A stretch of 64,000 nucleotides of DNA. Origin: a virus (Duplodnaviria; Caudoviricetes). The position numbers and the translations under genes are program-made. The number at the start of each line of letters is the position of its first letter. Positions within the stretch are counted from its first letter, which is position 1. The stretch lies in IMG/VR virus record IMGVR_UViG_3300010376_002108, positions 1 through 64,000 of that record, one strand, 5' to 3'. The notes below the pieces were generated by a model. That model saw nothing but the letters and a program-made list of their open reading frames with translations. It ran no database searches and had not been told where the DNA came from. Below, piece by piece: positions 1 to 64,000 of this stretch.

Positions 1-114
1 GTGACGGGTAGAGGCCGCCCCATGGATACCTGGTTTGAGGTTGCGGTCGCGGTCGAGCTGGGCGTGATCGCCCTGTACGCGCTGGTCGGCCTGCTGCGCC
101 GCTAGGCTGGCCGG

Positions 115-318
115 ATGGTGCAATACGGCAGATCGAGCACGGGCACGCCATGGTGCCAGACGTGCGGCGCTGAGGTGCAGGACGTCATGGCGCATGATCG
201 CTACCATGACCTGATCCGCGAGCACGCCGGGACGCTGGCGCTGCTGGACAGGAAGTTGCGGGAGCTGGAGCGGTGGCGCGATCAGATGCCGCCGCCGATG
301 CATGCGGGGCGGCTGTGA
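115..318 (+). CDS. hypothetical protein, 67 aa, CxxC motif
   Basis: ORF with WCQTCG motif and short coiled-coil; no family recognised. Confidence 0.5.
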   Translation: MVQYGRSSTGTPWCQTCGAEVQDVMAHDRYHDLIREHAGTLALLDRKLRELERWRDQMPPPMHAGRL

Positions 319-935
319 CCATCGGCCCGGATGACCTGCCCGAAGACCCGATGGCCCAGTCCGGGCTGGCGCAGTTGTTCTGCGTGTGCACGGGCAGCGT
401 GTTCCATTTCGTGATCGGCCGCGACCGGGTGTACGCCGTGTGCGCAAACCCCGAATGCGGGCGCACCATGGGTGACTACCCGCGCGGTGACACCCCGCCG
501 CCGCAGTCCGGGCCGGAGCAGATCAGCTACATGGGCCAGCGGGATACGCTCCGCGAGCCAACCCCGCAGACTCCCGTGGTGCACATGGGCTGGGAGGAAG
601 CCATCCCGGCCGAGATGCTGAAAGCGGTTGAGGACCCGGGGCCGCTGACCGAGATGCCGCAGCCCGCGTCGATGGACGTGTTCGATGACGGCGGCGGCGG
701 CGCGTTCGTGCACAAGGTGCCGGGCCGGTATGAGCCCGCGCCGCTGCCCGAGTTCTCGTCGGCGCTGTGCAACGCGCGGCTGGTCGGCGGCCCGTATGAC
801 GGGCAGATCACCTGGCTGGCCGCCGGGGTGGGCACATTCGCGGCGCGGGGCCTGCCCGGCGCGTACCGGGCCACCGGCAAGCTGGGCGAGGATGGCCGGC
901 AGGTGTATGAGTGGGCGAGCGTCGATGTTCCCTGA
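273..935 (+). CDS. hypothetical protein with Cys cluster and C-terminal GGPxDG motif (start uncertain)
   Basis: CVCTG...CANPECG and LVGGPYDG; GC-rich-type codon usage. Confidence 0.55.
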   Translation: MARSDAAADACGAAVTIGPDDLPEDPMAQSGLAQLFCVCTGSVFHFVIGRDRVYAVCANPECGRTMGDYPRGDTPPPQSGPEQISYMGQRDTLREPTPQTPVVHMGWEEAIPAEMLKAVEDPGPLTEMPQPASMDVFDDGGGGAFVHKVPGRYEPAPLPEFSSALCNARLVGGPYDGQITWLAAGVGTFAARGLPGAYRATGKLGEDGRQVYEWASVDVP

Positions 936-1101
936 GCTGGCCGAGTTCCTGGCCGCCGTGTCCGAGGCGGTGTCCGAGCTGGAGCGCACAGTGTCCAAGC
1001 GCGCGGGCGGGGTGGTCAGCCCGGAGTTGCGCGAGTCGGTGCAGCGGATGCAGGCGGCGTACCGGCAGTTGACCCGGCTGCTGCCGCAAGAGGACGGCTA
1101 G
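925..1101 (+). CDS. small helical hypothetical protein, 58 aa
   Basis: ATG at 925 overlapping upstream ORF end; MFPELAEFLAAVSEAV... Confidence 0.5.
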   Translation: MFPELAEFLAAVSEAVSELERTVSKRAGGVVSPELRESVQRMQAAYRQLTRLLPQEDG

Positions 1102-1412
1102 CCGGCGTGGTCGGCGCAGTGGTAGACGCGGCCGGGGCCGTGGACGGTGTAGCCGACGGCCACGTTGCGGCAGCCCCATTCGGCGCGGGAGCACGGCTGG
1201 CCGCCGTTGGCGATGGCCAGGGCGAGTTTGAGGGTGGGCGCGCCGCCGCGTGGTGCGGCGCAGCCCGACGGGTCGCCGCCGGGCTGCCACAGCGTGTACT
1301 TGTCCCGGCCGTGCCGGTGAGCCGTGGTTTGCGCGCCGTCGATGAACCAGCCGTTGGACAACTGGTAGCGGGTGTATCCGGGCCAGGGCACGCGCCGGGT
1401 GACGGTGATCAT
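1098..1412 (-). CDS. hypothetical protein, 104 aa
   Basis: Last gene of a tightly packed minus-strand run. Confidence 0.55.
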   Translation of the reverse strand: MITVTRRVPWPGYTRYQLSNGWFIDGAQTTAHRHGRDKYTLWQPGGDPSGCAAPRGGAPTLKLALAIANGGQPCSRAEWGCRNVAVGYTVHGPGRVYHCADHAG

Positions 1413-1616
1413 TCAGAACACCTTGATCGACCAGGACAGGCGGATCGGCAGTTCGCCGGCCTGGTGTTCCCAGCACACCGCGTCGGGTCCTGCTAGCTGC
1501 TGGTTGGCGTCGCCCAGGATGTCCCGGCAGGACGCGCATGGCGTGTCGTCGGTGCACCCGTCGGCGCCACAGGACACGCGGATCCGGTCAATGCGGCCCT
1601 GGCGCATGTCAGCCAT
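1413..1616 (-). CDS. Cys-rich hypothetical protein, 67 aa
   Basis: ATG at 1616 overlaps the upstream stop; MADMRQGRIDRIRVSCGADGC... Confidence 0.5.
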   Translation of the reverse strand: MADMRQGRIDRIRVSCGADGCTDDTPCASCRDILGDANQQLAGPDAVCWEHQAGELPIRLSWSIKVF

Positions 1617-1837
1617 CAGTTGATCCCCTCGATGAACTTGCGCATCTCGGCGGGCGTGTCCAGGTGGCCGGCCATGGCCATCATCATCATCAGCGGCATT
1701 GCGGCGTGGCCCTCCAGCTCGGGATGCTTGCGAAGGTCGGATCCGATGGACGCCATCGCGCTGGACGTATCGCCGGCGTCGGCGTATTCCAGGGCGCGGT
1801 CCTTCGCCCATTGCAGGTGCTCGGCCCGGGTCATCAT
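1616..1837 (-). CDS. hypothetical protein, 73 aa
   Basis: AGAGAGGAAC SD upstream; MMTRAEHLQWAKDRALEY... Confidence 0.7.
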   Translation of the reverse strand: MMTRAEHLQWAKDRALEYADAGDTSSAMASIGSDLRKHPELEGHAAMPLMMMMAMAGHLDTPAEMRKFIEGIN

Positions 1838-2256
1838 GGTGCTGGTTCCTCTCTGAGCCGGTCGGTGAGCCTGGCGGTGCGATGCCACCAGGCCCGCTCC
1901 GGGTTGTACAGGGTCAGGTCGTTGAGCGGGGCGTCGGTGAAGTCGGCCCGGGTGAGGGTGCGGCCGAGCCGGGTTTCCAGGCAGCCGATGCACAGGATGA
2001 TCGTTTCCGGGGCGCGGGCGGTTTCCCACACGTCGTCGGTCACCATGTACCACTCGGTGGGATGGCCGATGGCGGGGGACAGGCATTCGGCGCCGCAGTC
2101 GTCACATGCGGTGTCCGAGCCGCCCGTGCAGGCCGGCAGCGGCCGGCCTGCGATGGCCTGGTGGGCGGCGTCGAGCAGGGCCCGGCATTCGTCGCAGCCG
2201 CAGCCGGGGCCGTGGTGGACGGCCATGGTGGGCCGTTCGCAGTCGGCATGGCTCAC
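1834..2256 (-). CDS. Cys-rich phage hypothetical protein (CxxC...LCIGCLExRLGR)
   Basis: GTG start overlapping upstream TGA; CDDCG and LCIGCLETRLGRTLTRADF motifs. Confidence 0.65.
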   Translation of the reverse strand: MSHADCERPTMAVHHGPGCGCDECRALLDAAHQAIAGRPLPACTGGSDTACDDCGAECLSPAIGHPTEWYMVTDDVWETARAPETIILCIGCLETRLGRTLTRADFTDAPLNDLTLYNPERAWWHRTARLTDRLREEPAP

Positions 2257-2834
2257 GGGGACACCTCGGCTTCCTCGTGCCAGGGCAGGCCCATGCACGC
2301 GGCCTGCTCCGCGATGGTCACGCCTGCCTCGTCGGCGCTGGCGTACCCGTACTCAGCGAACTTGGCCAGCACGGCGGTTTCGATGGCCGCGTTGGTGGTG
2401 AACACCACCGGCCAGGCGTCGTCGGACCGCCACGACTTGCGCAGTCGCGGGTCGGTGCCGTCGCCGGCGGCGTACAGGGTGCCGTGGCGGAACTGGCCGA
2501 CCCACACCGGCTGGCCGATGATCGGCCGGGGCGCGTTGACGATCACCACGCCGTCTCCGAACGTGTCGAGCGCGGGGCCGTCCCAGTCGGCCACGTTGAC
2601 CATGACCTCGCCGCCCCAGCCGTGCTCGGCGTCGTGATGGGTGGCGTACATGGCGTTGGCGGTCTTGGTGATGACGTCCTCGGCAATCTCCGGGTCCAGG
2701 CCGGTCGTGTCGTCGGGGACGCCGTAGAACTTCTGCCCGCAGCCGTGCTCGGGGCAGGTGACGTGGTAGCCGTGCTTGTCTTTGCCCGGCTTGGCGTAGG
2801 GCAGGCCCACGGTGGGTGTCGCGTTGGCGGTCAC
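2253..2834 (-). CDS. hypothetical protein, 193 aa
   Basis: Coupled GTGA overlaps at both ends; CPEHGC motif. Confidence 0.7.
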   Translation of the reverse strand: MTANATPTVGLPYAKPGKDKHGYHVTCPEHGCGQKFYGVPDDTTGLDPEIAEDVITKTANAMYATHHDAEHGWGGEVMVNVADWDGPALDTFGDGVVIVNAPRPIIGQPVWVGQFRHGTLYAAGDGTDPRLRKSWRSDDAWPVVFTTNAAIETAVLAKFAEYGYASADEAGVTIAEQAACMGLPWHEEAEVSP

Positions 2835-3172
2835 TTGGCCACCTTGCCCGTCTTGATCAGCGCGCCGATCAGGTTCAGGAACGCGGCCAGCTCAGGCCCG
2901 TCGTGGTAGTAGACCATGCCGTTGCGCTTCGTCCACGGGTCAAACGTCGTGTCGTCGCCCAGTGTGCGGTCAACGGTCAGCGGCGCCGGCCAGATTTTGA
3001 ACAGGGCGTAGGTCTGGTTGAATTCGTAGCTGATGCGGAACAGGGTCGTGAGGCCGCGCATCACGTACCAGTCGCCGGTGTTGGCGTACTGCTCGCGGAC
3101 GACGAATTCGGCGTCGTAGGCTTCGACGCGGCCCTGCACCTCGCTGGTGATCTTGTCTTGCATGGTGTTCAT
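2831..3172 (-). CDS. hypothetical protein, 113 aa
   Basis: GGAGAGGAAG SD (3180-3189) upstream of ATG 3172. Confidence 0.7.
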   Translation of the reverse strand: MNTMQDKITSEVQGRVEAYDAEFVVREQYANTGDWYVMRGLTTLFRISYEFNQTYALFKIWPAPLTVDRTLGDDTTFDPWTKRNGMVYYHDGPELAAFLNLIGALIKTGKVAK

Positions 3173-4020
3173 GTGGTTGCTTCCTCTCCTGTTTCTGCGG
3201 GCCGCATCGGTATCACCATGGCGGTGAACCGTGGGCCGATGGTGACTTTGACCGGCTTGCCGGCGGCGTAGTCGAACGCGAGCCGGGCGACGCGGTCTTT
3301 CGGCTTGGTCCCGTCGTCCACTTTCGCCAGCGTGGCCAGCCATTGGACGGCGATGTCCCACCCGGCGGGCGCGTTTTTGCTGGTTCCCTTGGCCCGGTGG
3401 TCGGTGAAGATCGCGCCGATCCGGGGGAACGGGCTGTCGCGCCGGTCGGCTTCCATGGTCATGTCGGGGATGCCGCCGCCGCCGAGCTTCACCTGGACGT
3501 GCGGGTCGCTGTCATCCCAGGTGATGGTGACCATGGGCGCGGGCTCGGCGTAGGGGGATGCCTGCGCGGCCACCTGCTTGACCGTCTTGGCGATCAGGGT
3601 GAGCTGCTTGACGTCCGCGACCACGTCCAGCGTGGTTTCCGGCACTGGCCGCACGGTGTGCTCGTGGTCCGCGCCGTCGGCGTGCTTGGCGTCATGGTCG
3701 GCCTGCGCGGTGGTGTAGCCGGCGGAGACGCCGAGCCCTGTCGGGCGGGGCGTGTCATGCGCGTCGGCCAGGTGGGCGACGATCTGATCGGCCGTCCAAT
3801 CGCTGTCGTAGGCGGCCGGGTCGATCAGGTCGATTTCCTCCCGGGCGGCGATGTACCGGTTGGTTGCTTCCAGCATGAGCCGGCCCTTGTCGCCGGGGGT
3901 CAGGTGGATGGCGACCAGTCCGGGTAGCGTGTCGTCGGCGCTGGCGAACAGGGCCGCGTTTGTGATGGCGCGGGTGAAGTCTGCGGCGCTGACGATCGCG
4001 GTGTGCGTGTGAGTATCCAT
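3169..4020 (-). CDS. DNA polymerase III beta-clamp (DnaN)-like protein, 283 aa
   Basis: FTRAITNAALFASADDTLPGLVAIHL...LEATNRYIAARE, SPFPRI and terminal MVIPMR resemble DnaN domains; -10 box and strong SD upstream. Confidence 0.65.
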   Translation of the reverse strand: MDTHTHTAIVSAADFTRAITNAALFASADDTLPGLVAIHLTPGDKGRLMLEATNRYIAAREEIDLIDPAAYDSDWTADQIVAHLADAHDTPRPTGLGVSAGYTTAQADHDAKHADGADHEHTVRPVPETTLDVVADVKQLTLIAKTVKQVAAQASPYAEPAPMVTITWDDSDPHVQVKLGGGGIPDMTMEADRRDSPFPRIGAIFTDHRAKGTSKNAPAGWDIAVQWLATLAKVDDGTKPKDRVARLAFDYAAGKPVKVTIGPRFTAMVIPMRPAETGEEATT

Positions 4021-4024
4021 TTTG

Positions 4025-4047
4025 CTTCCTCTCCGTTGACTAGTATA
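4025..4047 (-). promoter_or_regulatory. -10 box + N7 + SD cassette (TATACT AGTCAAC GGAGAGGAAG)
   Basis: Read directly; same spacing at 37810-37832, 57361-57383 and 61804-61826. Confidence 0.75.
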
Positions 4048-4060
4048 GGCGATGGTGCTG

Positions 4061-4462
4061 TCAGGCGGCCAGGGTGGCTTTCGACTCGGCCACCGTGACT
4101 CCCAGCTCGGCCAGCAGGCCGGCGTACCGGCCGTCGTCGGCCACGTACTGCCAGGTCTTGCCCTGGTCGTCCGGGCTGAACTGCGCGGTCCAGACCAGCA
4201 TCGAATGCGATGAGGCGGTGCGGTCGTCTGAGCAGATGGCCATGGCCTCACCGATGGTGGTCTTCCACAGCACCCGTTTCCTGGCCGGGCTGGTGTGCGC
4301 GGATGCGATGAACACCCACGCGGGCGCGGCCAGGTCGTAGCCCTCACTCATGGCTGCCTGCCTGCGGGTGGTCGGCGTGCCAGGCTTTGGACGGCTGGCC
4401 GTGCAAGGTCGCGGGCTCGGCCGGGGCTCGGGCTGGCCCGGGGTTAGCGTGTGATCGCTCAT
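4061..4462 (-). CDS. hypothetical protein, 133 aa (alternative start 4351)
   Basis: GAGAGGAAG SD at 4469-4477. Confidence 0.6.
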   Translation of the reverse strand: MSDHTLTPGQPEPRPSPRPCTASRPKPGTPTTRRQAAMSEGYDLAAPAWVFIASAHTSPARKRVLWKTTIGEAMAICSDDRTASSHSMLVWTAQFSPDDQGKTWQYVADDGRYAGLLAELGVTVAESKATLAA

Positions 4463-4547
4463 TGGCTGCTTCCTCTCGTGTTGTCATCCCCCCGCGTCCG
4501 GGCCGCGATGGTTGGCCCTCGCGCGGGGATCTCCCTTGCGGGCTGGG

Positions 4548-4889
4548 TCAGGCTGCCCACTCGATGTGGTCGAGCGGCTGGCCGATGGTGCCGGGGCAGG
4601 TGCACAGCGGCCGGTGCGCGGCCGGGCGGGACTGGTTTTCGGTCATGGTGGCCAGGTCGATGCCGAACTTTTCGCCTAGCTCGGCGGGGGTGCTGGCGTA
4701 GCCGAGGATCGCGCCGCCCCTCGCGGGGTGCACGGTCGCGTCGTCGGGCATGATCTTGACCATGAACGACGCGCCTGCGGGCGGGTTGCTGGCGGCGATG
4801 GAGCGGCTGCCGGTGCCCGGCTGGATGTCGATGTAGTCGATTTCGTAGGCGTGCCCGGCGTGGTCTTTCGCGGTCCAGCGGGTGGTCAT
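4548..4889 (-). CDS. hypothetical protein, 113 aa
   Basis: ATG overlaps the upstream stop; MTTRWTAKDHAGHAYEIDY... Confidence 0.6.
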   Translation of the reverse strand: MTTRWTAKDHAGHAYEIDYIDIQPGTGSRSIAASNPPAGASFMVKIMPDDATVHPARGGAILGYASTPAELGEKFGIDLATMTENQSRPAAHRPLCTCPGTIGQPLDHIEWAA

Positions 4890-5041
4890 CACTTGTCCTC
4901 CCCGTCGTAGACGTACAGGCCGGTGACGGTGCGGGCGGCGCGTCCGGGCCTGGTGCCGTGCCGGGTGGCCCAGCGGACCCAGCCGAGGCCGCCGATGGTG
5001 AAGCTGCTGGCGCCGATGGCCAGCGTGATGGTGATTATCAA
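4889..5041 (-). CDS. small putative membrane protein, 50 aa (TTG start)
   Basis: GGAGAGGAAG at 5053-5062; hydrophobic IITITLAIGASSFTIGGLGW. Confidence 0.5.
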   Translation of the reverse strand: MIITITLAIGASSFTIGGLGWVRWATRHGTRPGRAARTVTGLYVYDGEDK

Positions 5042-5052
5042 GTTTGGTTTCG

Positions 5053-5119
5053 CTTCCTCTCCGTACACTAGTAACAACAACGGAGAGGGCACTGTTATTC
5101 CCTGGCAGGAGGACCAACC
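5053..5119. promoter_or_regulatory. divergent control region with 9-bp inverted repeat around a TACTAGT core
   Basis: CCTCTCCGT (5056-5064) / ACGGAGAGG (5080-5088); coding strand switches here; locally AT-rich. Confidence 0.55.
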
Positions 5120-5344
5120 ATGGGCATGCCAGCAATGCCGCGCCAATGGCCCGCCGAAGGCCACGACGACGGACCCGGAACACCCGTAGACGCCTCCGAC
5201 GCCATGTACGGCGAACTAGACGCCGCCACCGAGCAAGCCGAAAACTACGCCCAAGCCAACCGGCTCGACGGCTACGTCGGCGACGGCCACCCCCCCGGCG
5301 GCCCCTACTGCATGACCGGCGCCGACGACATCCCCGACGCCTGA
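5120..5344 (+). CDS. acidic hypothetical protein, 74 aa
   Basis: AGGAGG SD; translationally coupled to the next ORF. Confidence 0.55.
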   Translation: MGMPAMPRQWPAEGHDDGPGTPVDASDAMYGELDAATEQAENYAQANRLDGYVGDGHPPGGPYCMTGADDIPDA

Positions 5345-5661
5345 TGCCCGACGACCCCATGGCCGCCGTCCGCCTGCAACGCCACGCCGACGACTACCAG
5401 CGCACCCGCCCCGCCGTACCCGCACCCGCCCAAGACCACGAAACCGGCCGCATGGTCACCCAGCTCACCGCCCTGATCAGCGAACAGCACGCCGCATCAG
5501 CCGACCGCCGCGACCACGCCGCCAAAGCCGCCGCCGCCGCCACCGCAGCCCGCCGCGCCTGGCACGCCGAACAAGCCGCCGCCGCCCAGGCCCGCACCAT
5601 CGCCCTCGGCCCCCAGATCGACCAGCTCCGCGCCATCATCCGCACCCGCACCCATGGCTGA
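5344..5661 (+). CDS. Ala-rich coiled-coil hypothetical protein, 105 aa
   Basis: TGATG overlap at 5342-5346. Confidence 0.55.
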   Translation: MPDDPMAAVRLQRHADDYQRTRPAVPAPAQDHETGRMVTQLTALISEQHAASADRRDHAAKAAAAATAARRAWHAEQAAAAQARTIALGPQIDQLRAIIRTRTHG

Positions 5662-6214
5662 CCTCACCCCGCTCCGCGCCCAGGCCATCCGCGCCGACTA
5701 CGCCCGCCGGTTCAACCCCAACCACGCCCCCGCCGGATCACCGCAAGGCGGCCAGTTCACCACCAGCCAGACCAGCCAGGCCGCATCCAAACGCCGCCAG
5801 CAAGCCCAGAACGCCAAGCAACGCCGCGAAGAAAAACAGCACCTCCACGCCCAGGCCGCCCAAGACCGCGCCAAAGCACGAGCCCTCACCATCCAGCTCC
5901 ACGCCATGGAAGCCCGCAAACGCCAGCTAGCCCAAGCCGCCCACCAAGCCGCCCTCAACGCCCACAAAGCCGGCGGAGCCAAAACCCGGACCACTCCCAA
6001 ACCCGGCACCCACGCACACCACGCCCACCACGCAGCCGCCCACCGCAGGCATGCCGCCAGACACCACAGGCACGCCAGGCGACACCACAGCGCAGCAGCG
6101 TCCCTCCACCAGCAAGCCGCCGACCTCACCAAACGCATCAACGCCACCAAAACCCAGATCGCCAGCCTCAACACCCAGGCCGACCGGCTCGACCACCAGG
6201 CCGCCCAGCTCTGA
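5654..6214 (+). CDS. basic His-rich coiled-coil protein with RRFNPNHAPAGSPQGGQFT motif
   Basis: Motif resembles the FNP...GGRW peptides of the portal-protease block; HAHHAHHAAAHRRH tract. Confidence 0.7.
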   Translation: MADLTPLRAQAIRADYARRFNPNHAPAGSPQGGQFTTSQTSQAASKRRQQAQNAKQRREEKQHLHAQAAQDRAKARALTIQLHAMEARKRQLAQAAHQAALNAHKAGGAKTRTTPKPGTHAHHAHHAAAHRRHAARHHRHARRHHSAAASLHQQAADLTKRINATKTQIASLNTQADRLDHQAAQL

Positions 6215-6241
6215 CAGGCACACACCCCGCACAAGCCCCCG

Positions 6242-6354
6242 CGCATAGGAAGGCCCGCACCCCCCCGCATAGGAAGGCCACCTGTCGCATAGGAAGGCCC
6301 AGGCGAAACACCAGCCAACCGGCCCTCCCCGAAGGCCCGCCCTCCCCGAAGGCC
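6242..6354 (+). repeat. cluster of five GAAGGCC-containing direct repeats
   Basis: CGCATAGGAAGGCC at 6242, 6266, 6286; CCCTCCCCGAAGGCC at 6323, 6340; non-coding context. Confidence 0.9.
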
Positions 6355-6903
6355 ACCACCCCAAAAAACGCCACCCTCCCACAACCCCAAGCGCTAACCA
6401 CCCCACACCATCCACCACCCCGAAACCACCCCCACACCACCCGCAAACCAGGCAGGTGGGTACAACCGAGCCCCCGGAGGGCCAAACCAGATAGCCAGAC
6501 GGCCACCGGTCACACGACTCCGAGCCCTAGCCATTGACGCGTTTGTGAATGATCTTGAAAAGTGCTGGCTGGCGGGTTTCGGGGTTCACCCCTGTGTGTA
6601 TGTGTGTGTATGGCCACGCGGGCTAGGGTGTGTGTATGCGGCGGAATGTGTGGGTGTCGGAGGCGCAGGAGTCGCGGCGGGTGGCTGGCGGGTGGTCGAT
6701 GCCGCGTGTGATCGCGGCGGGTTTGGCGGCGTTAGAGTGTCCGCAGTCGGGGTGTCCGGTGCGGGAGCCCGAGCGTTGGCCGGGTGTGGCTGTGGGGGTG
6801 CGCCGGCCGGTGCGGATCAGGACTGTTCCGCTGGAGCCGAAGGCTGTCGGCCGCCGGGCGCGTCCGCTGGATAAGAAGTCTCAGGCGTCGGGGCGGCGGG
6901 ATC

Positions 6904-7329
6904 GTGGGCGTTAGCTGGGAGGTGCTGGGCGGGGCTGATGTGCCGGGTGGGCTGGCTCGGCTGCTGGACCGGGTGGAGTACAAGCCGGGGTGGCGGTTTC
7001 AGGTGATGCCGGACGGCCCGGGGCGGATCTTGCTGGTGGCGATCCGCGAGGATGTGCTGGACGCGTACGGGTCGGGGAAGCGGTCGCCGCAGATGACCGC
7101 GCAGGGGTTGCCGGCGTCGGACGTGATCGGTGACGGGTCGGATGAAATGTGGGTGCACGTGGTGCATGACGTGCTGTCGCGGGCTGAGCAGCATGAGGTG
7201 GATGAGTGGTTCCGGGTGGGCGGGGTGAGGCCGTTTGACCCGCACGCGAGCGACCGGGGGGCTGAGGCGATGTACGCGGAGCAGGCGGCGAGGCCGCAGG
7301 GAGAGGGCGAGGACGGTGGGCAGGGGTGA
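6904..7329 (+). CDS. phage hypothetical protein, 141 aa (YKPGW...ExHE...FDPH)
   Basis: RVEYKPGWRF and AEQHEVDEWFRVGGVRPFDPH motifs; GTG start. Confidence 0.7.
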   Translation: MGVSWEVLGGADVPGGLARLLDRVEYKPGWRFQVMPDGPGRILLVAIREDVLDAYGSGKRSPQMTAQGLPASDVIGDGSDEMWVHVVHDVLSRAEQHEVDEWFRVGGVRPFDPHASDRGAEAMYAEQAARPQGEGEDGGQG

Positions 7330-7582
7330 GCGGCGGATCGTGCTGCTGGGCGGGCCGTCTGACGGGCGGGAGGCGTCGTGCCCGGATGTGCCGCCTGCGG
7401 TGCTGTGCACGGCGGACCCGGTGGGCCACGGGATGGCGATGCTGGACTTGCTGCGGCAGGGCGTGACCCCGGATCCGGTGATGCCGGTGGAGACGTATTA
7501 CCTGACCCGGCAGGTTGACCGGCGGGGGCGGCTGGTGTACGTGCACGCGGAGTTGTGGCACCGGGTGACGCGATGCCTCTGA
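7316..7582 (+). CDS. hypothetical protein with GGPxDG motif, 88 aa
   Basis: IVLLGGPSDG; purine-rich SD upstream. Confidence 0.55.
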   Translation: MGRGERRIVLLGGPSDGREASCPDVPPAVLCTADPVGHGMAMLDLLRQGVTPDPVMPVETYYLTRQVDRRGRLVYVHAELWHRVTRCL

Positions 7583-8082
7583 TGACGTGCCAGTGGGCGC
7601 CGTGCGGCACTTTTTTCGAGGCGAAAACCAGGCGGGCGAAGTGGTGCTCGATTGGCTGCTCGGTGCGCGGGTCTAAGGCGGGCGAGCTTGGGGTGGCGAC
7701 GCTGGCGCCGGAGGGGGCGAAGGCGGGCCAGTCGGCGTCGCGGGATTCGGGTGGCCGGGGCGGGCGGGTGCCGTCGCGGTCGCGGCGCAAGCCGAAGGCG
7801 GTCCGGGCGGAGCTGGCGAAGTACACGCGGCAGGCGCTTGTGGCGGCGAAGCGGCTGGACACATGGTCGGGCCGGGCGGCGGTGGTGCTGGCTGCGCGGA
7901 TCGACGCGGGCGGCGCGGAAACCGGGTCGGCCCTCGCGTCGATGATCAAGGAGCATGCGGCGGCGATGGAGCGGGCGCTGGGCGGCGGGGAGGCCGCCGA
8001 CCCGGTGACGTCGCGGCAGGGCGAGATAGCACGGCGGGACGAGGTTGCGCAGCGGCGCCGTGAACGGTCTAGCGAGGGTTGA
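7573..8082 (+). CDS. putative terminase small subunit, with N-terminal Cys motif
   Basis: Immediately upstream of TerL; CQWAPC...KWCSIGC then helical LAARID...LASMIKE and DEVAQRRRER tail. Confidence 0.6.
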   Translation: MPLMTCQWAPCGTFFEAKTRRAKWCSIGCSVRGSKAGELGVATLAPEGAKAGQSASRDSGGRGGRVPSRSRRKPKAVRAELAKYTRQALVAAKRLDTWSGRAAVVLAARIDAGGAETGSALASMIKEHAAAMERALGGGEAADPVTSRQGEIARRDEVAQRRRERSSEG

Positions 8083-9574
8083 GCCGGCCCACTGGCACCT
8101 GGGCCCGGTTCACCGCACCTACGGCGACCTGGTGGCGGGCCTGTCCGCTGACATGGGCCGGGTGCCTGATGACAATCAGCGGGTGCTTTTGAACGGCATT
8201 CACGCCCTCGATGAGCGGGACCGGTCGGTGGCGTTTGAGGTGGTGCTGATCGCGTGCCGGCAGAACATCAAGACATCGACGCTGGAGATGTCGGCGCTGG
8301 GCTGGCTGTTCCTGTTCAACGTGAACCTGATCGTGTGGACGGCGCACCGGTGGGATGCGGTGGATGAGACGGTGCTGCGGTTCGATGAGATGATCAGCGG
8401 CAGGCCGTGGCTGGCCCGGCAGGTCAGGCAGTTCAACCGGGCCCGGCGGCAGGTGGAAATCACGACCAGGCGCGGCGGGCGGATGATGTTCGCCACCCGC
8501 ACCGCCGGGTCGGGGCGGGCGCTGACCGGCGAGAAAGTCATCATTGACGAGGGGTGGAAGGCGAAGGTCGCGCACACCGGCGGCCTGATCCCGACCATGT
8601 CGGCGCGGTCGATGACCGGGGATCCGCAGATCTTGTACGGGTCGAGCGCGGCGCACCCGGACAGCGAGGTTCTGCATCCGCTGATCCGCCGGGGCCGCGC
8701 CGCCGCCGCCGGGGGGAAGGCGGCCGAGCTGGAGCGGCGGCTGATGTACGCCGAATGGTGCGCGCCGCCGCCGGCGGAGGCGTGCCAGCTCGGGGATGAC
8801 TGCGCGCACGCGCTGGACGTGCCGGGCTGCGGGTGCGACAACCCGGTGATGGTGGGCAAGGCGAATCCGGCGCACGGCCGGCGGATCAGCATGGAGTTCA
8901 TCCTGGGGTCCGAACGGCGGTCGATGGACCCGCACGAGTACGGCCGGGAGCGGATGGGCTGGCACGACCACCCGGCCAGCATGCCGGAAGTGATCGGCCT
9001 GGCCGACTGGGCGGAGGGCCTGGACCCGAAGTCCGAGCCCGCCGGGACGGTCGCCCTGGCCGTGGTGTACACGTCGGACAAGCGGCGGGCGTGCATCGGC
9101 CTGGCCGGCAGGCGGGCTGACGGCGGCTGGCACGTGGAAATCGCGGACTACCTGGACAACACCGGGCACGTGACCCAGCGTGTCAAGCAGATCATCTCCA
9201 AGGCCGCCAAGCGGGGGGTGGACGTGCTGGGCCCGGCGGTGGACGGCCGGGCGCACGAGCAGGCGTGCATCAAGCCGCTGACCGCCGCGCGGGTGGACGT
9301 GGTCACCATGAAGACCGGCGACGTCACCGAGGCTTATGGCGGGTTTTTCGAGGCGGTGACCCAGGCGCGGAACGTGCACCATCGCGGGCAGGAGGAACTG
9401 ACGGTGGCCATGGCTGCGGCCGGCGCCCGGCAGGTGGGTGACGCCGGGGAGGCGTGGGGCCGCAAGGGCTCCGGGCAGGAGATAGCGCCGGTGGTGGCGG
9501 TGACAAATGCGATGTGGCTGTTCGCGGAGCGGGAGCCGCAGACCGGCGTGGAACCGGGCGCGTGGGCGCTGTGA
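8045..9574 (+). CDS. terL: terminase large subunit (start 8045 or 8060)
   Basis: Walker A-like ACRQNIKT, VWTAH, TRTAGSGRALTG, Walker B VIIDEG, C-terminal nuclease-like region. Confidence 0.9.
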   Translation: MRSGAVNGLARVEPAHWHLGPVHRTYGDLVAGLSADMGRVPDDNQRVLLNGIHALDERDRSVAFEVVLIACRQNIKTSTLEMSALGWLFLFNVNLIVWTAHRWDAVDETVLRFDEMISGRPWLARQVRQFNRARRQVEITTRRGGRMMFATRTAGSGRALTGEKVIIDEGWKAKVAHTGGLIPTMSARSMTGDPQILYGSSAAHPDSEVLHPLIRRGRAAAAGGKAAELERRLMYAEWCAPPPAEACQLGDDCAHALDVPGCGCDNPVMVGKANPAHGRRISMEFILGSERRSMDPHEYGRERMGWHDHPASMPEVIGLADWAEGLDPKSEPAGTVALAVVYTSDKRRACIGLAGRRADGGWHVEIADYLDNTGHVTQRVKQIISKAAKRGVDVLGPAVDGRAHEQACIKPLTAARVDVVTMKTGDVTEAYGGFFEAVTQARNVHHRGQEELTVAMAAAGARQVGDAGEAWGRKGSGQEIAPVVAVTNAMWLFAEREPQTGVEPGAWAL

Positions 9575-9726
9575 GCCGCCGCTGGCGCCGCTGGCTGGCC
9601 GGGGCGGTGTACCTCGCGTGCATCGGGTGGACGGTGGCGCGGGGCACGGCGGCGGTGCTGGAAGTCATCGGCGTGGCGGCGGGCCTGATGCTGGCGATGT
9701 GGCTGGACCGGTGGTCGCAACGGTGA
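9571..9726 (+). CDS. small membrane protein, 51 aa
   Basis: GTGA coupling; two hydrophobic stretches. Confidence 0.55.
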   Translation: MSRRWRRWLAGAVYLACIGWTVARGTAAVLEVIGVAAGLMLAMWLDRWSQR

Positions 9727-10025
9727 CCATCCCGCCCGTCAGCGCGGCAGCCGGGGTGTGGGATGCCCGGCTGGCCAGGTGGACATGCCCGCTGCGCGAG
9801 CGGCGCGTTGACTGGGCCTACGCTCACCTGCCCGACGTGGACCGGGCGTGGCGGGCGGAGTTCTTCCTGATCGACACCCCGTTCGCGGTGCTGTACCGGT
9901 ACGCGGAAAACGCCGACGGGCGGCGGTGGATCGACCCTGACACCCGCGAGGCCGCCCAGGACGACCCGCTGGTGGTGCCCCTGGCCGAACTGCCGCCGCC
10001 TGAGCTGCTGAAAGTGGAGGGATGA
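9723..10025 (+). CDS. hypothetical protein, 100 aa
   Basis: GTGA coupling at both ends. Confidence 0.6.
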   Translation: MTIPPVSAAAGVWDARLARWTCPLRERRVDWAYAHLPDVDRAWRAEFFLIDTPFAVLYRYAENADGRRWIDPDTREAAQDDPLVVPLAELPPPELLKVEG

Positions 10026-10339
10026 TGCGACGACTGCCGGTAGCCGCCCGAGCCCAGCTCCACGCCTGGCGCGGCCACGCGCAACGGTGGCGCGCCCGGC
10101 TGGCCGCAGCACGGCGCAGGGGCCTGGTCACCTCCGCACTGCTGGTCACCGTGGGCATGACCGGGGCGCTGCTGGCCGGCTGGCAGATCGCCGGGTGGAT
10201 GCTCGGCCTGGTCGCCCTCGCGGAATCCGCCGGGCTGATCTGGGTCGGCCTGGCCCGCGAAGACGGCGAAGACCTGCCCGCCCGGGGGTCGCGGACCGTC
10301 GCCCAGGTGCTTGCGGACGAGAACATCAGGGAAGGGTAG
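10022..10339 (+). CDS. membrane protein preceding portal, 105 aa
   Basis: Two TM-like segments; typical position before the portal gene. Confidence 0.65.
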   Translation: MMRRLPVAARAQLHAWRGHAQRWRARLAAARRRGLVTSALLVTVGMTGALLAGWQIAGWMLGLVALAESAGLIWVGLAREDGEDLPARGSRTVAQVLADENIREG

Positions 10340-10346
10340 GTAGCTG

Positions 10347-11930
10347 GTGGCGCGGCTGTATGACCGGATGCTGCGCCGCGCCGCGCCCCTGGGCTACTCC
10401 GAACGGGACTACACCGGCGCCGAGTACGTCGGCGGGATGGGCGGGGCCCTGGCCGGCCGGGAATCGGCGGCGCAGGGGATCGTCCGCCGCGCCCGGCAGG
10501 CGCACGCCGACAACGGGATCGTGTTCGCCGTCGAGGCGGTCAAGACGGCGCTGTTCGCGGAGGCCCGGTTCACCTACCAGGCCCTCACCGACGGGCACGA
10601 GTTCGGGGACACAAGCCTGGCGCTGCTGGAGCACCCGTGGCCGAACGCCGACTCGGGGGAGCTGCTGACCCGGATGGCGCAGGACGCCACGTTCGGCAAC
10701 TCCTACATGCGCAAGGCCACCCCGGCGGACGGGTCGGGGGACGTGCTGGTGCAGATGCGCCAGGAGCAGGTCACGATCGTGTCGCAGGAGATGCGCGACG
10801 ACATGGGCCGCATCTGGCGGCAGCCGGTCGGCTACCTGGAGGAAACCGGGCCGGGGAAGGACGATCAGTTTTTCACCGTGGACGAGGTGGGGCATTTCTC
10901 CCCGGTGCCCGATCCGAAAGCCCGCTGGCGGGGCATGTCGTGGCTGACCCCGATCCTCACCGAAGTGCACTCGGATAAGGCGCTGACCCAGTACAAGCAA
11001 TTCCACTTGGACAACGGGGCGATGCCCGGCCTGGTGGTCAAGTATTCGATGAAGCTGTCGGATAAGACGATCGGCATCCTGCGGAAGCGGATCCGGGCCC
11101 GGTACGGCGGCCCGGAAAACGCGGGCAACGTGCTGGTGCTCGATGAGGGCGCGGACATGGCCGTCGCCGGATCGTCGCTGCAAGACCTGCAATTCGACGC
11201 GGTGTCCAAAGCCGGGGAGCGGCGGGTGTGCGCCGCAGCCGGGCCGGGACTGCTGGTGATCTGCGGGTTTGAGCAGGGCGACCCGATGGCGGCGGTGCGG
11301 CAGCTCGCGGACTTCTGGGCCCGCCCGCGCTGGCGGATGGCGTGCGCCGCGCTGGAGCACCTGGTCGGCGGCCCGGCGGCCAGCCCGCAGGTGCCGGTCC
11401 GGCTGTGGTACGACGTGGCGGGGATCGCCGCGCTGCGCGAGGGCGAGCTGACCCGGGCGCAGGCGTACCTGGTGTCGATGCAGGCGGTGGCGTCGTCGGT
11501 GCAGGGCGGTTTCACCCGCGACTCGGCGGTGGCGGCGGCGGCCGGGTATGACATCTCGCTGCTCAAGCCGGACCCGAACGCCCCGCCGCCCGGGGTGTCG
11601 GGCCGGGCGACCGAGCGGGTCGGCCAGGGCGGTTTCGACGCGCAGGGCAACCCGCTGCCCGCCGGCCCGGCCGCGCCCACCGGCCCGTCGGCGGCGCCGG
11701 GGGCGGTCACCCAGCCGCCCACCGGAGGCCCGAGAGGCGGTTCCACCAGCGGCGGCCGGCGTGCCCCGCAGGCCGGCCGGCCGCAGCAGCTACCCGGGTC
11801 GGTCAAGCCGAACCTGCCCGCCGCGCTGCCCGCGTCGTTCGCGCCGATGCCCGCGCTGCCCGGCGGCGCACGCGGCGGCAACGGCCGGGCCCGCCGTTCC
11901 GAAGACGTCGAAGACGACACGGGCGAGTAG
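10347..11930 (+). CDS. portal protein (HK97 family)
   Basis: FGNSY, DPKARWRGMSWL, DNGAMPGLVV...YGGPENAGNVLVLDEG; Pro/Gly-rich tail; follows TerL. Confidence 0.9.
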   Translation: MARLYDRMLRRAAPLGYSERDYTGAEYVGGMGGALAGRESAAQGIVRRARQAHADNGIVFAVEAVKTALFAEARFTYQALTDGHEFGDTSLALLEHPWPNADSGELLTRMAQDATFGNSYMRKATPADGSGDVLVQMRQEQVTIVSQEMRDDMGRIWRQPVGYLEETGPGKDDQFFTVDEVGHFSPVPDPKARWRGMSWLTPILTEVHSDKALTQYKQFHLDNGAMPGLVVKYSMKLSDKTIGILRKRIRARYGGPENAGNVLVLDEGADMAVAGSSLQDLQFDAVSKAGERRVCAAAGPGLLVICGFEQGDPMAAVRQLADFWARPRWRMACAALEHLVGGPAASPQVPVRLWYDVAGIAALREGELTRAQAYLVSMQAVASSVQGGFTRDSAVAAAAGYDISLLKPDPNAPPPGVSGRATERVGQGGFDAQGNPLPAGPAAPTGPSAAPGAVTQPPTGGPRGGSTSGGRRAPQAGRPQQLPGSVKPNLPAALPASFAPMPALPGGARGGNGRARRSEDVEDDTGE

Positions 11931-14900
11931 GTGGCGGCCTGGGAGTCCCGGGCGTTCAACCCGCGTGAGCTGCGGGTGCTGCACGGGCTCGGCGGCGGCC
12001 GGTGGACCCGGGGCGGCGAGGCCGAGTCTGCGGGCGAGCTGGCCGCTGACGTGTTCCCCGGCCTGGTGGCCCTGTTCGTTCGCGAGCATCCCGCATCCCC
12101 CCAGGTGACCAGGTTCGCCGCGCAGGCGGCGGCGGCGGCACCCCGGCTGGTCGGCGGCGGCGCCGAATCGTTCACCGGCCGGGTCGCCGTCGGCAAGAGG
12201 GTCGGCGGCAGCAAGCACAACCTGGCCACCCTCGACTGGCACAGCGACCTGCACCTGCGCGACGACGTCGCGGCCCGGATGAGCCACGACGACCCGGCGG
12301 CGGCCGAGGTGATGCTGCACGAGATGATCCACGGCGTAGGCGTCCAGGCCGCCGACGCGGACGCCTACCAGGACAAGCAGGCCGCCGACGTCGAGGAAGG
12401 GTTCACCGAGCTGGGCGCGACCCTGCACGCGGGCGAGTTTTTCCGCCAGGCCGGGATCGACGGCCCCGCGACGCCGAAGGCGTGGGGGCATTATCCGGCG
12501 CAGACCAGCGCCGCCCTGGCGTGGGCGCGGCAGGTCGCGGCGCAGCGCGGCGTCACGGTGCAGCAGGTGGCTGATGAGATGAACCGGATGGGAGCGGCGG
12601 GCAAGGCTGACGCGGTGGCCCGGTCCGGGGTGCCATGGCCGGGCGAGGCGCGCCGGTCGGGCCAGCCGGATACCCCGGAGGCGATTCTGGCGTGGGCGTG
12701 GGCCGATCCGCGCCGCCGGGCCGCGCAGGCTTTTGCCCGGCTGGACGCGCTGCCCGCCGCCCCGGCCGTGTCGGACGCTGCCGCGATGCTGACCCGGCTG
12801 GCCGCCGCCCTCCCCGCCCGGGAGGGGGTGTCGCGGAAGTTCAACCCGTCCGAGCCCCGCGACCCGCACGGCCGGTGGACCGCCGAACTGGGTCGACTGT
12901 CCGCCGAGCTGCACCAGCACGAGATGCAAGACGACCTGGCCGGCATCCTCACCGGCGGCCACAAGGTGATCCACGGCAAGGTGGCCGCGCACCTGGCCAA
13001 AGCCCAGGACGCGCTGGACAACCGGCAGCCGCACCGGGCCCGCCACCACCTGGACGTGGCCGCCCGTCTGCTCGCCGGCCATCAGACCCGCACCCGCGCG
13101 GGGCATTACGGGCCGGCGCCCCGGCTGGGCGTCGCGGCGCTGCTGTCCCGCGCTGCGGTATCCGGGCATCACGTCCCGGGGACGCCCTACCATTACCGGC
13201 ACGGCTGGATCCCGGTCGCCCCCTATTTCAAGACCCCGGGTGACCTGTCCCCCGGCGACGTGGTCGAATTCCGGGGGCACAAGCACATGGTCACCGCGAC
13301 CCCCTCCCAGATTGCCAAGTCGCCGTGGCTGGGCGGGTGGACGACCAGCGCGGGCCGGCCGAACCGGGAAACCGGGGTGTTCCTCAAGCCGCTGGGCGCC
13401 GGGTCGCGGTTCATGCCGTCGTCGCAGGTGGCCACGTACAGCAACGTGACCGGCGAGCCCGCGCCGGGCCGGCCGCTCGGCGCGGCGCTTGCCTCGCAGG
13501 CCGCCCGGGAACGTGAAGCGGGAAACCTGCCCGGCGTGTCCACGGCGCTGGGGAACATGGCCGCCCGGCCGCTGCGCCCGCGTCCGGGCTCCGGGTGGAA
13601 AACCGGCGACCTGGTAAACGTCCGGGGCGAGAAGGGCACGCACCGGGTGCGCCACGTTCGGGGCGGCCTGGTGACGCTGGACGACGGGTCGGTGCACGTG
13701 CCGCGCTACCTGGACCCAGCCGGGACGCCGTCCGGGCCGCAGTTCCGCGCCGCAGCCGGGAAACGAGCCGACGCGGTCGGCTGGGGCGTGACCGGCGGGG
13801 TGCCGATGACCGGGGACGAGATCCTGTCCGCGCAGCCGCCCCGGCCGGGCGAGTCCCCGTCGGTGTACGAGTCGCGGCTGATGGGGATGCGCCAGTCGGC
13901 ATTCCGCAAGCCGGCCGGGCAACGTCCGTCGCCGCTGGCGTCGTGGCGGCCCGACCCGGGCGGCTGGGCGCAGGACCAGCTCGGCAACCTGAAACACGTT
14001 ATCGCGGTCAAGGGCAACAAGATCAAGGTGGAGCCGCCGGCGCGGAACGGTGCCGCGTGGATGCGCGCGGAGGATCTGCGCCCCTACGTACCGGTGGCCG
14101 AAGAACACGCCAAGCTCACCCAGCTTGGGCAGGCCCGGGACTTGTCCGGGCCGGACATGCTCGACCAGTGGTACGCGCACAACGTGCACGCGCCCATCAC
14201 GTCGCTGCGCCCGGCGGGCAACCCGGCCAAGGTGACCGTCGTCGGGCACGCCCTGTCCCCCGACCAGGTCGCGTTGCAGGCCCACCTGGACACCGGGATC
14301 CGGTCCGCGTCGTGGCTGGGCGGCGGCGCCCAGGCCGACACCCAACTGCTGGAGCTGGGCGACGGCACCGAGGCGGTCAAGAAAGATTTCAACCAGGGCT
14401 GGGGCGACGACATGGGGTCCGCCGAGTACCTGGCCGGCCAGGTGGGCGCGGCGGTGCAGGCCGGCGGCCCGGCGGTAGTGCACGACCCGGACAACCCGCA
14501 GGGCGTCCTCATGCAGTTCATGGACGGCGAACTGGCCGAGGACGCGTCACAAACCGAACTGTCCCGGGCGCAGAACAGCCCGCGCGGCTACCGGGTGGGC
14601 CTGCTGGACTACCTGACCCAGAACGACGACCGGCATCCGATGAACTACCTGATCAGCCCGTCCGGCGATCCGGTGCCGATCGACAATAGTTCCACGTTCG
14701 GCTACGAGGGCGGCGGGTGGGATTCGCCGTTCTGGTCGGCCTACCAGGACCAGATGCGCGCGGGCAAGTACCCGCTGTCGCTGGCCGACCTGAAAGCGGT
14801 GGGCAAGCGGATGACCGCGATCAAGGACGAGTTCCACGACGCCGGGCACGACGACTGGTACAAGGAGGCGATGGCGCGGCTGCGCCGCGTCGAGCAGGCC

Positions 14901-14939
14901 ACCCAGAACAAGACCGGCCGCACCTGGGGCAGCCTGTGA
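11931..14939 (+). CDS. multidomain head-region protein: FNP peptides, HExxH metallopeptidase-like domain, small beta-barrel modules, C-terminal HipA/PI3-PI4K-like kinase (kinase 1)
   Basis: MLHEMIHG...VEEGFTE; LGGGAQ...AVKK...AEYLA...GLLDYLTQNDDRHPMNYL...VPIDNS. Confidence 0.85.
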   Translation: MAAWESRAFNPRELRVLHGLGGGRWTRGGEAESAGELAADVFPGLVALFVREHPASPQVTRFAAQAAAAAPRLVGGGAESFTGRVAVGKRVGGSKHNLATLDWHSDLHLRDDVAARMSHDDPAAAEVMLHEMIHGVGVQAADADAYQDKQAADVEEGFTELGATLHAGEFFRQAGIDGPATPKAWGHYPAQTSAALAWARQVAAQRGVTVQQVADEMNRMGAAGKADAVARSGVPWPGEARRSGQPDTPEAILAWAWADPRRRAAQAFARLDALPAAPAVSDAAAMLTRLAAALPAREGVSRKFNPSEPRDPHGRWTAELGRLSAELHQHEMQDDLAGILTGGHKVIHGKVAAHLAKAQDALDNRQPHRARHHLDVAARLLAGHQTRTRAGHYGPAPRLGVAALLSRAAVSGHHVPGTPYHYRHGWIPVAPYFKTPGDLSPGDVVEFRGHKHMVTATPSQIAKSPWLGGWTTSAGRPNRETGVFLKPLGAGSRFMPSSQVATYSNVTGEPAPGRPLGAALASQAAREREAGNLPGVSTALGNMAARPLRPRPGSGWKTGDLVNVRGEKGTHRVRHVRGGLVTLDDGSVHVPRYLDPAGTPSGPQFRAAAGKRADAVGWGVTGGVPMTGDEILSAQPPRPGESPSVYESRLMGMRQSAFRKPAGQRPSPLASWRPDPGGWAQDQLGNLKHVIAVKGNKIKVEPPARNGAAWMRAEDLRPYVPVAEEHAKLTQLGQARDLSGPDMLDQWYAHNVHAPITSLRPAGNPAKVTVVGHALSPDQVALQAHLDTGIRSASWLGGGAQADTQLLELGDGTEAVKKDFNQGWGDDMGSAEYLAGQVGAAVQAGGPAVVHDPDNPQGVLMQFMDGELAEDASQTELSRAQNSPRGYRVGLLDYLTQNDDRHPMNYLISPSGDPVPIDNSSTFGYEGGGWDSPFWSAYQDQMRAGKYPLSLADLKAVGKRMTAIKDEFHDAGHDDWYKEAMARLRRVEQATQNKTGRTWGSL

Positions 14940-17065
14940 GCCTGACCCTGCGCGCCTACTCGGTGGCCACCGGCAAGCCGGCCGGGGACAACACGGTCAC
15001 CGTGGCCGACGACGGCACGATCACCTCCACCGGGACGGTGCTGGCCCGCGAGCTGGACGCGGTGATGACCAAGCTGCGGCTGCCCGCGCTGAAAGCGGCG
15101 CAGAAGATGGACGGCCAGTCCAACGGGTACGTGATCTTCGCGTCGGCGCCGCCGCGCCCGCCGCCGTGGGCGAAAAACGGCCAGGCGTCCCAGGCAGTGC
15201 TGTCCCGCGCCGCCGAACACGGCCACCACATCCCCGGCACCCCGTACCATTACCGGCACGGCTGGATCCCGGTGGCGCCGTACTTCAAGACCCCCGGCGA
15301 CCTGGCCCCGGGGGACATCGTGGAATTCCGGGGCCGCAAGCACATGGTGATCGCCACCCCCTCGCAGATCGCCGCCGGGGCGCAGGGCATGGGCGTGCAG
15401 GGCGCCACCCGCCCCGGGCGGCCGGACCGCCGGTCGGGGGTATTCCTGCGCCCGGTGCCGGGGATCTCGTCGCTGGTCGCGCCGTCGCAGGTCAAGTCGT
15501 ACACGAAAGTCGCCGGGACGCCCGCCCCCGGGCATGTCGCGGCCCGCGCCCCGGGGGACGTGCGGCAGGGCGACGTCGTGCACCTGGCCCCGCACCACGA
15601 CCTGCGAAGCATCTGGGGCCCCGGCTGGGGGAAGGGCGCAAAACTCGACGTGATGGAAGCCACCCCGGGGGACAACCTGGTGAAAGTCCGCCCCGCCGGG
15701 CGGCCGGGCGCGCAGGGGTACTGGCTGTCCAAAGGCACCGACATCACCCCGGCCCGGACCGGGACCAAGCCGCCGCCGGTGATCAACCACCTGGACGGGG
15801 CGCAGCAGGTCGCCAACGCGGTCAACGCGCAGATGCCCCCCGGCGAATCCGGCCACGCCAACGGCCTGGAAATCCTGGCCCTGTTCCCCCCGCACGAAGG
15901 CGAGTCGCCCCGCGCGTACCGCAACCGGCTCGCCGGGCTGGCCCCGTGGCAGGTGGACGTGCAACGGCAGGGCGCGAAAGTCGCCGCCCAGCAGGCCGAC
16001 CAGGAAGTCAAGGCGGGCATCCGCCCCGGCGCCCAGACCAAGGCGGCGGCGGCCGGCGCCCCGAGCGGGACGCTGGCCGAAGGGCAGTGGGTGCAAACCC
16101 CGTTCGGATCCGAGCACCAGGTGATCGAAGTGTTCCACAACGCGGTCCGGCTGGACGACCAGACGGTGTGGAACCGGCACGACCTGCACCCGACCGCCAC
16201 CCCGGCGGGTAAGCGCGGCCAGTCCGGGGCAGTTGAGAACCGGCTGCCGTTGCCTGAGTCCACCCCGTTCGCCGCCTACAACCACGGCCCGGCGGTGGCC
16301 GCCAGCCCGGCCGAGCTGCGCCCCGCAGGCAATCCGGGGAAGGTCACGGTCGTGGGCCACGCCGTGTCGCCGGGGCAGGCCGAGGTGCAGGGCCACCTGG
16401 ACTCGGGCATTGACTACACCGAGCACCTCGGCGCGGGCGCGCAGGGCACCGTGGACCTGGTGCACACCAAAGACGGCGGCACGATCGTCCGCAAGAAGCT
16501 CAAGCAGGGCGGGTGGGACGCCGAGACGATGGCCGACTCGGAATACTATGCCGCGCAGGTCGCGGAGGCGATCACCGGCACCGGCGCCAGCCCGGTGATC
16601 CGGGCCAAGCGGGGCAAGCTGACCATCTACGAGAAACTGGCCCCCGGCGACATAGCCGTCAACCACTACTCGGCTGAGGACGCCGCGTATGACACGCCCC
16701 GGGGGCTGCGGATCGGCCTGCTCGACTACCTGATCGACAACGGCGACCGGCACGACTACAACTGGATGCTCGACGGATCGCAGCCGGTGCCGATCGACAA
16801 CAGCTCCGGCTTCGGCGTGATAAACGCCTGGGGGTGGAACGGTTCGCCGTTCAGCGAGGCGTACCAGCGGGAATTCGAGGACGGCCGGCCGCCGATGACC
16901 GTCGCGGACCTGGAGGCAGCGCGGGCCCGGCTGGAAGCCGAACGGGCCGACTGGGTGGCCGGCGGCCGGGAAGACTGGCTGGACACGGTCGAATCCCGGC
17001 TGGACGGCGTCATAGACAGCACCAGGGCCGGCGGTCGCTCGCTGGCCGACGCGGGAGCGTTCTGA
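14936..17065 (+). CDS. head-region protein, 709 aa: N-terminal domain X, beta-barrel modules, C-terminal HipA/PI3-PI4K-like kinase (kinase 2)
   Basis: GTGA coupling at 14936; LGAGAQG...VRKK...SEYYA...GLLDYLIDNGDRHDYNWM...VPIDNS. Confidence 0.85.
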   Translation: MSLTLRAYSVATGKPAGDNTVTVADDGTITSTGTVLARELDAVMTKLRLPALKAAQKMDGQSNGYVIFASAPPRPPPWAKNGQASQAVLSRAAEHGHHIPGTPYHYRHGWIPVAPYFKTPGDLAPGDIVEFRGRKHMVIATPSQIAAGAQGMGVQGATRPGRPDRRSGVFLRPVPGISSLVAPSQVKSYTKVAGTPAPGHVAARAPGDVRQGDVVHLAPHHDLRSIWGPGWGKGAKLDVMEATPGDNLVKVRPAGRPGAQGYWLSKGTDITPARTGTKPPPVINHLDGAQQVANAVNAQMPPGESGHANGLEILALFPPHEGESPRAYRNRLAGLAPWQVDVQRQGAKVAAQQADQEVKAGIRPGAQTKAAAAGAPSGTLAEGQWVQTPFGSEHQVIEVFHNAVRLDDQTVWNRHDLHPTATPAGKRGQSGAVENRLPLPESTPFAAYNHGPAVAASPAELRPAGNPGKVTVVGHAVSPGQAEVQGHLDSGIDYTEHLGAGAQGTVDLVHTKDGGTIVRKKLKQGGWDAETMADSEYYAAQVAEAITGTGASPVIRAKRGKLTIYEKLAPGDIAVNHYSAEDAAYDTPRGLRIGLLDYLIDNGDRHDYNWMLDGSQPVPIDNSSGFGVINAWGWNGSPFSEAYQREFEDGRPPMTVADLEAARARLEAERADWVAGGREDWLDTVESRLDGVIDSTRAGGRSLADAGAF

Positions 17066-17066
17066 C

Positions 17067-18125
17067 ATGACCACGGTCATCCGCGCCTACGACTCCTACA
17101 CCGGCAAGCCGCTGCCCGGCAGCGTCACCGTGGACGGGGCCACGGTGACCGCCGAGCCCGCCGGGATGGAAGCCGCGCTCACCCGCTGGCTCGGCCCCGG
17201 GAAAACCCGCGCCGGGGCGGCCACGCTGCTGGACGGGTATAACAATGGCCGGGTGCTGTTCACCTCCGGTCCCGCGCCCAAGCCGGCCGAGGTGTCCCGG
17301 TTCAACCCGCGTGAGCTGCGCATCCCGCACGGGGCTGGCGGCGGCCGGTGGACACGCGGCCTGTCCGCCGGCGAAGCCGCCACCGCGTCGCTGCCCTACC
17401 ACGTCAAGGCGCTGCCCGGGGCGCCGGTGACCGGGGGCGCCCGGCAGGTCGCCGTGCACCTCGCCTCGGGGGTCCGGTCGGAAAAAGAGCCGGCGGTCAA
17501 GGGCATGCAGGGCACGACGACGATCGCCACGTTCGGGGACGGCGCCAAGGCTGTCCACAAAACCGGCATGGCCCCGGTCGAATTCGACCACGAGGAATTG
17601 GCCGGCCTGGTCGCGGACGCGATCGGCGGCACCCACGCCCCGGGCGTGCTGCGCACCGGGGCGAAGGAAATGTGGCTCGGCTTCGCGGCGGGCAGCCCGG
17701 CGGTCACCGCCAAGGCCAAGCTGCACCCCGAGCAGGTGGCCACCGACCCGCACGACCACTGGGACACCGACCCGCTGTTCGCCGGCGACCGGGGCCTGCG
17801 GATCGGCCTGCTCGACCTGCTCACCGAAAACCAGGACCGGCACTGGGGCAACTGGATGATCGACGGCGACCAGCCGGTGCCGATCGACCACTCCACCACG
17901 TTCGGCGCCAAAGGCGGCATGCCCGGCAGGTCCCCGTTCATGCTCTCCCTCACCCGCATGCACCCCGGGCATTTCACCCCCGCCCAGCTCGACCAGATCG
18001 GTGCCCGGCTGGAAGCCCTCGCCCCCGCATTCAAGGCACGCGGGCACGAGGACTGGCTGCGGATCGTGCTGAAAAACCTGGCCGACTTCCGCGAGGAAGC
18101 CGCGCAGGCACCGGGGGCCGGCTGA
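17067..18125 (+). CDS. head-region protein, 352 aa: domain X, FNP peptide, HipA/PI3-PI4K-like kinase (kinase 3)
   Basis: KGMQG...AVHK...HEELA...GLLDLLTENQDRHWGNWM...VPIDHS. Confidence 0.85.
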   Translation: MTTVIRAYDSYTGKPLPGSVTVDGATVTAEPAGMEAALTRWLGPGKTRAGAATLLDGYNNGRVLFTSGPAPKPAEVSRFNPRELRIPHGAGGGRWTRGLSAGEAATASLPYHVKALPGAPVTGGARQVAVHLASGVRSEKEPAVKGMQGTTTIATFGDGAKAVHKTGMAPVEFDHEELAGLVADAIGGTHAPGVLRTGAKEMWLGFAAGSPAVTAKAKLHPEQVATDPHDHWDTDPLFAGDRGLRIGLLDLLTENQDRHWGNWMIDGDQPVPIDHSTTFGAKGGMPGRSPFMLSLTRMHPGHFTPAQLDQIGARLEALAPAFKARGHEDWLRIVLKNLADFREEAAQAPGAG

Positions 18126-18379
18126 TGACCGACCTGTACGTGTATGACACCGCGACCGGGGCCCGGCTGGGCCGGGTCACCGTCACCGGCGGCCAGGTGG
18201 CCGCTGACAGCCCGTACGGGGTGATGGCCGGGCAGATCGCGGGGACAGCCAGCGGGCAGGCCGCAGTGCTGGCCGCGCTCAGCGGGTGGGACAACGGTTA
18301 CCTACTGATCACCGCCGACCCGGCGGCCCGGTTTGCCGACACCACGCCGGGTATCCCCCGGCCGCAGGAGGGATCGTGA
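18125..18379 (+). CDS. stand-alone domain X protein, 84 aa (candidate immunity/partner)
   Basis: TGATG coupling; YDTATGARLGRVTV...GWDNGYLLI aligns with the N-termini of 14936 and 17067. Confidence 0.7.
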   Translation: MTDLYVYDTATGARLGRVTVTGGQVAADSPYGVMAGQIAGTASGQAAVLAALSGWDNGYLLITADPAARFADTTPGIPRPQEGS

Positions 18380-18972
18380 CCAGGGGCCTGGACTGGGACG
18401 CCGGCGAGGTGCTGGTGCGCGCGGACGTGGCCCGCGAGCTGCGGGTGCCGCACGGCCCGCACGGCGGCGAGTGGACGAAGTCGCTGGTGCCGGCGAGCGA
18501 GGCGCCGCACGCGGCGGAACTGGCCGGCGGCGGCGCGGTGGACGCGGCCACGGTGCGGGCGCTGGTCAGCCAGGTGGCTGAGCTGCGGGCCCGGCTGGAC
18601 GACCAGTCGAAGACGCTGCGCCGCGAGGACAGCATGCGGATGCAGACGGCGCTCAACCAGATGCGGCACGAAGAATCCCGCATGATCGAAACGGCGCAGA
18701 AGATACACGAGGAAGGCGCGGCGAAAGACGAGCACCGGCACGAGCTGGTCCGCGCGATAGCCGCCGTGCTGGGCCTGGTCGCGGTGGGCGCGCTGATCCT
18801 GGCCACGGCCGGGGCGGCGGTGCCGCCGATGGCCGCTGCCGGGGTGGCCGTCGGCCCGCTGATCGGCTCGGAGCTGATCACGTTCCTGCACCATCAGGCC
18901 GCACACCGGAGGAAGACCAGTGGCACCATCGGCCAAGCCGGCACCCAGCCCCGCGTCCGCCCCCCGGGCTAA
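18376..18972 (+). CDS. coiled-coil membrane protein with RELRVPHGPHGGEWT peptide, 198 aa
   Basis: GGAGG SD, GTGA coupling; hydrophobic AIAAVLGLVAVGALILATAGAAVPPMAAAGVAVGPLIG. Confidence 0.7.
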   Translation: MTRGLDWDAGEVLVRADVARELRVPHGPHGGEWTKSLVPASEAPHAAELAGGGAVDAATVRALVSQVAELRARLDDQSKTLRREDSMRMQTALNQMRHEESRMIETAQKIHEEGAAKDEHRHELVRAIAAVLGLVAVGALILATAGAAVPPMAAAGVAVGPLIGSELITFLHHQAAHRRKTSGTIGQAGTQPRVRPPG

Positions 18973-19102
18973 GGCCATCGCGGCGATCACCCCGCTGGTG
19001 GCGAAGCTGACCGGGTCCGCCGGGCAGGACGCGGCGCAGATCGCCGCAGACCTCGTAGACGCCGCCGCTGACGGCCTGCGCGGGCGTGGCGCCGGGTCCT
19101 AG
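18920..19102 (+). CDS. small Ala-rich hypothetical protein, 60 aa
   Basis: GGAGGA SD upstream; overlaps the previous ORF by 53 nt. Confidence 0.4.
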   Translation: MAPSAKPAPSPASAPRAKAIAAITPLVAKLTGSAGQDAAQIAADLVDAAADGLRGRGAGS

Positions 19103-19161
19103 CCGACGCTGTCACAGCCGCGTTCTGAGTTCAACAACCTGTTGAAAGGCGGGAGCCTGCC

Positions 19162-20166
19162 ATGCCCGACGACTGGGTGGCCGAGCAGATGGCCGCGCTC
19201 GGCCTGACGGCCCGGTTCAACCCGCGTGAGGCACGGGTGCCGCACGGGACGGGCGGCGGCCGGTGGCGGCGCATCGGCCAGGCGGTCGCCGGCGCGGCCG
19301 GGGTCGGCCACGCCGCCGAGCTGGCCGCGTTCCCCGAGGGCGCGGTGCCGCACGCCGCGCACGACCCGGGCCGCGACCGGGGCGGCGTCCTGGCCCACTT
19401 GCACGGCGAGCACGGCGGGACTGGCGGCCTGGACCTAGGCGCAGCGGACGTGGCGGCGCTGCGGCAGGCGCACGAGGACGACCACGCCCGGTTCGCCGCG
19501 CACCTGCAAGCCGTGCACGCGGCCAAGGCGCGGGAGCGGGCCCTGGCCGGGCAGCGCGTCCCGGCGGCCCGGCCGGTGGAGGTGCCGCTGGCGGCGCGGG
19601 CGTTCAACCCGCGTGAGGCCCGCATCCCCGGCGGCCGGGGCGGCGGCCGGTGGACACGCGGCGGCCACGCGATGGTGCCGTTCGGGTTTGAGGGCAAGGC
19701 GGGCGGCGCCGGGCACGCGCGGGCGATGGAGGCGATGGCCGGCACGCTCGATGAGGAAGGCAACGGCCGGGACACGGCCCGGCTGGTCCGCGAGGCACTG
19801 CACGCGATGGTCCGCCGGGACCTGGACGCGGCCCGGCGGCACATGGACGGCGCGATCTACCAGGACCAGGTGAACAACGAAGGCGGCCACGGCCCGGAGC
19901 TGCGGGACATCAGGGCGTCGCTGGACCGGGTGCCGAAGACGGCCATGTCGATGCCCCGGCTGCCGGCGGTTCCCGCGTGGGAGAAGGCGCGCAAGGGCCT
20001 GGCCGGGCTCGGCTACCGGCCGGGCAAGGGGGTGCTGGGCGCGGATGTGACCGGCATGGGCGAGCCGGCCCAGTTTTCCGGGTACGCCGCCGGGGTCCGG
20101 TCCCGCCCCGCCGAACTGGACCGGGCAGCGGCAGCGGGCATACGCCGGCTGCGGCTGGGCGGCTGA
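19162..20166 (+). CDS. head-region protein with two FNPREAR...GGRW peptides, 334 aa
   Basis: ARFNPREARVPHGTGGGRW and RAFNPREARIPGGRGGGRWTRG. Confidence 0.75.
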   Translation: MPDDWVAEQMAALGLTARFNPREARVPHGTGGGRWRRIGQAVAGAAGVGHAAELAAFPEGAVPHAAHDPGRDRGGVLAHLHGEHGGTGGLDLGAADVAALRQAHEDDHARFAAHLQAVHAAKARERALAGQRVPAARPVEVPLAARAFNPREARIPGGRGGGRWTRGGHAMVPFGFEGKAGGAGHARAMEAMAGTLDEEGNGRDTARLVREALHAMVRRDLDAARRHMDGAIYQDQVNNEGGHGPELRDIRASLDRVPKTAMSMPRLPAVPAWEKARKGLAGLGYRPGKGVLGADVTGMGEPAQFSGYAAGVRSRPAELDRAAAAGIRRLRLGG

Positions 20167-20167
20167 C

Positions 20168-21691
20168 GTGGACCCGCTCGCGCTGGCCGAGGCGGACACG
20201 CTGATCGCCGGCTATCAGGCGTACGGCTGGCCGGATCCTGAGCTGGCCCGGACGGCGGAGACGGCGACCGCGTCCACCGTGCACCACCCGATTGGCCGGC
20301 CCGGCGGCCCCGGCCTGTGGAAGCACCCCACCTGGCAGCTTCCCGCCTACATCCAGAACGTGGCCAAGCACCTGGTGGTCAAGTTCGGGGAGTCACGCGG
20401 CATCGAGATGGCCGTGGGGATCGTGAAGAACTGGGCCGCCGGGCACGACGGCAAGGGCCACAGCGTCAGCGCCGTGGTGCAGGCGGCAGCAGGCCGGGCG
20501 ATAGCCGAATGGGAAGCCCTCAAGGCACGAACCAAACATGGAGCGAGGCGAACCTCAGTGACCAGCAGCGGCACCGAGCAGGACGGCCTGTCACGGGCCG
20601 CACTGGCGACGTCCAGCATCAACGACCTTCCCGACTCGGCGTTCGCGCTGATCAGCCCAGGCGGGAAAAAGGATGCCGAAGGGAAGACGACACCGCGTTC
20701 GCTCCGGCACCTGCCCATTCACGACAAGGCGCACGTCGCCAACGCGCTATCCCGGCTGCCCCAGTCGGACCTGAGCCCGGACGAGAAAAAGCAGGCGTTC
20801 GCCAAGATCAAGGCCGCCGCGCAAAAGATGGGAGTGCAAGTGGGAGCGAACAAGGCGGTCCCGGCGGCCAGCCGGGGCCAGTTCGGGGAGATTTTCCGGT
20901 TCTGGCCGCTGGAGGAATGCCGGATCATGCGCGCCGACGAGGGCCGCGAGTACGGGTCCGGGCGGGTGGTCGAAGCGTACGCGGCGGTGTACAACACCGA
21001 GGCGGAAATCCGCGACGGCGAAGGGCACTACACCGAGGAAATCGACCCGGGCGCGTTCCGCGACGTGCTCCGCTCAATCCACCCCGACCGCAACGGCGGC
21101 TACTGGAATACCACCTGCCTGTACAACCACGGGATGACCGTGCACGGCACCCCGGCCGAGCGGTTCAGCCTGCCCGCCGGCGTCCCGGTGCACATCGAGT
21201 CCGCCGATAAGGGCCTGGTCACCAGGACCGAGTACGCGGCCACCCCGCTGGGCGAGGAACTGCTGGAGCTGGTGAACATGGGCGCGCTGCGGTCGCAGTC
21301 GTTCACCGGCGGCATCGTCCGGTCCGACCCGCAGCTCATGCCGGGCAAGCGGTACGGCCGGGTCGGCGGGATGCTCCAGCGGGTGCGCAGGCTGGCCCTC
21401 GGCCTGCGCGAGTACGGGCTGACCCCGTTCGCGGCCTACTCGGGCGCCGAGGTGATGGGCGTCCGCATGCAGCTTCCCGGCACGGTCACCGACGACGACA
21501 ACTGGGACCAGTTGGAATCGGACCTGCTGGGGGAAACACCCGACGACGCGACGGCTCTCACCGACGAGGAAGGTGACGGCACTGGCGGTCCGCCCGAAGA
21601 CGGGCTCGCGTCCCGGTCCACCGGTAACCGGCTGTACCAGCTTCGCACCCGCGAGCTGCTGGAGCAGCACGGCATCAGCCTGCCCGAATAG
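20168..21691 (+). CDS. prohead (capsid maturation) protease, HK97 type, with two N-terminal accessory domains
   Basis: VEAYAAVYN, EEIDPGAF, CLYNHG (His), GALRSQSFTG (Ser), LREYGLTPFAAY; directly upstream of capsid. Confidence 0.85.
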   Translation: MDPLALAEADTLIAGYQAYGWPDPELARTAETATASTVHHPIGRPGGPGLWKHPTWQLPAYIQNVAKHLVVKFGESRGIEMAVGIVKNWAAGHDGKGHSVSAVVQAAAGRAIAEWEALKARTKHGARRTSVTSSGTEQDGLSRAALATSSINDLPDSAFALISPGGKKDAEGKTTPRSLRHLPIHDKAHVANALSRLPQSDLSPDEKKQAFAKIKAAAQKMGVQVGANKAVPAASRGQFGEIFRFWPLEECRIMRADEGREYGSGRVVEAYAAVYNTEAEIRDGEGHYTEEIDPGAFRDVLRSIHPDRNGGYWNTTCLYNHGMTVHGTPAERFSLPAGVPVHIESADKGLVTRTEYAATPLGEELLELVNMGALRSQSFTGGIVRSDPQLMPGKRYGRVGGMLQRVRRLALGLREYGLTPFAAYSGAEVMGVRMQLPGTVTDDDNWDQLESDLLGETPDDATALTDEEGDGTGGPPEDGLASRSTGNRLYQLRTRELLEQHGISLPE

Positions 21692-21712
21692 GCGGGAGAA
21701 AGGCAGACGGTA

Positions 21713-23212
21713 ATGCGTTTGCAGGAAATGCTGGACCGCCAGTCCGCGATCCGCAACGAGCTGGCGTCGATGGACGCCGACCCGACCGTCACCGAGGAAG
21801 GCGACGGCAACATCCGCGACACCCTCATAGACGAATATGAGGCCCTGGAGCGGCTCAAAGAGCCGGTGATCGCCCGGATGGAGAAGATCAAGCTGATCCA
21901 GCGGGCAGCCGGCGACCCGGCCAACCGGGACAGCATCGACGGCGGCTACGACGCCCCGGCGGCGGCCACGGCACAGCGGTGGCAGGGCGGCGGCACGCCC
22001 GAGTTCATGTCCCGCCTGGACCCGTTCGCGGAACTGGACAAGGTGCGGGACGGCCTGGTCCGGGGCAGCGACATGGTGGCCCGGTCGATGAACGTCATCG
22101 AGATGCACAACAAGCGGGGCATGCTGCTGCCCGAGCGGGCCGAGGAAGCCACCCGCAAGTGCGCGGGGGATCCGATGATCGCCCGGCATGCGCTGCTCAC
22201 CGGCCACGACGAGTACGTGGAGGCGTTCCGCGCCTACGTCAACGACCCGCAAGGCGACGGCCTGAGAATGGCCCAGCGGTCGCTCACTCTCGGTACAGCA
22301 TCAGGTGGCTATCTGCTACCGTACGTGCTTGACCCGACTATCGTGATCACGAGCGACGGGTCTGTTAATCCCTACCGCGCAATGGCGGAAATCAAGACCA
22401 CGACGTCGAACGCGTGGCAGGGCGTCAACTCGGCCGGCGTCAACATGGGCTGGCTCGATGAGGGCGGCACCGCGTCCGACAACACGCCCGGCACCGGGCA
22501 GATCCAGGTGTTCGTCAAGAAGGCCGCCGCGTGGGTGATCGGCTCATTCGAGTCGGTGGGTGACACGAATTTCGCGGACCAGCTTCCCCGGCTGCTCGCG
22601 GACTCCAAGGACATTCTGGAGGAAGCGGCGTTCGCGCGGGGCACCGGCGGCACCGGCAACTCCGGCCAGCCGTTGGGCGTCCTCAACGCGCTCGGCACCG
22701 CGCAGCGGGTCCTGGCCGGCGGGTCGGGCCTGGCCGCGTTCACGTTCGGCACCGCCGGGGTCAACGGCGGCGGCCTGGGTGACCTGATGGCGCTCAACTC
22801 CGCGCTCGGCCCCCGGTTCCGCATGTCGCCGTCGGTGGGCTGGGTGGCGACGATCACCAACATCAACCGGATCCGCACCCTCGACCAGTACGGAGGCGCG
22901 GGTTTCTGGGTCAACTTGGGGCAGGGCACTCCGCCTGCCCTGATGGAGAAGCAGATCCGCGAGTCGCCCAGCCTGACCCAGACCCCGGGGACGGGCACGG
23001 CGCTGGCCGCCGCGTCGGCGGTGTTCGGGGACTGGTCGAAGTTCTATGTGGTTGACCGGATCGGGAGCACGATGCTGTTCGACCCGCTGATCAAGAACGC
23101 GGGCACCGCCAACATGCCATCCGGCAACCAAGGCTGGTTCTACTACTGGCGGACCGGCAGTGGCGTGGCCACGCCGAACGCGTTCCGGTGGGCAACCGGC
23201 GGCACCGCGTAG
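21713..23212 (+). CDS. major capsid protein, HK97 fold with N-terminal delta domain
   Basis: Coiled-coil N-terminus, then SGGYLLPY..DPTI, WLDEG, FGDWSKFYVVDR. Confidence 0.92.
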   Translation: MRLQEMLDRQSAIRNELASMDADPTVTEEGDGNIRDTLIDEYEALERLKEPVIARMEKIKLIQRAAGDPANRDSIDGGYDAPAAATAQRWQGGGTPEFMSRLDPFAELDKVRDGLVRGSDMVARSMNVIEMHNKRGMLLPERAEEATRKCAGDPMIARHALLTGHDEYVEAFRAYVNDPQGDGLRMAQRSLTLGTASGGYLLPYVLDPTIVITSDGSVNPYRAMAEIKTTTSNAWQGVNSAGVNMGWLDEGGTASDNTPGTGQIQVFVKKAAAWVIGSFESVGDTNFADQLPRLLADSKDILEEAAFARGTGGTGNSGQPLGVLNALGTAQRVLAGGSGLAAFTFGTAGVNGGGLGDLMALNSALGPRFRMSPSVGWVATITNINRIRTLDQYGGAGFWVNLGQGTPPALMEKQIRESPSLTQTPGTGTALAAASAVFGDWSKFYVVDRIGSTMLFDPLIKNAGTANMPSGNQGWFYYWRTGSGVATPNAFRWATGGTA

Positions 23213-23368
23213 ATGAGTTCCCCTGCGGCACCGGCCCGCCCGCCTGACCCGGACGGGCCGGTGCCGAACATCCCCGGCACGGCCACCAACCCGGACACCG
23301 TGCCGCCCGAGAAACGATCCCCTCAGCCGCCGCCGGCGGAACGGAACGAAGGTGAGCCTGTTGGCTGA
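23213..23368 (+). CDS. possible Pro-rich small protein, 51 aa (not in ORF track)
   Basis: ATG immediately after the capsid stop; reads open to TGA 23366-23368; overlaps a hairpin. Confidence 0.35.
   Translation: MSSPAAPARPPDPDGPVPNIPGTATNPDTVPPEKRSPQPPPAERNEGEPVG
23227..23265 (+). terminator. 12-bp inverted repeat after capsid gene (possible terminator or processing hairpin)
   Basis: GGCACCGGCCCG / CGGGCCGGTGCC; no U-tract. Confidence 0.35.
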
Positions 23369-23570
23369 CAGCTCGCACCTGGACATGGTGGGCACCGAGC
23401 GCACCCCGCACGTGGTGGTGCTGATCAACGCGGCGCAGTCGGGCCGCGACCAGGCCGACCAGGCGGCCGGGGACGCGGTGGACAACGGCGGCCCGGACGC
23501 GGACGTGACCAGCGCCCCGTCCAACGACACCCCCGACCCGCTGCCCTATTCCGACGACGGCGGCTACTGA
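23352..23570 (+). CDS. acidic hypothetical protein, 72 aa
   Basis: GAAGG SD; position after capsid. Confidence 0.55.
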   Translation: MSLLADSSHLDMVGTERTPHVVVLINAAQSGRDQADQAAGDAVDNGGPDADVTSAPSNDTPDPLPYSDDGGY

Positions 23571-23756
23571 GCTGCCCGCGCCCGCTTCCCCCCGCCGGCT
23601 TTCACCCCGGGCCGGCCCGGGGGTGCCCTGGCCGGGCGCGGCTGCGGGCGGCACTCCTGGCCCTCCGGGGTGCCGCCCACCCAATATCCCGATACCTGAC
23701 ACTCACTGCGGGCAGGCCCGGCGCGCGGAGCCTGCCCGCAAGGAGGTGACCTGCCC

Positions 23757-25670
23757 TTGAAAATCTTGTGGCACAGCAACGGGCCCGCGCCGCTGTCCAA
23801 CACCGGCTACGGCGTGCAGACGGCCCTGTTCACCCCCCGGATCCGCGACATGGGCCACGAGGTGGCCATCTCATGCATGACCGCGATCACCGGGTTCCCG
23901 TCCACCTGGGAGGACATGCCGCTGCTGCCCGCCGGGCTGACCGCCTACAGCGCGGACGTGCTGCCGCAGCACGCCCGGCATTTCTTCGGCCGTGACCCGG
24001 GGCTGGTGATCGTCCACTATGACGCGTGGGCGATTCCCCCGGAGACGGTGCACGGCCTGGCCACCGCGTGCTGGTCGCCGGTGCACTCGGACAAGATGTC
24101 CGCCCCGGACCGGGCGTTCTACGCGCTGACCGAGGCAGTGCCCATGTCCTACTCCCAGCACGGCGTCAAGGCGATGCGTGCGGCCGGGCTCAGCCCGCTG
24201 TACGTGCCGCACGGCGTGGACACCGGGGTTTTCCGGCCGCTGTCTGATGATGAGCGGGCGCGGGCGCGGGCCGAGCTGAACATCCCGCCGGGCGCGTTCG
24301 TGGTCGCCGCCGTGGGCGCGAACAAGGGCACCGACCCGCCGCGCAAGGGCTGGGGTGAGCTGTTCCACGGGTTCGCCCGGTTCCGCGAGCGGCATCCGGA
24401 CGCGGTGCTGGTGTGCCACACGCTGGCCGCGACCCCGGATCAGTGGGGGCTGGACATGCGGCCGATCATCGCGGACCTGGGCATAGGCGACTCGGTGATC
24501 TTTTCCGAGGATTACGCGCAGGTGTGCGGCCTGTACCCGGCGTCGTACGTGGCGAAGCTGACCGGCTGCGCGGACGTGCTGGCCAACCCGTCGTGGGGTG
24601 AGGGGTTCGGCCTGGCGATCCTCCAGGCGCTTGCCTGCGGGGTGCCGGTCATCGTCGGGGACAACTCGGCGCAGACGGAGCTGTGCCCGAAAACGGTCGG
24701 CTGGCGGGTGTCGTGCCAGCCGTACTGGTTCTGGCGTGATCAGGCCAACTGGGCGTGCCCGTCGATCGGCGGCCTGGCTGCGGCGCTGGAGAACGCGTGG
24801 CGGGCCCGGGGGTCGGTGTCGCTGCGGTCGCGGTGCCGCCAGTTCGCGGAATCCTATGACGCGGACCTGGTCGCGGCCACCTATTGGAAGCCGGCTGTCG
24901 AGATGCTGGAGCAGCTTGCCGGGGCGGCCCGGATCCGGCCGCCGGGCAACGGCGGAAGCGTGCCGCTGCCCACCCGCGAGGTGGACGGGCTGCGGTGGCT
25001 GGCCCGGGGGCAGCACACCGACGACTGGATTTCGGTGGCGCACGAGGACGCGCTGGAGCCGGTGCTGTCCGGGCTGCTGCCCGAGGGCGGGGTGCTGCTG
25101 GACGTGGGCGCGCACGTGGGCCGGTGGGCGCTTAGGCTCGCCGGGAAGGCCAGCCGGGTGATCGCGGTGGAGGCGCACCCGGATACCGCTGCGGCGCTGC
25201 GCTACCACGTGACGCTGAACGGGCTGGACGACAAGGTGACGGTGATCGAATGCGCCGCGTGGGATTCGCATGCCCGGCTGGCGATGGCCGACGAGAACCT
25301 GAAAGTCACCGGCGGCTCGACCCGGGTCATTGACACCGACGCGCCGGTGGCCGAGCTGCCGCTCAAGGCGTGGCAGGTGGAGGCGTGGCCGCTGGACGCC
25401 ATCTTGGACGACGACACCAACCAGATCGACCTGTTCAAACTCGACGTCGAAGGCGCCGACCTGCACGCGCTGCGGGGCATGGCGATGATGCTGCGGCAGT
25501 GCCGCCCGGTGCTGTTCATCGAAGACCACTCGATTTACGGCTACTACGAGCAGGCGGACCTGCTGGCCCTGCTCGATGAGCTGGGCTATGACGCGGAGCC
25601 GTTCATCGCGCGGCTGGCCGGGGACCGGCAGGCGCCGTACGTGATCGCCCGGCCCCGTGATGACGGCTGA
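23757..25670 (+). CDS. GT-B (GT4-like) glycosyltransferase fused to an FkbM-family methyltransferase
   Basis: TGYGVQT, PHGVDTGVF, DPPRKGW, PSWGEGFGLAILQALACGVPVI; then LLDVGAHVG, VIAVEA, LFKLDVEGAD; AGGAGG SD with TTG start. Confidence 0.9.
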   Translation: MKILWHSNGPAPLSNTGYGVQTALFTPRIRDMGHEVAISCMTAITGFPSTWEDMPLLPAGLTAYSADVLPQHARHFFGRDPGLVIVHYDAWAIPPETVHGLATACWSPVHSDKMSAPDRAFYALTEAVPMSYSQHGVKAMRAAGLSPLYVPHGVDTGVFRPLSDDERARARAELNIPPGAFVVAAVGANKGTDPPRKGWGELFHGFARFRERHPDAVLVCHTLAATPDQWGLDMRPIIADLGIGDSVIFSEDYAQVCGLYPASYVAKLTGCADVLANPSWGEGFGLAILQALACGVPVIVGDNSAQTELCPKTVGWRVSCQPYWFWRDQANWACPSIGGLAAALENAWRARGSVSLRSRCRQFAESYDADLVAATYWKPAVEMLEQLAGAARIRPPGNGGSVPLPTREVDGLRWLARGQHTDDWISVAHEDALEPVLSGLLPEGGVLLDVGAHVGRWALRLAGKASRVIAVEAHPDTAAALRYHVTLNGLDDKVTVIECAAWDSHARLAMADENLKVTGGSTRVIDTDAPVAELPLKAWQVEAWPLDAILDDDTNQIDLFKLDVEGADLHALRGMAMMLRQCRPVLFIEDHSIYGYYEQADLLALLDELGYDAEPFIARLAGDRQAPYVIARPRDDG

Positions 25671-26301
25671 GGGCTGGTGGGGCTGGCATCCGGATCCGGT
25701 GATCCGGCAGGCGATGGCCTACGGCGCGTCGCAGGACGCCGATGAGCTGGCCGCCGCGCTGGCGCTGGTGCGCGAGGCGCGGCCCCGGGTGGTGGTGGAG
25801 ATCGGCTGTGACCGGGGCTGCACGCTGTACTGCTGGCGGCAGGTGTGCGGCCGGGTGTACGGCATCACCACGGCGGACAATTCCGCCGAGTCGGGCGGGT
25901 CGGGGCTGCCGCTGGACCCGCGCGGCGCCGAGGTGCTGACCGGTGATTCGCATGACCGGGCGTCGCTGGCGTGGCTGGTGACCCGGCTGTGGGACCGGCC
26001 GGGCGCGGGCGTGGACGTGCTGGTCATCGACGGTGACCATTCGCCCGCCGGGGTGCTCGCGGATCTGGGTATGTACGGGCCGCTGGTCCGCGCCCGGGGC
26101 CTGATCCTGCTGCACGACGTCACCCCGTCGGCGGACCCTCGGTCGCGGGTGCACGAGGTGTGGCCTGAGCTGGCGGCCCGGTTTGAGTCCAGCGTGATCG
26201 CCAACCCGGACGGCGGCTACGGTTGGGGCGTGATCCGGGTGCGGCCCGGCGACGTTTTCAATGAACCAGTGACAGCGATCAGGAGCGCAGACGATGAGTG
26301 A
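25657..26301 (+). CDS. class I SAM-dependent methyltransferase (Methyltransf_24-like)
   Basis: VVEIGCDRG, GDSHD, DVLVIDGDHS, GLILLHD. Confidence 0.85.
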   Translation: MMTAEGWWGWHPDPVIRQAMAYGASQDADELAAALALVREARPRVVVEIGCDRGCTLYCWRQVCGRVYGITTADNSAESGGSGLPLDPRGAEVLTGDSHDRASLAWLVTRLWDRPGAGVDVLVIDGDHSPAGVLADLGMYGPLVRARGLILLHDVTPSADPRSRVHEVWPELAARFESSVIANPDGGYGWGVIRVRPGDVFNEPVTAIRSADDE

Positions 26302-26632
26302 CGACGACGAGGCCCCGGCCGCCAGCCTGGACTACGGGCCCAACCCGGCGCTGTCCGCGCAGGAAGGCGTGGACGCCGCCGCCGACCAGCCGACCAACGT
26401 CGAATTCGATGAGGGCACCGGCGGCCACGAGGCCCACGAAACCCCCGAAGGGATCCGGGCGACGGAGGAAAACGTGGCCACCAGCGTGAAACTGCCCACC
26501 GCCCGGGGCCGCGCCGGGCAGCCGAAAACCCAGACCACCGAAGCCAAGCCGGAAGCCAAGCCGGAAGCCAAGCCGGAACCGGAACACCGGGCCGGCGGGC
26601 GCAGGCACGAAGGCGGGGGCCGGCGGGCGTGA
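26294..26632 (+). CDS. acidic low-complexity protein with EAKP x3
   Basis: GAAGCCAAGCCG x3 at 26540-26575; AGGAG SD. Confidence 0.6.
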   Translation: MSDDDEAPAASLDYGPNPALSAQEGVDAAADQPTNVEFDEGTGGHEAHETPEGIRATEENVATSVKLPTARGRAGQPKTQTTEAKPEAKPEAKPEPEHRAGGRRHEGGGRRA

Positions 26633-26922
26633 ACCAGCCGATCCCCCCGGTGGACCCGGGCAACCGGTACCTGGGGCCGGTGCTGTGCGACCTGACCTGC
26701 TCGCGGGGCACCGCCACCGACCAGTCCACCGGGCTCACCGAAGACCAGGCCATCATCACCGTCCGGGCCGGCAACGCGACGCTGACCGTGATGCTGAACA
26801 AGGCCGAGCTGTCGGCGTGGATCGACAACCTGGCCGGCACCCGGGACAAGATGACCGGGCTCACCCTGGCCGGGCACCCGCTGCCCGACGTGCGGCTGCC
26901 GGGCAACGGGGCGCAGCGGTGA
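26629..26922 (+). CDS. hypothetical protein, 97 aa
   Basis: GTGA coupling. Confidence 0.6.
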   Translation: MNQPIPPVDPGNRYLGPVLCDLTCSRGTATDQSTGLTEDQAIITVRAGNATLTVMLNKAELSAWIDNLAGTRDKMTGLTLAGHPLPDVRLPGNGAQR

Positions 26923-27320
26923 CCCGGCTGCTGTTGCTGGACGCCCGGCAGGGCTGGGAGTGCCCGAACTGTGACGTCACTGACGTGACCCGGCCGCTGC
27001 CGCCGGGGGCGTCCCGGTTCCACACCTGCGCCGGGCTGCACATGCTGACCGCGCCGCTGATCCGCGCCGGGGTGGCGTGCAAGGTGGTCGCGGAAGAACG
27101 CGCCGACTACCTCAACGGCGAGGTGCAGAACCACGGCGACGACGGCAAGCCGTACATGGCGGTCCGCACCGTCCGCGACGACGGCGAAGACCTGGCCGTC
27201 AACGCGGGCCTGGCCCGGATGGGCGGCGGCGTGCCCGCGCCGATGGCCGCGCCGAATTACGGGCTGCACGTCGGGGTGCGCGCCGGGCTGGCCGCCGGTG
27301 ACGGCGGCGTACCCCGCTAG
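26919..27320 (+). CDS. phage hypothetical protein with CPNC...RFHTC motif, 133 aa
   Basis: GTGA coupling; WECPNC, SRFHTCAGL, VAEERADY. Confidence 0.7.
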   Translation: MTRLLLLDARQGWECPNCDVTDVTRPLPPGASRFHTCAGLHMLTAPLIRAGVACKVVAEERADYLNGEVQNHGDDGKPYMAVRTVRDDGEDLAVNAGLARMGGGVPAPMAAPNYGLHVGVRAGLAAGDGGVPR

Positions 27321-27703
27321 CCGCCGTGGAACGGGTCGGACGGGCCGCCGGCGAAGTCCATGCCGATCATGCCGTCCAGCACGTGCATCACCACGCCCGG
27401 CTGCACCTGCTGGCCTGGCGGGTCCAGGGGGACGCGGGCCACTGGCCGCCACGCTGACCCGGTGACCGCGACGATGTAGGCGTGCTTGTACCGGCCTGCC
27501 GCTTTCACCTGCACTGTCACCTCGCCGTAGGCCAGGTGCAGCCTGCCGCTCTTGGCCAGGTAGGACGGCGTCCGCGTGATCGGCGCTTCGCCCAGCACCC
27601 GGCCGTCATCTGACCAGACGGTCATCCACAGTTGCACCGGCCCGTCGGGCAGGTTGGCGGCCCGGTGGGCGGCGGCCCACGCGTCCCGCACAACGTCACT
27701 CAC
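27317..27703 (-). CDS. hypothetical protein on the strand opposite the structural operon, 128 aa
   Basis: Fills the gap between + genes exactly; TACGGT lies 6 nt before the GTG (possibly leaderless). Confidence 0.55.
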   Translation of the reverse strand: MSDVVRDAWAAAHRAANLPDGPVQLWMTVWSDDGRVLGEAPITRTPSYLAKSGRLHLAYGEVTVQVKAAGRYKHAYIVAVTGSAWRPVARVPLDPPGQQVQPGVVMHVLDGMIGMDFAGGPSDPFHGG

Positions 27704-27733
27704 GCACCCACCGTATAGACAGGGAGTCCCGCC

Positions 27734-28252
27734 ATGACGTGGACCGCGTCCGCGATTTTCCAGCAGGCGATGCTCAACCCGATCACCCGGGCGGTGAACA
27801 ACGGCACCACGCCCACCGGGTTCACCGCGCTGACCGTCACCGACGTGATCAACGTGGCGTTGTGGAACAACTCGATCACGCCGGACAAGACGGCGGCGGT
27901 CGCCTCCACCGGGTACAACACGGGCCAGTGGGCGTCGGGCGCGAATGAGGTGACCGACGCGACCAACTGGGTGGCCGGCGGCCGGGCGCTCGGCACTAGG
28001 ACGTGGTCGATCGACACCGGGTCCAGCTCGGCGGTGTTCAACGCGCCCAACCTGGCCGGCGGCGGCAACGTCACCCTCACCAACGCCTACGGCTGCCTGG
28101 TGTACGACAACACGATCACCGCCGGGACGGTCGCTAAGCAGGGCATCTGCTACAACTATTTCGGCGGCCCGCAGTCGGTCACGGCGGGCACGTTCACGAT
28201 CATCTGGGCGACCGTGGGCGCGACCACGGGAGTTTTCAACATCACCGTGTGA
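27734..28252 (+). CDS. putative virion structural protein, 172 aa
   Basis: GGGAG SD; Thr/Asn-rich beta-strand pattern, CLVYDNT...GTFTIIW...GVFNITV. Confidence 0.7.
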   Translation: MTWTASAIFQQAMLNPITRAVNNGTTPTGFTALTVTDVINVALWNNSITPDKTAAVASTGYNTGQWASGANEVTDATNWVAGGRALGTRTWSIDTGSSSAVFNAPNLAGGGNVTLTNAYGCLVYDNTITAGTVAKQGICYNYFGGPQSVTAGTFTIIWATVGATTGVFNITV

Positions 28253-28379
28253 GCGGTGCCGGGCGTTGGCGGTAGGCTGCCGGGTGCGGGACCGGGCATG
28301 CCCCCGGCGCTCGCTGCTGCTACGGGCGGCGGCCTGCGGCGGACATCATCCCCGGTCCCGTGTCACGGGTAGGTAGCTG

Positions 28380-29126
28380 ATGCCGGTCACGTTCGACGCG
28401 GCGGGCCCGTCGTCGGCGGGCGCTTCATCGACGTCGAGCCGCACGCTGGCCTGGACGCATCCGACCGGCGCGGCCGGGCGGGTGATCCTGGCCGGGATAT
28501 CATGCGACGCTCCTTCCGACGCGGGGTGGACGGTGGCCTGCACCGCCGCCGGCACGGCGATGACCGCGCTCGGCGGCCTGGTGCACGCGGCCGGGGCCAC
28601 CACCGGCCTGCTGGCCGTGTTCGGCATCCTGTCGGTCGCGTCGGGCACCATCGCCATGTCGTGCACCGTTTCCGGCGGGTCGATCCCCGGTGACATGGAA
28701 GGCGGGTCGCTGAGCTTCACCAGCGGCGGCGCGGCGGCGTTCGGCACCCCGGTCACCGGGTCGGGCACGTCCACCACGCCGAGCGTGTCAGTGGCCGCGA
28801 ACACGTCGGGGAACCTGATCGGCGCGTTCATCGCCTGCGGGGACAGCGTCTCGACGGCCACCAGCCCTTCGACATCCCGGTTCATCATCAACAAGATGAC
28901 CAGCGGCGGCAACGGCACGGGCAACGCGGCCGGGGAAACCGCCCCGGCTACGGGGTCGGCGGTGTCGATGGCCTGGACGATCAACTCGGCCCCGTATGCG
29001 GTGATCGCCGTGGAGGTGCAGGACACCGGCGGCGCGGCGGCCGGGCTGCTGCCGCAGCAGCTCGCCCACCGGCAGTTCGCCTCCCGCACGGGGCACACCC
29101 GCACCGGCGGCAGTTACGCCCGATAG
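28380..29126 (+). CDS. putative virion beta-sandwich protein, 248 aa
   Basis: Gly/Ser/Thr/Ala-rich; preceded by GGGTAGGTAGCTG. Confidence 0.7.
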   Translation: MPVTFDAAGPSSAGASSTSSRTLAWTHPTGAAGRVILAGISCDAPSDAGWTVACTAAGTAMTALGGLVHAAGATTGLLAVFGILSVASGTIAMSCTVSGGSIPGDMEGGSLSFTSGGAAAFGTPVTGSGTSTTPSVSVAANTSGNLIGAFIACGDSVSTATSPSTSRFIINKMTSGGNGTGNAAGETAPATGSAVSMAWTINSAPYAVIAVEVQDTGGAAAGLLPQQLAHRQFASRTGHTRTGGSYAR

Positions 29127-29135
29127 GAGGACCAG

Positions 29136-29411
29136 ATGGCCGAGCTGGACGCCAGCCAGGTGCGGCAGGTGTGGCTCAGCGACGGGCCGCGCCGCCAAGC
29201 CCTGTTTGAAGTGGCCGGCGTGTCCGGCAACGACACGGTGGACCTAGCCGCGCTCGGCCAGTTCGCCCGGATCATGCAGGTGCAGGTGGTCGCCGTGTCC
29301 GGCACGGGTGGCATCGGCACCCCCGGGCTGCCCGGCGGCGGGGTGGTGGCGTTCCCGTCCGGGCTGGCGTCGGATGCGGTGCTGATGCTGGTGGACGGCA
29401 TCCGGCCGTGA
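29136..29411 (+). CDS. hypothetical protein, 91 aa
   Basis: AGGAGG SD. Confidence 0.65.
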   Translation: MAELDASQVRQVWLSDGPRRQALFEVAGVSGNDTVDLAALGQFARIMQVQVVAVSGTGGIGTPGLPGGGVVAFPSGLASDAVLMLVDGIRP

Positions 29412-29908
29412 CCGAGTACATGGCCAGCCCCCGGGCCACCAGCGCGCCGTTCGGCGTGACCGTGGTCGCGCTGGTCGCCACGACCGCGAAAACGGTCCTC
29501 CAGGTGGCCACGCCGTCCACCACCGACATCCGCATCCTCGGCTGGGGCGTGTCGTTCGACGGGGCATCCGGCACGGCGGTGCCGGTGATCTGCCAGCTTT
29601 TGCAGACCGACGTGGCGGCGACGGTCACCACGCTGACCCCGGACACGTGGGGCAACGACCTGGGCCCGGCTAGCTTGTGTGTCGGCGGCACCTCCGCGAC
29701 CGGGTACAACGCCAGCGTGGAGGGCACGATCACGGCGGTGCGGAACTTCGACGCCCAGCACGTGCACCCGCAATCCGGGTACGGCGTGTGGTACCCGGAG
29801 GGCCGGCAGCCGAAAGTCCCGGTGTCGAAGTTCCTGCGCGTCCGGTGCACGGCCCCCGCGAATGTCAACTCGATTCCGTGGATCGTGTGGGATGAGCCCA
29901 GCGTCTAG
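29408..29908 (+). CDS. putative structural protein, 166 aa
   Basis: GTGA coupling; beta-rich. Confidence 0.7.
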   Translation: MTEYMASPRATSAPFGVTVVALVATTAKTVLQVATPSTTDIRILGWGVSFDGASGTAVPVICQLLQTDVAATVTTLTPDTWGNDLGPASLCVGGTSATGYNASVEGTITAVRNFDAQHVHPQSGYGVWYPEGRQPKVPVSKFLRVRCTAPANVNSIPWIVWDEPSV

Positions 29909-29920
29909 GTAGGGGGCGCG

Positions 29921-32900
29921 ATGCCGATCCGGGGCGGCGCGTCTAACGCGTTCCGGGGCTGGCTGGACCCGGACCGGTTCGCCGCCGTCGCGACCGCCGG
30001 CCTGGCGTCCGGCACCGGGCTGGCGCTTGCTTCCCCGGCCGGGCTGACCCCGCAGGTGCAGGCCAACGCCGGGCTCGCCACCGGCGCGGGGGCCGCGCTC
30101 CAGCCGTCGGTGACCACGGTCGCGGGCGGGACGGTGCCGTTCCTGGCCGGAACCGGGCAGGTCACCGGCACCGGCACCAGCCGCGTCTACCCGGTCACCG
30201 CCGCCACCGCCGCTGGGGACACGCTGCTGGCTTTCGTCACGGTCAACAACACGTCGGCCAGCGTCACCGCGTGCACCGACACCAAGGGCAACGTCTACGC
30301 CCTGGACACGCAGTATTCGATCAACAACCCGACGATGGTCGCGTTCCGCTGCGACGGCGCCACCGGCGGCCCCGGCGGCGGACCCACCGCCGCGCTGACC
30401 ACGTCCGACACGCTGACCCTGACCACGACGGCGATCAGCGCCCAGATCGGCCTGGCGCTGTGGGACGTGCCGGGCACGTGGACAACCGACCGGTCAGGGT
30501 CGATCGCCTTCCAGACCAGCGGCACCGCCGGTTCCTGCACGGTAACTCCCGCCGTGGACGCCGACCTGCTGATCGCCGGCTGGGTGATGGGGTCCGCCGG
30601 GCAGCCCGGCACGCCCAGCAGCGGGATGGCGCACGCCAACGGCAGCCCGAATGAGCCGGGCGGCACGGGCCCGTACGTGGCGCTGACCTACCAGCAGCTT
30701 GGCACCGGCACGTCGGGGGTGTCGCAGACCGCCGGGCTGACACTGGCCGCCGCGACAGCGTGGCGTGGCCTGGCGTACACGCTCAAGGTCGCGGTCCCCG
30801 CCGCGTCCGCCCCGGCGGGGCTGGCGTCCGGCGCAGGGACGGCGCAGCAGGCGGCTGGGTCGGCGGCGAGCAACATCCCGGCCGGCCTGGCGTCGGGCGC
30901 TGGCGCGGCCCAGCCTGCGGGGAACGCGGACACCGCCACGGCGGGACTTGCCACGGGCGCGGGCACCGGCCAGCAGGCCAGCGTGGGAGCGGCCGGCAAT
31001 GCCGGGGTCGCCTCCGGGGCCGGCGCTGCGCAGTCGTTGCCGGCGGGCAGCCCGCAGATCACCGCCACGGCCGGGCTCGCCACCGGGACAGGCGCCGCGC
31101 TCGTGCCCGGCAACGCGGACACCGCCGGCGCGGGGCTCGCCACGGGCGCAGGGACCGGACAGCAGGCGCAGGCGCAGATCCAGGTAGCCGCTGGGCTGGC
31201 CACCGGGACGGGTGCGGGACTCGGCGCGACGGTTACCACGTCGTCGTCGGCCAGTGCTCCAGCCGGGGCGGCCACGGGCACGGGTGCGGGACTCCAGGCG
31301 CAGGCCGGGCTCGGCGTCCCCGCGCTGGCCGCCACGGGCACGGGTGCGGGGCAGTCGGCCGGGGCGCAAGTTCAGGCCAATGCCGGGCTGGCCGCCGGAA
31401 CCGGCGCGGCATTCCAGCCGGGCGGCGGGCGCGGTGCCGGGCTCGCGCAGGGCACAGGTGCCGGGCTGGCCGCTCAGGGCGGCACCGGGGGCAATGCGGC
31501 AGCAGCCACCGGGCAGGGCACCGCCCCGGCGGCGCAAGCCGGGACGGGCGCAGACGCCGGGCTCGCGCAGGCCGCCGGCACAGCGCCGCCGGCTACTGCC
31601 GCGCTAGGCGTCACCGCCGGGCTCGCCGCCGCGACCGGGGCAGCGCAGGCACCGGGCACGGGCCGGGGCGCCGGGCTCGCGCAGGCCGCTGGCGCCGGGC
31701 TCCAGCCGGCCGCGCAGCTCACCGTCCCGGCCGGGCTCGCCACCGGGGCAGGCGGGGCGCTGGCCGCCACGGTCACCACCTCGTCGTCCGCCAACGCCCC
31801 CGCGCAGGCCGCCACCGGGGCAGGGACCGGGCTGGGCGCGGGCGTTACGGTCACCGTCCCGGCCGCTACTAGCGCGGCGGCCGGGACGGCACAAACTGCC
31901 CAGGCCGCGCTGACCGTCCAAGCCGGGCTCGCCAGCGGCGGCGGGGCGGCCCTCCAGGCGTCCGTAGGGACCGTCTCCAGCGTCAGCGCGCCCGCCGGGG
32001 CGGCGACGGGCACCGGGCAGGCGCCCGGCGCGGCAGCGGCGCTCACCGTCCCGGCCGGGGCCGCTTCTGCGGCGGGCAGCGGACAGCCGGCCCAGGCCGG
32101 GACGGGCGGCGGCGCGGGTCTAGCATCGGGCAGCGGGTCCGCCCAGCCGGGCAGTATCCAGCTCACTGTCCCGGCTGGGCTGGCCGGCGGCACCGGGCAG
32201 GCGCGCAACCCGTCGGGCAGCCTGTCCGGGGGCGCGTCTGCCGGGCTCGCGCAAGGCGCCGGCACGGCGCAGCCGCCCTCGGCCGCGATCACCGTCCAGG
32301 CGGGGCTCGCCACGGCGGCCGGGCTGGCGCAGCAGGCGTCGCCCGCGCAGACCGCCAGCGCGGGACTGGCCACCGGGCAGGGTGTTTCCGACCCGGTGTC
32401 GGCTGCGGTCACCGGCGGAGCCAACGCCCAGCTCGCGTCGGCCGCCGCCCAGCCGCTAACCCCCAGCTTCGCCGTCACCGTCCAGGCCGGCCTGGCTACC
32501 GGGACCGGTGCCGCGCCCGCTGCGGTCGGCGGTGCTGCGGCCAGCGCACCCGCGCAACCGGCGACCGGCACCGGGCAGGCCCTCCCGCCGGGGTTCGCGG
32601 TCACCGCCACGGCGGGGCTCGCCACGGCCAGCGGGCAGGCCCTCCCGGCTGCGGGCACCCCCGCCCGCACCGCCACCGCCGGCCTGGCCACCGGGACCGG
32701 TGCCGCGCAGCCAGCCATCGGGCAGCGCGGCACCGCTTTCACCGCCGGGCTCGCCACCGCGTCCGGCGCGGCCCCGGTGCCCGGGTTCGCCGTCACAGTC
32801 ACGGCGGGGCGGGCCGCCGCGACCGGCACCGCGCCGGACGCCGGGGTGCACACGGCCATCCCGCCGTCGTTCGGTACCAGCACCCAGGCGTCACGGCTCG

Positions 32901-33046
32901 CCTCGGCCGCCACCGTCCAGGCGTCCGCCGCGCTGGCCAGCCAGGGCGGCGCCGCCGCCACCGCCGCAGCAACGGCCAGCCGGGTACCGGCCGCCACCAC
33001 CGCCGGCTCCGGTACCGTGACCACCACAACCAGCGGGAGGCCCTGA
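29921..33046 (+). CDS. Ala/Gly/Thr-rich repeat protein (about 35 AGLATGxG units) with one inserted globular domain; putative fibre
   Basis: Repeats counted by eye in the 1041-aa translation. Confidence 0.8.
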   Translation: MPIRGGASNAFRGWLDPDRFAAVATAGLASGTGLALASPAGLTPQVQANAGLATGAGAALQPSVTTVAGGTVPFLAGTGQVTGTGTSRVYPVTAATAAGDTLLAFVTVNNTSASVTACTDTKGNVYALDTQYSINNPTMVAFRCDGATGGPGGGPTAALTTSDTLTLTTTAISAQIGLALWDVPGTWTTDRSGSIAFQTSGTAGSCTVTPAVDADLLIAGWVMGSAGQPGTPSSGMAHANGSPNEPGGTGPYVALTYQQLGTGTSGVSQTAGLTLAAATAWRGLAYTLKVAVPAASAPAGLASGAGTAQQAAGSAASNIPAGLASGAGAAQPAGNADTATAGLATGAGTGQQASVGAAGNAGVASGAGAAQSLPAGSPQITATAGLATGTGAALVPGNADTAGAGLATGAGTGQQAQAQIQVAAGLATGTGAGLGATVTTSSSASAPAGAATGTGAGLQAQAGLGVPALAATGTGAGQSAGAQVQANAGLAAGTGAAFQPGGGRGAGLAQGTGAGLAAQGGTGGNAAAATGQGTAPAAQAGTGADAGLAQAAGTAPPATAALGVTAGLAAATGAAQAPGTGRGAGLAQAAGAGLQPAAQLTVPAGLATGAGGALAATVTTSSSANAPAQAATGAGTGLGAGVTVTVPAATSAAAGTAQTAQAALTVQAGLASGGGAALQASVGTVSSVSAPAGAATGTGQAPGAAAALTVPAGAASAAGSGQPAQAGTGGGAGLASGSGSAQPGSIQLTVPAGLAGGTGQARNPSGSLSGGASAGLAQGAGTAQPPSAAITVQAGLATAAGLAQQASPAQTASAGLATGQGVSDPVSAAVTGGANAQLASAAAQPLTPSFAVTVQAGLATGTGAAPAAVGGAAASAPAQPATGTGQALPPGFAVTATAGLATASGQALPAAGTPARTATAGLATGTGAAQPAIGQRGTAFTAGLATASGAAPVPGFAVTVTAGRAAATGTAPDAGVHTAIPPSFGTSTQASRLASAATVQASAALASQGGAAATAAATASRVPAATTAGSGTVTTTTSGRP

Positions 33047-33047
33047 A

Positions 33048-33863
33048 GTGCTGTGCCCCGGGCAGGTGTACGAAACCAGCGTGACCGTGCACGGCATCAC
33101 CAGCGCCCCGTCAACAGCGACGCTCACCGTCACCACCCCCGACCAGCAGGTGCAAACCCTCAACGGCCCCTGGACTTGGGAGCAGGACGGCACCGACTGG
33201 ACCGCGTCCTACGACTACCTGCTCACCCAGCCCGGCGCGCACCGGTTCGCGTGGGTCACCCAAGGGCCCGGGACCGCGCCGCCGCCCGAATACGAGAACG
33301 TCCGCAACTTCATCTCGATGGTGTCCACCTCCGACGTGCACCAGCACCTCAACATGACCAGCACAGCCTCCGATGATGAGCTGGCCCGGTACAAGATGGC
33401 CGCCACCGAGCTGGTGGAGGCCAAGGTGGGCACGTGCGTGCCACGGCAGTTCACCGACCCGGTGGACGCCCGCACCGGGCAGACGGTGTGGGAGCTGGTG
33501 CTGCCGCACCGGCCGATCATGTCGATCGTGCAGGTGGCGTCGGTGCTGCCGTCCGGGCCGGTGTGGACGCCGCCCACGGTCGCGGCCGACGCCGACGCGG
33601 GCACGGTCTACCAGCCGGGGCTGTTCCCGTTTTTCTGGGGGCCGTGGGACGTGACCTACACGTGCGGCCGGGCGGTGTACGCCGAACGGCACATCCAGGC
33701 GTGCCTGGAGCAGATCCGGCACCTGTGGGAAACCCAGCGCGGGTCCATGCCGCCCGCGCTGCTCCAGGGCGAGGAAGTGTTCACCGCCACGTCCGGGTGG
33801 TCGTTCACCGTGCCCCGGCGGGTGCTGGAGCTGGTCGAGGAAGACATGGTGCCGAGCATCTGA
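33048..33863 (+). CDS. head-to-tail adaptor/connector with N-terminal Ig-like extension
   Basis: VHQHLNM...DDELARY...ELVEAKVG...VTYTCGR...IQACLEQIRHLWETQRG; position. Confidence 0.8.
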   Translation: MLCPGQVYETSVTVHGITSAPSTATLTVTTPDQQVQTLNGPWTWEQDGTDWTASYDYLLTQPGAHRFAWVTQGPGTAPPPEYENVRNFISMVSTSDVHQHLNMTSTASDDELARYKMAATELVEAKVGTCVPRQFTDPVDARTGQTVWELVLPHRPIMSIVQVASVLPSGPVWTPPTVAADADAGTVYQPGLFPFFWGPWDVTYTCGRAVYAERHIQACLEQIRHLWETQRGSMPPALLQGEEVFTATSGWSFTVPRRVLELVEEDMVPSI

Positions 33864-34318
33864 TGCCCGGGATCTCGACCTGCCCGCAGGTGATGGCCAG
33901 CCTGGTGGCCTGGTTTTCCACGGTGCCGCTGAACGACCCGTCGGACGTGCGGTACGGGCCGCAGCCGACCAACAGCGAGGCGCGGGAGGTTATCTCGGTC
34001 GGGCTGACCGGGCCGTTGGAAGACGCCGCCGTGGAAAACACCACCGCCCAGGAAGGGCTGATGCCCTCCTACCGGGAGAACTACACCATCCACTGCGCGG
34101 TCGCCGTCCTCCAGGGCGACGGCGGCCCGCAGCCCGCAGCCGAGCGGGCGTTCGTCATCCTGGCCGCGTGCACCGCCCTGGTCAACGCCAATTCCAACCT
34201 GGCCGGGGACGCGCTGAACCTGTCCGTGGCGTCGTGGGCGCTGCGGGAAGACCAGACCACCGGCGGCATCAGCCAGCGGCTCCGGTTCGACGTCAACGTG
34301 GACGCGTTCATGCAATAA
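33863..34318 (+). CDS. putative head-closure/tail-completion protein, 151 aa
   Basis: TGATG coupling; RENYTIHC...AERAFVILAA...LRFDVNVDA; position. Confidence 0.6.
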   Translation: MPGISTCPQVMASLVAWFSTVPLNDPSDVRYGPQPTNSEAREVISVGLTGPLEDAAVENTTAQEGLMPSYRENYTIHCAVAVLQGDGGPQPAAERAFVILAACTALVNANSNLAGDALNLSVASWALREDQTTGGISQRLRFDVNVDAFMQ

Positions 34319-34588
34319 GCGGCGCGGGGCTGTGAGAACCAACCTCCTGCCCCGTTGTTCCATTCTCGGCCGCGCCTGGCTGGCACCGGCCTGAGCGCCG
34401 GGTGATTGGCGCACGATACCCTCCGCCCCGCCGGCCCCGCGCCGGCCCCGGGCGGGCGGCAGCAGGCAAACCGTGTGGTGGCCAGCCCGGCTCGCGGTTT
34501 CACACCGCCCGCCTGATCCGGCTGCTCGGCATCGCGCAGGCCAGCCAGCCCATCCCGCCCGGACTGCCCACCCTACAGGGAGCGCCGC

Positions 34589-36328
34589 TTGACGACCTAC
34601 CGGCTGTTCCCCTCCACCAGCGGCCCGTCCACCCCCGTCGCCTACAGCGGCAATTTCATCGCCGGGGTCGTGATCGCGGTCAAAGGCGGCGGCAACTGGT
34701 TCAACGGCTACTACCAGTGGGTGTGCCCGTCCGGGCAGTCCACCAGCCCGGTCAAATGCGCCCTCTGGTCGGTCACCTACGCCGCGAACGGGCACGTCGT
34801 CCCCGGGTCGGTCGTCACGTCGGGCACGCTCACCGCCGGGCAGTGGAATTTCATACCGCTGCCCACACCGGTGCAGCTCGCCCCGTCGCTGGACAGCAAC
34901 GCGTCATTCAACGGGTCCGCCTACATTCCCGCGATCGGCCTGAACGGCGCGTTCCCTGACACGTTTTCCCAGTTCAACTCGGGCGACCTGTACGCGGCCG
35001 GGATCACCGCCGGGCCGCTGTTCGCCTACTCGGGCACCACCGGGTCCAAGATCGCCCCGTATTCGCTGCACCAGGGCGTGTTTTCCACCGCCGGGACGGA
35101 CCCCGCCCTGGTGATGCCGGTCACCCCGGACGGGTCGGGCGACGGCGGGTCGAACCTGTGGGTGGACGCGCAGATCAGCGACACCGCCCCGGCTGGCTAC
35201 TCCGGGTCCTACCGGCTGTGGCCGAACAAGTCCGATGCCAACAGCAATACCAGCGGCGACGCCGCGTTCAACTACACGGTGGGCGACGAGGTGCACCTGG
35301 CCCAGACGTGCACCCTCAACTACGCCTGGTATTTCGTCCCCGCTGCGGCGACCACCAAGGCCACCCGCGCCGACGTGTGGAACCTGTCCGGCACGATCGT
35401 GGCGTCGATCACCTCCCCGTCGTGGCTGAACGCCGACGGCACCCCGTTCGCCAACGGCACCGCCGGCACGGGCGAGCTGGGCGTGTGGGCCAAGACCGCA
35501 TTCGCCGGCGGCACCACGCTGCCCGCCGGGTCCTACCGGGTGACCGTGTTCAACGCCAACGGCACCAGCGACGCCAACTGGAATCCGAAAGACTCCGTCA
35601 CCGACTACTGGGCGCAGACCTTCACCGGCGCCGGGTCCGGCGGCATCACCAACGGGCCTATCTCCGCCCCGGACTGGCCGCACGCCGCATCCGGGTACGT
35701 GTACGGCGGGTCAGCGTCGGACACGCCGCCGTTTTCGACCGGCGGCACGACGATCGCGCACGCCCAGCCGCCATTCGGGCAGAACGGCGGCGGCACCGTG
35801 CAAAACCCGGTGCTGTACGCGGCGGTCGGCGCGGGCACGAATCAGAGCCAGGTCTACTGGACCGATCTTGAAGTAACCCCGCTGGGCACAAACGCCCCGG
35901 CGGGACTGGCGACCGGTGCCGGGGCTGCCCGGCAGCCGTCCGTATCTACATCTGGAGGCACCGGCATGGGAGCCGCGCTCACCGCTCAGTCATTTCCCCC
36001 CGCCGGCGCGGCGGTGGTCTACACCACCAGCGGGTCGGCCACGCCGCTGGCCACGACCGCCAACACGGCGCCTACCGGCTCCGGCCTGGGCCTGCTGGTC
36101 AAGAACGGCGGCGGCTCGCCGGTCACGGTCAACATGACCATTCCGTCCGCGATCACCCTGGACGGGATCGTGCAGACCACCCCCCTGACGATCAGCGTCG
36201 CCGCCGGCGCGGACGAGGTGATCCCGCTGCGCCCGCAACGGTACGCCGACCCCACCATCGGCGGCCTGGCCACGTTCGGCCTGTCTTCCGTCACCTCAGT
36301 GTCGGTTGCCTGCATCAACACCAACTAG
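34589..36328 (+). CDS. DUF4082-like carbohydrate-binding-type protein fused to a C-terminal structural domain (internal start at 35966)
   Basis: Two related beta-rich units (NFIAGVVIAV..WFNGYYQW; NYTVGDEVH..LNYAWYF); TTG start with GGGAG; in-frame GGAGG-N8-ATG at 35966. Confidence 0.6.
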   Translation: MTTYRLFPSTSGPSTPVAYSGNFIAGVVIAVKGGGNWFNGYYQWVCPSGQSTSPVKCALWSVTYAANGHVVPGSVVTSGTLTAGQWNFIPLPTPVQLAPSLDSNASFNGSAYIPAIGLNGAFPDTFSQFNSGDLYAAGITAGPLFAYSGTTGSKIAPYSLHQGVFSTAGTDPALVMPVTPDGSGDGGSNLWVDAQISDTAPAGYSGSYRLWPNKSDANSNTSGDAAFNYTVGDEVHLAQTCTLNYAWYFVPAAATTKATRADVWNLSGTIVASITSPSWLNADGTPFANGTAGTGELGVWAKTAFAGGTTLPAGSYRVTVFNANGTSDANWNPKDSVTDYWAQTFTGAGSGGITNGPISAPDWPHAASGYVYGGSASDTPPFSTGGTTIAHAQPPFGQNGGGTVQNPVLYAAVGAGTNQSQVYWTDLEVTPLGTNAPAGLATGAGAARQPSVSTSGGTGMGAALTAQSFPPAGAAVVYTTSGSATPLATTANTAPTGSGLGLLVKNGGGSPVTVNMTIPSAITLDGIVQTTPLTISVAAGADEVIPLRPQRYADPTIGGLATFGLSSVTSVSVACINTN

Positions 36329-36340
36329 GGAGAGCCCCGG

Positions 36341-36601
36341 ATGAGCGAGCCAGAGCCCGAGCCGGACACCACCACCGCGCTGATCATCAATCCCGCCCTC
36401 GGCCCGGACAGCGTCACCGAGGTACCCCGGTCGTCGCTGGTGCACCACTACCGCGCCGGGTGGCGCCCGCTGGCCCCCGACGAAGGGCCCAAACCGGAAG
36501 CCGGAGTGGGCACGCCCGAGGCCGTGTCCCGCGCGGACGTGGCCAAGCAGCACAGCAGCAGGCGCGGCGCTAAGGCCGCCAAGCAAGAGAGCGAGGACTA
36601 G
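36341..36601 (+). CDS. hypothetical protein, 86 aa
   Basis: GGGAG SD; VPRSSLVHHYRAGWRP. Confidence 0.65.
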   Translation: MSEPEPEPDTTTALIINPALGPDSVTEVPRSSLVHHYRAGWRPLAPDEGPKPEAGVGTPEAVSRADVAKQHSSRRGAKAAKQESED

Positions 36602-36603
36602 AA

Positions 36604-37083
36604 GTGGTTGCGACGCCGATCGGCCTGTCCACCCGGTACATCCCCGAGGGCACGGTCAAGTTCTACTGGGTGGTGTCGATCGCCACCTACACCTCCCCGA
36701 CCCGGGCCGAGCTGAACGCGGGCACCGACCTGTCGCCGCAGATCGCCGCGATGGGCGACTGGGACGTCACCGCAACCCCGATCGCGGCCCCGGACCTGGT
36801 GTCCACGTTCGTGTCGCAGATCGCGGGCACGGTCGCGGCCAACAACACCACCCTCGACATGTACGCCGACCAGGCCACCAGCGACGCGCGGACGCTGATG
36901 CCCCGCAACTCGACCGGGTACATCGTCAAATTCATGGGCGGCGACGTCACCGGCCGCAAGATGGACGTGTTCCCCGTCACGGTCGCGGCGGCGGCGAAGG
37001 CCACCACGCTCACCACGCCGGTGGTCATCTCATTCACCTACGTCGCCACGCGGATCCCCGCCGAAGACGTGGCTGTTCCCTGA
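36604..37083 (+). CDS. major tail (tube) protein
   Basis: SPTRAELNAGTDLS...PDLVSTFVSQIAG...GYIV...DVFPVTV; directly precedes the chaperone pair. Confidence 0.8.
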   Translation: MVATPIGLSTRYIPEGTVKFYWVVSIATYTSPTRAELNAGTDLSPQIAAMGDWDVTATPIAAPDLVSTFVSQIAGTVAANNTTLDMYADQATSDARTLMPRNSTGYIVKFMGGDVTGRKMDVFPVTVAAAAKATTLTTPVVISFTYVATRIPAEDVAVP

Positions 37084-37098
37084 CCGGAGGTTCACTCG

Positions 37099-37521
37099 AT
37101 GGCGCTGCTCACTGCTGAGGCAATCCTCAAGGCCGACGACCGCAAGATCGAAGTCGTCTCTGTCCCGGAATGGGGAGGCGAGGTGGCGATCCGGGGCCTG
37201 GACGGGCTCGGCCGCGACGACTATTACGCCTCCCTGGCCGACCTGCGCGCCGGGCGCGGCGGCGCGCAGGCCCGCGCGAACATCCGCAACGCGATGGCCC
37301 GCCTGCTGGTGCTGTGCATCGTCAACAGCACCGACCCCGATGAGGCCCAGCCCATGTTCACCGTCGATCAGGTGTGGGAGCTGGGGAAGAAATCCGCTGC
37401 CGCCCTGTCCCGGTGCGAGGACGTGGCGATGCGCCTGTCCGGCATGTCCGAGGACGAGGTGAAGCTGATGGGGGAAGGCTCCGCGACCCCGGCGATGAAC
37501 GGCGATTCTACTTCGAGCTAG
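37099..37521 (+). CDS. tail assembly chaperone (gpG-like)
   Basis: LLTAEAILKADD...VPEWGGEVAIRGL; position; slippery site near the 3' end. Confidence 0.85.
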   Translation: MALLTAEAILKADDRKIEVVSVPEWGGEVAIRGLDGLGRDDYYASLADLRAGRGGAQARANIRNAMARLLVLCIVNSTDPDEAQPMFTVDQVWELGKKSAAALSRCEDVAMRLSGMSEDEVKLMGEGSATPAMNGDSTSS

Positions 37522-37682
37522 CCGAGAAGCTGGGCATGACCGTCGCCACTCTGCTGGCGACGGTCAGCTCACGCGAGCTGGCCGAGTGGGCGGAGTTCTA
37601 CCAGATCCGGGCGGAGGAAGCGGCCGAGGCGTCCGGGCCGAAACCGCCGGGCAAGCCGCCGCCTGCCGCGCTTTCGTCCTAG
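37470..37682 (+). CDS. tail assembly chaperone -1 frameshift extension (gpT-like)
   Basis: G GGG GAA at 37470-37476; -1 frame reads RRFYFELAEKLGMTVATLL...SRELAEWAEF. Confidence 0.8.
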   Translation, partial: GGRLRDPGDERRFYFELAEKLGMTVATLLATVSSRELAEWAEFYQIRAEEAAEASGPKPPGKPPPAALSS

Positions 37683-37807
37683 CTACCGACGTGGGACAAG
37701 ATCAGCGCCAGCAGCAGCACGATCACCGGCACCAGGGCGATCCGCACCCACACTGACGGGCGGCGCCACCACGGGCGCGGCCGGGTGTTCTCGGTGGCCA
37801 TTGTCAT
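37679..37807 (-). CDS. 42-aa single-TM peptide inside the tail operon (not in ORF track)
   Basis: MTMATENTRPRPWWRRPSVWVRIALVPVIVLLLALILSHVGS; own TATACT-N7-GGAGAGGAAG cassette at 37810-37832. Confidence 0.75.
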   Translation of the reverse strand: MTMATENTRPRPWWRRPSVWVRIALVPVIVLLLALILSHVGS

Positions 37808-37842
37808 CACTTCCTCTCCGCAGCCCAGTATACGGAGGCCCC

Positions 37843-38403
37843 GTGGCCGAGGTTCGCTTGACCGGCACCGGCCCGGCGGAACTGAAGATACTCGCTGCCC
37901 GGCTGCGCACCGCCGACCCGGAACTGAAACGCGACCTGCGCAGGCGATTCCGCTCGGCTGCGGGCGACGCCGCTGATGCGGTGCAGCGGTCCGCGCTAGC
38001 GCTGCCCGCCGAGAAATACCAGGAAGGGCTGCGGGCGCAAGTGGCGGCCACGATCCGCGTCGAAACCCGCATCACCAGGAGCGGCATCACGGTGAGCATC
38101 GTCAGCGACGGCCGGCGCATGCCGCCGGGCAAGGCAAGCCTGCCCCGGCACATGGACTCCCCGAAAGGCTGGTCGCATCCGGTGTTCCCGCAGGGCCCCC
38201 GGTTCCGGCTGCGCCCGTCCCGCGCCGCCCGGTACATCGGCATCCGCGCATCCAAGCGCCCGCTGGTGCACGAGGGCAACTGGACGTGGGTACACGAGAT
38301 GTCCCGCCCGTTCTGGTTTGAGCAGCCCATCATGGACCGGCAGCGGCAACTGACCGACGCGCTCCAGCGGGCGGTCAACGACACGCAGGCGAAGCTGGCC
38401 TAG
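37843..38403 (+). CDS. putative tail-associated protein (HK97 gp10-like position/character), 186 aa
   Basis: GGAGG SD; ELKILAARLR...WSHPVF...RPFWFEQP...LQRAV. Confidence 0.7.
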   Translation: MAEVRLTGTGPAELKILAARLRTADPELKRDLRRRFRSAAGDAADAVQRSALALPAEKYQEGLRAQVAATIRVETRITRSGITVSIVSDGRRMPPGKASLPRHMDSPKGWSHPVFPQGPRFRLRPSRAARYIGIRASKRPLVHEGNWTWVHEMSRPFWFEQPIMDRQRQLTDALQRAVNDTQAKLA

Positions 38404-38404
38404 C

Positions 38405-41400
38405 GTGCCGACCAACATCATCCGGTTCGTCCTCGACGTGGTCGAGCACGGCGGCGGCAATTTCGACAAGGTCGCCCGGCAGATGGACGGCGCGACGCGG
38501 GCGGCCGACCGCAACGCCAAGGCGATGGACGCGCAGGCCACCGTCATCCGCCGCGCCGACGAGACGATGGCCCAGTATTACAAGCGGCTGACCCTCGGCG
38601 GCGGCATCGCCCAGGCGTTCGCCAAGAGCAACGACCAGGTCGGCCGGTCGGTGGACCGCACCCGGGCCAGCGTGGACCGGTCCACCCGCTCCTACGGGGC
38701 GCACACGTCGGCGGTCGCCAAAACCGATCACGCGGTGCGGGACCTGGGCACGACGATCACCGGCACCGGCAAGGCGATGGACCTGTTCAGCTTCCGCCGC
38801 AACAAGTTCGCCGCCGCGCTGGCCGCGATCGACCTGGGCACCGGGTTCGCGGAAACCGCCATGTCCGGGCTGGGCCTGGCGGTCGGCGCGGCGGCGTCGA
38901 TGTTCACGATCGGCGCGGCCGGGATCGGCGCGTACGCGGCGGCGGCGCTGCCCGCGATCACGCAGGTTGCCAAGCTCCAGAAGCTCCAGGCGCAGGCGGC
39001 CACCGGGTCGAAGACGGCGCAGGCGCAGCTCCGCGCGGAGATGAAAAAGACCGGCCCGGCGGTGCTGGAATTCAGCAAGGACCTGACCGGCGCCCGGTCG
39101 GCGTACGCCGACTGGGGCAAGTCGCTGTCCGCGCCGGTGCTCGCGCCGCTGGACAAGGCGCTGACCCTGGTCAAGCCGCTGCTGCACGACATCACCCCGC
39201 TGGTGCACCAGGCCGCTGACGCGTTCAACGTGCTGATGGGCCAGTTCGCGGACTCGGTGCACGGCGGCGGCCTGTCCCGCTGGGTGGATTCGATCAAGCG
39301 GTACGTGTTCCCGATCCTGGTCAACCTGGGTGACGCGGTCGGGCACGTGATCACCGGCATCGGCTTCCTGGCCCGCGATTTCGCCCCGTTCGCCACCAAG
39401 ATGAGCATGGGCCTGGCCGACCTGACCAAGCGGTTTTCCGACTGGGCCAAGACCCTCACCTCGCACACCGGGTTTCAGTCGATGGTGGACCGGTGGCGCC
39501 AGCAGTGGCCGCTGCTGCGGCAAGGGCTGGGCGACCTGGTCAAGATCTTGTACAACATCGTGCGGAACCTGGCCGCCGCGTCCACGCCGGCCAACTCCAA
39601 GGCGCTGTGGGAAATCGCCAACCCGCTGCTCGCCCTGGCCGTGCGGCTGTCGGGCAGCCCGCAGCTTGTCCAGGTGCTCTCCTACATCCTGCTGATCGGC
39701 GCGGCCCGGTCGAAGATCCTGCCGGTGTTTGAGTCGATGAAAACCGGGTGGAACAGCTTCGCCAAGATCCTGTCCCTGCTGACCGGCGGCAAGATCAACC
39801 TGGGCCTGGCCGGGTCGGCGGACACGATGGAAGTCGCGGCCAAGCAGATGAACCTGGCCGCTGACAAGATGCTGGAAGCCTCCCGGGGCGGTTTCGGCGG
39901 CGCGGGCGGCGGTGCGGCCGGGTCGGCGGAGCGGGCGGCGGAAAAGGACGCGGCTGCCGCAGCCGAGGGCGCCGCCGGGGGTGCCGGGATCAAGGGCCTG
40001 CTGGGCAAGCTCGGCTCCGGTGCCATGGGCCTGGCCGTGCCGGTCGGCGGCGGCCTGCTGCTGTACGGCACGGTAGTCGCGCCCGTGCTCAAGTCGATTT
40101 CGTCTGGGCCGAGGGGGAAGAACTGGTTCGACAACCCGTTCGGCATGCCCGGCCCCAACGACCCCCGGTCGCGGAACAACTGGCTGACCTCGTTCGCGCC
40201 GTACGAGCGGCTGTTCCACACCGGCACCGCCGGGCCGCAGATCAGCCCGGCGACGTCCCGGTTCGCCGGCCCGGGGCTGGCCGGGGAGATTCAGGCTCTC
40301 GGCCGGGCGCGGCAGGCCGAGGCGAGGGCAGCCGACCAGGCGAAGGTGTACCAGGACGTGCTGGACCGGCTGAGCCGGTCGGTGCGCGGCGGGGCGTCCC
40401 TTCAGGATTCGTACGCGGTGGCGCTGACCAAGTCGGGCCAGTCCACGCTCGGCGCCAAGACGCTGATTGACGAGTACACGACGGCGATCATCAATAACGG
40501 TGACCGGTCGGCGCAGGCGAAGGCGATCCGGGCGCAGCTCATCACCGATTTCGAGCGCCAGGGCGTGTCCGCGAAAGACGCCACCCGGCTGGTCGGGGTG
40601 CTCACCGCCGGGATCGACAAGGAAGGCACCAGCGCGGCGGCTAAACGGCGGGCGCGGCTCAACTTGATTCAGGATTTCATCGACTCGGGCACGAGGGCCC
40701 GTACCGCCGCCCGGCTGGTGGACGCCATGGCCAAGTCGGTGTCGGGCAACGGCACGGCCATGTCCAACGCGCGGGCCGCGCGGCGCAACTTCATCAATGA
40801 CCTGATCGCGGTCGGGGTGAAGGCCCCGCAGGCTCGCGCCGACGTGGCCAGCTACACCACGGCGGTGCAGCGGAACGGGGTCAACTCCGACCAGGCGAAG
40901 AACGCCCGGCGGCGGCTCATTGATGACTTGCACCAGGCCGGGGTGGACTCGAAAACCTCGGCCAAGCTGGTGTGGGACCTGACCGGGGCGATCGAGAAAA
41001 TCCCCAAGTCGCGGCACGTGGACATCCTGGTCACCGCGTCGGGCGGCTGGTCGCGGACGTTCCTGCACGACATGAAAACCGTGTACCACGCCGCCGGGCA
41101 GAATTTCGCCCCCGGCGGCATGGCCATCCACCCGGGCATGAAAGCCGGCGGCGGCCCGATCACCGGCGGCACCACGGCCACCGCTGACGACGTGCCCCTG
41201 TGGGCGTCACGCGGCGAGTACATGGTCAAGGCCGCGTCGCATTACAAGTACGGGTCGAAGGCGATGGACGCGGTCAACGCCGGCCGGGCGTCGATCGTCG
41301 TGCCGCAGGGCTACGCCCGGGGCGGGTCGGTGGCCGCCCGCGCCAGCCTGGCCGCCGCGCCGCAGTACGTGGCCACCCGGTACGCCCAGTCCACCGCCAA

Positions 41401-42397
41401 CGCCGAAGACGCGATGGCAGCAGTCACCGCGCCGCTGGTCCGGGCCACCGAGAAACTGGCCCACCAGCTCGCCGCCGGCGGGTTCGCCATCGTCCGCGAG
41501 GCGATGCGCTGGCTAGGCCAGGTGCCGTACGTGTGGGGCGGCACGGCGGTGCCCGGCGGCGCCGACTGCTCCGGGTTCGTGTCCAACATGTACCAGCGGT
41601 TCGGCATCTTCCCGCCGCGCACGTCCGAGGCGCAGGGCGCGTGGGTGAAACACGGGCCGCCGACCCCCGGCGGGCTGGCGTTCTACCATTCCCCGGCCGG
41701 CGGCGCCGACCCGGGGCACGTGGCGATCGTCGGGTTCGGCGGCAAGGTCATCTCCCAGGGCGGCGGGATGGGGCCGCAACTGGAAAACCTGCGGTTCCTG
41801 CCGCTGCTGTGGACCGGCACCCCGCCCGGCGGGTTCCACCCGCAGGCCGGCGGCGGCGGGTTCGCCCACCGGGCGGGCGCGTGGACGCTGGGCGGCCTGG
41901 AAAGACTGTGGGACTCGGTCGGCGGGCCGCCGAGCAAGGCGCGGCTGATGGCCGCTATCGGCCTGGCCGAATCCGCCGGCGACCCGCTGGCACGCGGCCC
42001 GTCAACCGCGTACGGCCGGGCGGCCGGCTTGTGGCAGATCCTCGGCCTGCCGTTCCCCGGTAACCCGTTCAACCCGACGACGAACGCGCGGATGGCCCTG
42101 GCCAAGTACCGGTCGCAAGGGCTGGGCGCGTGGGCCACCTACGACTCCGGGGCGTACCGGCAGTTCTACAAGACCGGCGCGTGGTCGGTGCCCAGGACCG
42201 AGCCGGCCGTGGTGCACCGGGGGGAGATGATCGTGCCCGCTGACCTGGCGGAGACGGTGCGGTCGGCGCTGACCGGCCACCCGGGCGGCCCGTACGCCCT
42301 CCAGCACGTCGAAAACCAGGTGATCAACGAGACGGTGGACCCGCTGCTGGTCGCCCAGCAGATTTCCCGCCTGGTACCCCGGGCCGGGTTCGGATGA
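38405..42397 (+). CDS. tape measure protein with C-terminal NlpC/P60 and lytic transglycosylase-like domains
   Basis: Long helical Ala-rich body; DDVPLWASRGEY; VPYVWGG..DCSG..GHVAI; AIGLAESAG..GLWQI..NARMA..GAWATY. Confidence 0.92.
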   Translation: MPTNIIRFVLDVVEHGGGNFDKVARQMDGATRAADRNAKAMDAQATVIRRADETMAQYYKRLTLGGGIAQAFAKSNDQVGRSVDRTRASVDRSTRSYGAHTSAVAKTDHAVRDLGTTITGTGKAMDLFSFRRNKFAAALAAIDLGTGFAETAMSGLGLAVGAAASMFTIGAAGIGAYAAAALPAITQVAKLQKLQAQAATGSKTAQAQLRAEMKKTGPAVLEFSKDLTGARSAYADWGKSLSAPVLAPLDKALTLVKPLLHDITPLVHQAADAFNVLMGQFADSVHGGGLSRWVDSIKRYVFPILVNLGDAVGHVITGIGFLARDFAPFATKMSMGLADLTKRFSDWAKTLTSHTGFQSMVDRWRQQWPLLRQGLGDLVKILYNIVRNLAAASTPANSKALWEIANPLLALAVRLSGSPQLVQVLSYILLIGAARSKILPVFESMKTGWNSFAKILSLLTGGKINLGLAGSADTMEVAAKQMNLAADKMLEASRGGFGGAGGGAAGSAERAAEKDAAAAAEGAAGGAGIKGLLGKLGSGAMGLAVPVGGGLLLYGTVVAPVLKSISSGPRGKNWFDNPFGMPGPNDPRSRNNWLTSFAPYERLFHTGTAGPQISPATSRFAGPGLAGEIQALGRARQAEARAADQAKVYQDVLDRLSRSVRGGASLQDSYAVALTKSGQSTLGAKTLIDEYTTAIINNGDRSAQAKAIRAQLITDFERQGVSAKDATRLVGVLTAGIDKEGTSAAAKRRARLNLIQDFIDSGTRARTAARLVDAMAKSVSGNGTAMSNARAARRNFINDLIAVGVKAPQARADVASYTTAVQRNGVNSDQAKNARRRLIDDLHQAGVDSKTSAKLVWDLTGAIEKIPKSRHVDILVTASGGWSRTFLHDMKTVYHAAGQNFAPGGMAIHPGMKAGGGPITGGTTATADDVPLWASRGEYMVKAASHYKYGSKAMDAVNAGRASIVVPQGYARGGSVAARASLAAAPQYVATRYAQSTANAEDAMAAVTAPLVRATEKLAHQLAAGGFAIVREAMRWLGQVPYVWGGTAVPGGADCSGFVSNMYQRFGIFPPRTSEAQGAWVKHGPPTPGGLAFYHSPAGGADPGHVAIVGFGGKVISQGGGMGPQLENLRFLPLLWTGTPPGGFHPQAGGGGFAHRAGAWTLGGLERLWDSVGGPPSKARLMAAIGLAESAGDPLARGPSTAYGRAAGLWQILGLPFPGNPFNPTTNARMALAKYRSQGLGAWATYDSGAYRQFYKTGAWSVPRTEPAVVHRGEMIVPADLAETVRSALTGHPGGPYALQHVENQVINETVDPLLVAQQISRLVPRAGFG

Positions 42398-43308
42398 TCA
42401 CCGGGATCACGCTCACCGACCCGGTCACCGGGACGTCGTCGGCGGTGCTGCCCCGCGCCGGGGTGAAAGCGGCCACCCTGGACGTGCAGGGCACGGCGCG
42501 GGAAATCACCGAGGACACGGTGCTGGGCGACGGGTCGATCGACAACACGTCCGCGCTCGGCCCGGCTGCCGCGTCGCTGTCGCTGCTGTTCACCGCCCCG
42601 GGCACGTTCTCCGCGCTGGGTGATGAATTCCGGTCCTACTGCCACCCGTCGCAGCGGCCGATCCTGACCGTCACCGACGACGAGTGGGCCGGGGTTGCCC
42701 GGCAGCTCACCTTGCGCTATTCGGCGGCGTCGGCGCCGCTGGATTCCAGCATGTACCCGGCCGCTTTGGCGATGCAGCTCCAGTGGGTGGTGCCCAACGG
42801 CCGGTGGGAGCAGGCCGGGGACCTGGTCGCCGCCGGGGTGCCGATGACCATCCCGGCGCTGACCGGCATCGCGTCGTCCGCGACCGGGCCGGGCATCCAC
42901 TCGACGGCGGGCACCTCCGGGCTCGCCACCACGACCGGCGGGTGGCACATGCCCGCCACGTCCGCGCCGCCGGAATTCCAGCTTGTCAACCCGGGGAACA
43001 TCCCGTCGCAGTGGACGGCGCTGCTGTACGGGCCGTGCACCGGGCCCAAGTTCGCGGACGACACGGCCGGCCTGGCGGTCGAATTCACTGACGCGCTGGT
43101 GCTGGCCGCCGGGGATTACGTGCTGCTCGACTCGGCCCGGCACACCGCCTTGCAGACCGGGGTCACTCCGGTGATGACACTGCTGAACTTCGCCACCACG
43201 CTGTGGTGGCAGCTCGGCAAGGGACTCAACCAGCTCCGCTACTACCCCACCTCCGGGTCGGCGGGCGCCTACGCCCAGTTGTACTACCGGCCCGGGTGGA
43301 TGGCATGA
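42394..43308 (+). CDS. distal tail protein (Dit-like)
   Basis: Follows TMP; NPGNIPSQW...GP...LVLAAGDYVLLDS...GLNQLRY. Confidence 0.75.
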   Translation: MITGITLTDPVTGTSSAVLPRAGVKAATLDVQGTAREITEDTVLGDGSIDNTSALGPAAASLSLLFTAPGTFSALGDEFRSYCHPSQRPILTVTDDEWAGVARQLTLRYSAASAPLDSSMYPAALAMQLQWVVPNGRWEQAGDLVAAGVPMTIPALTGIASSATGPGIHSTAGTSGLATTTGGWHMPATSAPPEFQLVNPGNIPSQWTALLYGPCTGPKFADDTAGLAVEFTDALVLAAGDYVLLDSARHTALQTGVTPVMTLLNFATTLWWQLGKGLNQLRYYPTSGSAGAYAQLYYRPGWMA

Positions 43309-43321
43309 GGAAGGGCCGCCC

Positions 43322-44302
43322 GTGACGTTCTACCAGCCGGTCTGGCAGCAGCCGACCACGGGCGACCCGGACCTGACCTACTCCGGTTTCCTGATGCGCA
43401 ACCACAACCGGTCGCTGATGGCCGCCGGCGACGGCGTGCAGGGCGTGGAAGGGGTGCTGTCGGCCGGGTCCGGGCTGAAAGTCAGCGCGGGCACCGGGTT
43501 CGCGGTCAACGTGGCGTCCGGCCGGGCGATGGTCAACGACGACTACGCCACCAACGGCGGCCAGTCGATGTGCTGGATGGATTCCAGCGGCAGCGTCACC
43601 TGCCCGTCGGCGCCCGGGTCCGGGTCGGACCTGCACCGGATCGTGCTGCGGGTGCGGGACAAGCTGGAGCACACCGGCGCCGGCGGCGACTCGACCTACG
43701 ACTTCCTGCCCGACATCATCCCCGACACCACGCACACCGGGACGCTGCCCGCCACCCAGCCGTCGTGCATCACCCTCGCGTCGGTGCTCATCCCGGCCGG
43801 GTCGGGGTCGATCACCGCCGGCGGCGTGGTGATCACCGACATGCGGGAAATGTGCATCCCCAACGCGGTGCAGAAGTCCGCCGACACGTCCCGGTCCAGC
43901 ACGACCAGCATGAGCGTGGACCCGGCGCTGCAACTGACCAACCTTCAGTCCAATTGCACGATGTGGTTTCAGGGGCAGGTGTTCTACATCGGCGGCACCG
44001 GCTCATCCGAGGGCGACCTGAAATTCACGTGGAACTGCACCGGGTGCACGATGCTGTACAACGTCGCCTACCGGGACACCGGCGGCAACCTGGTGTTGCC
44101 GCCCTACCACCCGGACACCGACACGATCACCGCGCAGACCGCTGGCACCAGCACCGGCCAGCTCTCACTGCTCTTTGAGGGGATCATCACCACCACCGGG
44201 GCGCCCTGCTCGGCCAACTTCAAATGGGCGCAAGGGTCGTCCAACTCCCAGGCCACCACCGTGCAGGCCGGGTCGTGGCTGCAAGCGCGGAGGCTGGTCT
44301 AG
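43322..44302 (+). CDS. minor tail protein, 326 aa
   Basis: LKVSAGTGFAVNVASGRA...RIVLRVRD...ITLASVLIPAG..ITDMR. Confidence 0.75.
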   Translation: MTFYQPVWQQPTTGDPDLTYSGFLMRNHNRSLMAAGDGVQGVEGVLSAGSGLKVSAGTGFAVNVASGRAMVNDDYATNGGQSMCWMDSSGSVTCPSAPGSGSDLHRIVLRVRDKLEHTGAGGDSTYDFLPDIIPDTTHTGTLPATQPSCITLASVLIPAGSGSITAGGVVITDMREMCIPNAVQKSADTSRSSTTSMSVDPALQLTNLQSNCTMWFQGQVFYIGGTGSSEGDLKFTWNCTGCTMLYNVAYRDTGGNLVLPPYHPDTDTITAQTAGTSTGQLSLLFEGIITTTGAPCSANFKWAQGSSNSQATTVQAGSWLQARRLV

Positions 44303-47300
44303 ATGTACTCGGTCGCCGGGGGCACCGCCCCGAACACCACCGCAGTGATCACCCTGACCGTCGGCTCCGGGCTGACCGGCGCGCAGGGCGTCGCCGTCGG
44401 GGACGTGGTTTTCGTCGGCTGGGGCACCAACGCCGGGGGCACCCAGACCGTCTCCTCGGTGACCGACTCGCAAGGGCACACGTACGCCCGGCAGGTGCAG
44501 CAGGCCACCGGCGGCGGCGGCGAGTTTTCCGAGCTGTGGACGACCAAGGCCACCCACGCCCTGGTCGTCGGCACCGACACGATCACCATCACCGCATCCT
44601 CGGTTTCCGGGGTCAAGCTGGCCGTGGTCCGGGCCAGCTCGGGCATCACCTCCGCGACAGCGGACAAGGTGGTCGCCAACCAGGGCACCACCGGCAACCC
44701 GTCAGCCGGGCCGACCGCCACCTTGTCGTCCGCGAACGAGGTGGTGATCGCCGGGATAAACAACGCCTCGGCGGGCGGCATCCCGTCTGCCCTGTCGTGG
44801 GGCGGCGCCGGGGTCAACATCTCATCCAACGGCCACCTGACCCTGTTCGATGAGACGGTCACCTCCAACGCGGCGGTCACCGCCGGGGGCACCGTCACGT
44901 CCGGGGCGTGGACCTGCTGGGTGGCCACGTTCGCCAGATCGGTGGCCGCGCTGACCGTCACCTCCACCAGCCCGCCCGCCGGCACGGTCGGCAGCGCGTA
45001 CGGCCCGGGGGGCGCCGGGTACGCGCTGACCTCCACCGGCGGATCCGGGGCGGTGTCGTGGAACACCACCGGGGCGCTGCCGCCGGGGCTGAAAATGTCG
45101 GGCACCGGCACGCACGTCGCCGGGGCCACCCTCGCCGGGTCCGGCGGCCACACCGCGATCACGAACCTGTACTCCACCTACTGGTCGAACCTGGGCCTGG
45201 CCACCGCCAACAACAAGAAGATCTATTTCGCCCCGGCGGGGACGTTCCCCACCAACTCGTCGCTGGCCGCGTGGAAGTCCAGCAATGAGGACGTCGGCTC
45301 CGCGCTCGACCTCGGCATGGGCATGCTGCTGTGCTTCAAGATGAACATTCAGGGCAGCACCGCCCCGGCGTCGTATTCGCCGTCGATCACCTGGCCGGGG
45401 ACGCAGATGGCCGCCCAGTCGGTGCTGGACGCCGACTACGCGGCGATGAAGCTCACCATTCAGTCGATCCAGGCGGCGTGCACGGCGGCGGGCAACGGGG
45501 CAAACGTGTTCGGCGTCTGCTTCTACCAGGAGATGGACGGGAAGAAACGGCAGACCCAGGACGGGCTGACCGATCAGATCAATCAGATCACGTTCTTGTA
45601 CCGGTACAACTACGCCCGGTTCAAAACCGACTTCCCCGGCATCGACCTGGTGATCATCTACACCGGGTTCACCACCGACAACGCGGGCCGCGAGGCGCAG
45701 TGGCCCGGCCCGCACCCGCTGTCACCGGGCGGCCCGGACGGCACCGGCAACTGCTACGTGGACTCGCTGTCGATCGACTTGTACGCCGACGGGTGGGCCA
45801 GCTCGGGCAGCGCGGCCCGGTACCCGTGGTCGGAAAACCCGTCCACCAAGCCCGGCTATTGTGACATCGCCGCCTACGCGAACACGGTGCTAGGCGGCGG
45901 CCGGCAGGTTAAATTCGGGTGGACCGAAATCGGGGACAGCGCGCAGGGCAACATCCCGCCGCAGACCGCGATCACCAACTACCTGGCCGCCGCAGCCACC
46001 GACCCGTACAACCTGCCCGGCGACACGATGCAGCACGGCGTCCTCGCCACCTACCAGAAGTGGATCAAACTCGGCTACCCGATCACCCCGCCGATGTGGT
46101 ACGCGAGGGCGTCCAGCCCGCCGGGGCCGAACCTGATCACCGACCAGAACGACTTCCGCATCCCGCTGTGGAACCAGGTGGACTCGGCCACCGCGTCGGT
46201 GACCAGCCCGTCTATCACCGGCAACCCAACCCAGGCCGGCGTTTACGGCGGCATCGCGTTCAACGCCGCCGACACCGGCGGCCACACCGCGTCCGCGACC
46301 GTGTCGATCACGATCAACGGGGTCACCGCGCCGCCGTCGATTTCCACCCCGTCGCCGCTGACCCCCGGCCAGGTGGGCGTCCCGCAGGTGTGGGCGCTCG
46401 GCGTCAACGGCGGCACCCCGCCGTTTGCCTGGTCGCTTGCGGCGGGCACGGCGCCGCTGCCTGACGGGCTGGCGTTCACCCCGGACGGGACGCTGTCCGG
46501 CACGCCCAACGCGGCCGGGTCCTACGGGCCCAAATTCAAGGTCACCGACGCGGCGGGCAAGTCCGCGTCGGCGGTGCTGGCGCTGACGATCAACCCGGCG
46601 CCGGTCGATCCGGGGACGGTCGCCCCGCCGCTGGTGGTCGGCGGCGCGGTCGCCGGGAAAGACTGGCATTTCCTGTTCTGCGCGCCGCAGCCGGACGGCA
46701 CCGTGCTGGAGGAAGTGGTGCAGTCGCGGCAGCGGCAGCTCATCGTCCGGGCCGGCCCGGGTGCGGGCGGCGGCATTTCCGGCGGCGGCGGCGGCGTCTA
46801 CTCCGAGGTGAACCTGGACGTCAACGGCCAGTCGCAGGCCGCGCTGGCGACCACCGGCAAGACCCTCGCCCTGGACGTGCAGGTGCGGCTGGGCGCGCAA
46901 ACCCTGTTCTGCGGCCGGCTGGGCGTCGAAGCGGACACGCTGTCGGCCACCGACACGCACCGGTTCACCCCGCAGGCGTTGGACTACCGGGAGCTGCTGC
47001 GCCGCCGCGACCTGGCCTACATCGACCCGTCGGTTAACTCTGGCGGGCCGCCGGAAGTGACGACCGACATCGCCACGATCGCGTGGCGGCTGCTCCAGCC
47101 GACCGTGTACACCGCCGCCGCCGACGGCAAGCAGTATTTCGGCACCCAGTACCAGCCCGGCGGGAACCTGGGGATCCGGCAGGGCGCCGGGGCGTCCGGG
47201 CTGGGCATCACCTACACGAACAATTACGTGCACCAGGATTTCGTGGGCGCGGCGATCGACCGGCTGTGCCAGGTGAGCCCGGGGTCGGACTGGGACATCA

Positions 47301-47878
47301 GCATGTACGGCACGGCGGGCAACGATCTGCGGCTGGACATGTGGTCGCCGTGGCGCGGGTCGGACAAGGGGGTGGTGCTGGAATGGGGCGGCGGCCTGGT
47401 CAGCGGGATCAGCCGGGGCACCGACCCGTCGCAGTATGCCAACTCGGTGTTCGTTCCCGACCCGGGCACGTTCACCGGGTCCACGTGGGTGCAGGAAGAT
47501 GCCGACGACATCAACACCCGCCCGGAGGGCCGCTGGGATCAGGTGTATTCCAGCTCGGCCGCCGACCAGGCGTCGTTGCAGTCGGATGCGGACTGGGCGC
47601 TGGCCGCCGGGCAGGTGGTGCTGCCCACCTACACGATCACGCTGTACGCGGGGGCGTGGCCGGGCCCGGATTACCTGTGGATCGGGGATATCGTGACGGT
47701 GATCATCAACTCGGGGCGGTTGCACGTGCAGGACCGGGTGCCGGTGACCGAGATGCAGTTCGACGTCGGCCCTACCAACGTGGAGGCTGTGACGATCACC
47801 GCCGGGCGGGTGCCGTTCCGCGACCACCAGGCCCTAGCCAACGTCCTGCGCCGGCTGCGCCGTCTGGAGACGATGTGA
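44303..47878 (+). CDS. tail tip/hub protein with N-terminal beta-sandwich, Ig-like (He_PIG) domains and a GH26-like glycoside hydrolase
   Basis: GALPPGL and LPDGLAFTPDGTLSGTP Ig repeats; FYQEMDG, VDSLSIDLY, KFGWTEIG; C-terminal hub-like GDIVTVII. Confidence 0.8.
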   Translation: MYSVAGGTAPNTTAVITLTVGSGLTGAQGVAVGDVVFVGWGTNAGGTQTVSSVTDSQGHTYARQVQQATGGGGEFSELWTTKATHALVVGTDTITITASSVSGVKLAVVRASSGITSATADKVVANQGTTGNPSAGPTATLSSANEVVIAGINNASAGGIPSALSWGGAGVNISSNGHLTLFDETVTSNAAVTAGGTVTSGAWTCWVATFARSVAALTVTSTSPPAGTVGSAYGPGGAGYALTSTGGSGAVSWNTTGALPPGLKMSGTGTHVAGATLAGSGGHTAITNLYSTYWSNLGLATANNKKIYFAPAGTFPTNSSLAAWKSSNEDVGSALDLGMGMLLCFKMNIQGSTAPASYSPSITWPGTQMAAQSVLDADYAAMKLTIQSIQAACTAAGNGANVFGVCFYQEMDGKKRQTQDGLTDQINQITFLYRYNYARFKTDFPGIDLVIIYTGFTTDNAGREAQWPGPHPLSPGGPDGTGNCYVDSLSIDLYADGWASSGSAARYPWSENPSTKPGYCDIAAYANTVLGGGRQVKFGWTEIGDSAQGNIPPQTAITNYLAAAATDPYNLPGDTMQHGVLATYQKWIKLGYPITPPMWYARASSPPGPNLITDQNDFRIPLWNQVDSATASVTSPSITGNPTQAGVYGGIAFNAADTGGHTASATVSITINGVTAPPSISTPSPLTPGQVGVPQVWALGVNGGTPPFAWSLAAGTAPLPDGLAFTPDGTLSGTPNAAGSYGPKFKVTDAAGKSASAVLALTINPAPVDPGTVAPPLVVGGAVAGKDWHFLFCAPQPDGTVLEEVVQSRQRQLIVRAGPGAGGGISGGGGGVYSEVNLDVNGQSQAALATTGKTLALDVQVRLGAQTLFCGRLGVEADTLSATDTHRFTPQALDYRELLRRRDLAYIDPSVNSGGPPEVTTDIATIAWRLLQPTVYTAAADGKQYFGTQYQPGGNLGIRQGAGASGLGITYTNNYVHQDFVGAAIDRLCQVSPGSDWDISMYGTAGNDLRLDMWSPWRGSDKGVVLEWGGGLVSGISRGTDPSQYANSVFVPDPGTFTGSTWVQEDADDINTRPEGRWDQVYSSSAADQASLQSDADWALAAGQVVLPTYTITLYAGAWPGPDYLWIGDIVTVIINSGRLHVQDRVPVTEMQFDVGPTNVEAVTITAGRVPFRDHQALANVLRRLRRLETM

Positions 47879-48333
47879 CCACGCCCGATCAGATTCTCGC
47901 CCGCCTCCAGGCCGCCGAGGCGAAGATCGCCGCGCTGGAATCGGGGCAGTTGCCCGCCGACGCCGCAGCCGCGACCGCGCCGCAGCCGGGGGCGCCGCCA
48001 TGGTGGCACTGGGCGGCCAACGGCACCTGGGCGTCGGGCAGCCGGACCGCGACCTGCGGCGGCTGCGGCCTGGCGATCGTCCGCGACGACGGCGGGATGG
48101 ACTGGGCCGGCCCGGACGGGTCGTACGCGTGCGCGGGCGGCCCGCACCCGGACGCGGTCGCCCCGGCCGACGACTCGCGCATCGCCGCCGCCGAGCTGCA
48201 CGAGACGGAGAAGCAGGCACGGGCGGATGCCGACGAGGCCGCCGCCGCAGCCGGGGAAGGTGACGACCGGGAACCGGGCCGGTACGAATGGCAGGACGGC
48301 GTCCTGGTCCGCGTCGGTGACCTGCTCGAATGA
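47875..48333 (+). CDS. hypothetical protein, 152 aa
   Basis: GTGA coupling; ILARLQAAEAKIAALE; CGGC motif. Confidence 0.65.
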   Translation: MTTPDQILARLQAAEAKIAALESGQLPADAAAATAPQPGAPPWWHWAANGTWASGSRTATCGGCGLAIVRDDGGMDWAGPDGSYACAGGPHPDAVAPADDSRIAAAELHETEKQARADADEAAAAAGEGDDREPGRYEWQDGVLVRVGDLLE

Positions 48334-48569
48334 GCGGCGGCAACGGCTCATTCGTGAGCTGGGGCCGCTATGACGCCGAGCACCAGGCCATCCTGGGGCG
48401 GCTGGACGAGCTGGAGGGCCGGTGGGCTCAGCAGGCGGCGGATGCGCGGGAAGCGGCGACCGTCCGGCGGGGGCGCACGTGGATGATCCTGATAGCGGTG
48501 CTGTCCGGCCTGGTGTGCCCGGTGGCGGTGACCGCGATCATCACCATCTTGCACCTGTCCACGGGCTAG
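48330..48569 (+). CDS. small membrane protein (lysis-region type), 79 aa
   Basis: Coiled-coil followed by one TM segment. Confidence 0.65.
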   Translation: MSGGNGSFVSWGRYDAEHQAILGRLDELEGRWAQQAADAREAATVRRGRTWMILIAVLSGLVCPVAVTAIITILHLSTG

Positions 48570-48829
48570 TTCCCCGGTGGGCGGTCGCCGCGCTGCTGAT
48601 AATCGCCGTCCTGCTGGCCGCCGCCCTGACTGTCAACCAGGTGGCCACCAACAAGCTGCTGCGCCAGGTGGGCCGGCTGACCCAGCACGTGTGCGTCCTC
48701 CAGGCGCACGCGATCCACGAGTCCCGCAGCGAGGAAATCCCCGCCCAGCAGGGGCGGGCGATCACCCGCCGGTACGTCGTCACCGGGACGTGCGTTGACG
48801 GGCGGGTCGAGCCGCCGCCGGGGCCTTAG
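48515..48829 (+). CDS. putative membrane protein (start uncertain)
   Basis: WAVAALLIIAVLLAAALTV TM segment; nearest in-frame start is GTG 48515, overlapping the upstream gene. Confidence 0.4.
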   Translation: MPGGGDRDHHHLAPVHGLVPRWAVAALLIIAVLLAAALTVNQVATNKLLRQVGRLTQHVCVLQAHAIHESRSEEIPAQQGRAITRRYVVTGTCVDGRVEPPPGP

Positions 48830-49083
48830 CGGGGCCAGCGGCGGGCGGCGGCGGCGCGGCGTCGCAGCAGCCACCGCCGCCGGGGCGGCACCAGCAGCGC
48901 CATGCCGGGCACGAAACCGGGCGGCGCCGGCGGCACGACGGGGGCCCGCCACGCGGGCCTGCCCTCGACCACCTCCCACGGCCCGGCCTGCCCGGGGTTG
49001 GGCTCGGGGGCGACGATCAGGTCGAACCGGTACCGCAGCCAGCGCGGCCGGGTCAGCCGCACATCCGGTTCACGCCCGATCAT
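48826..49083 (-). CDS. hypothetical protein, 85 aa
   Basis: Coupled to the upstream minus-strand ORF. Confidence 0.45.
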   Translation of the reverse strand: MIGREPDVRLTRPRWLRYRFDLIVAPEPNPGQAGPWEVVEGRPAWRAPVVPPAPPGFVPGMALLVPPRRRWLLRRRAAAARRWPR

Positions 49084-49444
49084 GGCCGTCCGGGTACACG
49101 GTCAGCTCGACGCGCACCGTCACGCCGTCCGGTTCGCCTGGCCAGTCCTTGCGGTACTCGGTGACGGTGGTCTTCTCCCAGCGCCGCCCGGTCGTGCAGC
49201 CTTCGCCCCTGGCGACCGTGCCGGCCACCCAGTAGTCGTTGACGCTGGCGGTGCAGCCTTCGCCGTCCCAGCCGTGGCACAGCCAGTTACCCGGCCGCAC
49301 CCATGAGTTGAGCGTCAGGCCGAATAGCTCGGGCGGGTGCTCAACGCGTGCCGGGTGGTGGCGCATCGGACCGTGCGCCTTGCACGTCACCGTCAACTCG
49401 TCAACACCGGCGGCCAGCGCGGGCGCGTTTATGAAATCCGTCAC
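49070..49444 (-). CDS. hypothetical protein with Cys/His motifs (possibly leaderless)
   Basis: TAGACT 7 nt upstream of GTG 49444; TCKAHG, WLCHGW. Confidence 0.55.
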   Translation of the reverse strand: MTDFINAPALAAGVDELTVTCKAHGPMRHHPARVEHPPELFGLTLNSWVRPGNWLCHGWDGEGCTASVNDYWVAGTVARGEGCTTGRRWEKTTVTEYRKDWPGEPDGVTVRVELTVYPDGHDRA

Positions 49445-49467
49445 GCCGCCAAGTCTAGGAGGCACCC

Positions 49468-50892
49468 GTGGCACCGCCCGGAAAGCTCACCGTCGGCGCC
49501 GACGGCAAGGTACGCGGCCCCGCGAAAATCGAGTACAACAACCCGTTCCCGTGCGTCAACGGCCGGTACGGGTCCGGGGCGATGAACGGTGTTTTGATGC
49601 ACACGATGGTTTGTGACCTGCCCCTGTGCATCCGTATGTTCAACGACCCCGCCCGGCAGGCGTCCGCCCACTTCGGCATCGCCCAAGACGGCCTGATCCA
49701 CCAGTTCGGCCCCATCGGCAAGGGGTGGATCGCCTGGCACTGCGCCGCCGGCAACGACGTCTGGTACGGCATCGAGCACGCCGACGGCGGCAATCCCAAC
49801 ACGCCGCTCACCTCCGCGCAGGTCACCGCGTCCGCGCAGCTCGTGGAGTGCCTGTCCGCGTATGCCGGGTTCCCCCTGCAAGTGACCGACTCCACGTCCG
49901 GGCGCGGCTACGGGGTGCACAGCATGGGCGGCACAGCATGGGGCGGCCACACCTGCCCCGACCTGCCCCCCAGGCACGTCCGCTCCGCCCAGCGGCCGGC
50001 GATCATCACCCTGGCCAAGCAGATCCGCGCCGGGAAAGCCCCGGCGCCCGCAGCACCGAAAGCAGCCGCCGTGGCCCGCAACCTGGTCATGTACGACAAC
50101 GTCACCGTCAGCCTGCTGCCCCCCGGCGGCGACGCGTACGCCTGCTACACCGACGGCCGGTACGCCAACTGCCCCGCCGTCCGCGCGAAATTCCCCGGCG
50201 CGAAAATCCTCACCATTGCCGTGTTCGCCTCCGATGACGCCGACTGCCTGGACGTCGAACCGGGCGACGCCACCGTGGCGCAGGTGCCCGGGTGGGCGGC
50301 CCGCCAGTACAAGCGTGGCGTCACCCGGCCGTGCATCTACACGTCCGCGTCCACCGTGACGGCGGTGATCGCGGCGATGAACGCCGCCGGGCACGCCCGG
50401 CCCACCTACCGCATCTGGTCGGCGCATTACAACGGGTCCGAGCACATCTGCGCCCCGGGCGGCTGCGGCTACCCGCAGGCCGACGCCACCCAGTGGACAA
50501 GCCGCGCCCGGGGGATCTCGCTTGACCAGTCCTTGTGCAAGCCCGATTTCTTCGGCGCCCCCGCCGCGCCGCCGCCGGCGGTTCCCGAGCTAACGGAGGA
50601 TGACATGCCCTACGTTTCACTGCCGCAGGCCACCGGCCAGTCGGTGGTATTGCAGTGGCCCGCCGGGACGATGAAAGGCGTGGCCCTGTGCACCGATGAA
50701 CAGGGCGCGGTGACGTTTTCCTACGCCGAGCTGCACACTGACTCGACCCCGTCCAAGTGGTACTCCCATGACGACCTGGTCGCCGCGCCCCGGGTGATCC
50801 GCGCGTTCGCCAACCCGGACACGTGCACGGCGGTGCGGGTCACCTTCAAGGCGGGCAAGGGCGCGTCCGGCCTGCACGCCTACCCGAAATGA
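49468..50892 (+). CDS. endolysin: Amidase_2-type N-acetylmuramoyl-L-alanine amidase plus GH25-like muramidase domain
   Basis: LMHTM, ASAHF, AWHC, GIEH, HTCP; then CLDVEPGDA, PCIYTSAS, IWSAHY, ATQWT; AGGAGG SD. Confidence 0.88.
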   Translation: MAPPGKLTVGADGKVRGPAKIEYNNPFPCVNGRYGSGAMNGVLMHTMVCDLPLCIRMFNDPARQASAHFGIAQDGLIHQFGPIGKGWIAWHCAAGNDVWYGIEHADGGNPNTPLTSAQVTASAQLVECLSAYAGFPLQVTDSTSGRGYGVHSMGGTAWGGHTCPDLPPRHVRSAQRPAIITLAKQIRAGKAPAPAAPKAAAVARNLVMYDNVTVSLLPPGGDAYACYTDGRYANCPAVRAKFPGAKILTIAVFASDDADCLDVEPGDATVAQVPGWAARQYKRGVTRPCIYTSASTVTAVIAAMNAAGHARPTYRIWSAHYNGSEHICAPGGCGYPQADATQWTSRARGISLDQSLCKPDFFGAPAAPPPAVPELTEDDMPYVSLPQATGQSVVLQWPAGTMKGVALCTDEQGAVTFSYAELHTDSTPSKWYSHDDLVAAPRVIRAFANPDTCTAVRVTFKAGKGASGLHAYPK

Positions 50893-51470
50893 GCGTGCTC
50901 GCCGCCGCGCCGGGTGACGTGCTCGCCGTCGCCGGCGGCCAGTCAGCCATGCAAAAGGCGATCCGCATCGGCGGCATCCTCAAGGGCCGGATGGGCGTCG
51001 CCAACCACGTCAAGATCATCACCCACCTGGACAAGAACGGCCGGTGGATGGGCATCGAAGGCAAGCCCGGCGGCGTCGGCCTGACCGACTGCACCCCCGA
51101 CCTGGCCCGGCCCACCACCCAGACCAACCACGACCAGCCCAAGCCGGGGGGCAAGGCCGCGCTGGACAAGTTCCTGGCCGGGGCCGCCAAGTCGCTGGGC
51201 GTGCAATACGACTGGGTGGGCATCGCCCAGGACACCGCGTCCGCGCTCGGCGCCCCCGACCTGTCCAAGCTGATCGACCCGCTGTGGCGGTGGCCCTCGG
51301 ACGGCAACCTGCTACCCGGGCACGTGGTCTGCTCAAGCCTGGCCGCGATGCTCTACACGCGGGTCGGCTGGGCCGAGCCCACCGGCAAGGACCCGGACCG
51401 GCAGTGCACCCCGCCGGACTGGTGGGACTGGTCGGCCAACCGGGAGTGGGAGAAGCATGCCGCCGCGTAA
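50889..51470 (+). CDS. permuted papain-like (NlpC/P60, YiiX/YaeF-type) protein
   Basis: PGDVL..NHVKI..GIEGKPGGV..GVQYDW..VVCSSL: His precedes Cys. Confidence 0.7.
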   Translation: MSVLAAAPGDVLAVAGGQSAMQKAIRIGGILKGRMGVANHVKIITHLDKNGRWMGIEGKPGGVGLTDCTPDLARPTTQTNHDQPKPGGKAALDKFLAGAAKSLGVQYDWVGIAQDTASALGAPDLSKLIDPLWRWPSDGNLLPGHVVCSSLAAMLYTRVGWAEPTGKDPDRQCTPPDWWDWSANREWEKHAAA

Positions 51471-51759
51471 ACGCGCCCGCCGGCAGGTCGCCGCCGCCGA
51501 GCTGCCCCCCGACCAGCAGGTGCCCGTCGCCCCGCTCGAAACCAAGGCCGTCGCCCCGGCCGGTGTCTCGGTGGTCGCCGGGGTGCTCACCTGGGCCCTC
51601 GTCACCTACATCCCGGCGTGGAAAGACGGCATCCCCGAAACGATAGCCGCGCTGATCCCCTGGGCGGCGGCGTGGCTGATCGCCACCGTCACCGGCTACC
51701 TGGCACCGCACACCGCCCGCCCGGACCTGGCGCTGCCCCCGGCCAGGGACGGCAAGTGA
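51457..51759 (+). CDS. holin
   Basis: Two TM segments, KAVAPAG...GYLAPHTARP; follows the lysin. Confidence 0.75.
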   Translation: MPPRKRARRQVAAAELPPDQQVPVAPLETKAVAPAGVSVVAGVLTWALVTYIPAWKDGIPETIAALIPWAAAWLIATVTGYLAPHTARPDLALPPARDGK

Positions 51760-51959
51760 GCGAGCTGGACCCGCCCGCGTCGCATGCGCGGATGACCGTC
51801 GTGCGGGTGTGGCCGGTGCTGTCGCACTGGCGGTACGACGTGCAGCATCCCGGGCCGCCGAAAATGCGCGCGTCGGGGGAATCGGCCACCGAGGCTGACG
51901 CGCTCGCGTCGGCCGTTGACGAGCTGGACCGGCTGGCGGCGGAGGTGGCCGATGGCTGA
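51756..51959 (+). CDS. hypothetical protein, 67 aa
   Basis: GTGA coupling. Confidence 0.5.
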   Translation: MSELDPPASHARMTVVRVWPVLSHWRYDVQHPGPPKMRASGESATEADALASAVDELDRLAAEVADG

Positions 51960-52329
51960 CCTGGCTTACGGGCCCTACCCGGCGCGGTGCGTTGACGTGC
52001 ACGACGGGGACACGATCATCTTTGACCTGGACCTGGGGTTCGGCATCCGGCTGCCCGGCCAGTCGTGGACCGGCAAGACGATGCTGGCCTGCCGGGTGGT
52101 GGGCATAAACGCGCCCGAGCTGAACACGGCGGAGGGGAAGGCCGCGCGGGCGTACGCGACCGGGCTGTGCCCGCCGGGCACGCCGGTGCGGGTCACCTCG
52201 CACGGGTGGGACAAGTACGGCGGCCGGTTCCTGGGCTCGGTGACGCTTCCCGAGGGCGGCGACTTCGCCACGCTGATGCTGGACGCGGGGCAGGCCAAGC
52301 CGTACAGCGGCACCGGCCCGAAAACCTGA
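51952..52329 (+). CDS. thermonuclease (SNase-like) family protein
   Basis: VDVHDGDTI..DLGF..RVVGINAPEL..DKYGGRFLG. Confidence 0.88.
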   Translation: MADLAYGPYPARCVDVHDGDTIIFDLDLGFGIRLPGQSWTGKTMLACRVVGINAPELNTAEGKAARAYATGLCPPGTPVRVTSHGWDKYGGRFLGSVTLPEGGDFATLMLDAGQAKPYSGTGPKT

Positions 52330-52480
52330 CCTTTACGAATAGTCCCTGCGCGGGCCTGAGAGCGACGGAGAGCGGCTGGCCGTTGCCTGTGCCGTATCAC
52401 GCGCGGAGGCTGCTGTGCGCCGTGCAGCGGCGGCGGCGCGCACGACGAGGGCCTGTTTCGCTGGCCAGCCCTCCAGCGGC

Positions 52481-52529
52481 GGCGGCCCGCGCCCCTTGAG
52501 TCCTCCTGCAAGGGGCGCGGGCCGCCTTT
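52481..52529 (+). terminator. intrinsic terminator-like hairpin
   Basis: 18-bp stem 52481-52498 / 52509-52526 followed by TTT. Confidence 0.65.
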
Positions 52530-52772
52530 GCCGTCGCTGCATATGACGGGAGGTTTGACCCTCTACTAATACCTATCCAGGATCCGCGAACTTGGTGCGG
52601 GCAGCGCGAGAGCCCGGCCGGAAAAGCTGGACCTTAGCCGGGCCGGGCCCTCACCGGACGCGCTGACGGGCGCCAAGACCGCCAGCATAGGCCGGGACCG
52701 GCGAGCGCCGCCTGACGGTCCCGGGTTTTTCCGCACGCCTGACAGCCCCTACCGGGGCGGTTAGGTTAGCGG

Positions 52773-53648
52773 GTGAAGGGCACGACCGCCCCATCCTCCA
52801 CAGAAGCGGCGGGCGTGCGACCAACGAGATTAAGGATAGCCATGTCGCTGCCGCCTGCGACGCCGCCGGCGCAACACGCACCCGAAAACCACGCCCACAC
52901 CACCGCCGTGGCGGGCAACCGCCCGGCCGGGCATTACACCGTCCGCGAGGGCGACTCTCTCTGGTCGATCGCGCACCACCTGTGGGGGCACGGATCCCGG
53001 TGGCCGCTGCTGTGGAAAGCCAACCCCGGGCTGCGCCGCCACCCCAACGCGATCCGCCCCGGTGACCGGCTGGCCGTGCCCGCCGACCCGCCGATGGCCC
53101 GGTCCCTCGTCAACGCCGCCTATGCTGCCGCTACGCCCGCAGTCCCCGCTGCGGCGAGCGCCGCCCCGGTCGCCGCAGCCCCCCCGGCGGCGGCCGGGGA
53201 CGGTGACCACGACGGCGACGACCCGCCCGGGTTCAGTACGGCGCCGGGCAGCTTCGCCGCCTCCACCCACGCCGCGATCCACCACTACGCGTGCGGCGAC
53301 GGCGACGGCGACGGGTACGACATGCCGTGCTGGAAACTGCACCGGCACACCGCCACCACCCCGGCCGCGCCCGCCGCGCAGTCGCCCGTCGTCTACAGTG
53401 CCCCGGCGGCCGGCGGCGTGTGGGGCTGCATCGCCCAGCACGAGTCCGGCAACACCAACGCCGACACCGGCAACGGGTTCTACGGCTACTTCCAGTTCAC
53501 CGCCGCCACCTGGCAGTCGATCAGCGGCCTGGGCGGCGTCGCCTCGGACTACTCCTACGGCACCCAGCTCGCCATGGCCGAAAAGCTCCAGGCCACGTCC
53601 GGGTGGGGCAACTGGCCGGTCACCTCAGTGGCCTGCGGCGTCGGATGA
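52773..53648 (+). CDS. LysM plus resuscitation-promoting factor (Rpf)-type transglycosylase (start 52773, 52815 or 52842)
   Basis: YTVREGDSLWSIA..ANP..IRPGDRLAVP; WGCIAQHESGN..NGFYGYFQF..TW..QLAMAEKL..GWGNWP..C. Confidence 0.88.
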   Translation: MKGTTAPSSTEAAGVRPTRLRIAMSLPPATPPAQHAPENHAHTTAVAGNRPAGHYTVREGDSLWSIAHHLWGHGSRWPLLWKANPGLRRHPNAIRPGDRLAVPADPPMARSLVNAAYAAATPAVPAAASAAPVAAAPPAAAGDGDHDGDDPPGFSTAPGSFAASTHAAIHHYACGDGDGDGYDMPCWKLHRHTATTPAAPAAQSPVVYSAPAAGGVWGCIAQHESGNTNADTGNGFYGYFQFTAATWQSISGLGGVASDYSYGTQLAMAEKLQATSGWGNWPVTSVACGVG

Positions 53649-53657
53649 GAGGCCGCC

Positions 53658-54515
53658 ATGAGAAGACAACTGGCCGCCACGGTCCTGGCCGCCGCCACGG
53701 CGGTCCTGACGCTGCTGCCCGCCGCCCCGGCCAGCGCCCGCGCATCCTGCACCGCCGGCATCGGCGGCGGCTGCGGCCCCTACCACTGGGCGGGCTGGCC
53801 CGGGTCGAACGGGTTCAACACCTACGTCATCGACCAGGCCGTCAACGTCCAGACGGGCAGCACCGGGCACATCACCGCCCGCAGCCCGTCGTCGTGGCAG
53901 GCCACCGCCAGCTACGCCTCATGCGGCGGGTGCGTGCAAACTTTCACCGCCGTCCAGCAGCTCACCAACAACTGGGGCGGCGGCGGGTGGAACGGCAGCG
54001 CCGACACGCCCGTCTCCGCACTGGCCAAACTCCAGGTGCGCTACGCCGAAACCGCCCCGTCCGGGCCCGGTAACCAGTACGAGTTCGCCCCCGACATCTG
54101 GACAAGCTACTCCGGGCAGCTCGGCCCCGGCACCGGCGACGTGATGATGTGGGCCGACACCACCGGGCGGCGGTGCACTGATAACGGGCTCGGCGCCGGG
54201 GACATCATCGGCCACGCCGCCCTGGCCGGCCAGCCGTGGACGGTGTACCGGTACGGCCCCGCCGGGGGTGAGATCGTGTTTATCCGCGACGGCGGCAAGT
54301 CCGGCGATCCGGCGGGCACCGGCACCTGCGCCACCGCCAAGTCGGGCACGCTGCACGTCCTGTCCGCGCTCAAATGGCTGTCCGGGCACGCGGCCAGGTT
54401 CCCGCCGCTGTCCCGGCTGACCATGTCCCAGCTCAACACCGGATGGGAGATAACTGACGGCGGCGGGGCCGGGTATGCCGTGACCGCCCTGGCCTACCCG
54501 GTCGCGGTGAAGTGA
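53658..54515 (+). CDS. secreted GH12-like glycoside hydrolase
   Basis: Sec signal (MRRQLAATVLAAATAVLTLLPAAPASA); YEFAPDIW, DVMMW, QLNTGWEI. Confidence 0.7.
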   Translation: MRRQLAATVLAAATAVLTLLPAAPASARASCTAGIGGGCGPYHWAGWPGSNGFNTYVIDQAVNVQTGSTGHITARSPSSWQATASYASCGGCVQTFTAVQQLTNNWGGGGWNGSADTPVSALAKLQVRYAETAPSGPGNQYEFAPDIWTSYSGQLGPGTGDVMMWADTTGRRCTDNGLGAGDIIGHAALAGQPWTVYRYGPAGGEIVFIRDGGKSGDPAGTGTCATAKSGTLHVLSALKWLSGHAARFPPLSRLTMSQLNTGWEITDGGGAGYAVTALAYPVAVK

Positions 54516-54696
54516 GCCGCCGCCAGCCGGCCGGGGAGGATGTGGGCGCTGCGCTGTCCCGCGAGGTGGCCGAGCGGTTTGACCGGCTCATCGGCCCCCG
54601 GCCGCCCGGGTGGCGGTACCGTCCCCGGCGGCACCCGCGCACCGGCCGGTTTATGACCGTGACCGAGCGCGCGGATCTGCTGCTCGGGCCGCGCTG

Positions 54697-54945
54697 TTAG
54701 GCGTGGGCGGCGACAAGTTCCGCGAGCTGCCCCGGGTGCGCGGCCTGGTAGTGGGCGGTGAGCCGCTTAGAGCCGCCCTTGCCGCCCGCCACGGTGTGCG
54801 CCGGGTCGAACCGGCATCCGAGCGTGGGGGCGTGGCTGACGGTCACCGGGTGCGCCCGGCCGTCGGTAAGCCGTGTCGGGTGCTTCGCCTTGCCTGCTGA
54901 TTTCGCCATGACCGGGCAGCCTACCTGTCTTTCCAGGTCCACCAC
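54697..54945 (-). CDS. hypothetical protein (possible C/H zinc finger)
   Basis: End of the minus-strand arm. Confidence 0.45.
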   Translation of the reverse strand: MVDLERQVGCPVMAKSAGKAKHPTRLTDGRAHPVTVSHAPTLGCRFDPAHTVAGGKGGSKRLTAHYQAAHPGQLAELVAAHA

Positions 54946-55190
54946 GTCGTCTTAGGTTTGGCACGGGGCTGGGGCATGTCCCGGGCGGCGTGCCAGGCGT
55001 GCCAGGCGTCGATCAGCTCGGCCGGTTCCCAGCGCGTGCGGGGCGGCACGATCGGCGGGTAGACGACCTGGCCCCGGTGGGTGCGGGCGCGCTGGCAGTT
55101 GCAGGACAGGCAGATGTACGGCCCGGAGAAGGTGAGCCGGATCTGGTGTGGCAGCGAGTCGTCCTGCCAGACCGGCATGCGGCCATGCTG

Positions 55191-55451
55191 TCACCGGCAC
55201 TGTCCGGTCCGGCACAGGACACGCCTGGGCGCGGGCAGCACGGCATCCGCCGACCGGTGCTGGGTGCCGCCGCGCTGCCGGGCAGTCGGCGGCTGGAGCG
55301 GCTGGTACCGCACCGTCCGCTCGGCGTAGTGGCCGCAGTCCAGGGTCAGCTCCCACCAGCGGGTGCGGCGGGAGGTGTCCGGGCCGAGGACGCTGCCGCG
55401 TCCCTCGTAGAAGCCGCGCACGTCAGTGACGCGGCGCCAGGTGCCGGTCAT
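55191..55451 (-). CDS. hypothetical protein, 86 aa
   Basis: Coupled start; WWELTLDCGH. Confidence 0.55.
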   Translation of the reverse strand: MTGTWRRVTDVRGFYEGRGSVLGPDTSRRTRWWELTLDCGHYAERTVRYQPLQPPTARQRGGTQHRSADAVLPAPRRVLCRTGQCR

Positions 55452-55747
55452 GCCCGGCCGCCGGTTCCGGCGCGCGGGGCCAGCGGCGGGCAGCCGCCCG
55501 GGGGCCGGCCGTCGTCGCGCCACAGCAGCCCGCAGCCGTCGCAGGCGTGCTGGCCGCAGTTGGGGCAGGTGGTCACCTTGTGCGCCGGGTGCTGGCAGCC
55601 GAACCGGACGTCGTGCAGGTGTTCCTGGTGCTGGCGGCGCACGCGGGAGCGGGACGGCCCGGTGTAGGCCGCCCCGCCGCACCCGCATTCGCCGGTGAAC
55701 CGGCCCCGTGTCTCGCTGGTGGTCAGCCAGTGCCCCTGAATCCTCAC
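55448..55747 (-). CDS. Cys/His-rich hypothetical protein, 99 aa
   Basis: CGCG, HQEH, CQHPAH, CPNC, CDGC. Confidence 0.5.
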   Translation of the reverse strand: MRIQGHWLTTSETRGRFTGECGCGGAAYTGPSRSRVRRQHQEHLHDVRFGCQHPAHKVTTCPNCGQHACDGCGLLWRDDGRPPGGCPPLAPRAGTGGRA

Positions 55748-55750
55748 GGG

Positions 55751-55963
55751 TCACCCATACCGGATCCCGGCCCTGAGCAGGACGGCCCACTGGAAGCCGC
55801 AGCGCAGCGAGCAGAACACGCCGTTGGCCCGGTAGCCGGGCTTGTCGTTTCCCGGCAGCTCCAGGCGCATCTGCTCGCCGCACCACAGGCAGGTGCCGTC
55901 GTAGGGCGTGTTCGGGGTGTGGTGCCCTTCGCCCTTGCCGTTGCTGAATGACAAGGTGCCCAT
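55751..55963 (-). CDS. small zinc-finger protein, 70 aa
   Basis: CLWCG...FCSLRC. Confidence 0.6.
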   Translation of the reverse strand: MGTLSFSNGKGEGHHTPNTPYDGTCLWCGEQMRLELPGNDKPGYRANGVFCSLRCGFQWAVLLRAGIRYG

Positions 55964-56196
55964 CAGGCCGGCTCTCCGTTCTCGTAGACGGCGTACACCA
56001 CGCCGGGGTGGGCGTCGGCCCAGCGGCGGTACTTGGCCACCGTGTCGGGGGCCATGCCCAGGTGGCGGGCGATGCCGGTGTCGGTGCGCAGGCCCAGCCA
56101 GTCGCGGGCGAACACGTACTCGTCCAGGGTGACGGCACGCGGCGTCCACTCCGTCTTCTCAGCCACGACGCTCACCTCCCTAGTGGTCGTGGTCAT
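55963..56196 (-). CDS. putative HTH DNA-binding protein, 77 aa
   Basis: TDTGIARHLGMAPDTVAKYRRW. Confidence 0.6.
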   Translation of the reverse strand: MTTTTREVSVVAEKTEWTPRAVTLDEYVFARDWLGLRTDTGIARHLGMAPDTVAKYRRWADAHPGVVYAVYENGEPA

Positions 56197-56537
56197 GCCA
56201 GCGCTCTTTTGCGCCGGATCTTCCCGGCCGTGTCGCGGGCCGCCTGACCGGGCTGCTCGATGTCGCGCTTGCCGTGCTCGGCCGCCTCGGCGCCCGAGCC
56301 CCACAGCGCGACCGGTGTCGTGTAGGCGCGGGCCGCTTCCACGTCGTCGCCGGTCAGCAGGCCGACGGCCAGGGCGATCCGCAGGCCCAGCGATTCGTCC
56401 ATGTCGTGCACCGCGACCCAGCCGGCGCACAGCCTGCCGTTGTCCTGGTGGCAGAAGAACGCGCCCGGGGGCTGCGCCCATGTCGCCTCGTCGTAGGGCG
56501 GCAGCTTGTCGCACTCGGCCGCGTCAGCGGCGGTCAT
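56193..56537 (-). CDS. DUF6283-like protein, apparently N-terminally truncated
   Basis: YDEATWAQP..FFCHQ..LCAGW..SGAEAAEHG; family recognised from memory only. Confidence 0.5.
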   Translation of the reverse strand: MTAADAAECDKLPPYDEATWAQPPGAFFCHQDNGRLCAGWVAVHDMDESLGLRIALAVGLLTGDDVEAARAYTTPVALWGSGAEAAEHGKRDIEQPGQAARDTAGKIRRKRALA

Positions 56538-56776
56538 AGCCGGTCCCCCTCGTCGTAGATCACGAACCGGTCACCCGGCCTGTTGTCATGCCAGCGGGTC
56601 ATCGCGTCGTCCAGGTTGCTGTGCTGCACCTGGGCGGACACGCCGTCGCCGCCGCGCCACTGGTTGTTGTCCGGCCAGGCGATGGTGTAGGCGGTGCGGC
56701 CGAAACTGTCCGGGTGGTTGTCCAGCAGTTCGATCAGCACCTCGCCGTCCGCCGGGCGGCGCATCGGCGCGGTCAC
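56534..56776 (-). CDS. hypothetical protein, 80 aa
   Basis: Coupled overlaps at both ends. Confidence 0.55.
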   Translation of the reverse strand: MTAPMRRPADGEVLIELLDNHPDSFGRTAYTIAWPDNNQWRGGDGVSAQVQHSNLDDAMTRWHDNRPGDRFVIYDEGDRL

Positions 56777-57075
56777 GACAGCCCGCTCGGGGGCGCGGGC
56801 TCGATGCTGATCGAGAACGCGCACAGCGGCCGGTTGGGCTGCCCGTCGGGACGGGTCGGCCGCGCCGTCGGCACCGCCGTGTACAGCGCCCACGCGGCAG
56901 GCTTGGACGGGAACACCATTGCCTTGGCCGGGTCGGCGGTCCACCGGGCTTCGCCCTGCCCGTCGTGGGCTTCGGGGTCATAAGCGCGGAGGTACTGGCC
57001 GGCCGGGTTGCGCCTGCCGGGGTGGCGGGCGATGCCTTGCAGGGCCAGGCAGCGGATCACGATGCGCTCAGTCAT
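56773..57075 (-). CDS. hypothetical protein, 100 aa
   Basis: GGGAGG SD; YDPEAHDGQG..WTADPAKAMVF..PDGQPNRPL. Confidence 0.7.
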   Translation of the reverse strand: MTERIVIRCLALQGIARHPGRRNPAGQYLRAYDPEAHDGQGEARWTADPAKAMVFPSKPAAWALYTAVPTARPTRPDGQPNRPLCAFSISIEPAPPSGLS

Positions 57076-57356
57076 CGCGGGTTGCCTCCCTTGATGGTGT
57101 GCGGGTGCGCGGGGCACATGACGTTGCACGGCATGCTCGCCGGGTGCACGTGGTGCGGGGCGTCCGGGTCGGGCAGGCCGAGCGCGTCCGCGACCGGCGC
57201 GGCGGCGACCATGGCCACCTCGGCTGCGGTCACCGGCTCGCTGAAACCGGCGCCGAGCGCGACGGTGCGGTTGATGATCGCGCCCCGGTCCGCGCCGGGC
57301 TCGATGGCGGTCGCGGTGAGCATGAGCTGGACGATCAGGCTAGTCCGGTTGTTCAT
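57072..57356 (-). CDS. hypothetical protein, 94 aa
   Basis: Preceded by a full promoter-SD cassette. Confidence 0.65.
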   Translation of the reverse strand: MNNRTSLIVQLMLTATAIEPGADRGAIINRTVALGAGFSEPVTAAEVAMVAAAPVADALGLPDPDAPHHVHPASMPCNVMCPAHPHTIKGGNPR

Positions 57357-57360
57357 GTTA

Positions 57361-57421
57361 CTTCCTCTCCACATACGAGTATAGCGAACGGCCCCGGCGG
57401 ATTGCAACCGCCGGGGCCGTT
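57361..57421 (-). promoter_or_regulatory. sigma70-type promoter TTGCAA-N18-TATACT-N7-GGAGAGGAAG with -35 inside a perfect 14-bp hairpin
   Basis: AACGGCCCCGGCGG attgcaa CCGCCGGGGCCGTT at 57387-57421. Confidence 0.75.
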
Positions 57422-57433
57422 CTTCCCCGCATT

Positions 57434-57616
57434 TCACTCGTTCTCGCACTCGGCCGCGTCAGCGGCAGCGGCGAGCAGGGCCGCCCGGACCGCAGCATGA
57501 TCAAGACCGCACCACTCGCACCGCCGGCCCGGCGTGTAGTGCGGGCCGTCACCGGTCACGCAGTTCCACGCCGGGGCGGTGCGGGCGAACAGGTCCGGGT
57601 TGACAGGGGTTCTCAT
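57434..57616 (-). CDS. small Cys/His protein, 60 aa
   Basis: Overlaps the HAD stop codon; CEWCG. Confidence 0.55.
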   Translation of the reverse strand: MRTPVNPDLFARTAPAWNCVTGDGPHYTPGRRCEWCGLDHAAVRAALLAAAADAAECENE

Positions 57617-58461
57617 TACGCTGCCACCCACCCTTCGGTGACCGTCCACTTGCCCGACGCCTGCGGGGCGACGGTGACGAACGGCCGGCCCCGCGCCGCC
57701 TCAATCTCGGCGGGCGTGGCGAGCCGCTCGTCTTCGGGCAGGAACAGCCCGGCCCGGAACGCGGCCACCTCGGCGTCCACCGTCTCGGGGGCTGCGGGCC
57801 ATTCCAGCGGCAGTACCGGCTGGATGCCGCGCCTGGCCGCCAGGGCGTCTAGCCACAGGTGGGCTGCGGCGAAGTTCTCACGGGTCAGGCCCTTGGCCGG
57901 GTTGACCGTGACCACAAGCTGGTCGCCGTCGTAGAAGTCGGCCAGCGCGTCGGCCGCGTCCAGCTCGTCATCGAACCAGATCACCGGCCGCCCCCGGGCG
58001 TACAGCGCCAGGGCGAGAGCCTTCTGCTCACCGATCGTCGGCCGCCGGCTGCTGCCCATCAGGAACGCGCGCCGCGCCGGGCTCACCGGCACGTACGGCA
58101 TGTCGGGCAGGCCCACGATGGGGGCGATGTCGTACTTGGCGTCTTCCTCCCACATGGTGCACCAGACCAGCTCGGCTCCGGTGGCTTCGGCCAGCGCGAC
58201 CAGCGCGGGGCCGTGCTGCGGGTTGACCCGCACCCAGATGCCGCCGCCTGCCCGGCTGTCCGCGCCTGCCAGGACGTCGGTCCAGCCGTCGGCGCGGGGT
58301 GCGCGCCGCCACCAGGACCGGTTTCCGTCCGTGACGGGCTGGTAGTCATCGAACCGGTTGAGCACGCCGTCAACATCGACGGCGATGATCGGCCTGTCAG
58401 CGTCGGGCCGCCGCAGGGCGGTACCGTTCAGGCCGTAATTCAGGTTGTTCAAGTTAATCAC
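57616..58461 (-). CDS. HAD-superfamily phosphatase (Swiss-Army-knife RNA-repair type)
   Basis: IIAVDVDGVLN, LVWCTMW, VIWFDDE; SD places the start at GTG 58461. Confidence 0.8.
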   Translation of the reverse strand: MINLNNLNYGLNGTALRRPDADRPIIAVDVDGVLNRFDDYQPVTDGNRSWWRRAPRADGWTDVLAGADSRAGGGIWVRVNPQHGPALVALAEATGAELVWCTMWEEDAKYDIAPIVGLPDMPYVPVSPARRAFLMGSSRRPTIGEQKALALALYARGRPVIWFDDELDAADALADFYDGDQLVVTVNPAKGLTRENFAAAHLWLDALAARRGIQPVLPLEWPAAPETVDAEVAAFRAGLFLPEDERLATPAEIEAARGRPFVTVAPQASGKWTVTEGWVAA

Positions 58462-58555
58462 TCTATATCGCTTCCTCTCCAAAAAAGCCTTACAACTAGT
58501 ACAACAACAGGAATGGCGGGTTTATTCCCTTTCCCGCCATTCCTGGTGCCATTTC

Positions 58556-59758
58556 TTATCCGGCGTAGGCGACGCCCTCATGGTCGGGCCGCACCTCGTG
58601 CGAATGCTCGACCAGGCCGCCGTGCGCGGCCAGCCCGGCGTGCCGGAACGCCCACCTGGCCAGGCCGCCGCTGAGGCCGACCCGGTAGACCAGGCCCTCA
58701 CGTTCCATGTTGCGCAACTCGGCCAGCACCTCGGCCGTATTCGTCTCGTGCGGGCCGAACCGGGCCCGGACGGCGAACGCGACCGCCAGGGCGTCTGCGC
58801 CCGGCCCGTCGGCGGGCAGGTCGGCCAGCACGTCGCGGATCTGGCCGGGCAGCGGGTACCGGGCGTTGCCGATCCGCGCCTGCTCGGTCCGGGCCGCCTC
58901 CACCGCGTCGAGCAGCGCGGCCACCGCTTCGGGCGTGTTCAGCCGGGCGGTCCAGTTGACGTCGCCCGCGTCAGTGATCCGCTCGCCCAGCCACACGTGC
59001 GCCCGGTCGGTGACGCCGATGGCGAGCGGGGCGCGGCCGGCCTGTCCGACCCGCCACGTCATGGTTATGTGCTCGGGGGTGTCGCCGGGCCCGGTGATGT
59101 TCGCCTCATGCGGGGCGCCCAAGCGCGGGTTGAGGGGGGTGGTGGCGGCGCGGTGCATGTCCACGCGCCGCTGCGCGGCCTCCCGGTCGGCCGCGTGGGC
59201 GGACAGGCCCAGGCCGCAGCCGTGCGGGCACCACACCAGGTAGCCGTCCGCCGGGGCGGCCTGCTGCCAGCCGGCACCGCCGGCCTGGGTGACATTCGCC
59301 TCATGCGGAGTGCTGTCGCGGGCGGGCTCGTGCCTGCCCTTGTCGTGATCGCAGGCTGCCGTGCAGCGGGTCACGTCGTCCACGGTGTAGCCGCCCTCGT
59401 CGCGGCCGATGGTCAGCTCGCGGTAGCGGACGGACACGGTGACCGGCTCGGTGCGGGCGGTGGCGAGCAGCCGGTGCGCGGATTCCAGCGGCAGGCCGTA
59501 CTTGCCGTGCAGCAGGGTGGCCGTCTCGTGCTCGTCTTCGGCGTCGGCCTGCGCGAATTCGCGGGTGACGAATCCGCCGGCGGTGACGATCGTCCGGTCG
59601 TTGTGGTGGATGGTCAGCACCCAGGTTTCGGCGGGGTCCTCGTCGTTCAGCGCGGCCAGGTAGGACCAGCCGCCGTCGGGGTGCGCGCCGTAGCTGCCGG
59701 ACGCGTACCGGGTCCAGGTCAGGATGTCAGTCATGTTTGCGTTCCCCTGCGTTTCCAT
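58556..59758 (-). CDS. mosaic hypothetical protein, 400 aa, possible C-terminal winged helix
   Basis: GGAGAGGAAG SD; VLAELRNMEREGLVYRVG; internal PHEAN repeats. Confidence 0.7.
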   Translation of the reverse strand: METQGNANMTDILTWTRYASGSYGAHPDGGWSYLAALNDEDPAETWVLTIHHNDRTIVTAGGFVTREFAQADAEDEHETATLLHGKYGLPLESAHRLLATARTEPVTVSVRYRELTIGRDEGGYTVDDVTRCTAACDHDKGRHEPARDSTPHEANVTQAGGAGWQQAAPADGYLVWCPHGCGLGLSAHAADREAAQRRVDMHRAATTPLNPRLGAPHEANITGPGDTPEHITMTWRVGQAGRAPLAIGVTDRAHVWLGERITDAGDVNWTARLNTPEAVAALLDAVEAARTEQARIGNARYPLPGQIRDVLADLPADGPGADALAVAFAVRARFGPHETNTAEVLAELRNMEREGLVYRVGLSGGLARWAFRHAGLAAHGGLVEHSHEVRPDHEGVAYAG

Positions 59759-59821
59759 TTCGGCTTCCTCTCCAAAGCCATACACTACTATACAACGCGG
59801 CAACGGCACAAGGTATTCCGG

Positions 59822-61021
59822 CTACCTGGCCAGCCGGTACAGCGTCCGCGACTCTCTGACCCGCAGCGGCAGCCCGTCCGGCCCCTTCACGTACCCGTGA
59901 ACAAACGTGGTCAGCGCCCCGCACACCCGGCACCGCTTCGACGCCCGGTCCGGGTCGGCGTGATGCCACCCGTGCGCCTCGTCGTAGGCCTCGATGTGCC
60001 GGTGATGCCCCGCCACCAGCCACCGGCACGACCAGTCCACATCCCGGTGCCCGGCCTCCGTACCGTCGGCGTGCACGGCCCGGCGCAGCGTCACCACGTG
60101 CACCTGATCGTGGCGGATCGACCGCTGAGCGCGCCGCCGCGCCCCCCGCTCCACCGGCGCGGGCTCCCTCGCCGCGATCACCGTGCCCATCAGCACGCAC
60201 AGCGCGTGAAACCAGGTCACCGAATTGTCCCCGCCGAACGGGTCCTCCCAGTCCACGTTCCGGCCGCCGGGCAGCCGCATGCCGAACGGGATAGTGAGCG
60301 ACTGGTTGAGCACCAGCGGCCCGTCCGAATGCCCGTCCGGGTAGTCGTCCGCGTCGCCTTGCAGGTGCCAGGAGCAGATCCGCAGCAGCGGCGTCACCTG
60401 GTCCGGGTGGTAGGACTCCACGACACCGGACAGGTCCGAATGCCAGGTGAGCACGCGGGTGGCGATCACCTCGCCGTTCTTGTCCTTGGCGTGGCGGGGC
60501 TTGTCCAGCCACACGAATCCCGCCGGGGCCGGCAGTTCGGCCTGGTCGATGTGCACCAGCGCGTTCGCCTCGCCCACCAGGTTTTCGTAGATGCCCGACA
60601 CCGCGTCGCACATCCCGCCGGTGACCTGGAAGGTGGCCGCGTCGAACAGGCCCCGGGCCAGCTCGCCCATGTAGGCGCGTGCCTCGTCGTCGGACTCGTG
60701 CGGGGTGTGCGGCCAGAACATGATGTCGGCTTCGCTGTCGGCCGCCTCATGGGCGTCGATCGCGCCGGCCCGGATCCGGTGCACCAGGCCCACGGTGGGC
60801 CGGGCGAGCAGGTCGTGCAGGCGCACGTGATGGTCTAGGACGGCACGCGGGGCCAGCGTCCCCGTGGTCGGCTGGGCGGCTGGTACCGGCAGGGTGGCGA
60901 TCACCTGGGCGCGGACCACCTGGCCTTGCGGGTTCATCCCGGCGGCGGGCGTGATGGACCTGGTGCTGCGCCTGCCGGTGCGGCGCTGGGCCCGCTTCTG
61001 CTTGCGGTGCTTGCTGCTCAC
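59822..61021 (-). CDS. phage hypothetical protein, 399 aa
   Basis: GFVWLDKP; C-terminal RWLVAGHHRH...FVHGYVKGPDGLPL. Confidence 0.75.
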   Translation of the reverse strand: MSSKHRKQKRAQRRTGRRSTRSITPAAGMNPQGQVVRAQVIATLPVPAAQPTTGTLAPRAVLDHHVRLHDLLARPTVGLVHRIRAGAIDAHEAADSEADIMFWPHTPHESDDEARAYMGELARGLFDAATFQVTGGMCDAVSGIYENLVGEANALVHIDQAELPAPAGFVWLDKPRHAKDKNGEVIATRVLTWHSDLSGVVESYHPDQVTPLLRICSWHLQGDADDYPDGHSDGPLVLNQSLTIPFGMRLPGGRNVDWEDPFGGDNSVTWFHALCVLMGTVIAAREPAPVERGARRRAQRSIRHDQVHVVTLRRAVHADGTEAGHRDVDWSCRWLVAGHHRHIEAYDEAHGWHHADPDRASKRCRVCGALTTFVHGYVKGPDGLPLRVRESRTLYRLAR

Positions 61022-61341
61022 GACGTGCCCCCGGTGACCGGCGAGCGGGTCTTGCCGATGGTGCGTAGCTTCTGCACCTGCCAGCGGCACACCGCCTGCT
61101 GCGGGTGCGGCACGACCCGCCAGGTGATCAGGTTGCGGGACGGCTCCCCGGTGGTGCCCGCCCGGCCGGGCAGCGCGGGCAGCACGGTGGTGCAGGTGGT
61201 GAATTCCACCTGGCCCTGGTCGCGGGCGATGCCGGCCAGGGCGCGGGCGTCGGCCAGGGCGATCTGGGCGATGGAGCGGATCGTGTCGGGCAGCAGGTCG
61301 TCGGTGGACCGCCACGTGGACACAGGGCTTCGCGCGGTCAC
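61018..61341 (-). CDS. hypothetical protein, 107 aa
   Basis: GTGA coupling at both ends. Confidence 0.55.
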   Translation of the reverse strand: MTARSPVSTWRSTDDLLPDTIRSIAQIALADARALAGIARDQGQVEFTTCTTVLPALPGRAGTTGEPSRNLITWRVVPHPQQAVCRWQVQKLRTIGKTRSPVTGGTS

Positions 61342-61499
61342 GACTGGGCCGCCTCGTCCAGCTCGGCCGCGCACGCGTCCAGCGTGTCAGCCCTGGCCCG
61401 TGCCTCACGGGGCGCGTTGCCGGTCATCTGCCCGGCGGTGTCCCGCAGCAGCTCGGCCTGCCGCCGCCAGCGGCTTGCGATCGTCTCGTACTTGTTCAT
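61338..61499 (-). CDS. small helical protein, 53 aa
   Basis: GGAGAGGAAG at 61505-61514. Confidence 0.65.
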   Translation of the reverse strand: MNKYETIASRWRRQAELLRDTAGQMTGNAPREARARADTLDACAAELDEAAQS

Positions 61500-61801
61500 C
61501 GGTGCTTCCTCTCCACGGGCAGTACCCGGCTGATCCGGTCCGGGCGGAACGCCCGGAATTCGGTCACCCCGGCCCGGCCGCCGACCACCGTCACCCACTC
61601 GCGCGGGGTGCGGCGGCGGCCACGGGGCGGGTTGACCACGTGATCCCAGAACGTGAACGTGCCGTGCTCGCCCCGGATTTTCAGCGGGGTGCCCCGGCCG
61701 ATCAGGTTCCGGCCGTGCTGGTAGGTCTGTGCTACGTGCCAGTGCGCCGGGTAGGCGTCTGCCGTCCCGGCGGTGCGGCGGGTCAATGAGCCCATCCGCA
61801 T
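61496..61801 (-). CDS. phage hypothetical protein, 101 aa
   Basis: TATAAT-N7-GGAGAGGAAG upstream; GTPLKIRGEHGTFTF..EWVTVVGG..RAFRPDRI. Confidence 0.75.
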   Translation of the reverse strand: MRMGSLTRRTAGTADAYPAHWHVAQTYQHGRNLIGRGTPLKIRGEHGTFTFWDHVVNPPRGRRRTPREWVTVVGGRAGVTEFRAFRPDRISRVLPVERKHR

Positions 61802-61857
61802 CACTTCCTCTCCACACACCATTATATCAAACGGTGAACGGGAGGCAAAACGGCTGG

Positions 61858-62223
61858 TCAGGGAGTCGGGGGCTCCAAGCCCTGAGTGGCCACCGACCCC
61901 GGCCAGCCCGTAAACCCGTACTCGTCGTCCAGCAGGTACCAGCCCTCCCCGTACGGGCCCTGCGCCATCCACACCGGGATCTCGGTCAGCGGCCGGGGAT
62001 CATGCTTGGACACCGTCCAGCCGCGAAACGATTCCAGCCCGGCAGCAGCAGGGTGGGCTTCTATCCAGCCGTGCGCGCCGGTCGTGCCCGACCCGCACAC
62101 GCTGACCCGGTTCGACGGCCGGTCATCGGAGTGGTTGTGGTTGCGGTGGTGCACCGTCTCGGCCCGGTCGCCATGCATCACGCACTTGCCGCCGTCGCGG
62201 TCGTGCACCGGGTTGTCAGGCAT
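61858..62223 (-). CDS. HNH endonuclease-like protein
   Basis: CVMHG..TVHHRN..RPSNRVSVCGSGTTGAHGWIE. Confidence 0.8.
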   Translation of the reverse strand: MPDNPVHDRDGGKCVMHGDRAETVHHRNHNHSDDRPSNRVSVCGSGTTGAHGWIEAHPAAAGLESFRGWTVSKHDPRPLTEIPVWMAQGPYGEGWYLLDDEYGFTGWPGSVATQGLEPPTP

Positions 62224-62425
62224 GACGCCGGACCCATGCGTGGTGGCAGGCCCGGACCCGCATGTGCCGGGGCAGGCTAATCGTGACGATCCGGGCCCAC
62301 GCGTCGGCGCCGAACCGAGCGCCGTGGCACGGCGGGTGGCATAGCGAGCATTCCCACCGCCAGCAGTCCTCGCCGCCGGGGCAGGCCCAGATGCGGAACG
62401 CGCGGCGTTTCATAGCGGCTGGCAC
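62216..62425 (-). CDS. Cys/His-rich hypothetical protein, 69 aa
   Basis: Fits the gap between neighbouring genes. Confidence 0.5.
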   Translation of the reverse strand: MPAAMKRRAFRIWACPGGEDCWRWECSLCHPPCHGARFGADAWARIVTISLPRHMRVRACHHAWVRRHA

Positions 62426-62859
62426 GCGCCGGTGTGCTCACGGCCCCGCCAGTGCCCTTCCGGTATCAGCACCTCATCGTCGCCCAGCTCCCGGCAGTAC
62501 AGGTAGCCGTCCGCGCCGCGCCACACGTCCAGCCGCCCCGCCGGGTCACCCGCCGACCCCCGCACGATGGGCACCTCGATCACCTGGTCGGCGGCCAGGA
62601 CCACGTTGCTGTCGGTAAACATGGCGGCGGCCTGCGCCCGGTCAAGGACCGCGTTGGCCACCAGCTCGCCGCACTTGCAGGTGCGCCAAGAGCAGGGGCA
62701 GGGCGGGTTGTCGGTGCCGCACAGCCAGCCGTGGTCAAACTTCCCCGTGGGGGAGACGAACGGGGTGCAGTGCCGGCCGGGGCGCCGGTCGCGCTTACCC
62801 GGGCACTTGTCCTTGTGTTCGGCGTGCCGGCAGCCGCCGCACCTAGCCCGGGGCGGCAT
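62410..62859 (-). CDS. Cys-rich hypothetical protein, 149 aa
   Basis: CGGC..H..C and CPCSW..CKC. Confidence 0.55.
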   Translation of the reverse strand: MPPRARCGGCRHAEHKDKCPGKRDRRPGRHCTPFVSPTGKFDHGWLCGTDNPPCPCSWRTCKCGELVANAVLDRAQAAAMFTDSNVVLAADQVIEVPIVRGSAGDPAGRLDVWRGADGYLYCRELGDDEVLIPEGHWRGREHTGACQPL

Positions 62860-63139
62860 CGGCTTTCGCCTTGCGCCGCGACTGCCCCGAGTACGCCGGG
62901 GCGTCCGGGCACGTCTGATAGTGGGTGCGGTACCGGGTGACCGCCGCGTCCACCGCCGGGGGCAGCGGCTTATCAGCGGCGACGATCACGCACAGCGCCA
63001 CGCCCCGCTGGCACCAGACGATGGCCTGCCCGTCAGCCGCGCCGGACGACTCCGGGTCGATGGGCATCCGCTTGCCCCCGGGGACGGTCAGCGCCCAGCC
63101 GATTTCAGCGCCGCAGTCCGGGCCCTTGCACCTAGTCAT
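62843..63139 (-). CDS. phage zinc-binding protein, 98 aa
   Basis: CKGPDCGAEIGW..GKRMPID..THYQTCP. Confidence 0.75.
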   Translation of the reverse strand: MTRCKGPDCGAEIGWALTVPGGKRMPIDPESSGAADGQAIVWCQRGVALCVIVAADKPLPPAVDAAVTRYRTHYQTCPDAPAYSGQSRRKAKADAAPG

Positions 63140-63530
63140 GCCCGCCGCCCTCCAGCACTTCCACCCACGAAGCGGCCATCGCCGCCACCTGGATCAGCTC
63201 TTTCACCAGTTCGTCCTTGCGGCCCTCGCCCACGCCGGGACCGCCCGCGTCGTAGGTCAGCTCATGCGCGACCTGGCCGAGCAGCCGCGACAGCCGGGCC
63301 GCCAGCAGTGCCTCCACTAGCTCAGCAGACTCGCCCACTTCCTCCGCGAGAATCGCCAGCCGTTGCGGACTGGTGTACGGGCCGAGCATCGAATGCTCGC
63401 CGTGCAGCAGGTGCGCCCTGGTGGCTTCGGCCTGGATCGCGGCCAGGGTCAGCCCAGACAGCACCATCCCCGGCGACGGCGACCCGTCAGCGTTGGTAGT
63501 CAAGTCCACGATGGGAAACTCAGGCATCAC
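63132..63530 (-). CDS. MazG-like nucleotide pyrophosphohydrolase
   Basis: LAILAEEVGESAE...KELIQVAAMAASW. Confidence 0.75.
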   Translation of the reverse strand: MMPEFPIVDLTTNADGSPSPGMVLSGLTLAAIQAEATRAHLLHGEHSMLGPYTSPQRLAILAEEVGESAELVEALLAARLSRLLGQVAHELTYDAGGPGVGEGRKDELVKELIQVAAMAASWVEVLEGGGHD

Positions 63531-64000
63531 CGCCGCCCTCCCGCTCGGCCAGCAGCCGCGCGCACTCGCCCGCCAGGGCAGCCAGCCGCTCCTGCGCGTG
63601 GCCCTCGCGGATGATTCCCATCAGCGCGTTGGCAGCCCGCTGCGCCTGCTCGGGGGTCAGGTCGGCCAGCTTGTCGATGATCACCGGCGGGTCGGTGTCG
63701 CGGTCGCGGGCGAGCATGGCGAGCACGGCCAGCCGCAGGGCCTTGGCCTTGGCGGTGCGCTGCCCGTGCCCGGCCTCGGTGAACAGCTTGATCATGTTGT
63801 CGGACAGGACGTCCACCTGCGCCTTAGCGTCGGCGGCGGCCTGCTCGGCGTGGCGGGCTTCCTCCGCCGGGGCGCCGTTGACCGGCTCGCCGTTGCCCGC
63901 CTGCGCCTGTGCCTGCGCTGCCGCGTCCAGCACCCCGGCCGCCGACCCGGGCGCGTCCTTGGCGGGGAACCGGTCGGCCACCGTGATTTCCCCCCGGGCC
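63520..64000 (-). CDS. C-terminal part of a protein running in from beyond the window
   Basis: Frame is open to the window edge (ARGEITVADRFP...). Confidence 0.6.
   Translation of the reverse strand, partial: ARGEITVADRFPAKDAPGSAAGVLDAAAQAQAQAGNGEPVNGAPAEEARHAEQAAADAKAQVDVLSDNMIKLFTEAGHGQRTAKAKALRLAVLAMLARDRDTDPPVIIDKLADLTPEQAQRAANALMGIIREGHAQERLAALAGECARLLAEREGGGDA

Follow-up and report, generated by a model that had tools for sequence, protein, structure and literature searches.

Polymorphic toxins of the MuF type are encoded by temperate phages, in genes that adjoin the portal gene in the head module, and relatives differ in the C-terminal effector domain, which is exchanged among them (Jamet et al. 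2017, PMC5576092; Zhang et al. 2012, PMC3482391). Polyvalent proteins, which occur in phages and conjugative elements, are strings of effector domains with a zincin-like peptidase, are encoded beside virion genes, and are predicted to be packaged and injected; their Kinase-PolyVal domain is a truncated Ser/Thr/Tyr-type kinase from prophages of Verrucomicrobia and Bacteroidetes, and their other kinase is zeta-type (Iyer et al. 2017, PMC5512222). In the stand-alone HipBST and HipBA operons, a HipT or HipA kinase is accompanied by a small domain of about 100 aa, either as N-subdomain 1 of HipA or as the separate HipS (PMC10627512, PMC6581861).

The internal proteins and Alt of phage T4 carry a short N-terminal capsid-targeting sequence that is removed by the prohead protease. 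The T7 gp0.7 kinase also acts on host proteins, although it is made after infection and is not injected; PMC5512222 cites both Alt and this kinase. CtkA of Helicobacter pylori is a secreted Ser/Thr kinase that acts on eukaryotic cells.

Here, we analyzed a high-GC, siphovirus-type provirus (record of 78.7 kb) in a window of 64,000 nucleotides, in which three kinase genes lie between the portal and the head protease. On balance, we favor the reading that they belong to a MuF-independent, polymorphic set of effectors that would be loaded into the capsid and injected.

Kinase genes between portal and protease

From the portal to the protease, stop and start codons overlap or abut, i.e., the block is coupled to the structural genes (Table 1). 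B starts with a GTG that overlaps the stop of A as GTGA, and C starts with an ATG one base past the stop of B. A sequence-only reading had described three consecutive, translationally coupled ORFs with C-terminal kinase domains, and the ORFs are as it described them. It had drawn the array from 11931 to 18379; this span holds A, B, and C, but its end takes in ORF D, which has no kinase domain. Portal and protease do flank the array, but the protease is not directly next to it, since D, E, and F intervene.

Table 1. Features of the portal-to-protease block and its neighbors
Feature	Position	Strand	Remarks
Large terminase	8045..9574		
Portal	10347..11930	+	PF04860 E 2e-19, phrog_12; stop abuts A start
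Protein A, 1002 aa	11931..14939	+	Leader motif, zincin-like domain, second motif, beta-rich middle, kinase
Leader motif of A, residues 10-25	11958..12005	+	NPRELRVLHGLGGGRW
Predicted gluzincin-like metallopeptidase domain of A	12093..12710	+	HExxH...E: HEMIH 12318, EEGFTE 12393, AWGHY
Second motif copy in A	12843..12878	+	NPSEPRDPHGRW; past zincin-like domain
Kinase domain of A (A-type)	14220..14936	+	Nearest relative P0036 of L018
Protein B, 709 aa	14936..17065	+	Domain X, middle region common to A, kinase
Domain X of B	14945..15151	+	N-terminal, directly after kinase of A; X profile E 6e-21
Kinase domain of B (B-type)	16331..17044	+	Nearest relative P0052 of L022
Protein C, 352 aa	17067..18125	+	Domain X, leader motif, kinase
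Domain X of C	17067..17273	+	N-terminal, directly after kinase of B; E 1.7e-21
Leader motif of C	17304..17351	+	NPRELRIPHGAGGGRW
Kinase domain of C (C-type)	17394..18122	+	Nearest relative second domain of P0002, L023; pLDDT >90
ORF D, 84 aa	18125..18379	+	Stand-alone domain X directly after kinase of C; start overlaps C stop
ORF E, 198 aa	18376..18972	+	Degenerate leader RELRVPHGPHGGEW, predicted coiled coil, hydrophobic C-terminal segment
ORF F, 334 aa	19162..20166	+	Two motif copies, 19219-19266 and 19606-19653
Prohead protease	20168..21691	+	DUF6582 plus S78/HK97; loose motif-like stretch HHPIGRPGGPGLW near residue 40
HK97-type major capsid protein	21713..23212	+	TIGR01554 E 1.4e-29

The Gly-rich, Lys, catalytic-loop, and ID motifs were found where the sequence-only reading had placed them, with catalytic loops DDRHPMN (A, 14625), GDRHDYN (B, 16742), and QDRHWGN (C, 17832) and metal-binding motifs IDNS (A, 14679), IDNS (B, 16793), and IDHS (C, 17883). 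Across a family alignment of 63 sequences, K165, D257, R258, N262, I273, and D274 (C numbering) do not vary and E176 hardly does, and A, B, and C each keep all of these residues. The catalytic loop, ID, beta-3 Lys, and alpha-C Glu are likewise invariant or nearly so across 47 family members.

Residues ~113 to 352 of C were modeled by AlphaFold at a pLDDT of >90, and the Foldseek probability for the kinase fold was 1.00. The C model matched H. pylori CtkA best (3akk; Z 14.5, rmsd 3.6, 211 aligned residues, 11% identity), followed by type II PI4K (PI4KII-alpha [4hnd] and PI4KII-alpha/beta, Z 14.3), PI4KIII-beta and Fam20C (Z 12.0), VPS34 (Z 11.5), and HipT/HipA (7vkc, 7wcf, and 4pu3; Z 11.2 to 11.5). 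Fold and catalytic motifs thus confirm that A, B, and C end in PI3/PI4K-HipA-like kinase domains, as the sequence-only reading had held. Judged by this model, the window kinase appears closer to CtkA and PI4KII than to HipA, with which it has the fold in common (Z ~11). CtkA resembles it as a compact PI4K/HipA-type kinase that serves as an exported effector, but lacks a phage head context, acts on eukaryotic cells, and is only 11% identical.

The PF00454 gathering score of 27.1 bits was not reached by A (16.9 bits), B (19.9 bits), or C (20.9 bits), and the partial matches span the catalytic-loop region alone. Among 47 relatives, 31 matched PF00454 at E ≤ 1e-5, the best with scores well past the cutoff. 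From these profiles, the window kinases appear to be divergent members of a clade that Pfam covers in part. When the three proteins were scanned against Pfam at E ≤ 0.1, PI3_PI4_kinase and Fam20C were the sole matches listed, with no Kinase-PolyVal among them.

The kinase family comprised 2,124 cluster representatives at E ≤ 1e-3 and 419 at E ≤ 1e-30. A and B are 37% identical over 632 columns (E 2e-94) and B and C 38% over 232 columns (E 2e-25), with a range of 31 to 40% among the three copies; this similarity is far beyond chance, and A, B, and C can be regarded as paralogues. The triplication proposed earlier holds insofar as there are three diverged paralogues. It was not recent, because each copy has a closer orthologue in another phage, and the paralogues are thus old. 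Nor is the array without precedent: at least two kinase domains occur in 33 of about 150 family proteins, and therefore a kinase array is not unique.

Pfam scores below threshold and the strong divergence of the copies (31 to 40% identity) would fit inactive kinase-like domains, which might have a structural role inside the head or act as scaffold-like filler. However, the catalytic and metal-binding residues are all kept in the three copies and family-wide, and each copy has a conserved orthologue elsewhere, which makes inactivity very improbable.

Content of the slot in related phages

In phages with portals 59 to 66% identical, the portal-to-protease slot held one kinase (L018), two zincins plus one kinase (L015), a zincin plus a zeta toxin (L013, E 1.5e-26), or DUF7178 plus a DNA methylase plus a zeta toxin (L011). 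Behind the zeta-toxin domain of L013 lies a small helical ORF of another kind, at 13132-13338. A kinase protein also lies between portal and capsid in L016, L017, L018, L022, L023, and Microbacterium phage Pumpernickel. These data support a polymorphic, effector-like slot, in agreement with the sequence-only reading. Since the content is free to vary among close relatives, it is not an assembly requirement.

A MuF-like domain was fused to the kinase in 36 of the 151 best family matches (about a quarter). Among 47 mid-size members, Phage_Mu_F was found in 6, Phage_min_cap2 in 4, VG15 in 4, a portal domain in 3, and ADP-ribosyltransferase in 4 + 2; NUDIX is another fusion partner, and family members of up to 2,500 to 6,300 aa combine kinase, ADP-ribosyltransferase, NUDIX, and DUF7178. 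In L008, the portal is followed by a single 1,315-aa protein with MuF, NUDIX, kinase, and zincin domains. The locus thus resembles the MuF toxins in its position beside the portal, in the swapping of C-terminal effector domains, in the fusion of the same kinase domain to MuF in other family members, and in the zeta toxins that fill the same slot. Unlike them, this provirus has no MuF-type domain: a six-frame search of the entire record for PF04233, PF06152, and PF25310 found nothing at E ≤ 1, so that its description as MuF-less stands. Several separate cargo genes are present instead, and a short leader would replace the MuF domain. In term searches, neither PMC5576092 nor PMC3482391 names a PI4K/CtkA/HipA-like kinase as a toxin domain.

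Protein A is predicted to begin with a zincin-like peptidase domain. This domain is common to A, P0149, P0056 of L008, P0026, P0011, and a 703-aa protein of L015, and its motifs are conserved in seven aligned sequences. Its model reached a pLDDT of 62, and the best domain-wide matches were M1/M61 aminopeptidases at Z 6 to 7, which is inside the noise range quoted by the structure-comparison tool. Residues 1 to 420 of A had no Pfam match at E ≤ 10, MPTase-PolyVal included. The middle region (GHHxPGTPYHYRHGWIP/beta-rich) is common to A and B. With its candidate zincin-like domain and its kinase domain, A would resemble a small polyvalent protein. The window kinase, however, is PI4K/CtkA/HipA-like and not Kinase-PolyVal, and the string is divided here into separate coupled ORFs. 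The zincin-like domain, domain X, and the shared leader, none of which the sequence-only reading had drawn on, are the more informative parts of the locus.

The kinases might also stay unpackaged and share the head operon for timing only, either acting late in infection inside the producing cell, with phage assembly proteins or host factors as possible substrates, or forming a prophage-borne HipT/HipS-like toxin-antitoxin or abortive-infection module. The absence of a MuF or other known anchor agrees with this, as do the layout of a kinase plus a small partner, which resembles HipT/HipS, and the frequency of defense and toxin-antitoxin cargo in prophages. However, the MuF fusions in about a quarter of the family, and the fusion of some members to the portal itself, speak for packaging, and defense cargo is not normally embedded and translationally coupled between portal and protease. 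In addition, the leader is common to the prohead protease of relatives, and a role in assembly fits poorly with the free variation of the slot. We therefore consider unpackaged kinases unlikely.

Leader motif and proposed delivery

A short leader, NPRExRxPxGxxGRW, is present in A, C, E, and F and on the prohead protease of relatives (at residue 27 in L013, 14 in L015, and 24 in L018); the window's own protease has a loose version only. The strict motif occurs five times in the window, always inside the portal-to-protease block. In A, E, and F, and likewise in the portal-adjacent proteins of L013, L015, L016, L017, and L018, its position is within ~45 residues of the N terminus. An N-terminal motif was found in 0 of 36 proteins with a MuF-like domain and in 21 of 115 others (Fisher p 0.004), an exclusion that may be due partly to shared ancestry and to MuF occupying the N terminus. 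The motif also lies between domains within polyproteins of L013, L015, L017, and L020; these interdomain copies could equally be cleavage sites, flexible linkers, or docking peptides.

The leader is the sole candidate capsid anchor of the window proteins. Its presence on the head protease of relatives suggests capsid loading of the kinases and their injection into the following host, which the sequence-only reading had also proposed. As with the T4 internal proteins and Alt, a short N-terminal peptide would load unrelated proteins into the prohead and the injected enzymes would modify host proteins; as with T7 gp0.7, a phage kinase would act on host proteins. Neither the T4 proteins nor gp0.7 is related in sequence to the window proteins.

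According to the favored reading of injected effectors, the portal-to-protease interval would be a variable cargo cassette, whose products would become part of the procapsid and travel with the DNA without a MuF anchor. The cargo would be three predicted-active, long-diverged PI4K-II/CtkA/HipA-like kinases, with a zincin-like peptidase added by A, and the accessory proteins E (with its hydrophobic segment) and F, both conserved in L013 and L015, would complete the set. All these genes would be expressed late, together with those for portal, protease, and capsid, as a single translationally coupled block, and the leader, [FY][ND]PxExR(D)xxG..(R/K)W, would draw each protein into the assembling prohead. 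In the cell that makes the particles, domain X would restrain the kinase or act as its chaperone, possibly in the way that HipS keeps HipT in check. Cleavage may occur at the leaders or close to them, by the zincin, the prohead protease, or both. Finally, upon infection, the kinases would arrive together with the DNA, and their targets would be host proteins or small molecules whose phosphorylation serves takeover or counter-defense.

Domain X and the possible purpose of the kinases

Domain X (~65 aa, signature GWSNGY) directly follows all three window kinases. Of 11 other kinase-bearing loci, 10 also have X next to the kinase or the kinase polyprotein. It lies behind a C-terminal kinase in L015, L018, L019, L020, L022, and L023 and ahead of the kinase polyprotein in L016, L017, and Pumpernickel (gp81); in B, C, and a 584-aa protein of L018, X and the cargo protein that comes next form a single in-frame fusion. 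An Atlas model of X (L017, 64 aa) compared with Couple_hipA clusters gave TM scores of 0.64 and 0.59 in one automatic comparison; within the model of C, X had a pLDDT of <55. Searches with the Couple_hipA profile (PF13657) and of PDB profiles gave no supporting match, so that a HipS-like X is a weak lead from modeling. The layout is like that of HipBST/HipBA, with a small domain N-terminally fused or in its own adjacent ORF. Differences are the head operon, the length of X (~65 versus ~100 aa), the lack of a Couple_hipA sequence match, and the absence of a HipB-type HTH gene among the ORFs of the portal-to-protease block.

The position of X directly downstream of each kinase domain also recalls immunity genes after toxin domains. 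In competition between bacteria, as has been proposed for MuF toxins, particle-borne kinases from lysogens could kill nonlysogenic relatives, with X as the lysogen's immunity protein; delivery would be the same as in the favored reading and the purpose would differ (killing versus aiding infection). HipA-type kinases and zeta toxins are both well-established toxins that arrest growth, the element is a provirus, toxin types are swapped in the slot among relatives, and the zeta toxin of L013 has a small helical ORF of its own behind it. We nonetheless give such a toxin-immunity system a low probability. Immunity proteins are not usually fused in frame with the cargo protein behind them, as X is in B, C, and the L018 protein; no promoter for X alone can be seen within the late operon, whose genes are tightly coupled, and X lies ahead of the polyprotein in three loci. 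Moreover, the same set is found in Pumpernickel, a lytic phage of 186 kb, and the domains that occur alongside (DNA methylase, NUDIX, and ADP-ribosyltransferase) suggest takeover or counter-defense.

Kinase genes in the late operon

The plus-strand region looks like a siphovirus-type late operon. The window covers the first 64 kb of a provirus record of 78.7 kb (IMG/VR) that has a CheckV completeness estimate of 87%; the G+C content is ~72%. Three consecutive kinase-bearing ORFs (A, B, and C) follow the portal gene, and three further ORFs (D, E, and F) lie between C and the prohead protease gene. Starting with the stop codon of the portal gene and ending with the start codon of the protease gene, all junctions are overlaps or gaps of 0 to 1 base, except for a short gap before F, and A, B, and C are real, consecutive, and translationally coupled, as originally described. 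The sequence-only reading had assigned 11931-18379 to three kinases; this is correct for A to C, but the end coordinate takes in a fourth ORF, D, which has no kinase domain.

The ~240-aa C-terminal domain of each of A, B, and C contains the kinase motifs listed in that reading: a Gly-rich loop (GGGAQ, GAGAQG, KGMQG), a beta3 Lys (AVKK, VRKK, AVHK), an alphaC Glu (AEYLA, SEYYA, HEELA), a catalytic loop (DDRHPMN at 14625, GDRHDYN at 16742, QDRHWGN at 17832), and a metal-binding motif (IDNS, IDNS, IDHS). The three are paralogous, with 37% identity between A and B over 632 columns and 38% between B and C over 232. The Pfam profile PI3_PI4_kinase matched the catalytic loop only, below threshold (16.9 to 20.9 bits versus a cut-off of 27.1 bits). 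With a 63-sequence alignment as input, residues ~113 to 352 of C were modeled by AlphaFold with a pLDDT above 90. The closest structures were H. pylori CtkA (Z 14.5; rmsd 3.6 over 211 residues) and, at Z 14.3, type II PI4K, followed by PI4KIII-beta and Fam20C (Z 12.0), VPS34 (11.5), and HipT/HipA (11.2 to 11.5), and the proposed kinase fold was thus borne out for C. The Lys, the DRxxxN, and the ID are invariant throughout the family and the Glu is nearly so, and the three window copies keep all of them; A, B, and C therefore all look catalytically competent from their sequences, and they are almost certainly real kinases.

In a tree of 182 kinase domains, A, B, and C fell within one 11-leaf clade (support 0.94). 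The nearest neighbors were P0036 (locus L018) for A, P0052 (L022) for B, and the second domain of P0002 (L023) for C. A recent tandem triplication was ruled out because the domain closest to each copy belongs to some other phage; A, B, and C are old, maintained paralogues. The stretch GHHxPGTPYHYRHGWIP is common to A, B, P0036, P0052, and a polyprotein of L013, and a similar GPKGYxHGW lies upstream of the kinase in P0003 to P0006.

Downstream of the capsid gene are genes for a fusion of a glycosyltransferase with a methyltransferase, for long tail proteins, and for an amidase endolysin. The fusion could be a virion glycosylation enzyme, and a 637-aa glycosyltransferase/methyltransferase gene occupies the identical position in L018. 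A 1,041-aa ORF without a Pfam match, in the stretch of highest G+C (0.75 to 0.78), probably encodes the tape measure protein, judging from its position and size.

Features of the window and of the phage loci compared with it
Locus	Feature	Coordinates	Strand	Remarks
Window	Large terminase	8045-9574	+	
Window	Portal	10347-11930	+	
Window	A	11931-14939	+	GHHxPGTPYHYRHGWIP plus beta-rich segment, 13137-13310
Window	B	14936-17065	+	Same segment, 15194-15370
Window	C	17067-18125	+	
Window	D	18125-18379	+	Whole ORF is domain X
Window	E	18376-18972	+	
Window	HK97-type prohead protease	20168-21691	+	
Window	HK97 major capsid protein	21713-23212	+	
Window	637-aa fusion, group-1/GT4 glycosyltransferase and FkbM-type methyltransferase	23757-25670	+	Immediately 3' of capsid gene
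Window	1,041-aa ORF	29921-33046	+	
Window	1,330-aa tail protein	38405-42397	+	NlpC/P60 and lysozyme-like domains
Window	Amidase_2 endolysin	49468-50892	+	Separate gene
L008	Portal, then 1,315-aa protein			MuF, NUDIX, kinase, zincin
L011	Slot	4189-7342		DUF7178 extension on portal, N6/N4 DNA methylase, zeta toxin; kinase, X, and zincin all absent
L013	Slot	9424-13089		Zincin-like protein, then 1,221-aa string with F- and E-like parts and terminal zeta toxin (E 1.5e-26); no kinase; GHHxPGTPYHYRHGWIP segment, ~9570-9650
L013	68-aa ORF	13132-13338	+	
L015	Slot			Zincin-like domain (twice), parts resembling F and E, single kinase, X
L016, L017	Mu-type portal, small MuF, kinase polyprotein			Polyproteins of 1,739 and 1,822 aa
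L018	Slot			One A-type kinase, then X-led 584-aa protein
L018, L022, L023	Kinase protein			Between portal and capsid
L021 (Pumpernickel)	Portal gp80, X-like gp81 (71 aa), gp82 (2,235 aa)	NC_073468.1 33094-40090		Kinase at C-terminal end of gp82

Absence of MuF and content of the portal-to-protease slot

The first minutes of an infection are decided by the proteins that a phage injects, of which, to our knowledge, few have been described beyond those of T4, P1, and N4 and the MuF toxins. The block described here probably encodes effector proteins of the head module that are packaged as cargo and then injected. The locus had been called MuF-less, and in six frames of the whole 78.7-kb record the Pfam profiles Phage_Mu_F, Phage_min_cap2, and VG15 indeed gave nothing at E <= 1. 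A MuF domain in disguise was ruled out by these null profiles together with the N-terminus of A, which had no Pfam match even at E 10 and whose model had no convincing MuF or minor capsid match in a viral structure library (best E 0.065, to an uncharacterized protein).

The slot between portal and prohead protease is polymorphic among phages whose portals are 59 to 66% identical to that of the window. L013 and L011, which carry a zeta toxin in place of the kinases, have portals with 65 to 66% identity to it. Right after the zeta-toxin domain of L013, a probably helical 68-aa ORF takes the position that X, a small domain, takes after kinases. This ORF matches nothing in Pfam, which leaves an epsilon-like antitoxin unsupported, and that it is an antidote to the zeta toxin is only a guess.

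Methylase, zeta toxin, ADP-ribosyltransferase, and NUDIX are domain types on record for MuF toxins and polyvalent proteins, two groups for which packaging and injection have been predicted (PMC5512222, PMC5576092, PMC3482391). The block would resemble these systems in its mode of working but lacks the defining MuF domain, and its kinase differs from the Kinase-PolyVal and zeta-type kinase described for polyvalent proteins. A term search of the MuF papers (PMC5576092, PMC3482391) and the polyvalent-protein paper (PMC5512222) found no PI4K/HipA-type kinase among the domains listed. The literature searched contained nothing on the leader motif or domain X described below, or on such a kinase in MuF or polyvalent proteins, an absence that is not proof of novelty.

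The kinase family and its head-module contexts

The size of the kinase family was visible only by exhaustive profile search, which returned 2,124 cluster representatives at E <= 1e-3, of which 419 reached E <= 1e-30; proteins of 2,000 to 6,300 aa are numerous among them. Word-indexed searches gave 7 matches for C, and residues 1 to 420 of A matched only themselves. Among 47 mid-size members, Pfam identified Phage_Mu_F (6), Phage_min_cap2 (4), VG15 (4), portal domains (3), and ADP-ribosyltransferases (6), in addition to NUDIX, HopA1, and a 2H-type domain. A local iterative search found a MuF-like domain in 36 of the 151 best family matches. The kinase protein lay between portal and capsid in every fetched genomic context of sufficient length. 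The locus and its relatives define a large kinase family (over 2,000 sequence clusters) with a link to the head modules of phages.

A unique triple array was ruled out: of about 150 family proteins, 33 contain two or three kinase domains, and having several kinases in one locus is therefore a habit of the family.

Among cultured phages, tblastn with B gave a single weak match, in Microbacterium phage Pumpernickel, and the N-terminus of A gave none; a portal scan of the genome collection found no relatives. Pumpernickel, a cultured 186-kb phage in which gp80, gp81, and gp82 are all annotated as hypothetical, provides a ready experimental system. The sequence RDRFGRW occurs near residue 30 of its gp82.

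Leader motif, domain X, and the zincin-like domain

The leader is a short motif, [FY][ND]PxExR(D)xxG..(R/K)W. Its strict form, NP[RS]ExRxx(x)G..GRW, has five copies in the window of 64 kb, all of them inside the block (two in A, one in C, and two in F), and a degenerate copy is present in E. The version seen in relatives is HPRDxxGR(F/W) or NPxEPRDPxGKW. It is found within about the first 45 residues of nearly all portal-to-capsid proteins in L013, L015, L016, L017, and L018, as well as at domain boundaries within long polyproteins. The prohead protease carries it at residue 27 in L013, 14 in L015, and 24 in L018, and in a looser form in L022 and the window. Of the 151 best family matches, 21 have the leader in the first 60 residues, with no overlap with the 36 that have a MuF-like domain (Fisher p 0.004, a value that ignores relatedness).

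The prohead protease must be built into the procapsid, and a leader common to this procapsid component and the other proteins is the best available argument that leader-bearing proteins also enter the procapsid. In the locus and its relatives, the leader is a candidate loading peptide that the other proteins have in common with the protease; its role as a loading signal is proposed tentatively. A cleavage site of the zincin or of the prohead protease is equally compatible with these data, and loading and cleavage are not mutually exclusive. If the leader is a portable capsid-loading peptide, it would also be of practical use for putting proteins of choice into phage heads.

Residues ~55 to 260 of A contain HEMIH, EEGFTE, and AWGHY, a motif pattern that, judged from sequence, is a gluzincin's. 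The model of this domain is mediocre (pLDDT 62), and its best domain-wide matches, M1/M61 aminopeptidase catalytic domains at Z 6 to 7, are within the noise range of the tool and only suggestive of a zincin-like fold. A protein-atlas feature search with residues 1 to 400 gave scores of 0.84 to 0.86 and no usable family. This zincin-like domain also ends or punctuates further kinase polyproteins (P0149, P0056 of L008, P0026, P0011, and L015).

Domain X, defined by alignment as a ~65-aa module with the signature GWSNGY, is a conserved small partner domain in the locus and its relatives. In the window it forms the N-termini of B and C and all of D, and a copy therefore begins only a few bases behind each kinase domain. 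It likewise follows the kinase in L015, L018, L019, L020, L022, and L023, and stands alone immediately before the kinase polyprotein in L016, L017, and Pumpernickel (gp81). X accompanies the preceding kinase regardless of its fusion partner; in L018 it heads a kinase-less protein. Both this placement of X and the leader motif recur in unrelated phages.

HipS, a split-off N-subdomain of HipA, neutralizes the HipT kinase (PMC10627512). X recalls HipS in that the protein-atlas model of the L017 X matched HipA N-terminal-domain clusters with TM scores of 0.64 and 0.59; with a protein of 64 aa, this likeness is a lead only. A sequence link to HipS/HipA found no support: the PDB profile search gave only chance-level enoyl-CoA hydratase matches, the Couple_hipA profile did not match X, and the Pfam matches, among them DUF7055 at E 0.009, were all noise. 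That X is a kinase inhibitor is possible, if somewhat doubtful.

A joint reading, which is unlikely to hold in full, would make the leader a general MuF-independent procapsid address label for any protein, including the prohead protease, in a broad range of phages, both actinobacterial and Mu-like. Under this reading, the PI4K/HipA-like kinases would form a large class of injected effectors that is as yet undescribed, HipS-like X would silence them in the producer, and the three old paralogues would act on three different host targets.

In E, the leader is followed by a predicted coiled coil and a long hydrophobic C-terminal stretch (~residues 150 to 190). This hydrophobic segment is conserved within the L013 and L015 polyproteins, and E may be a membrane-inserting ejection protein.
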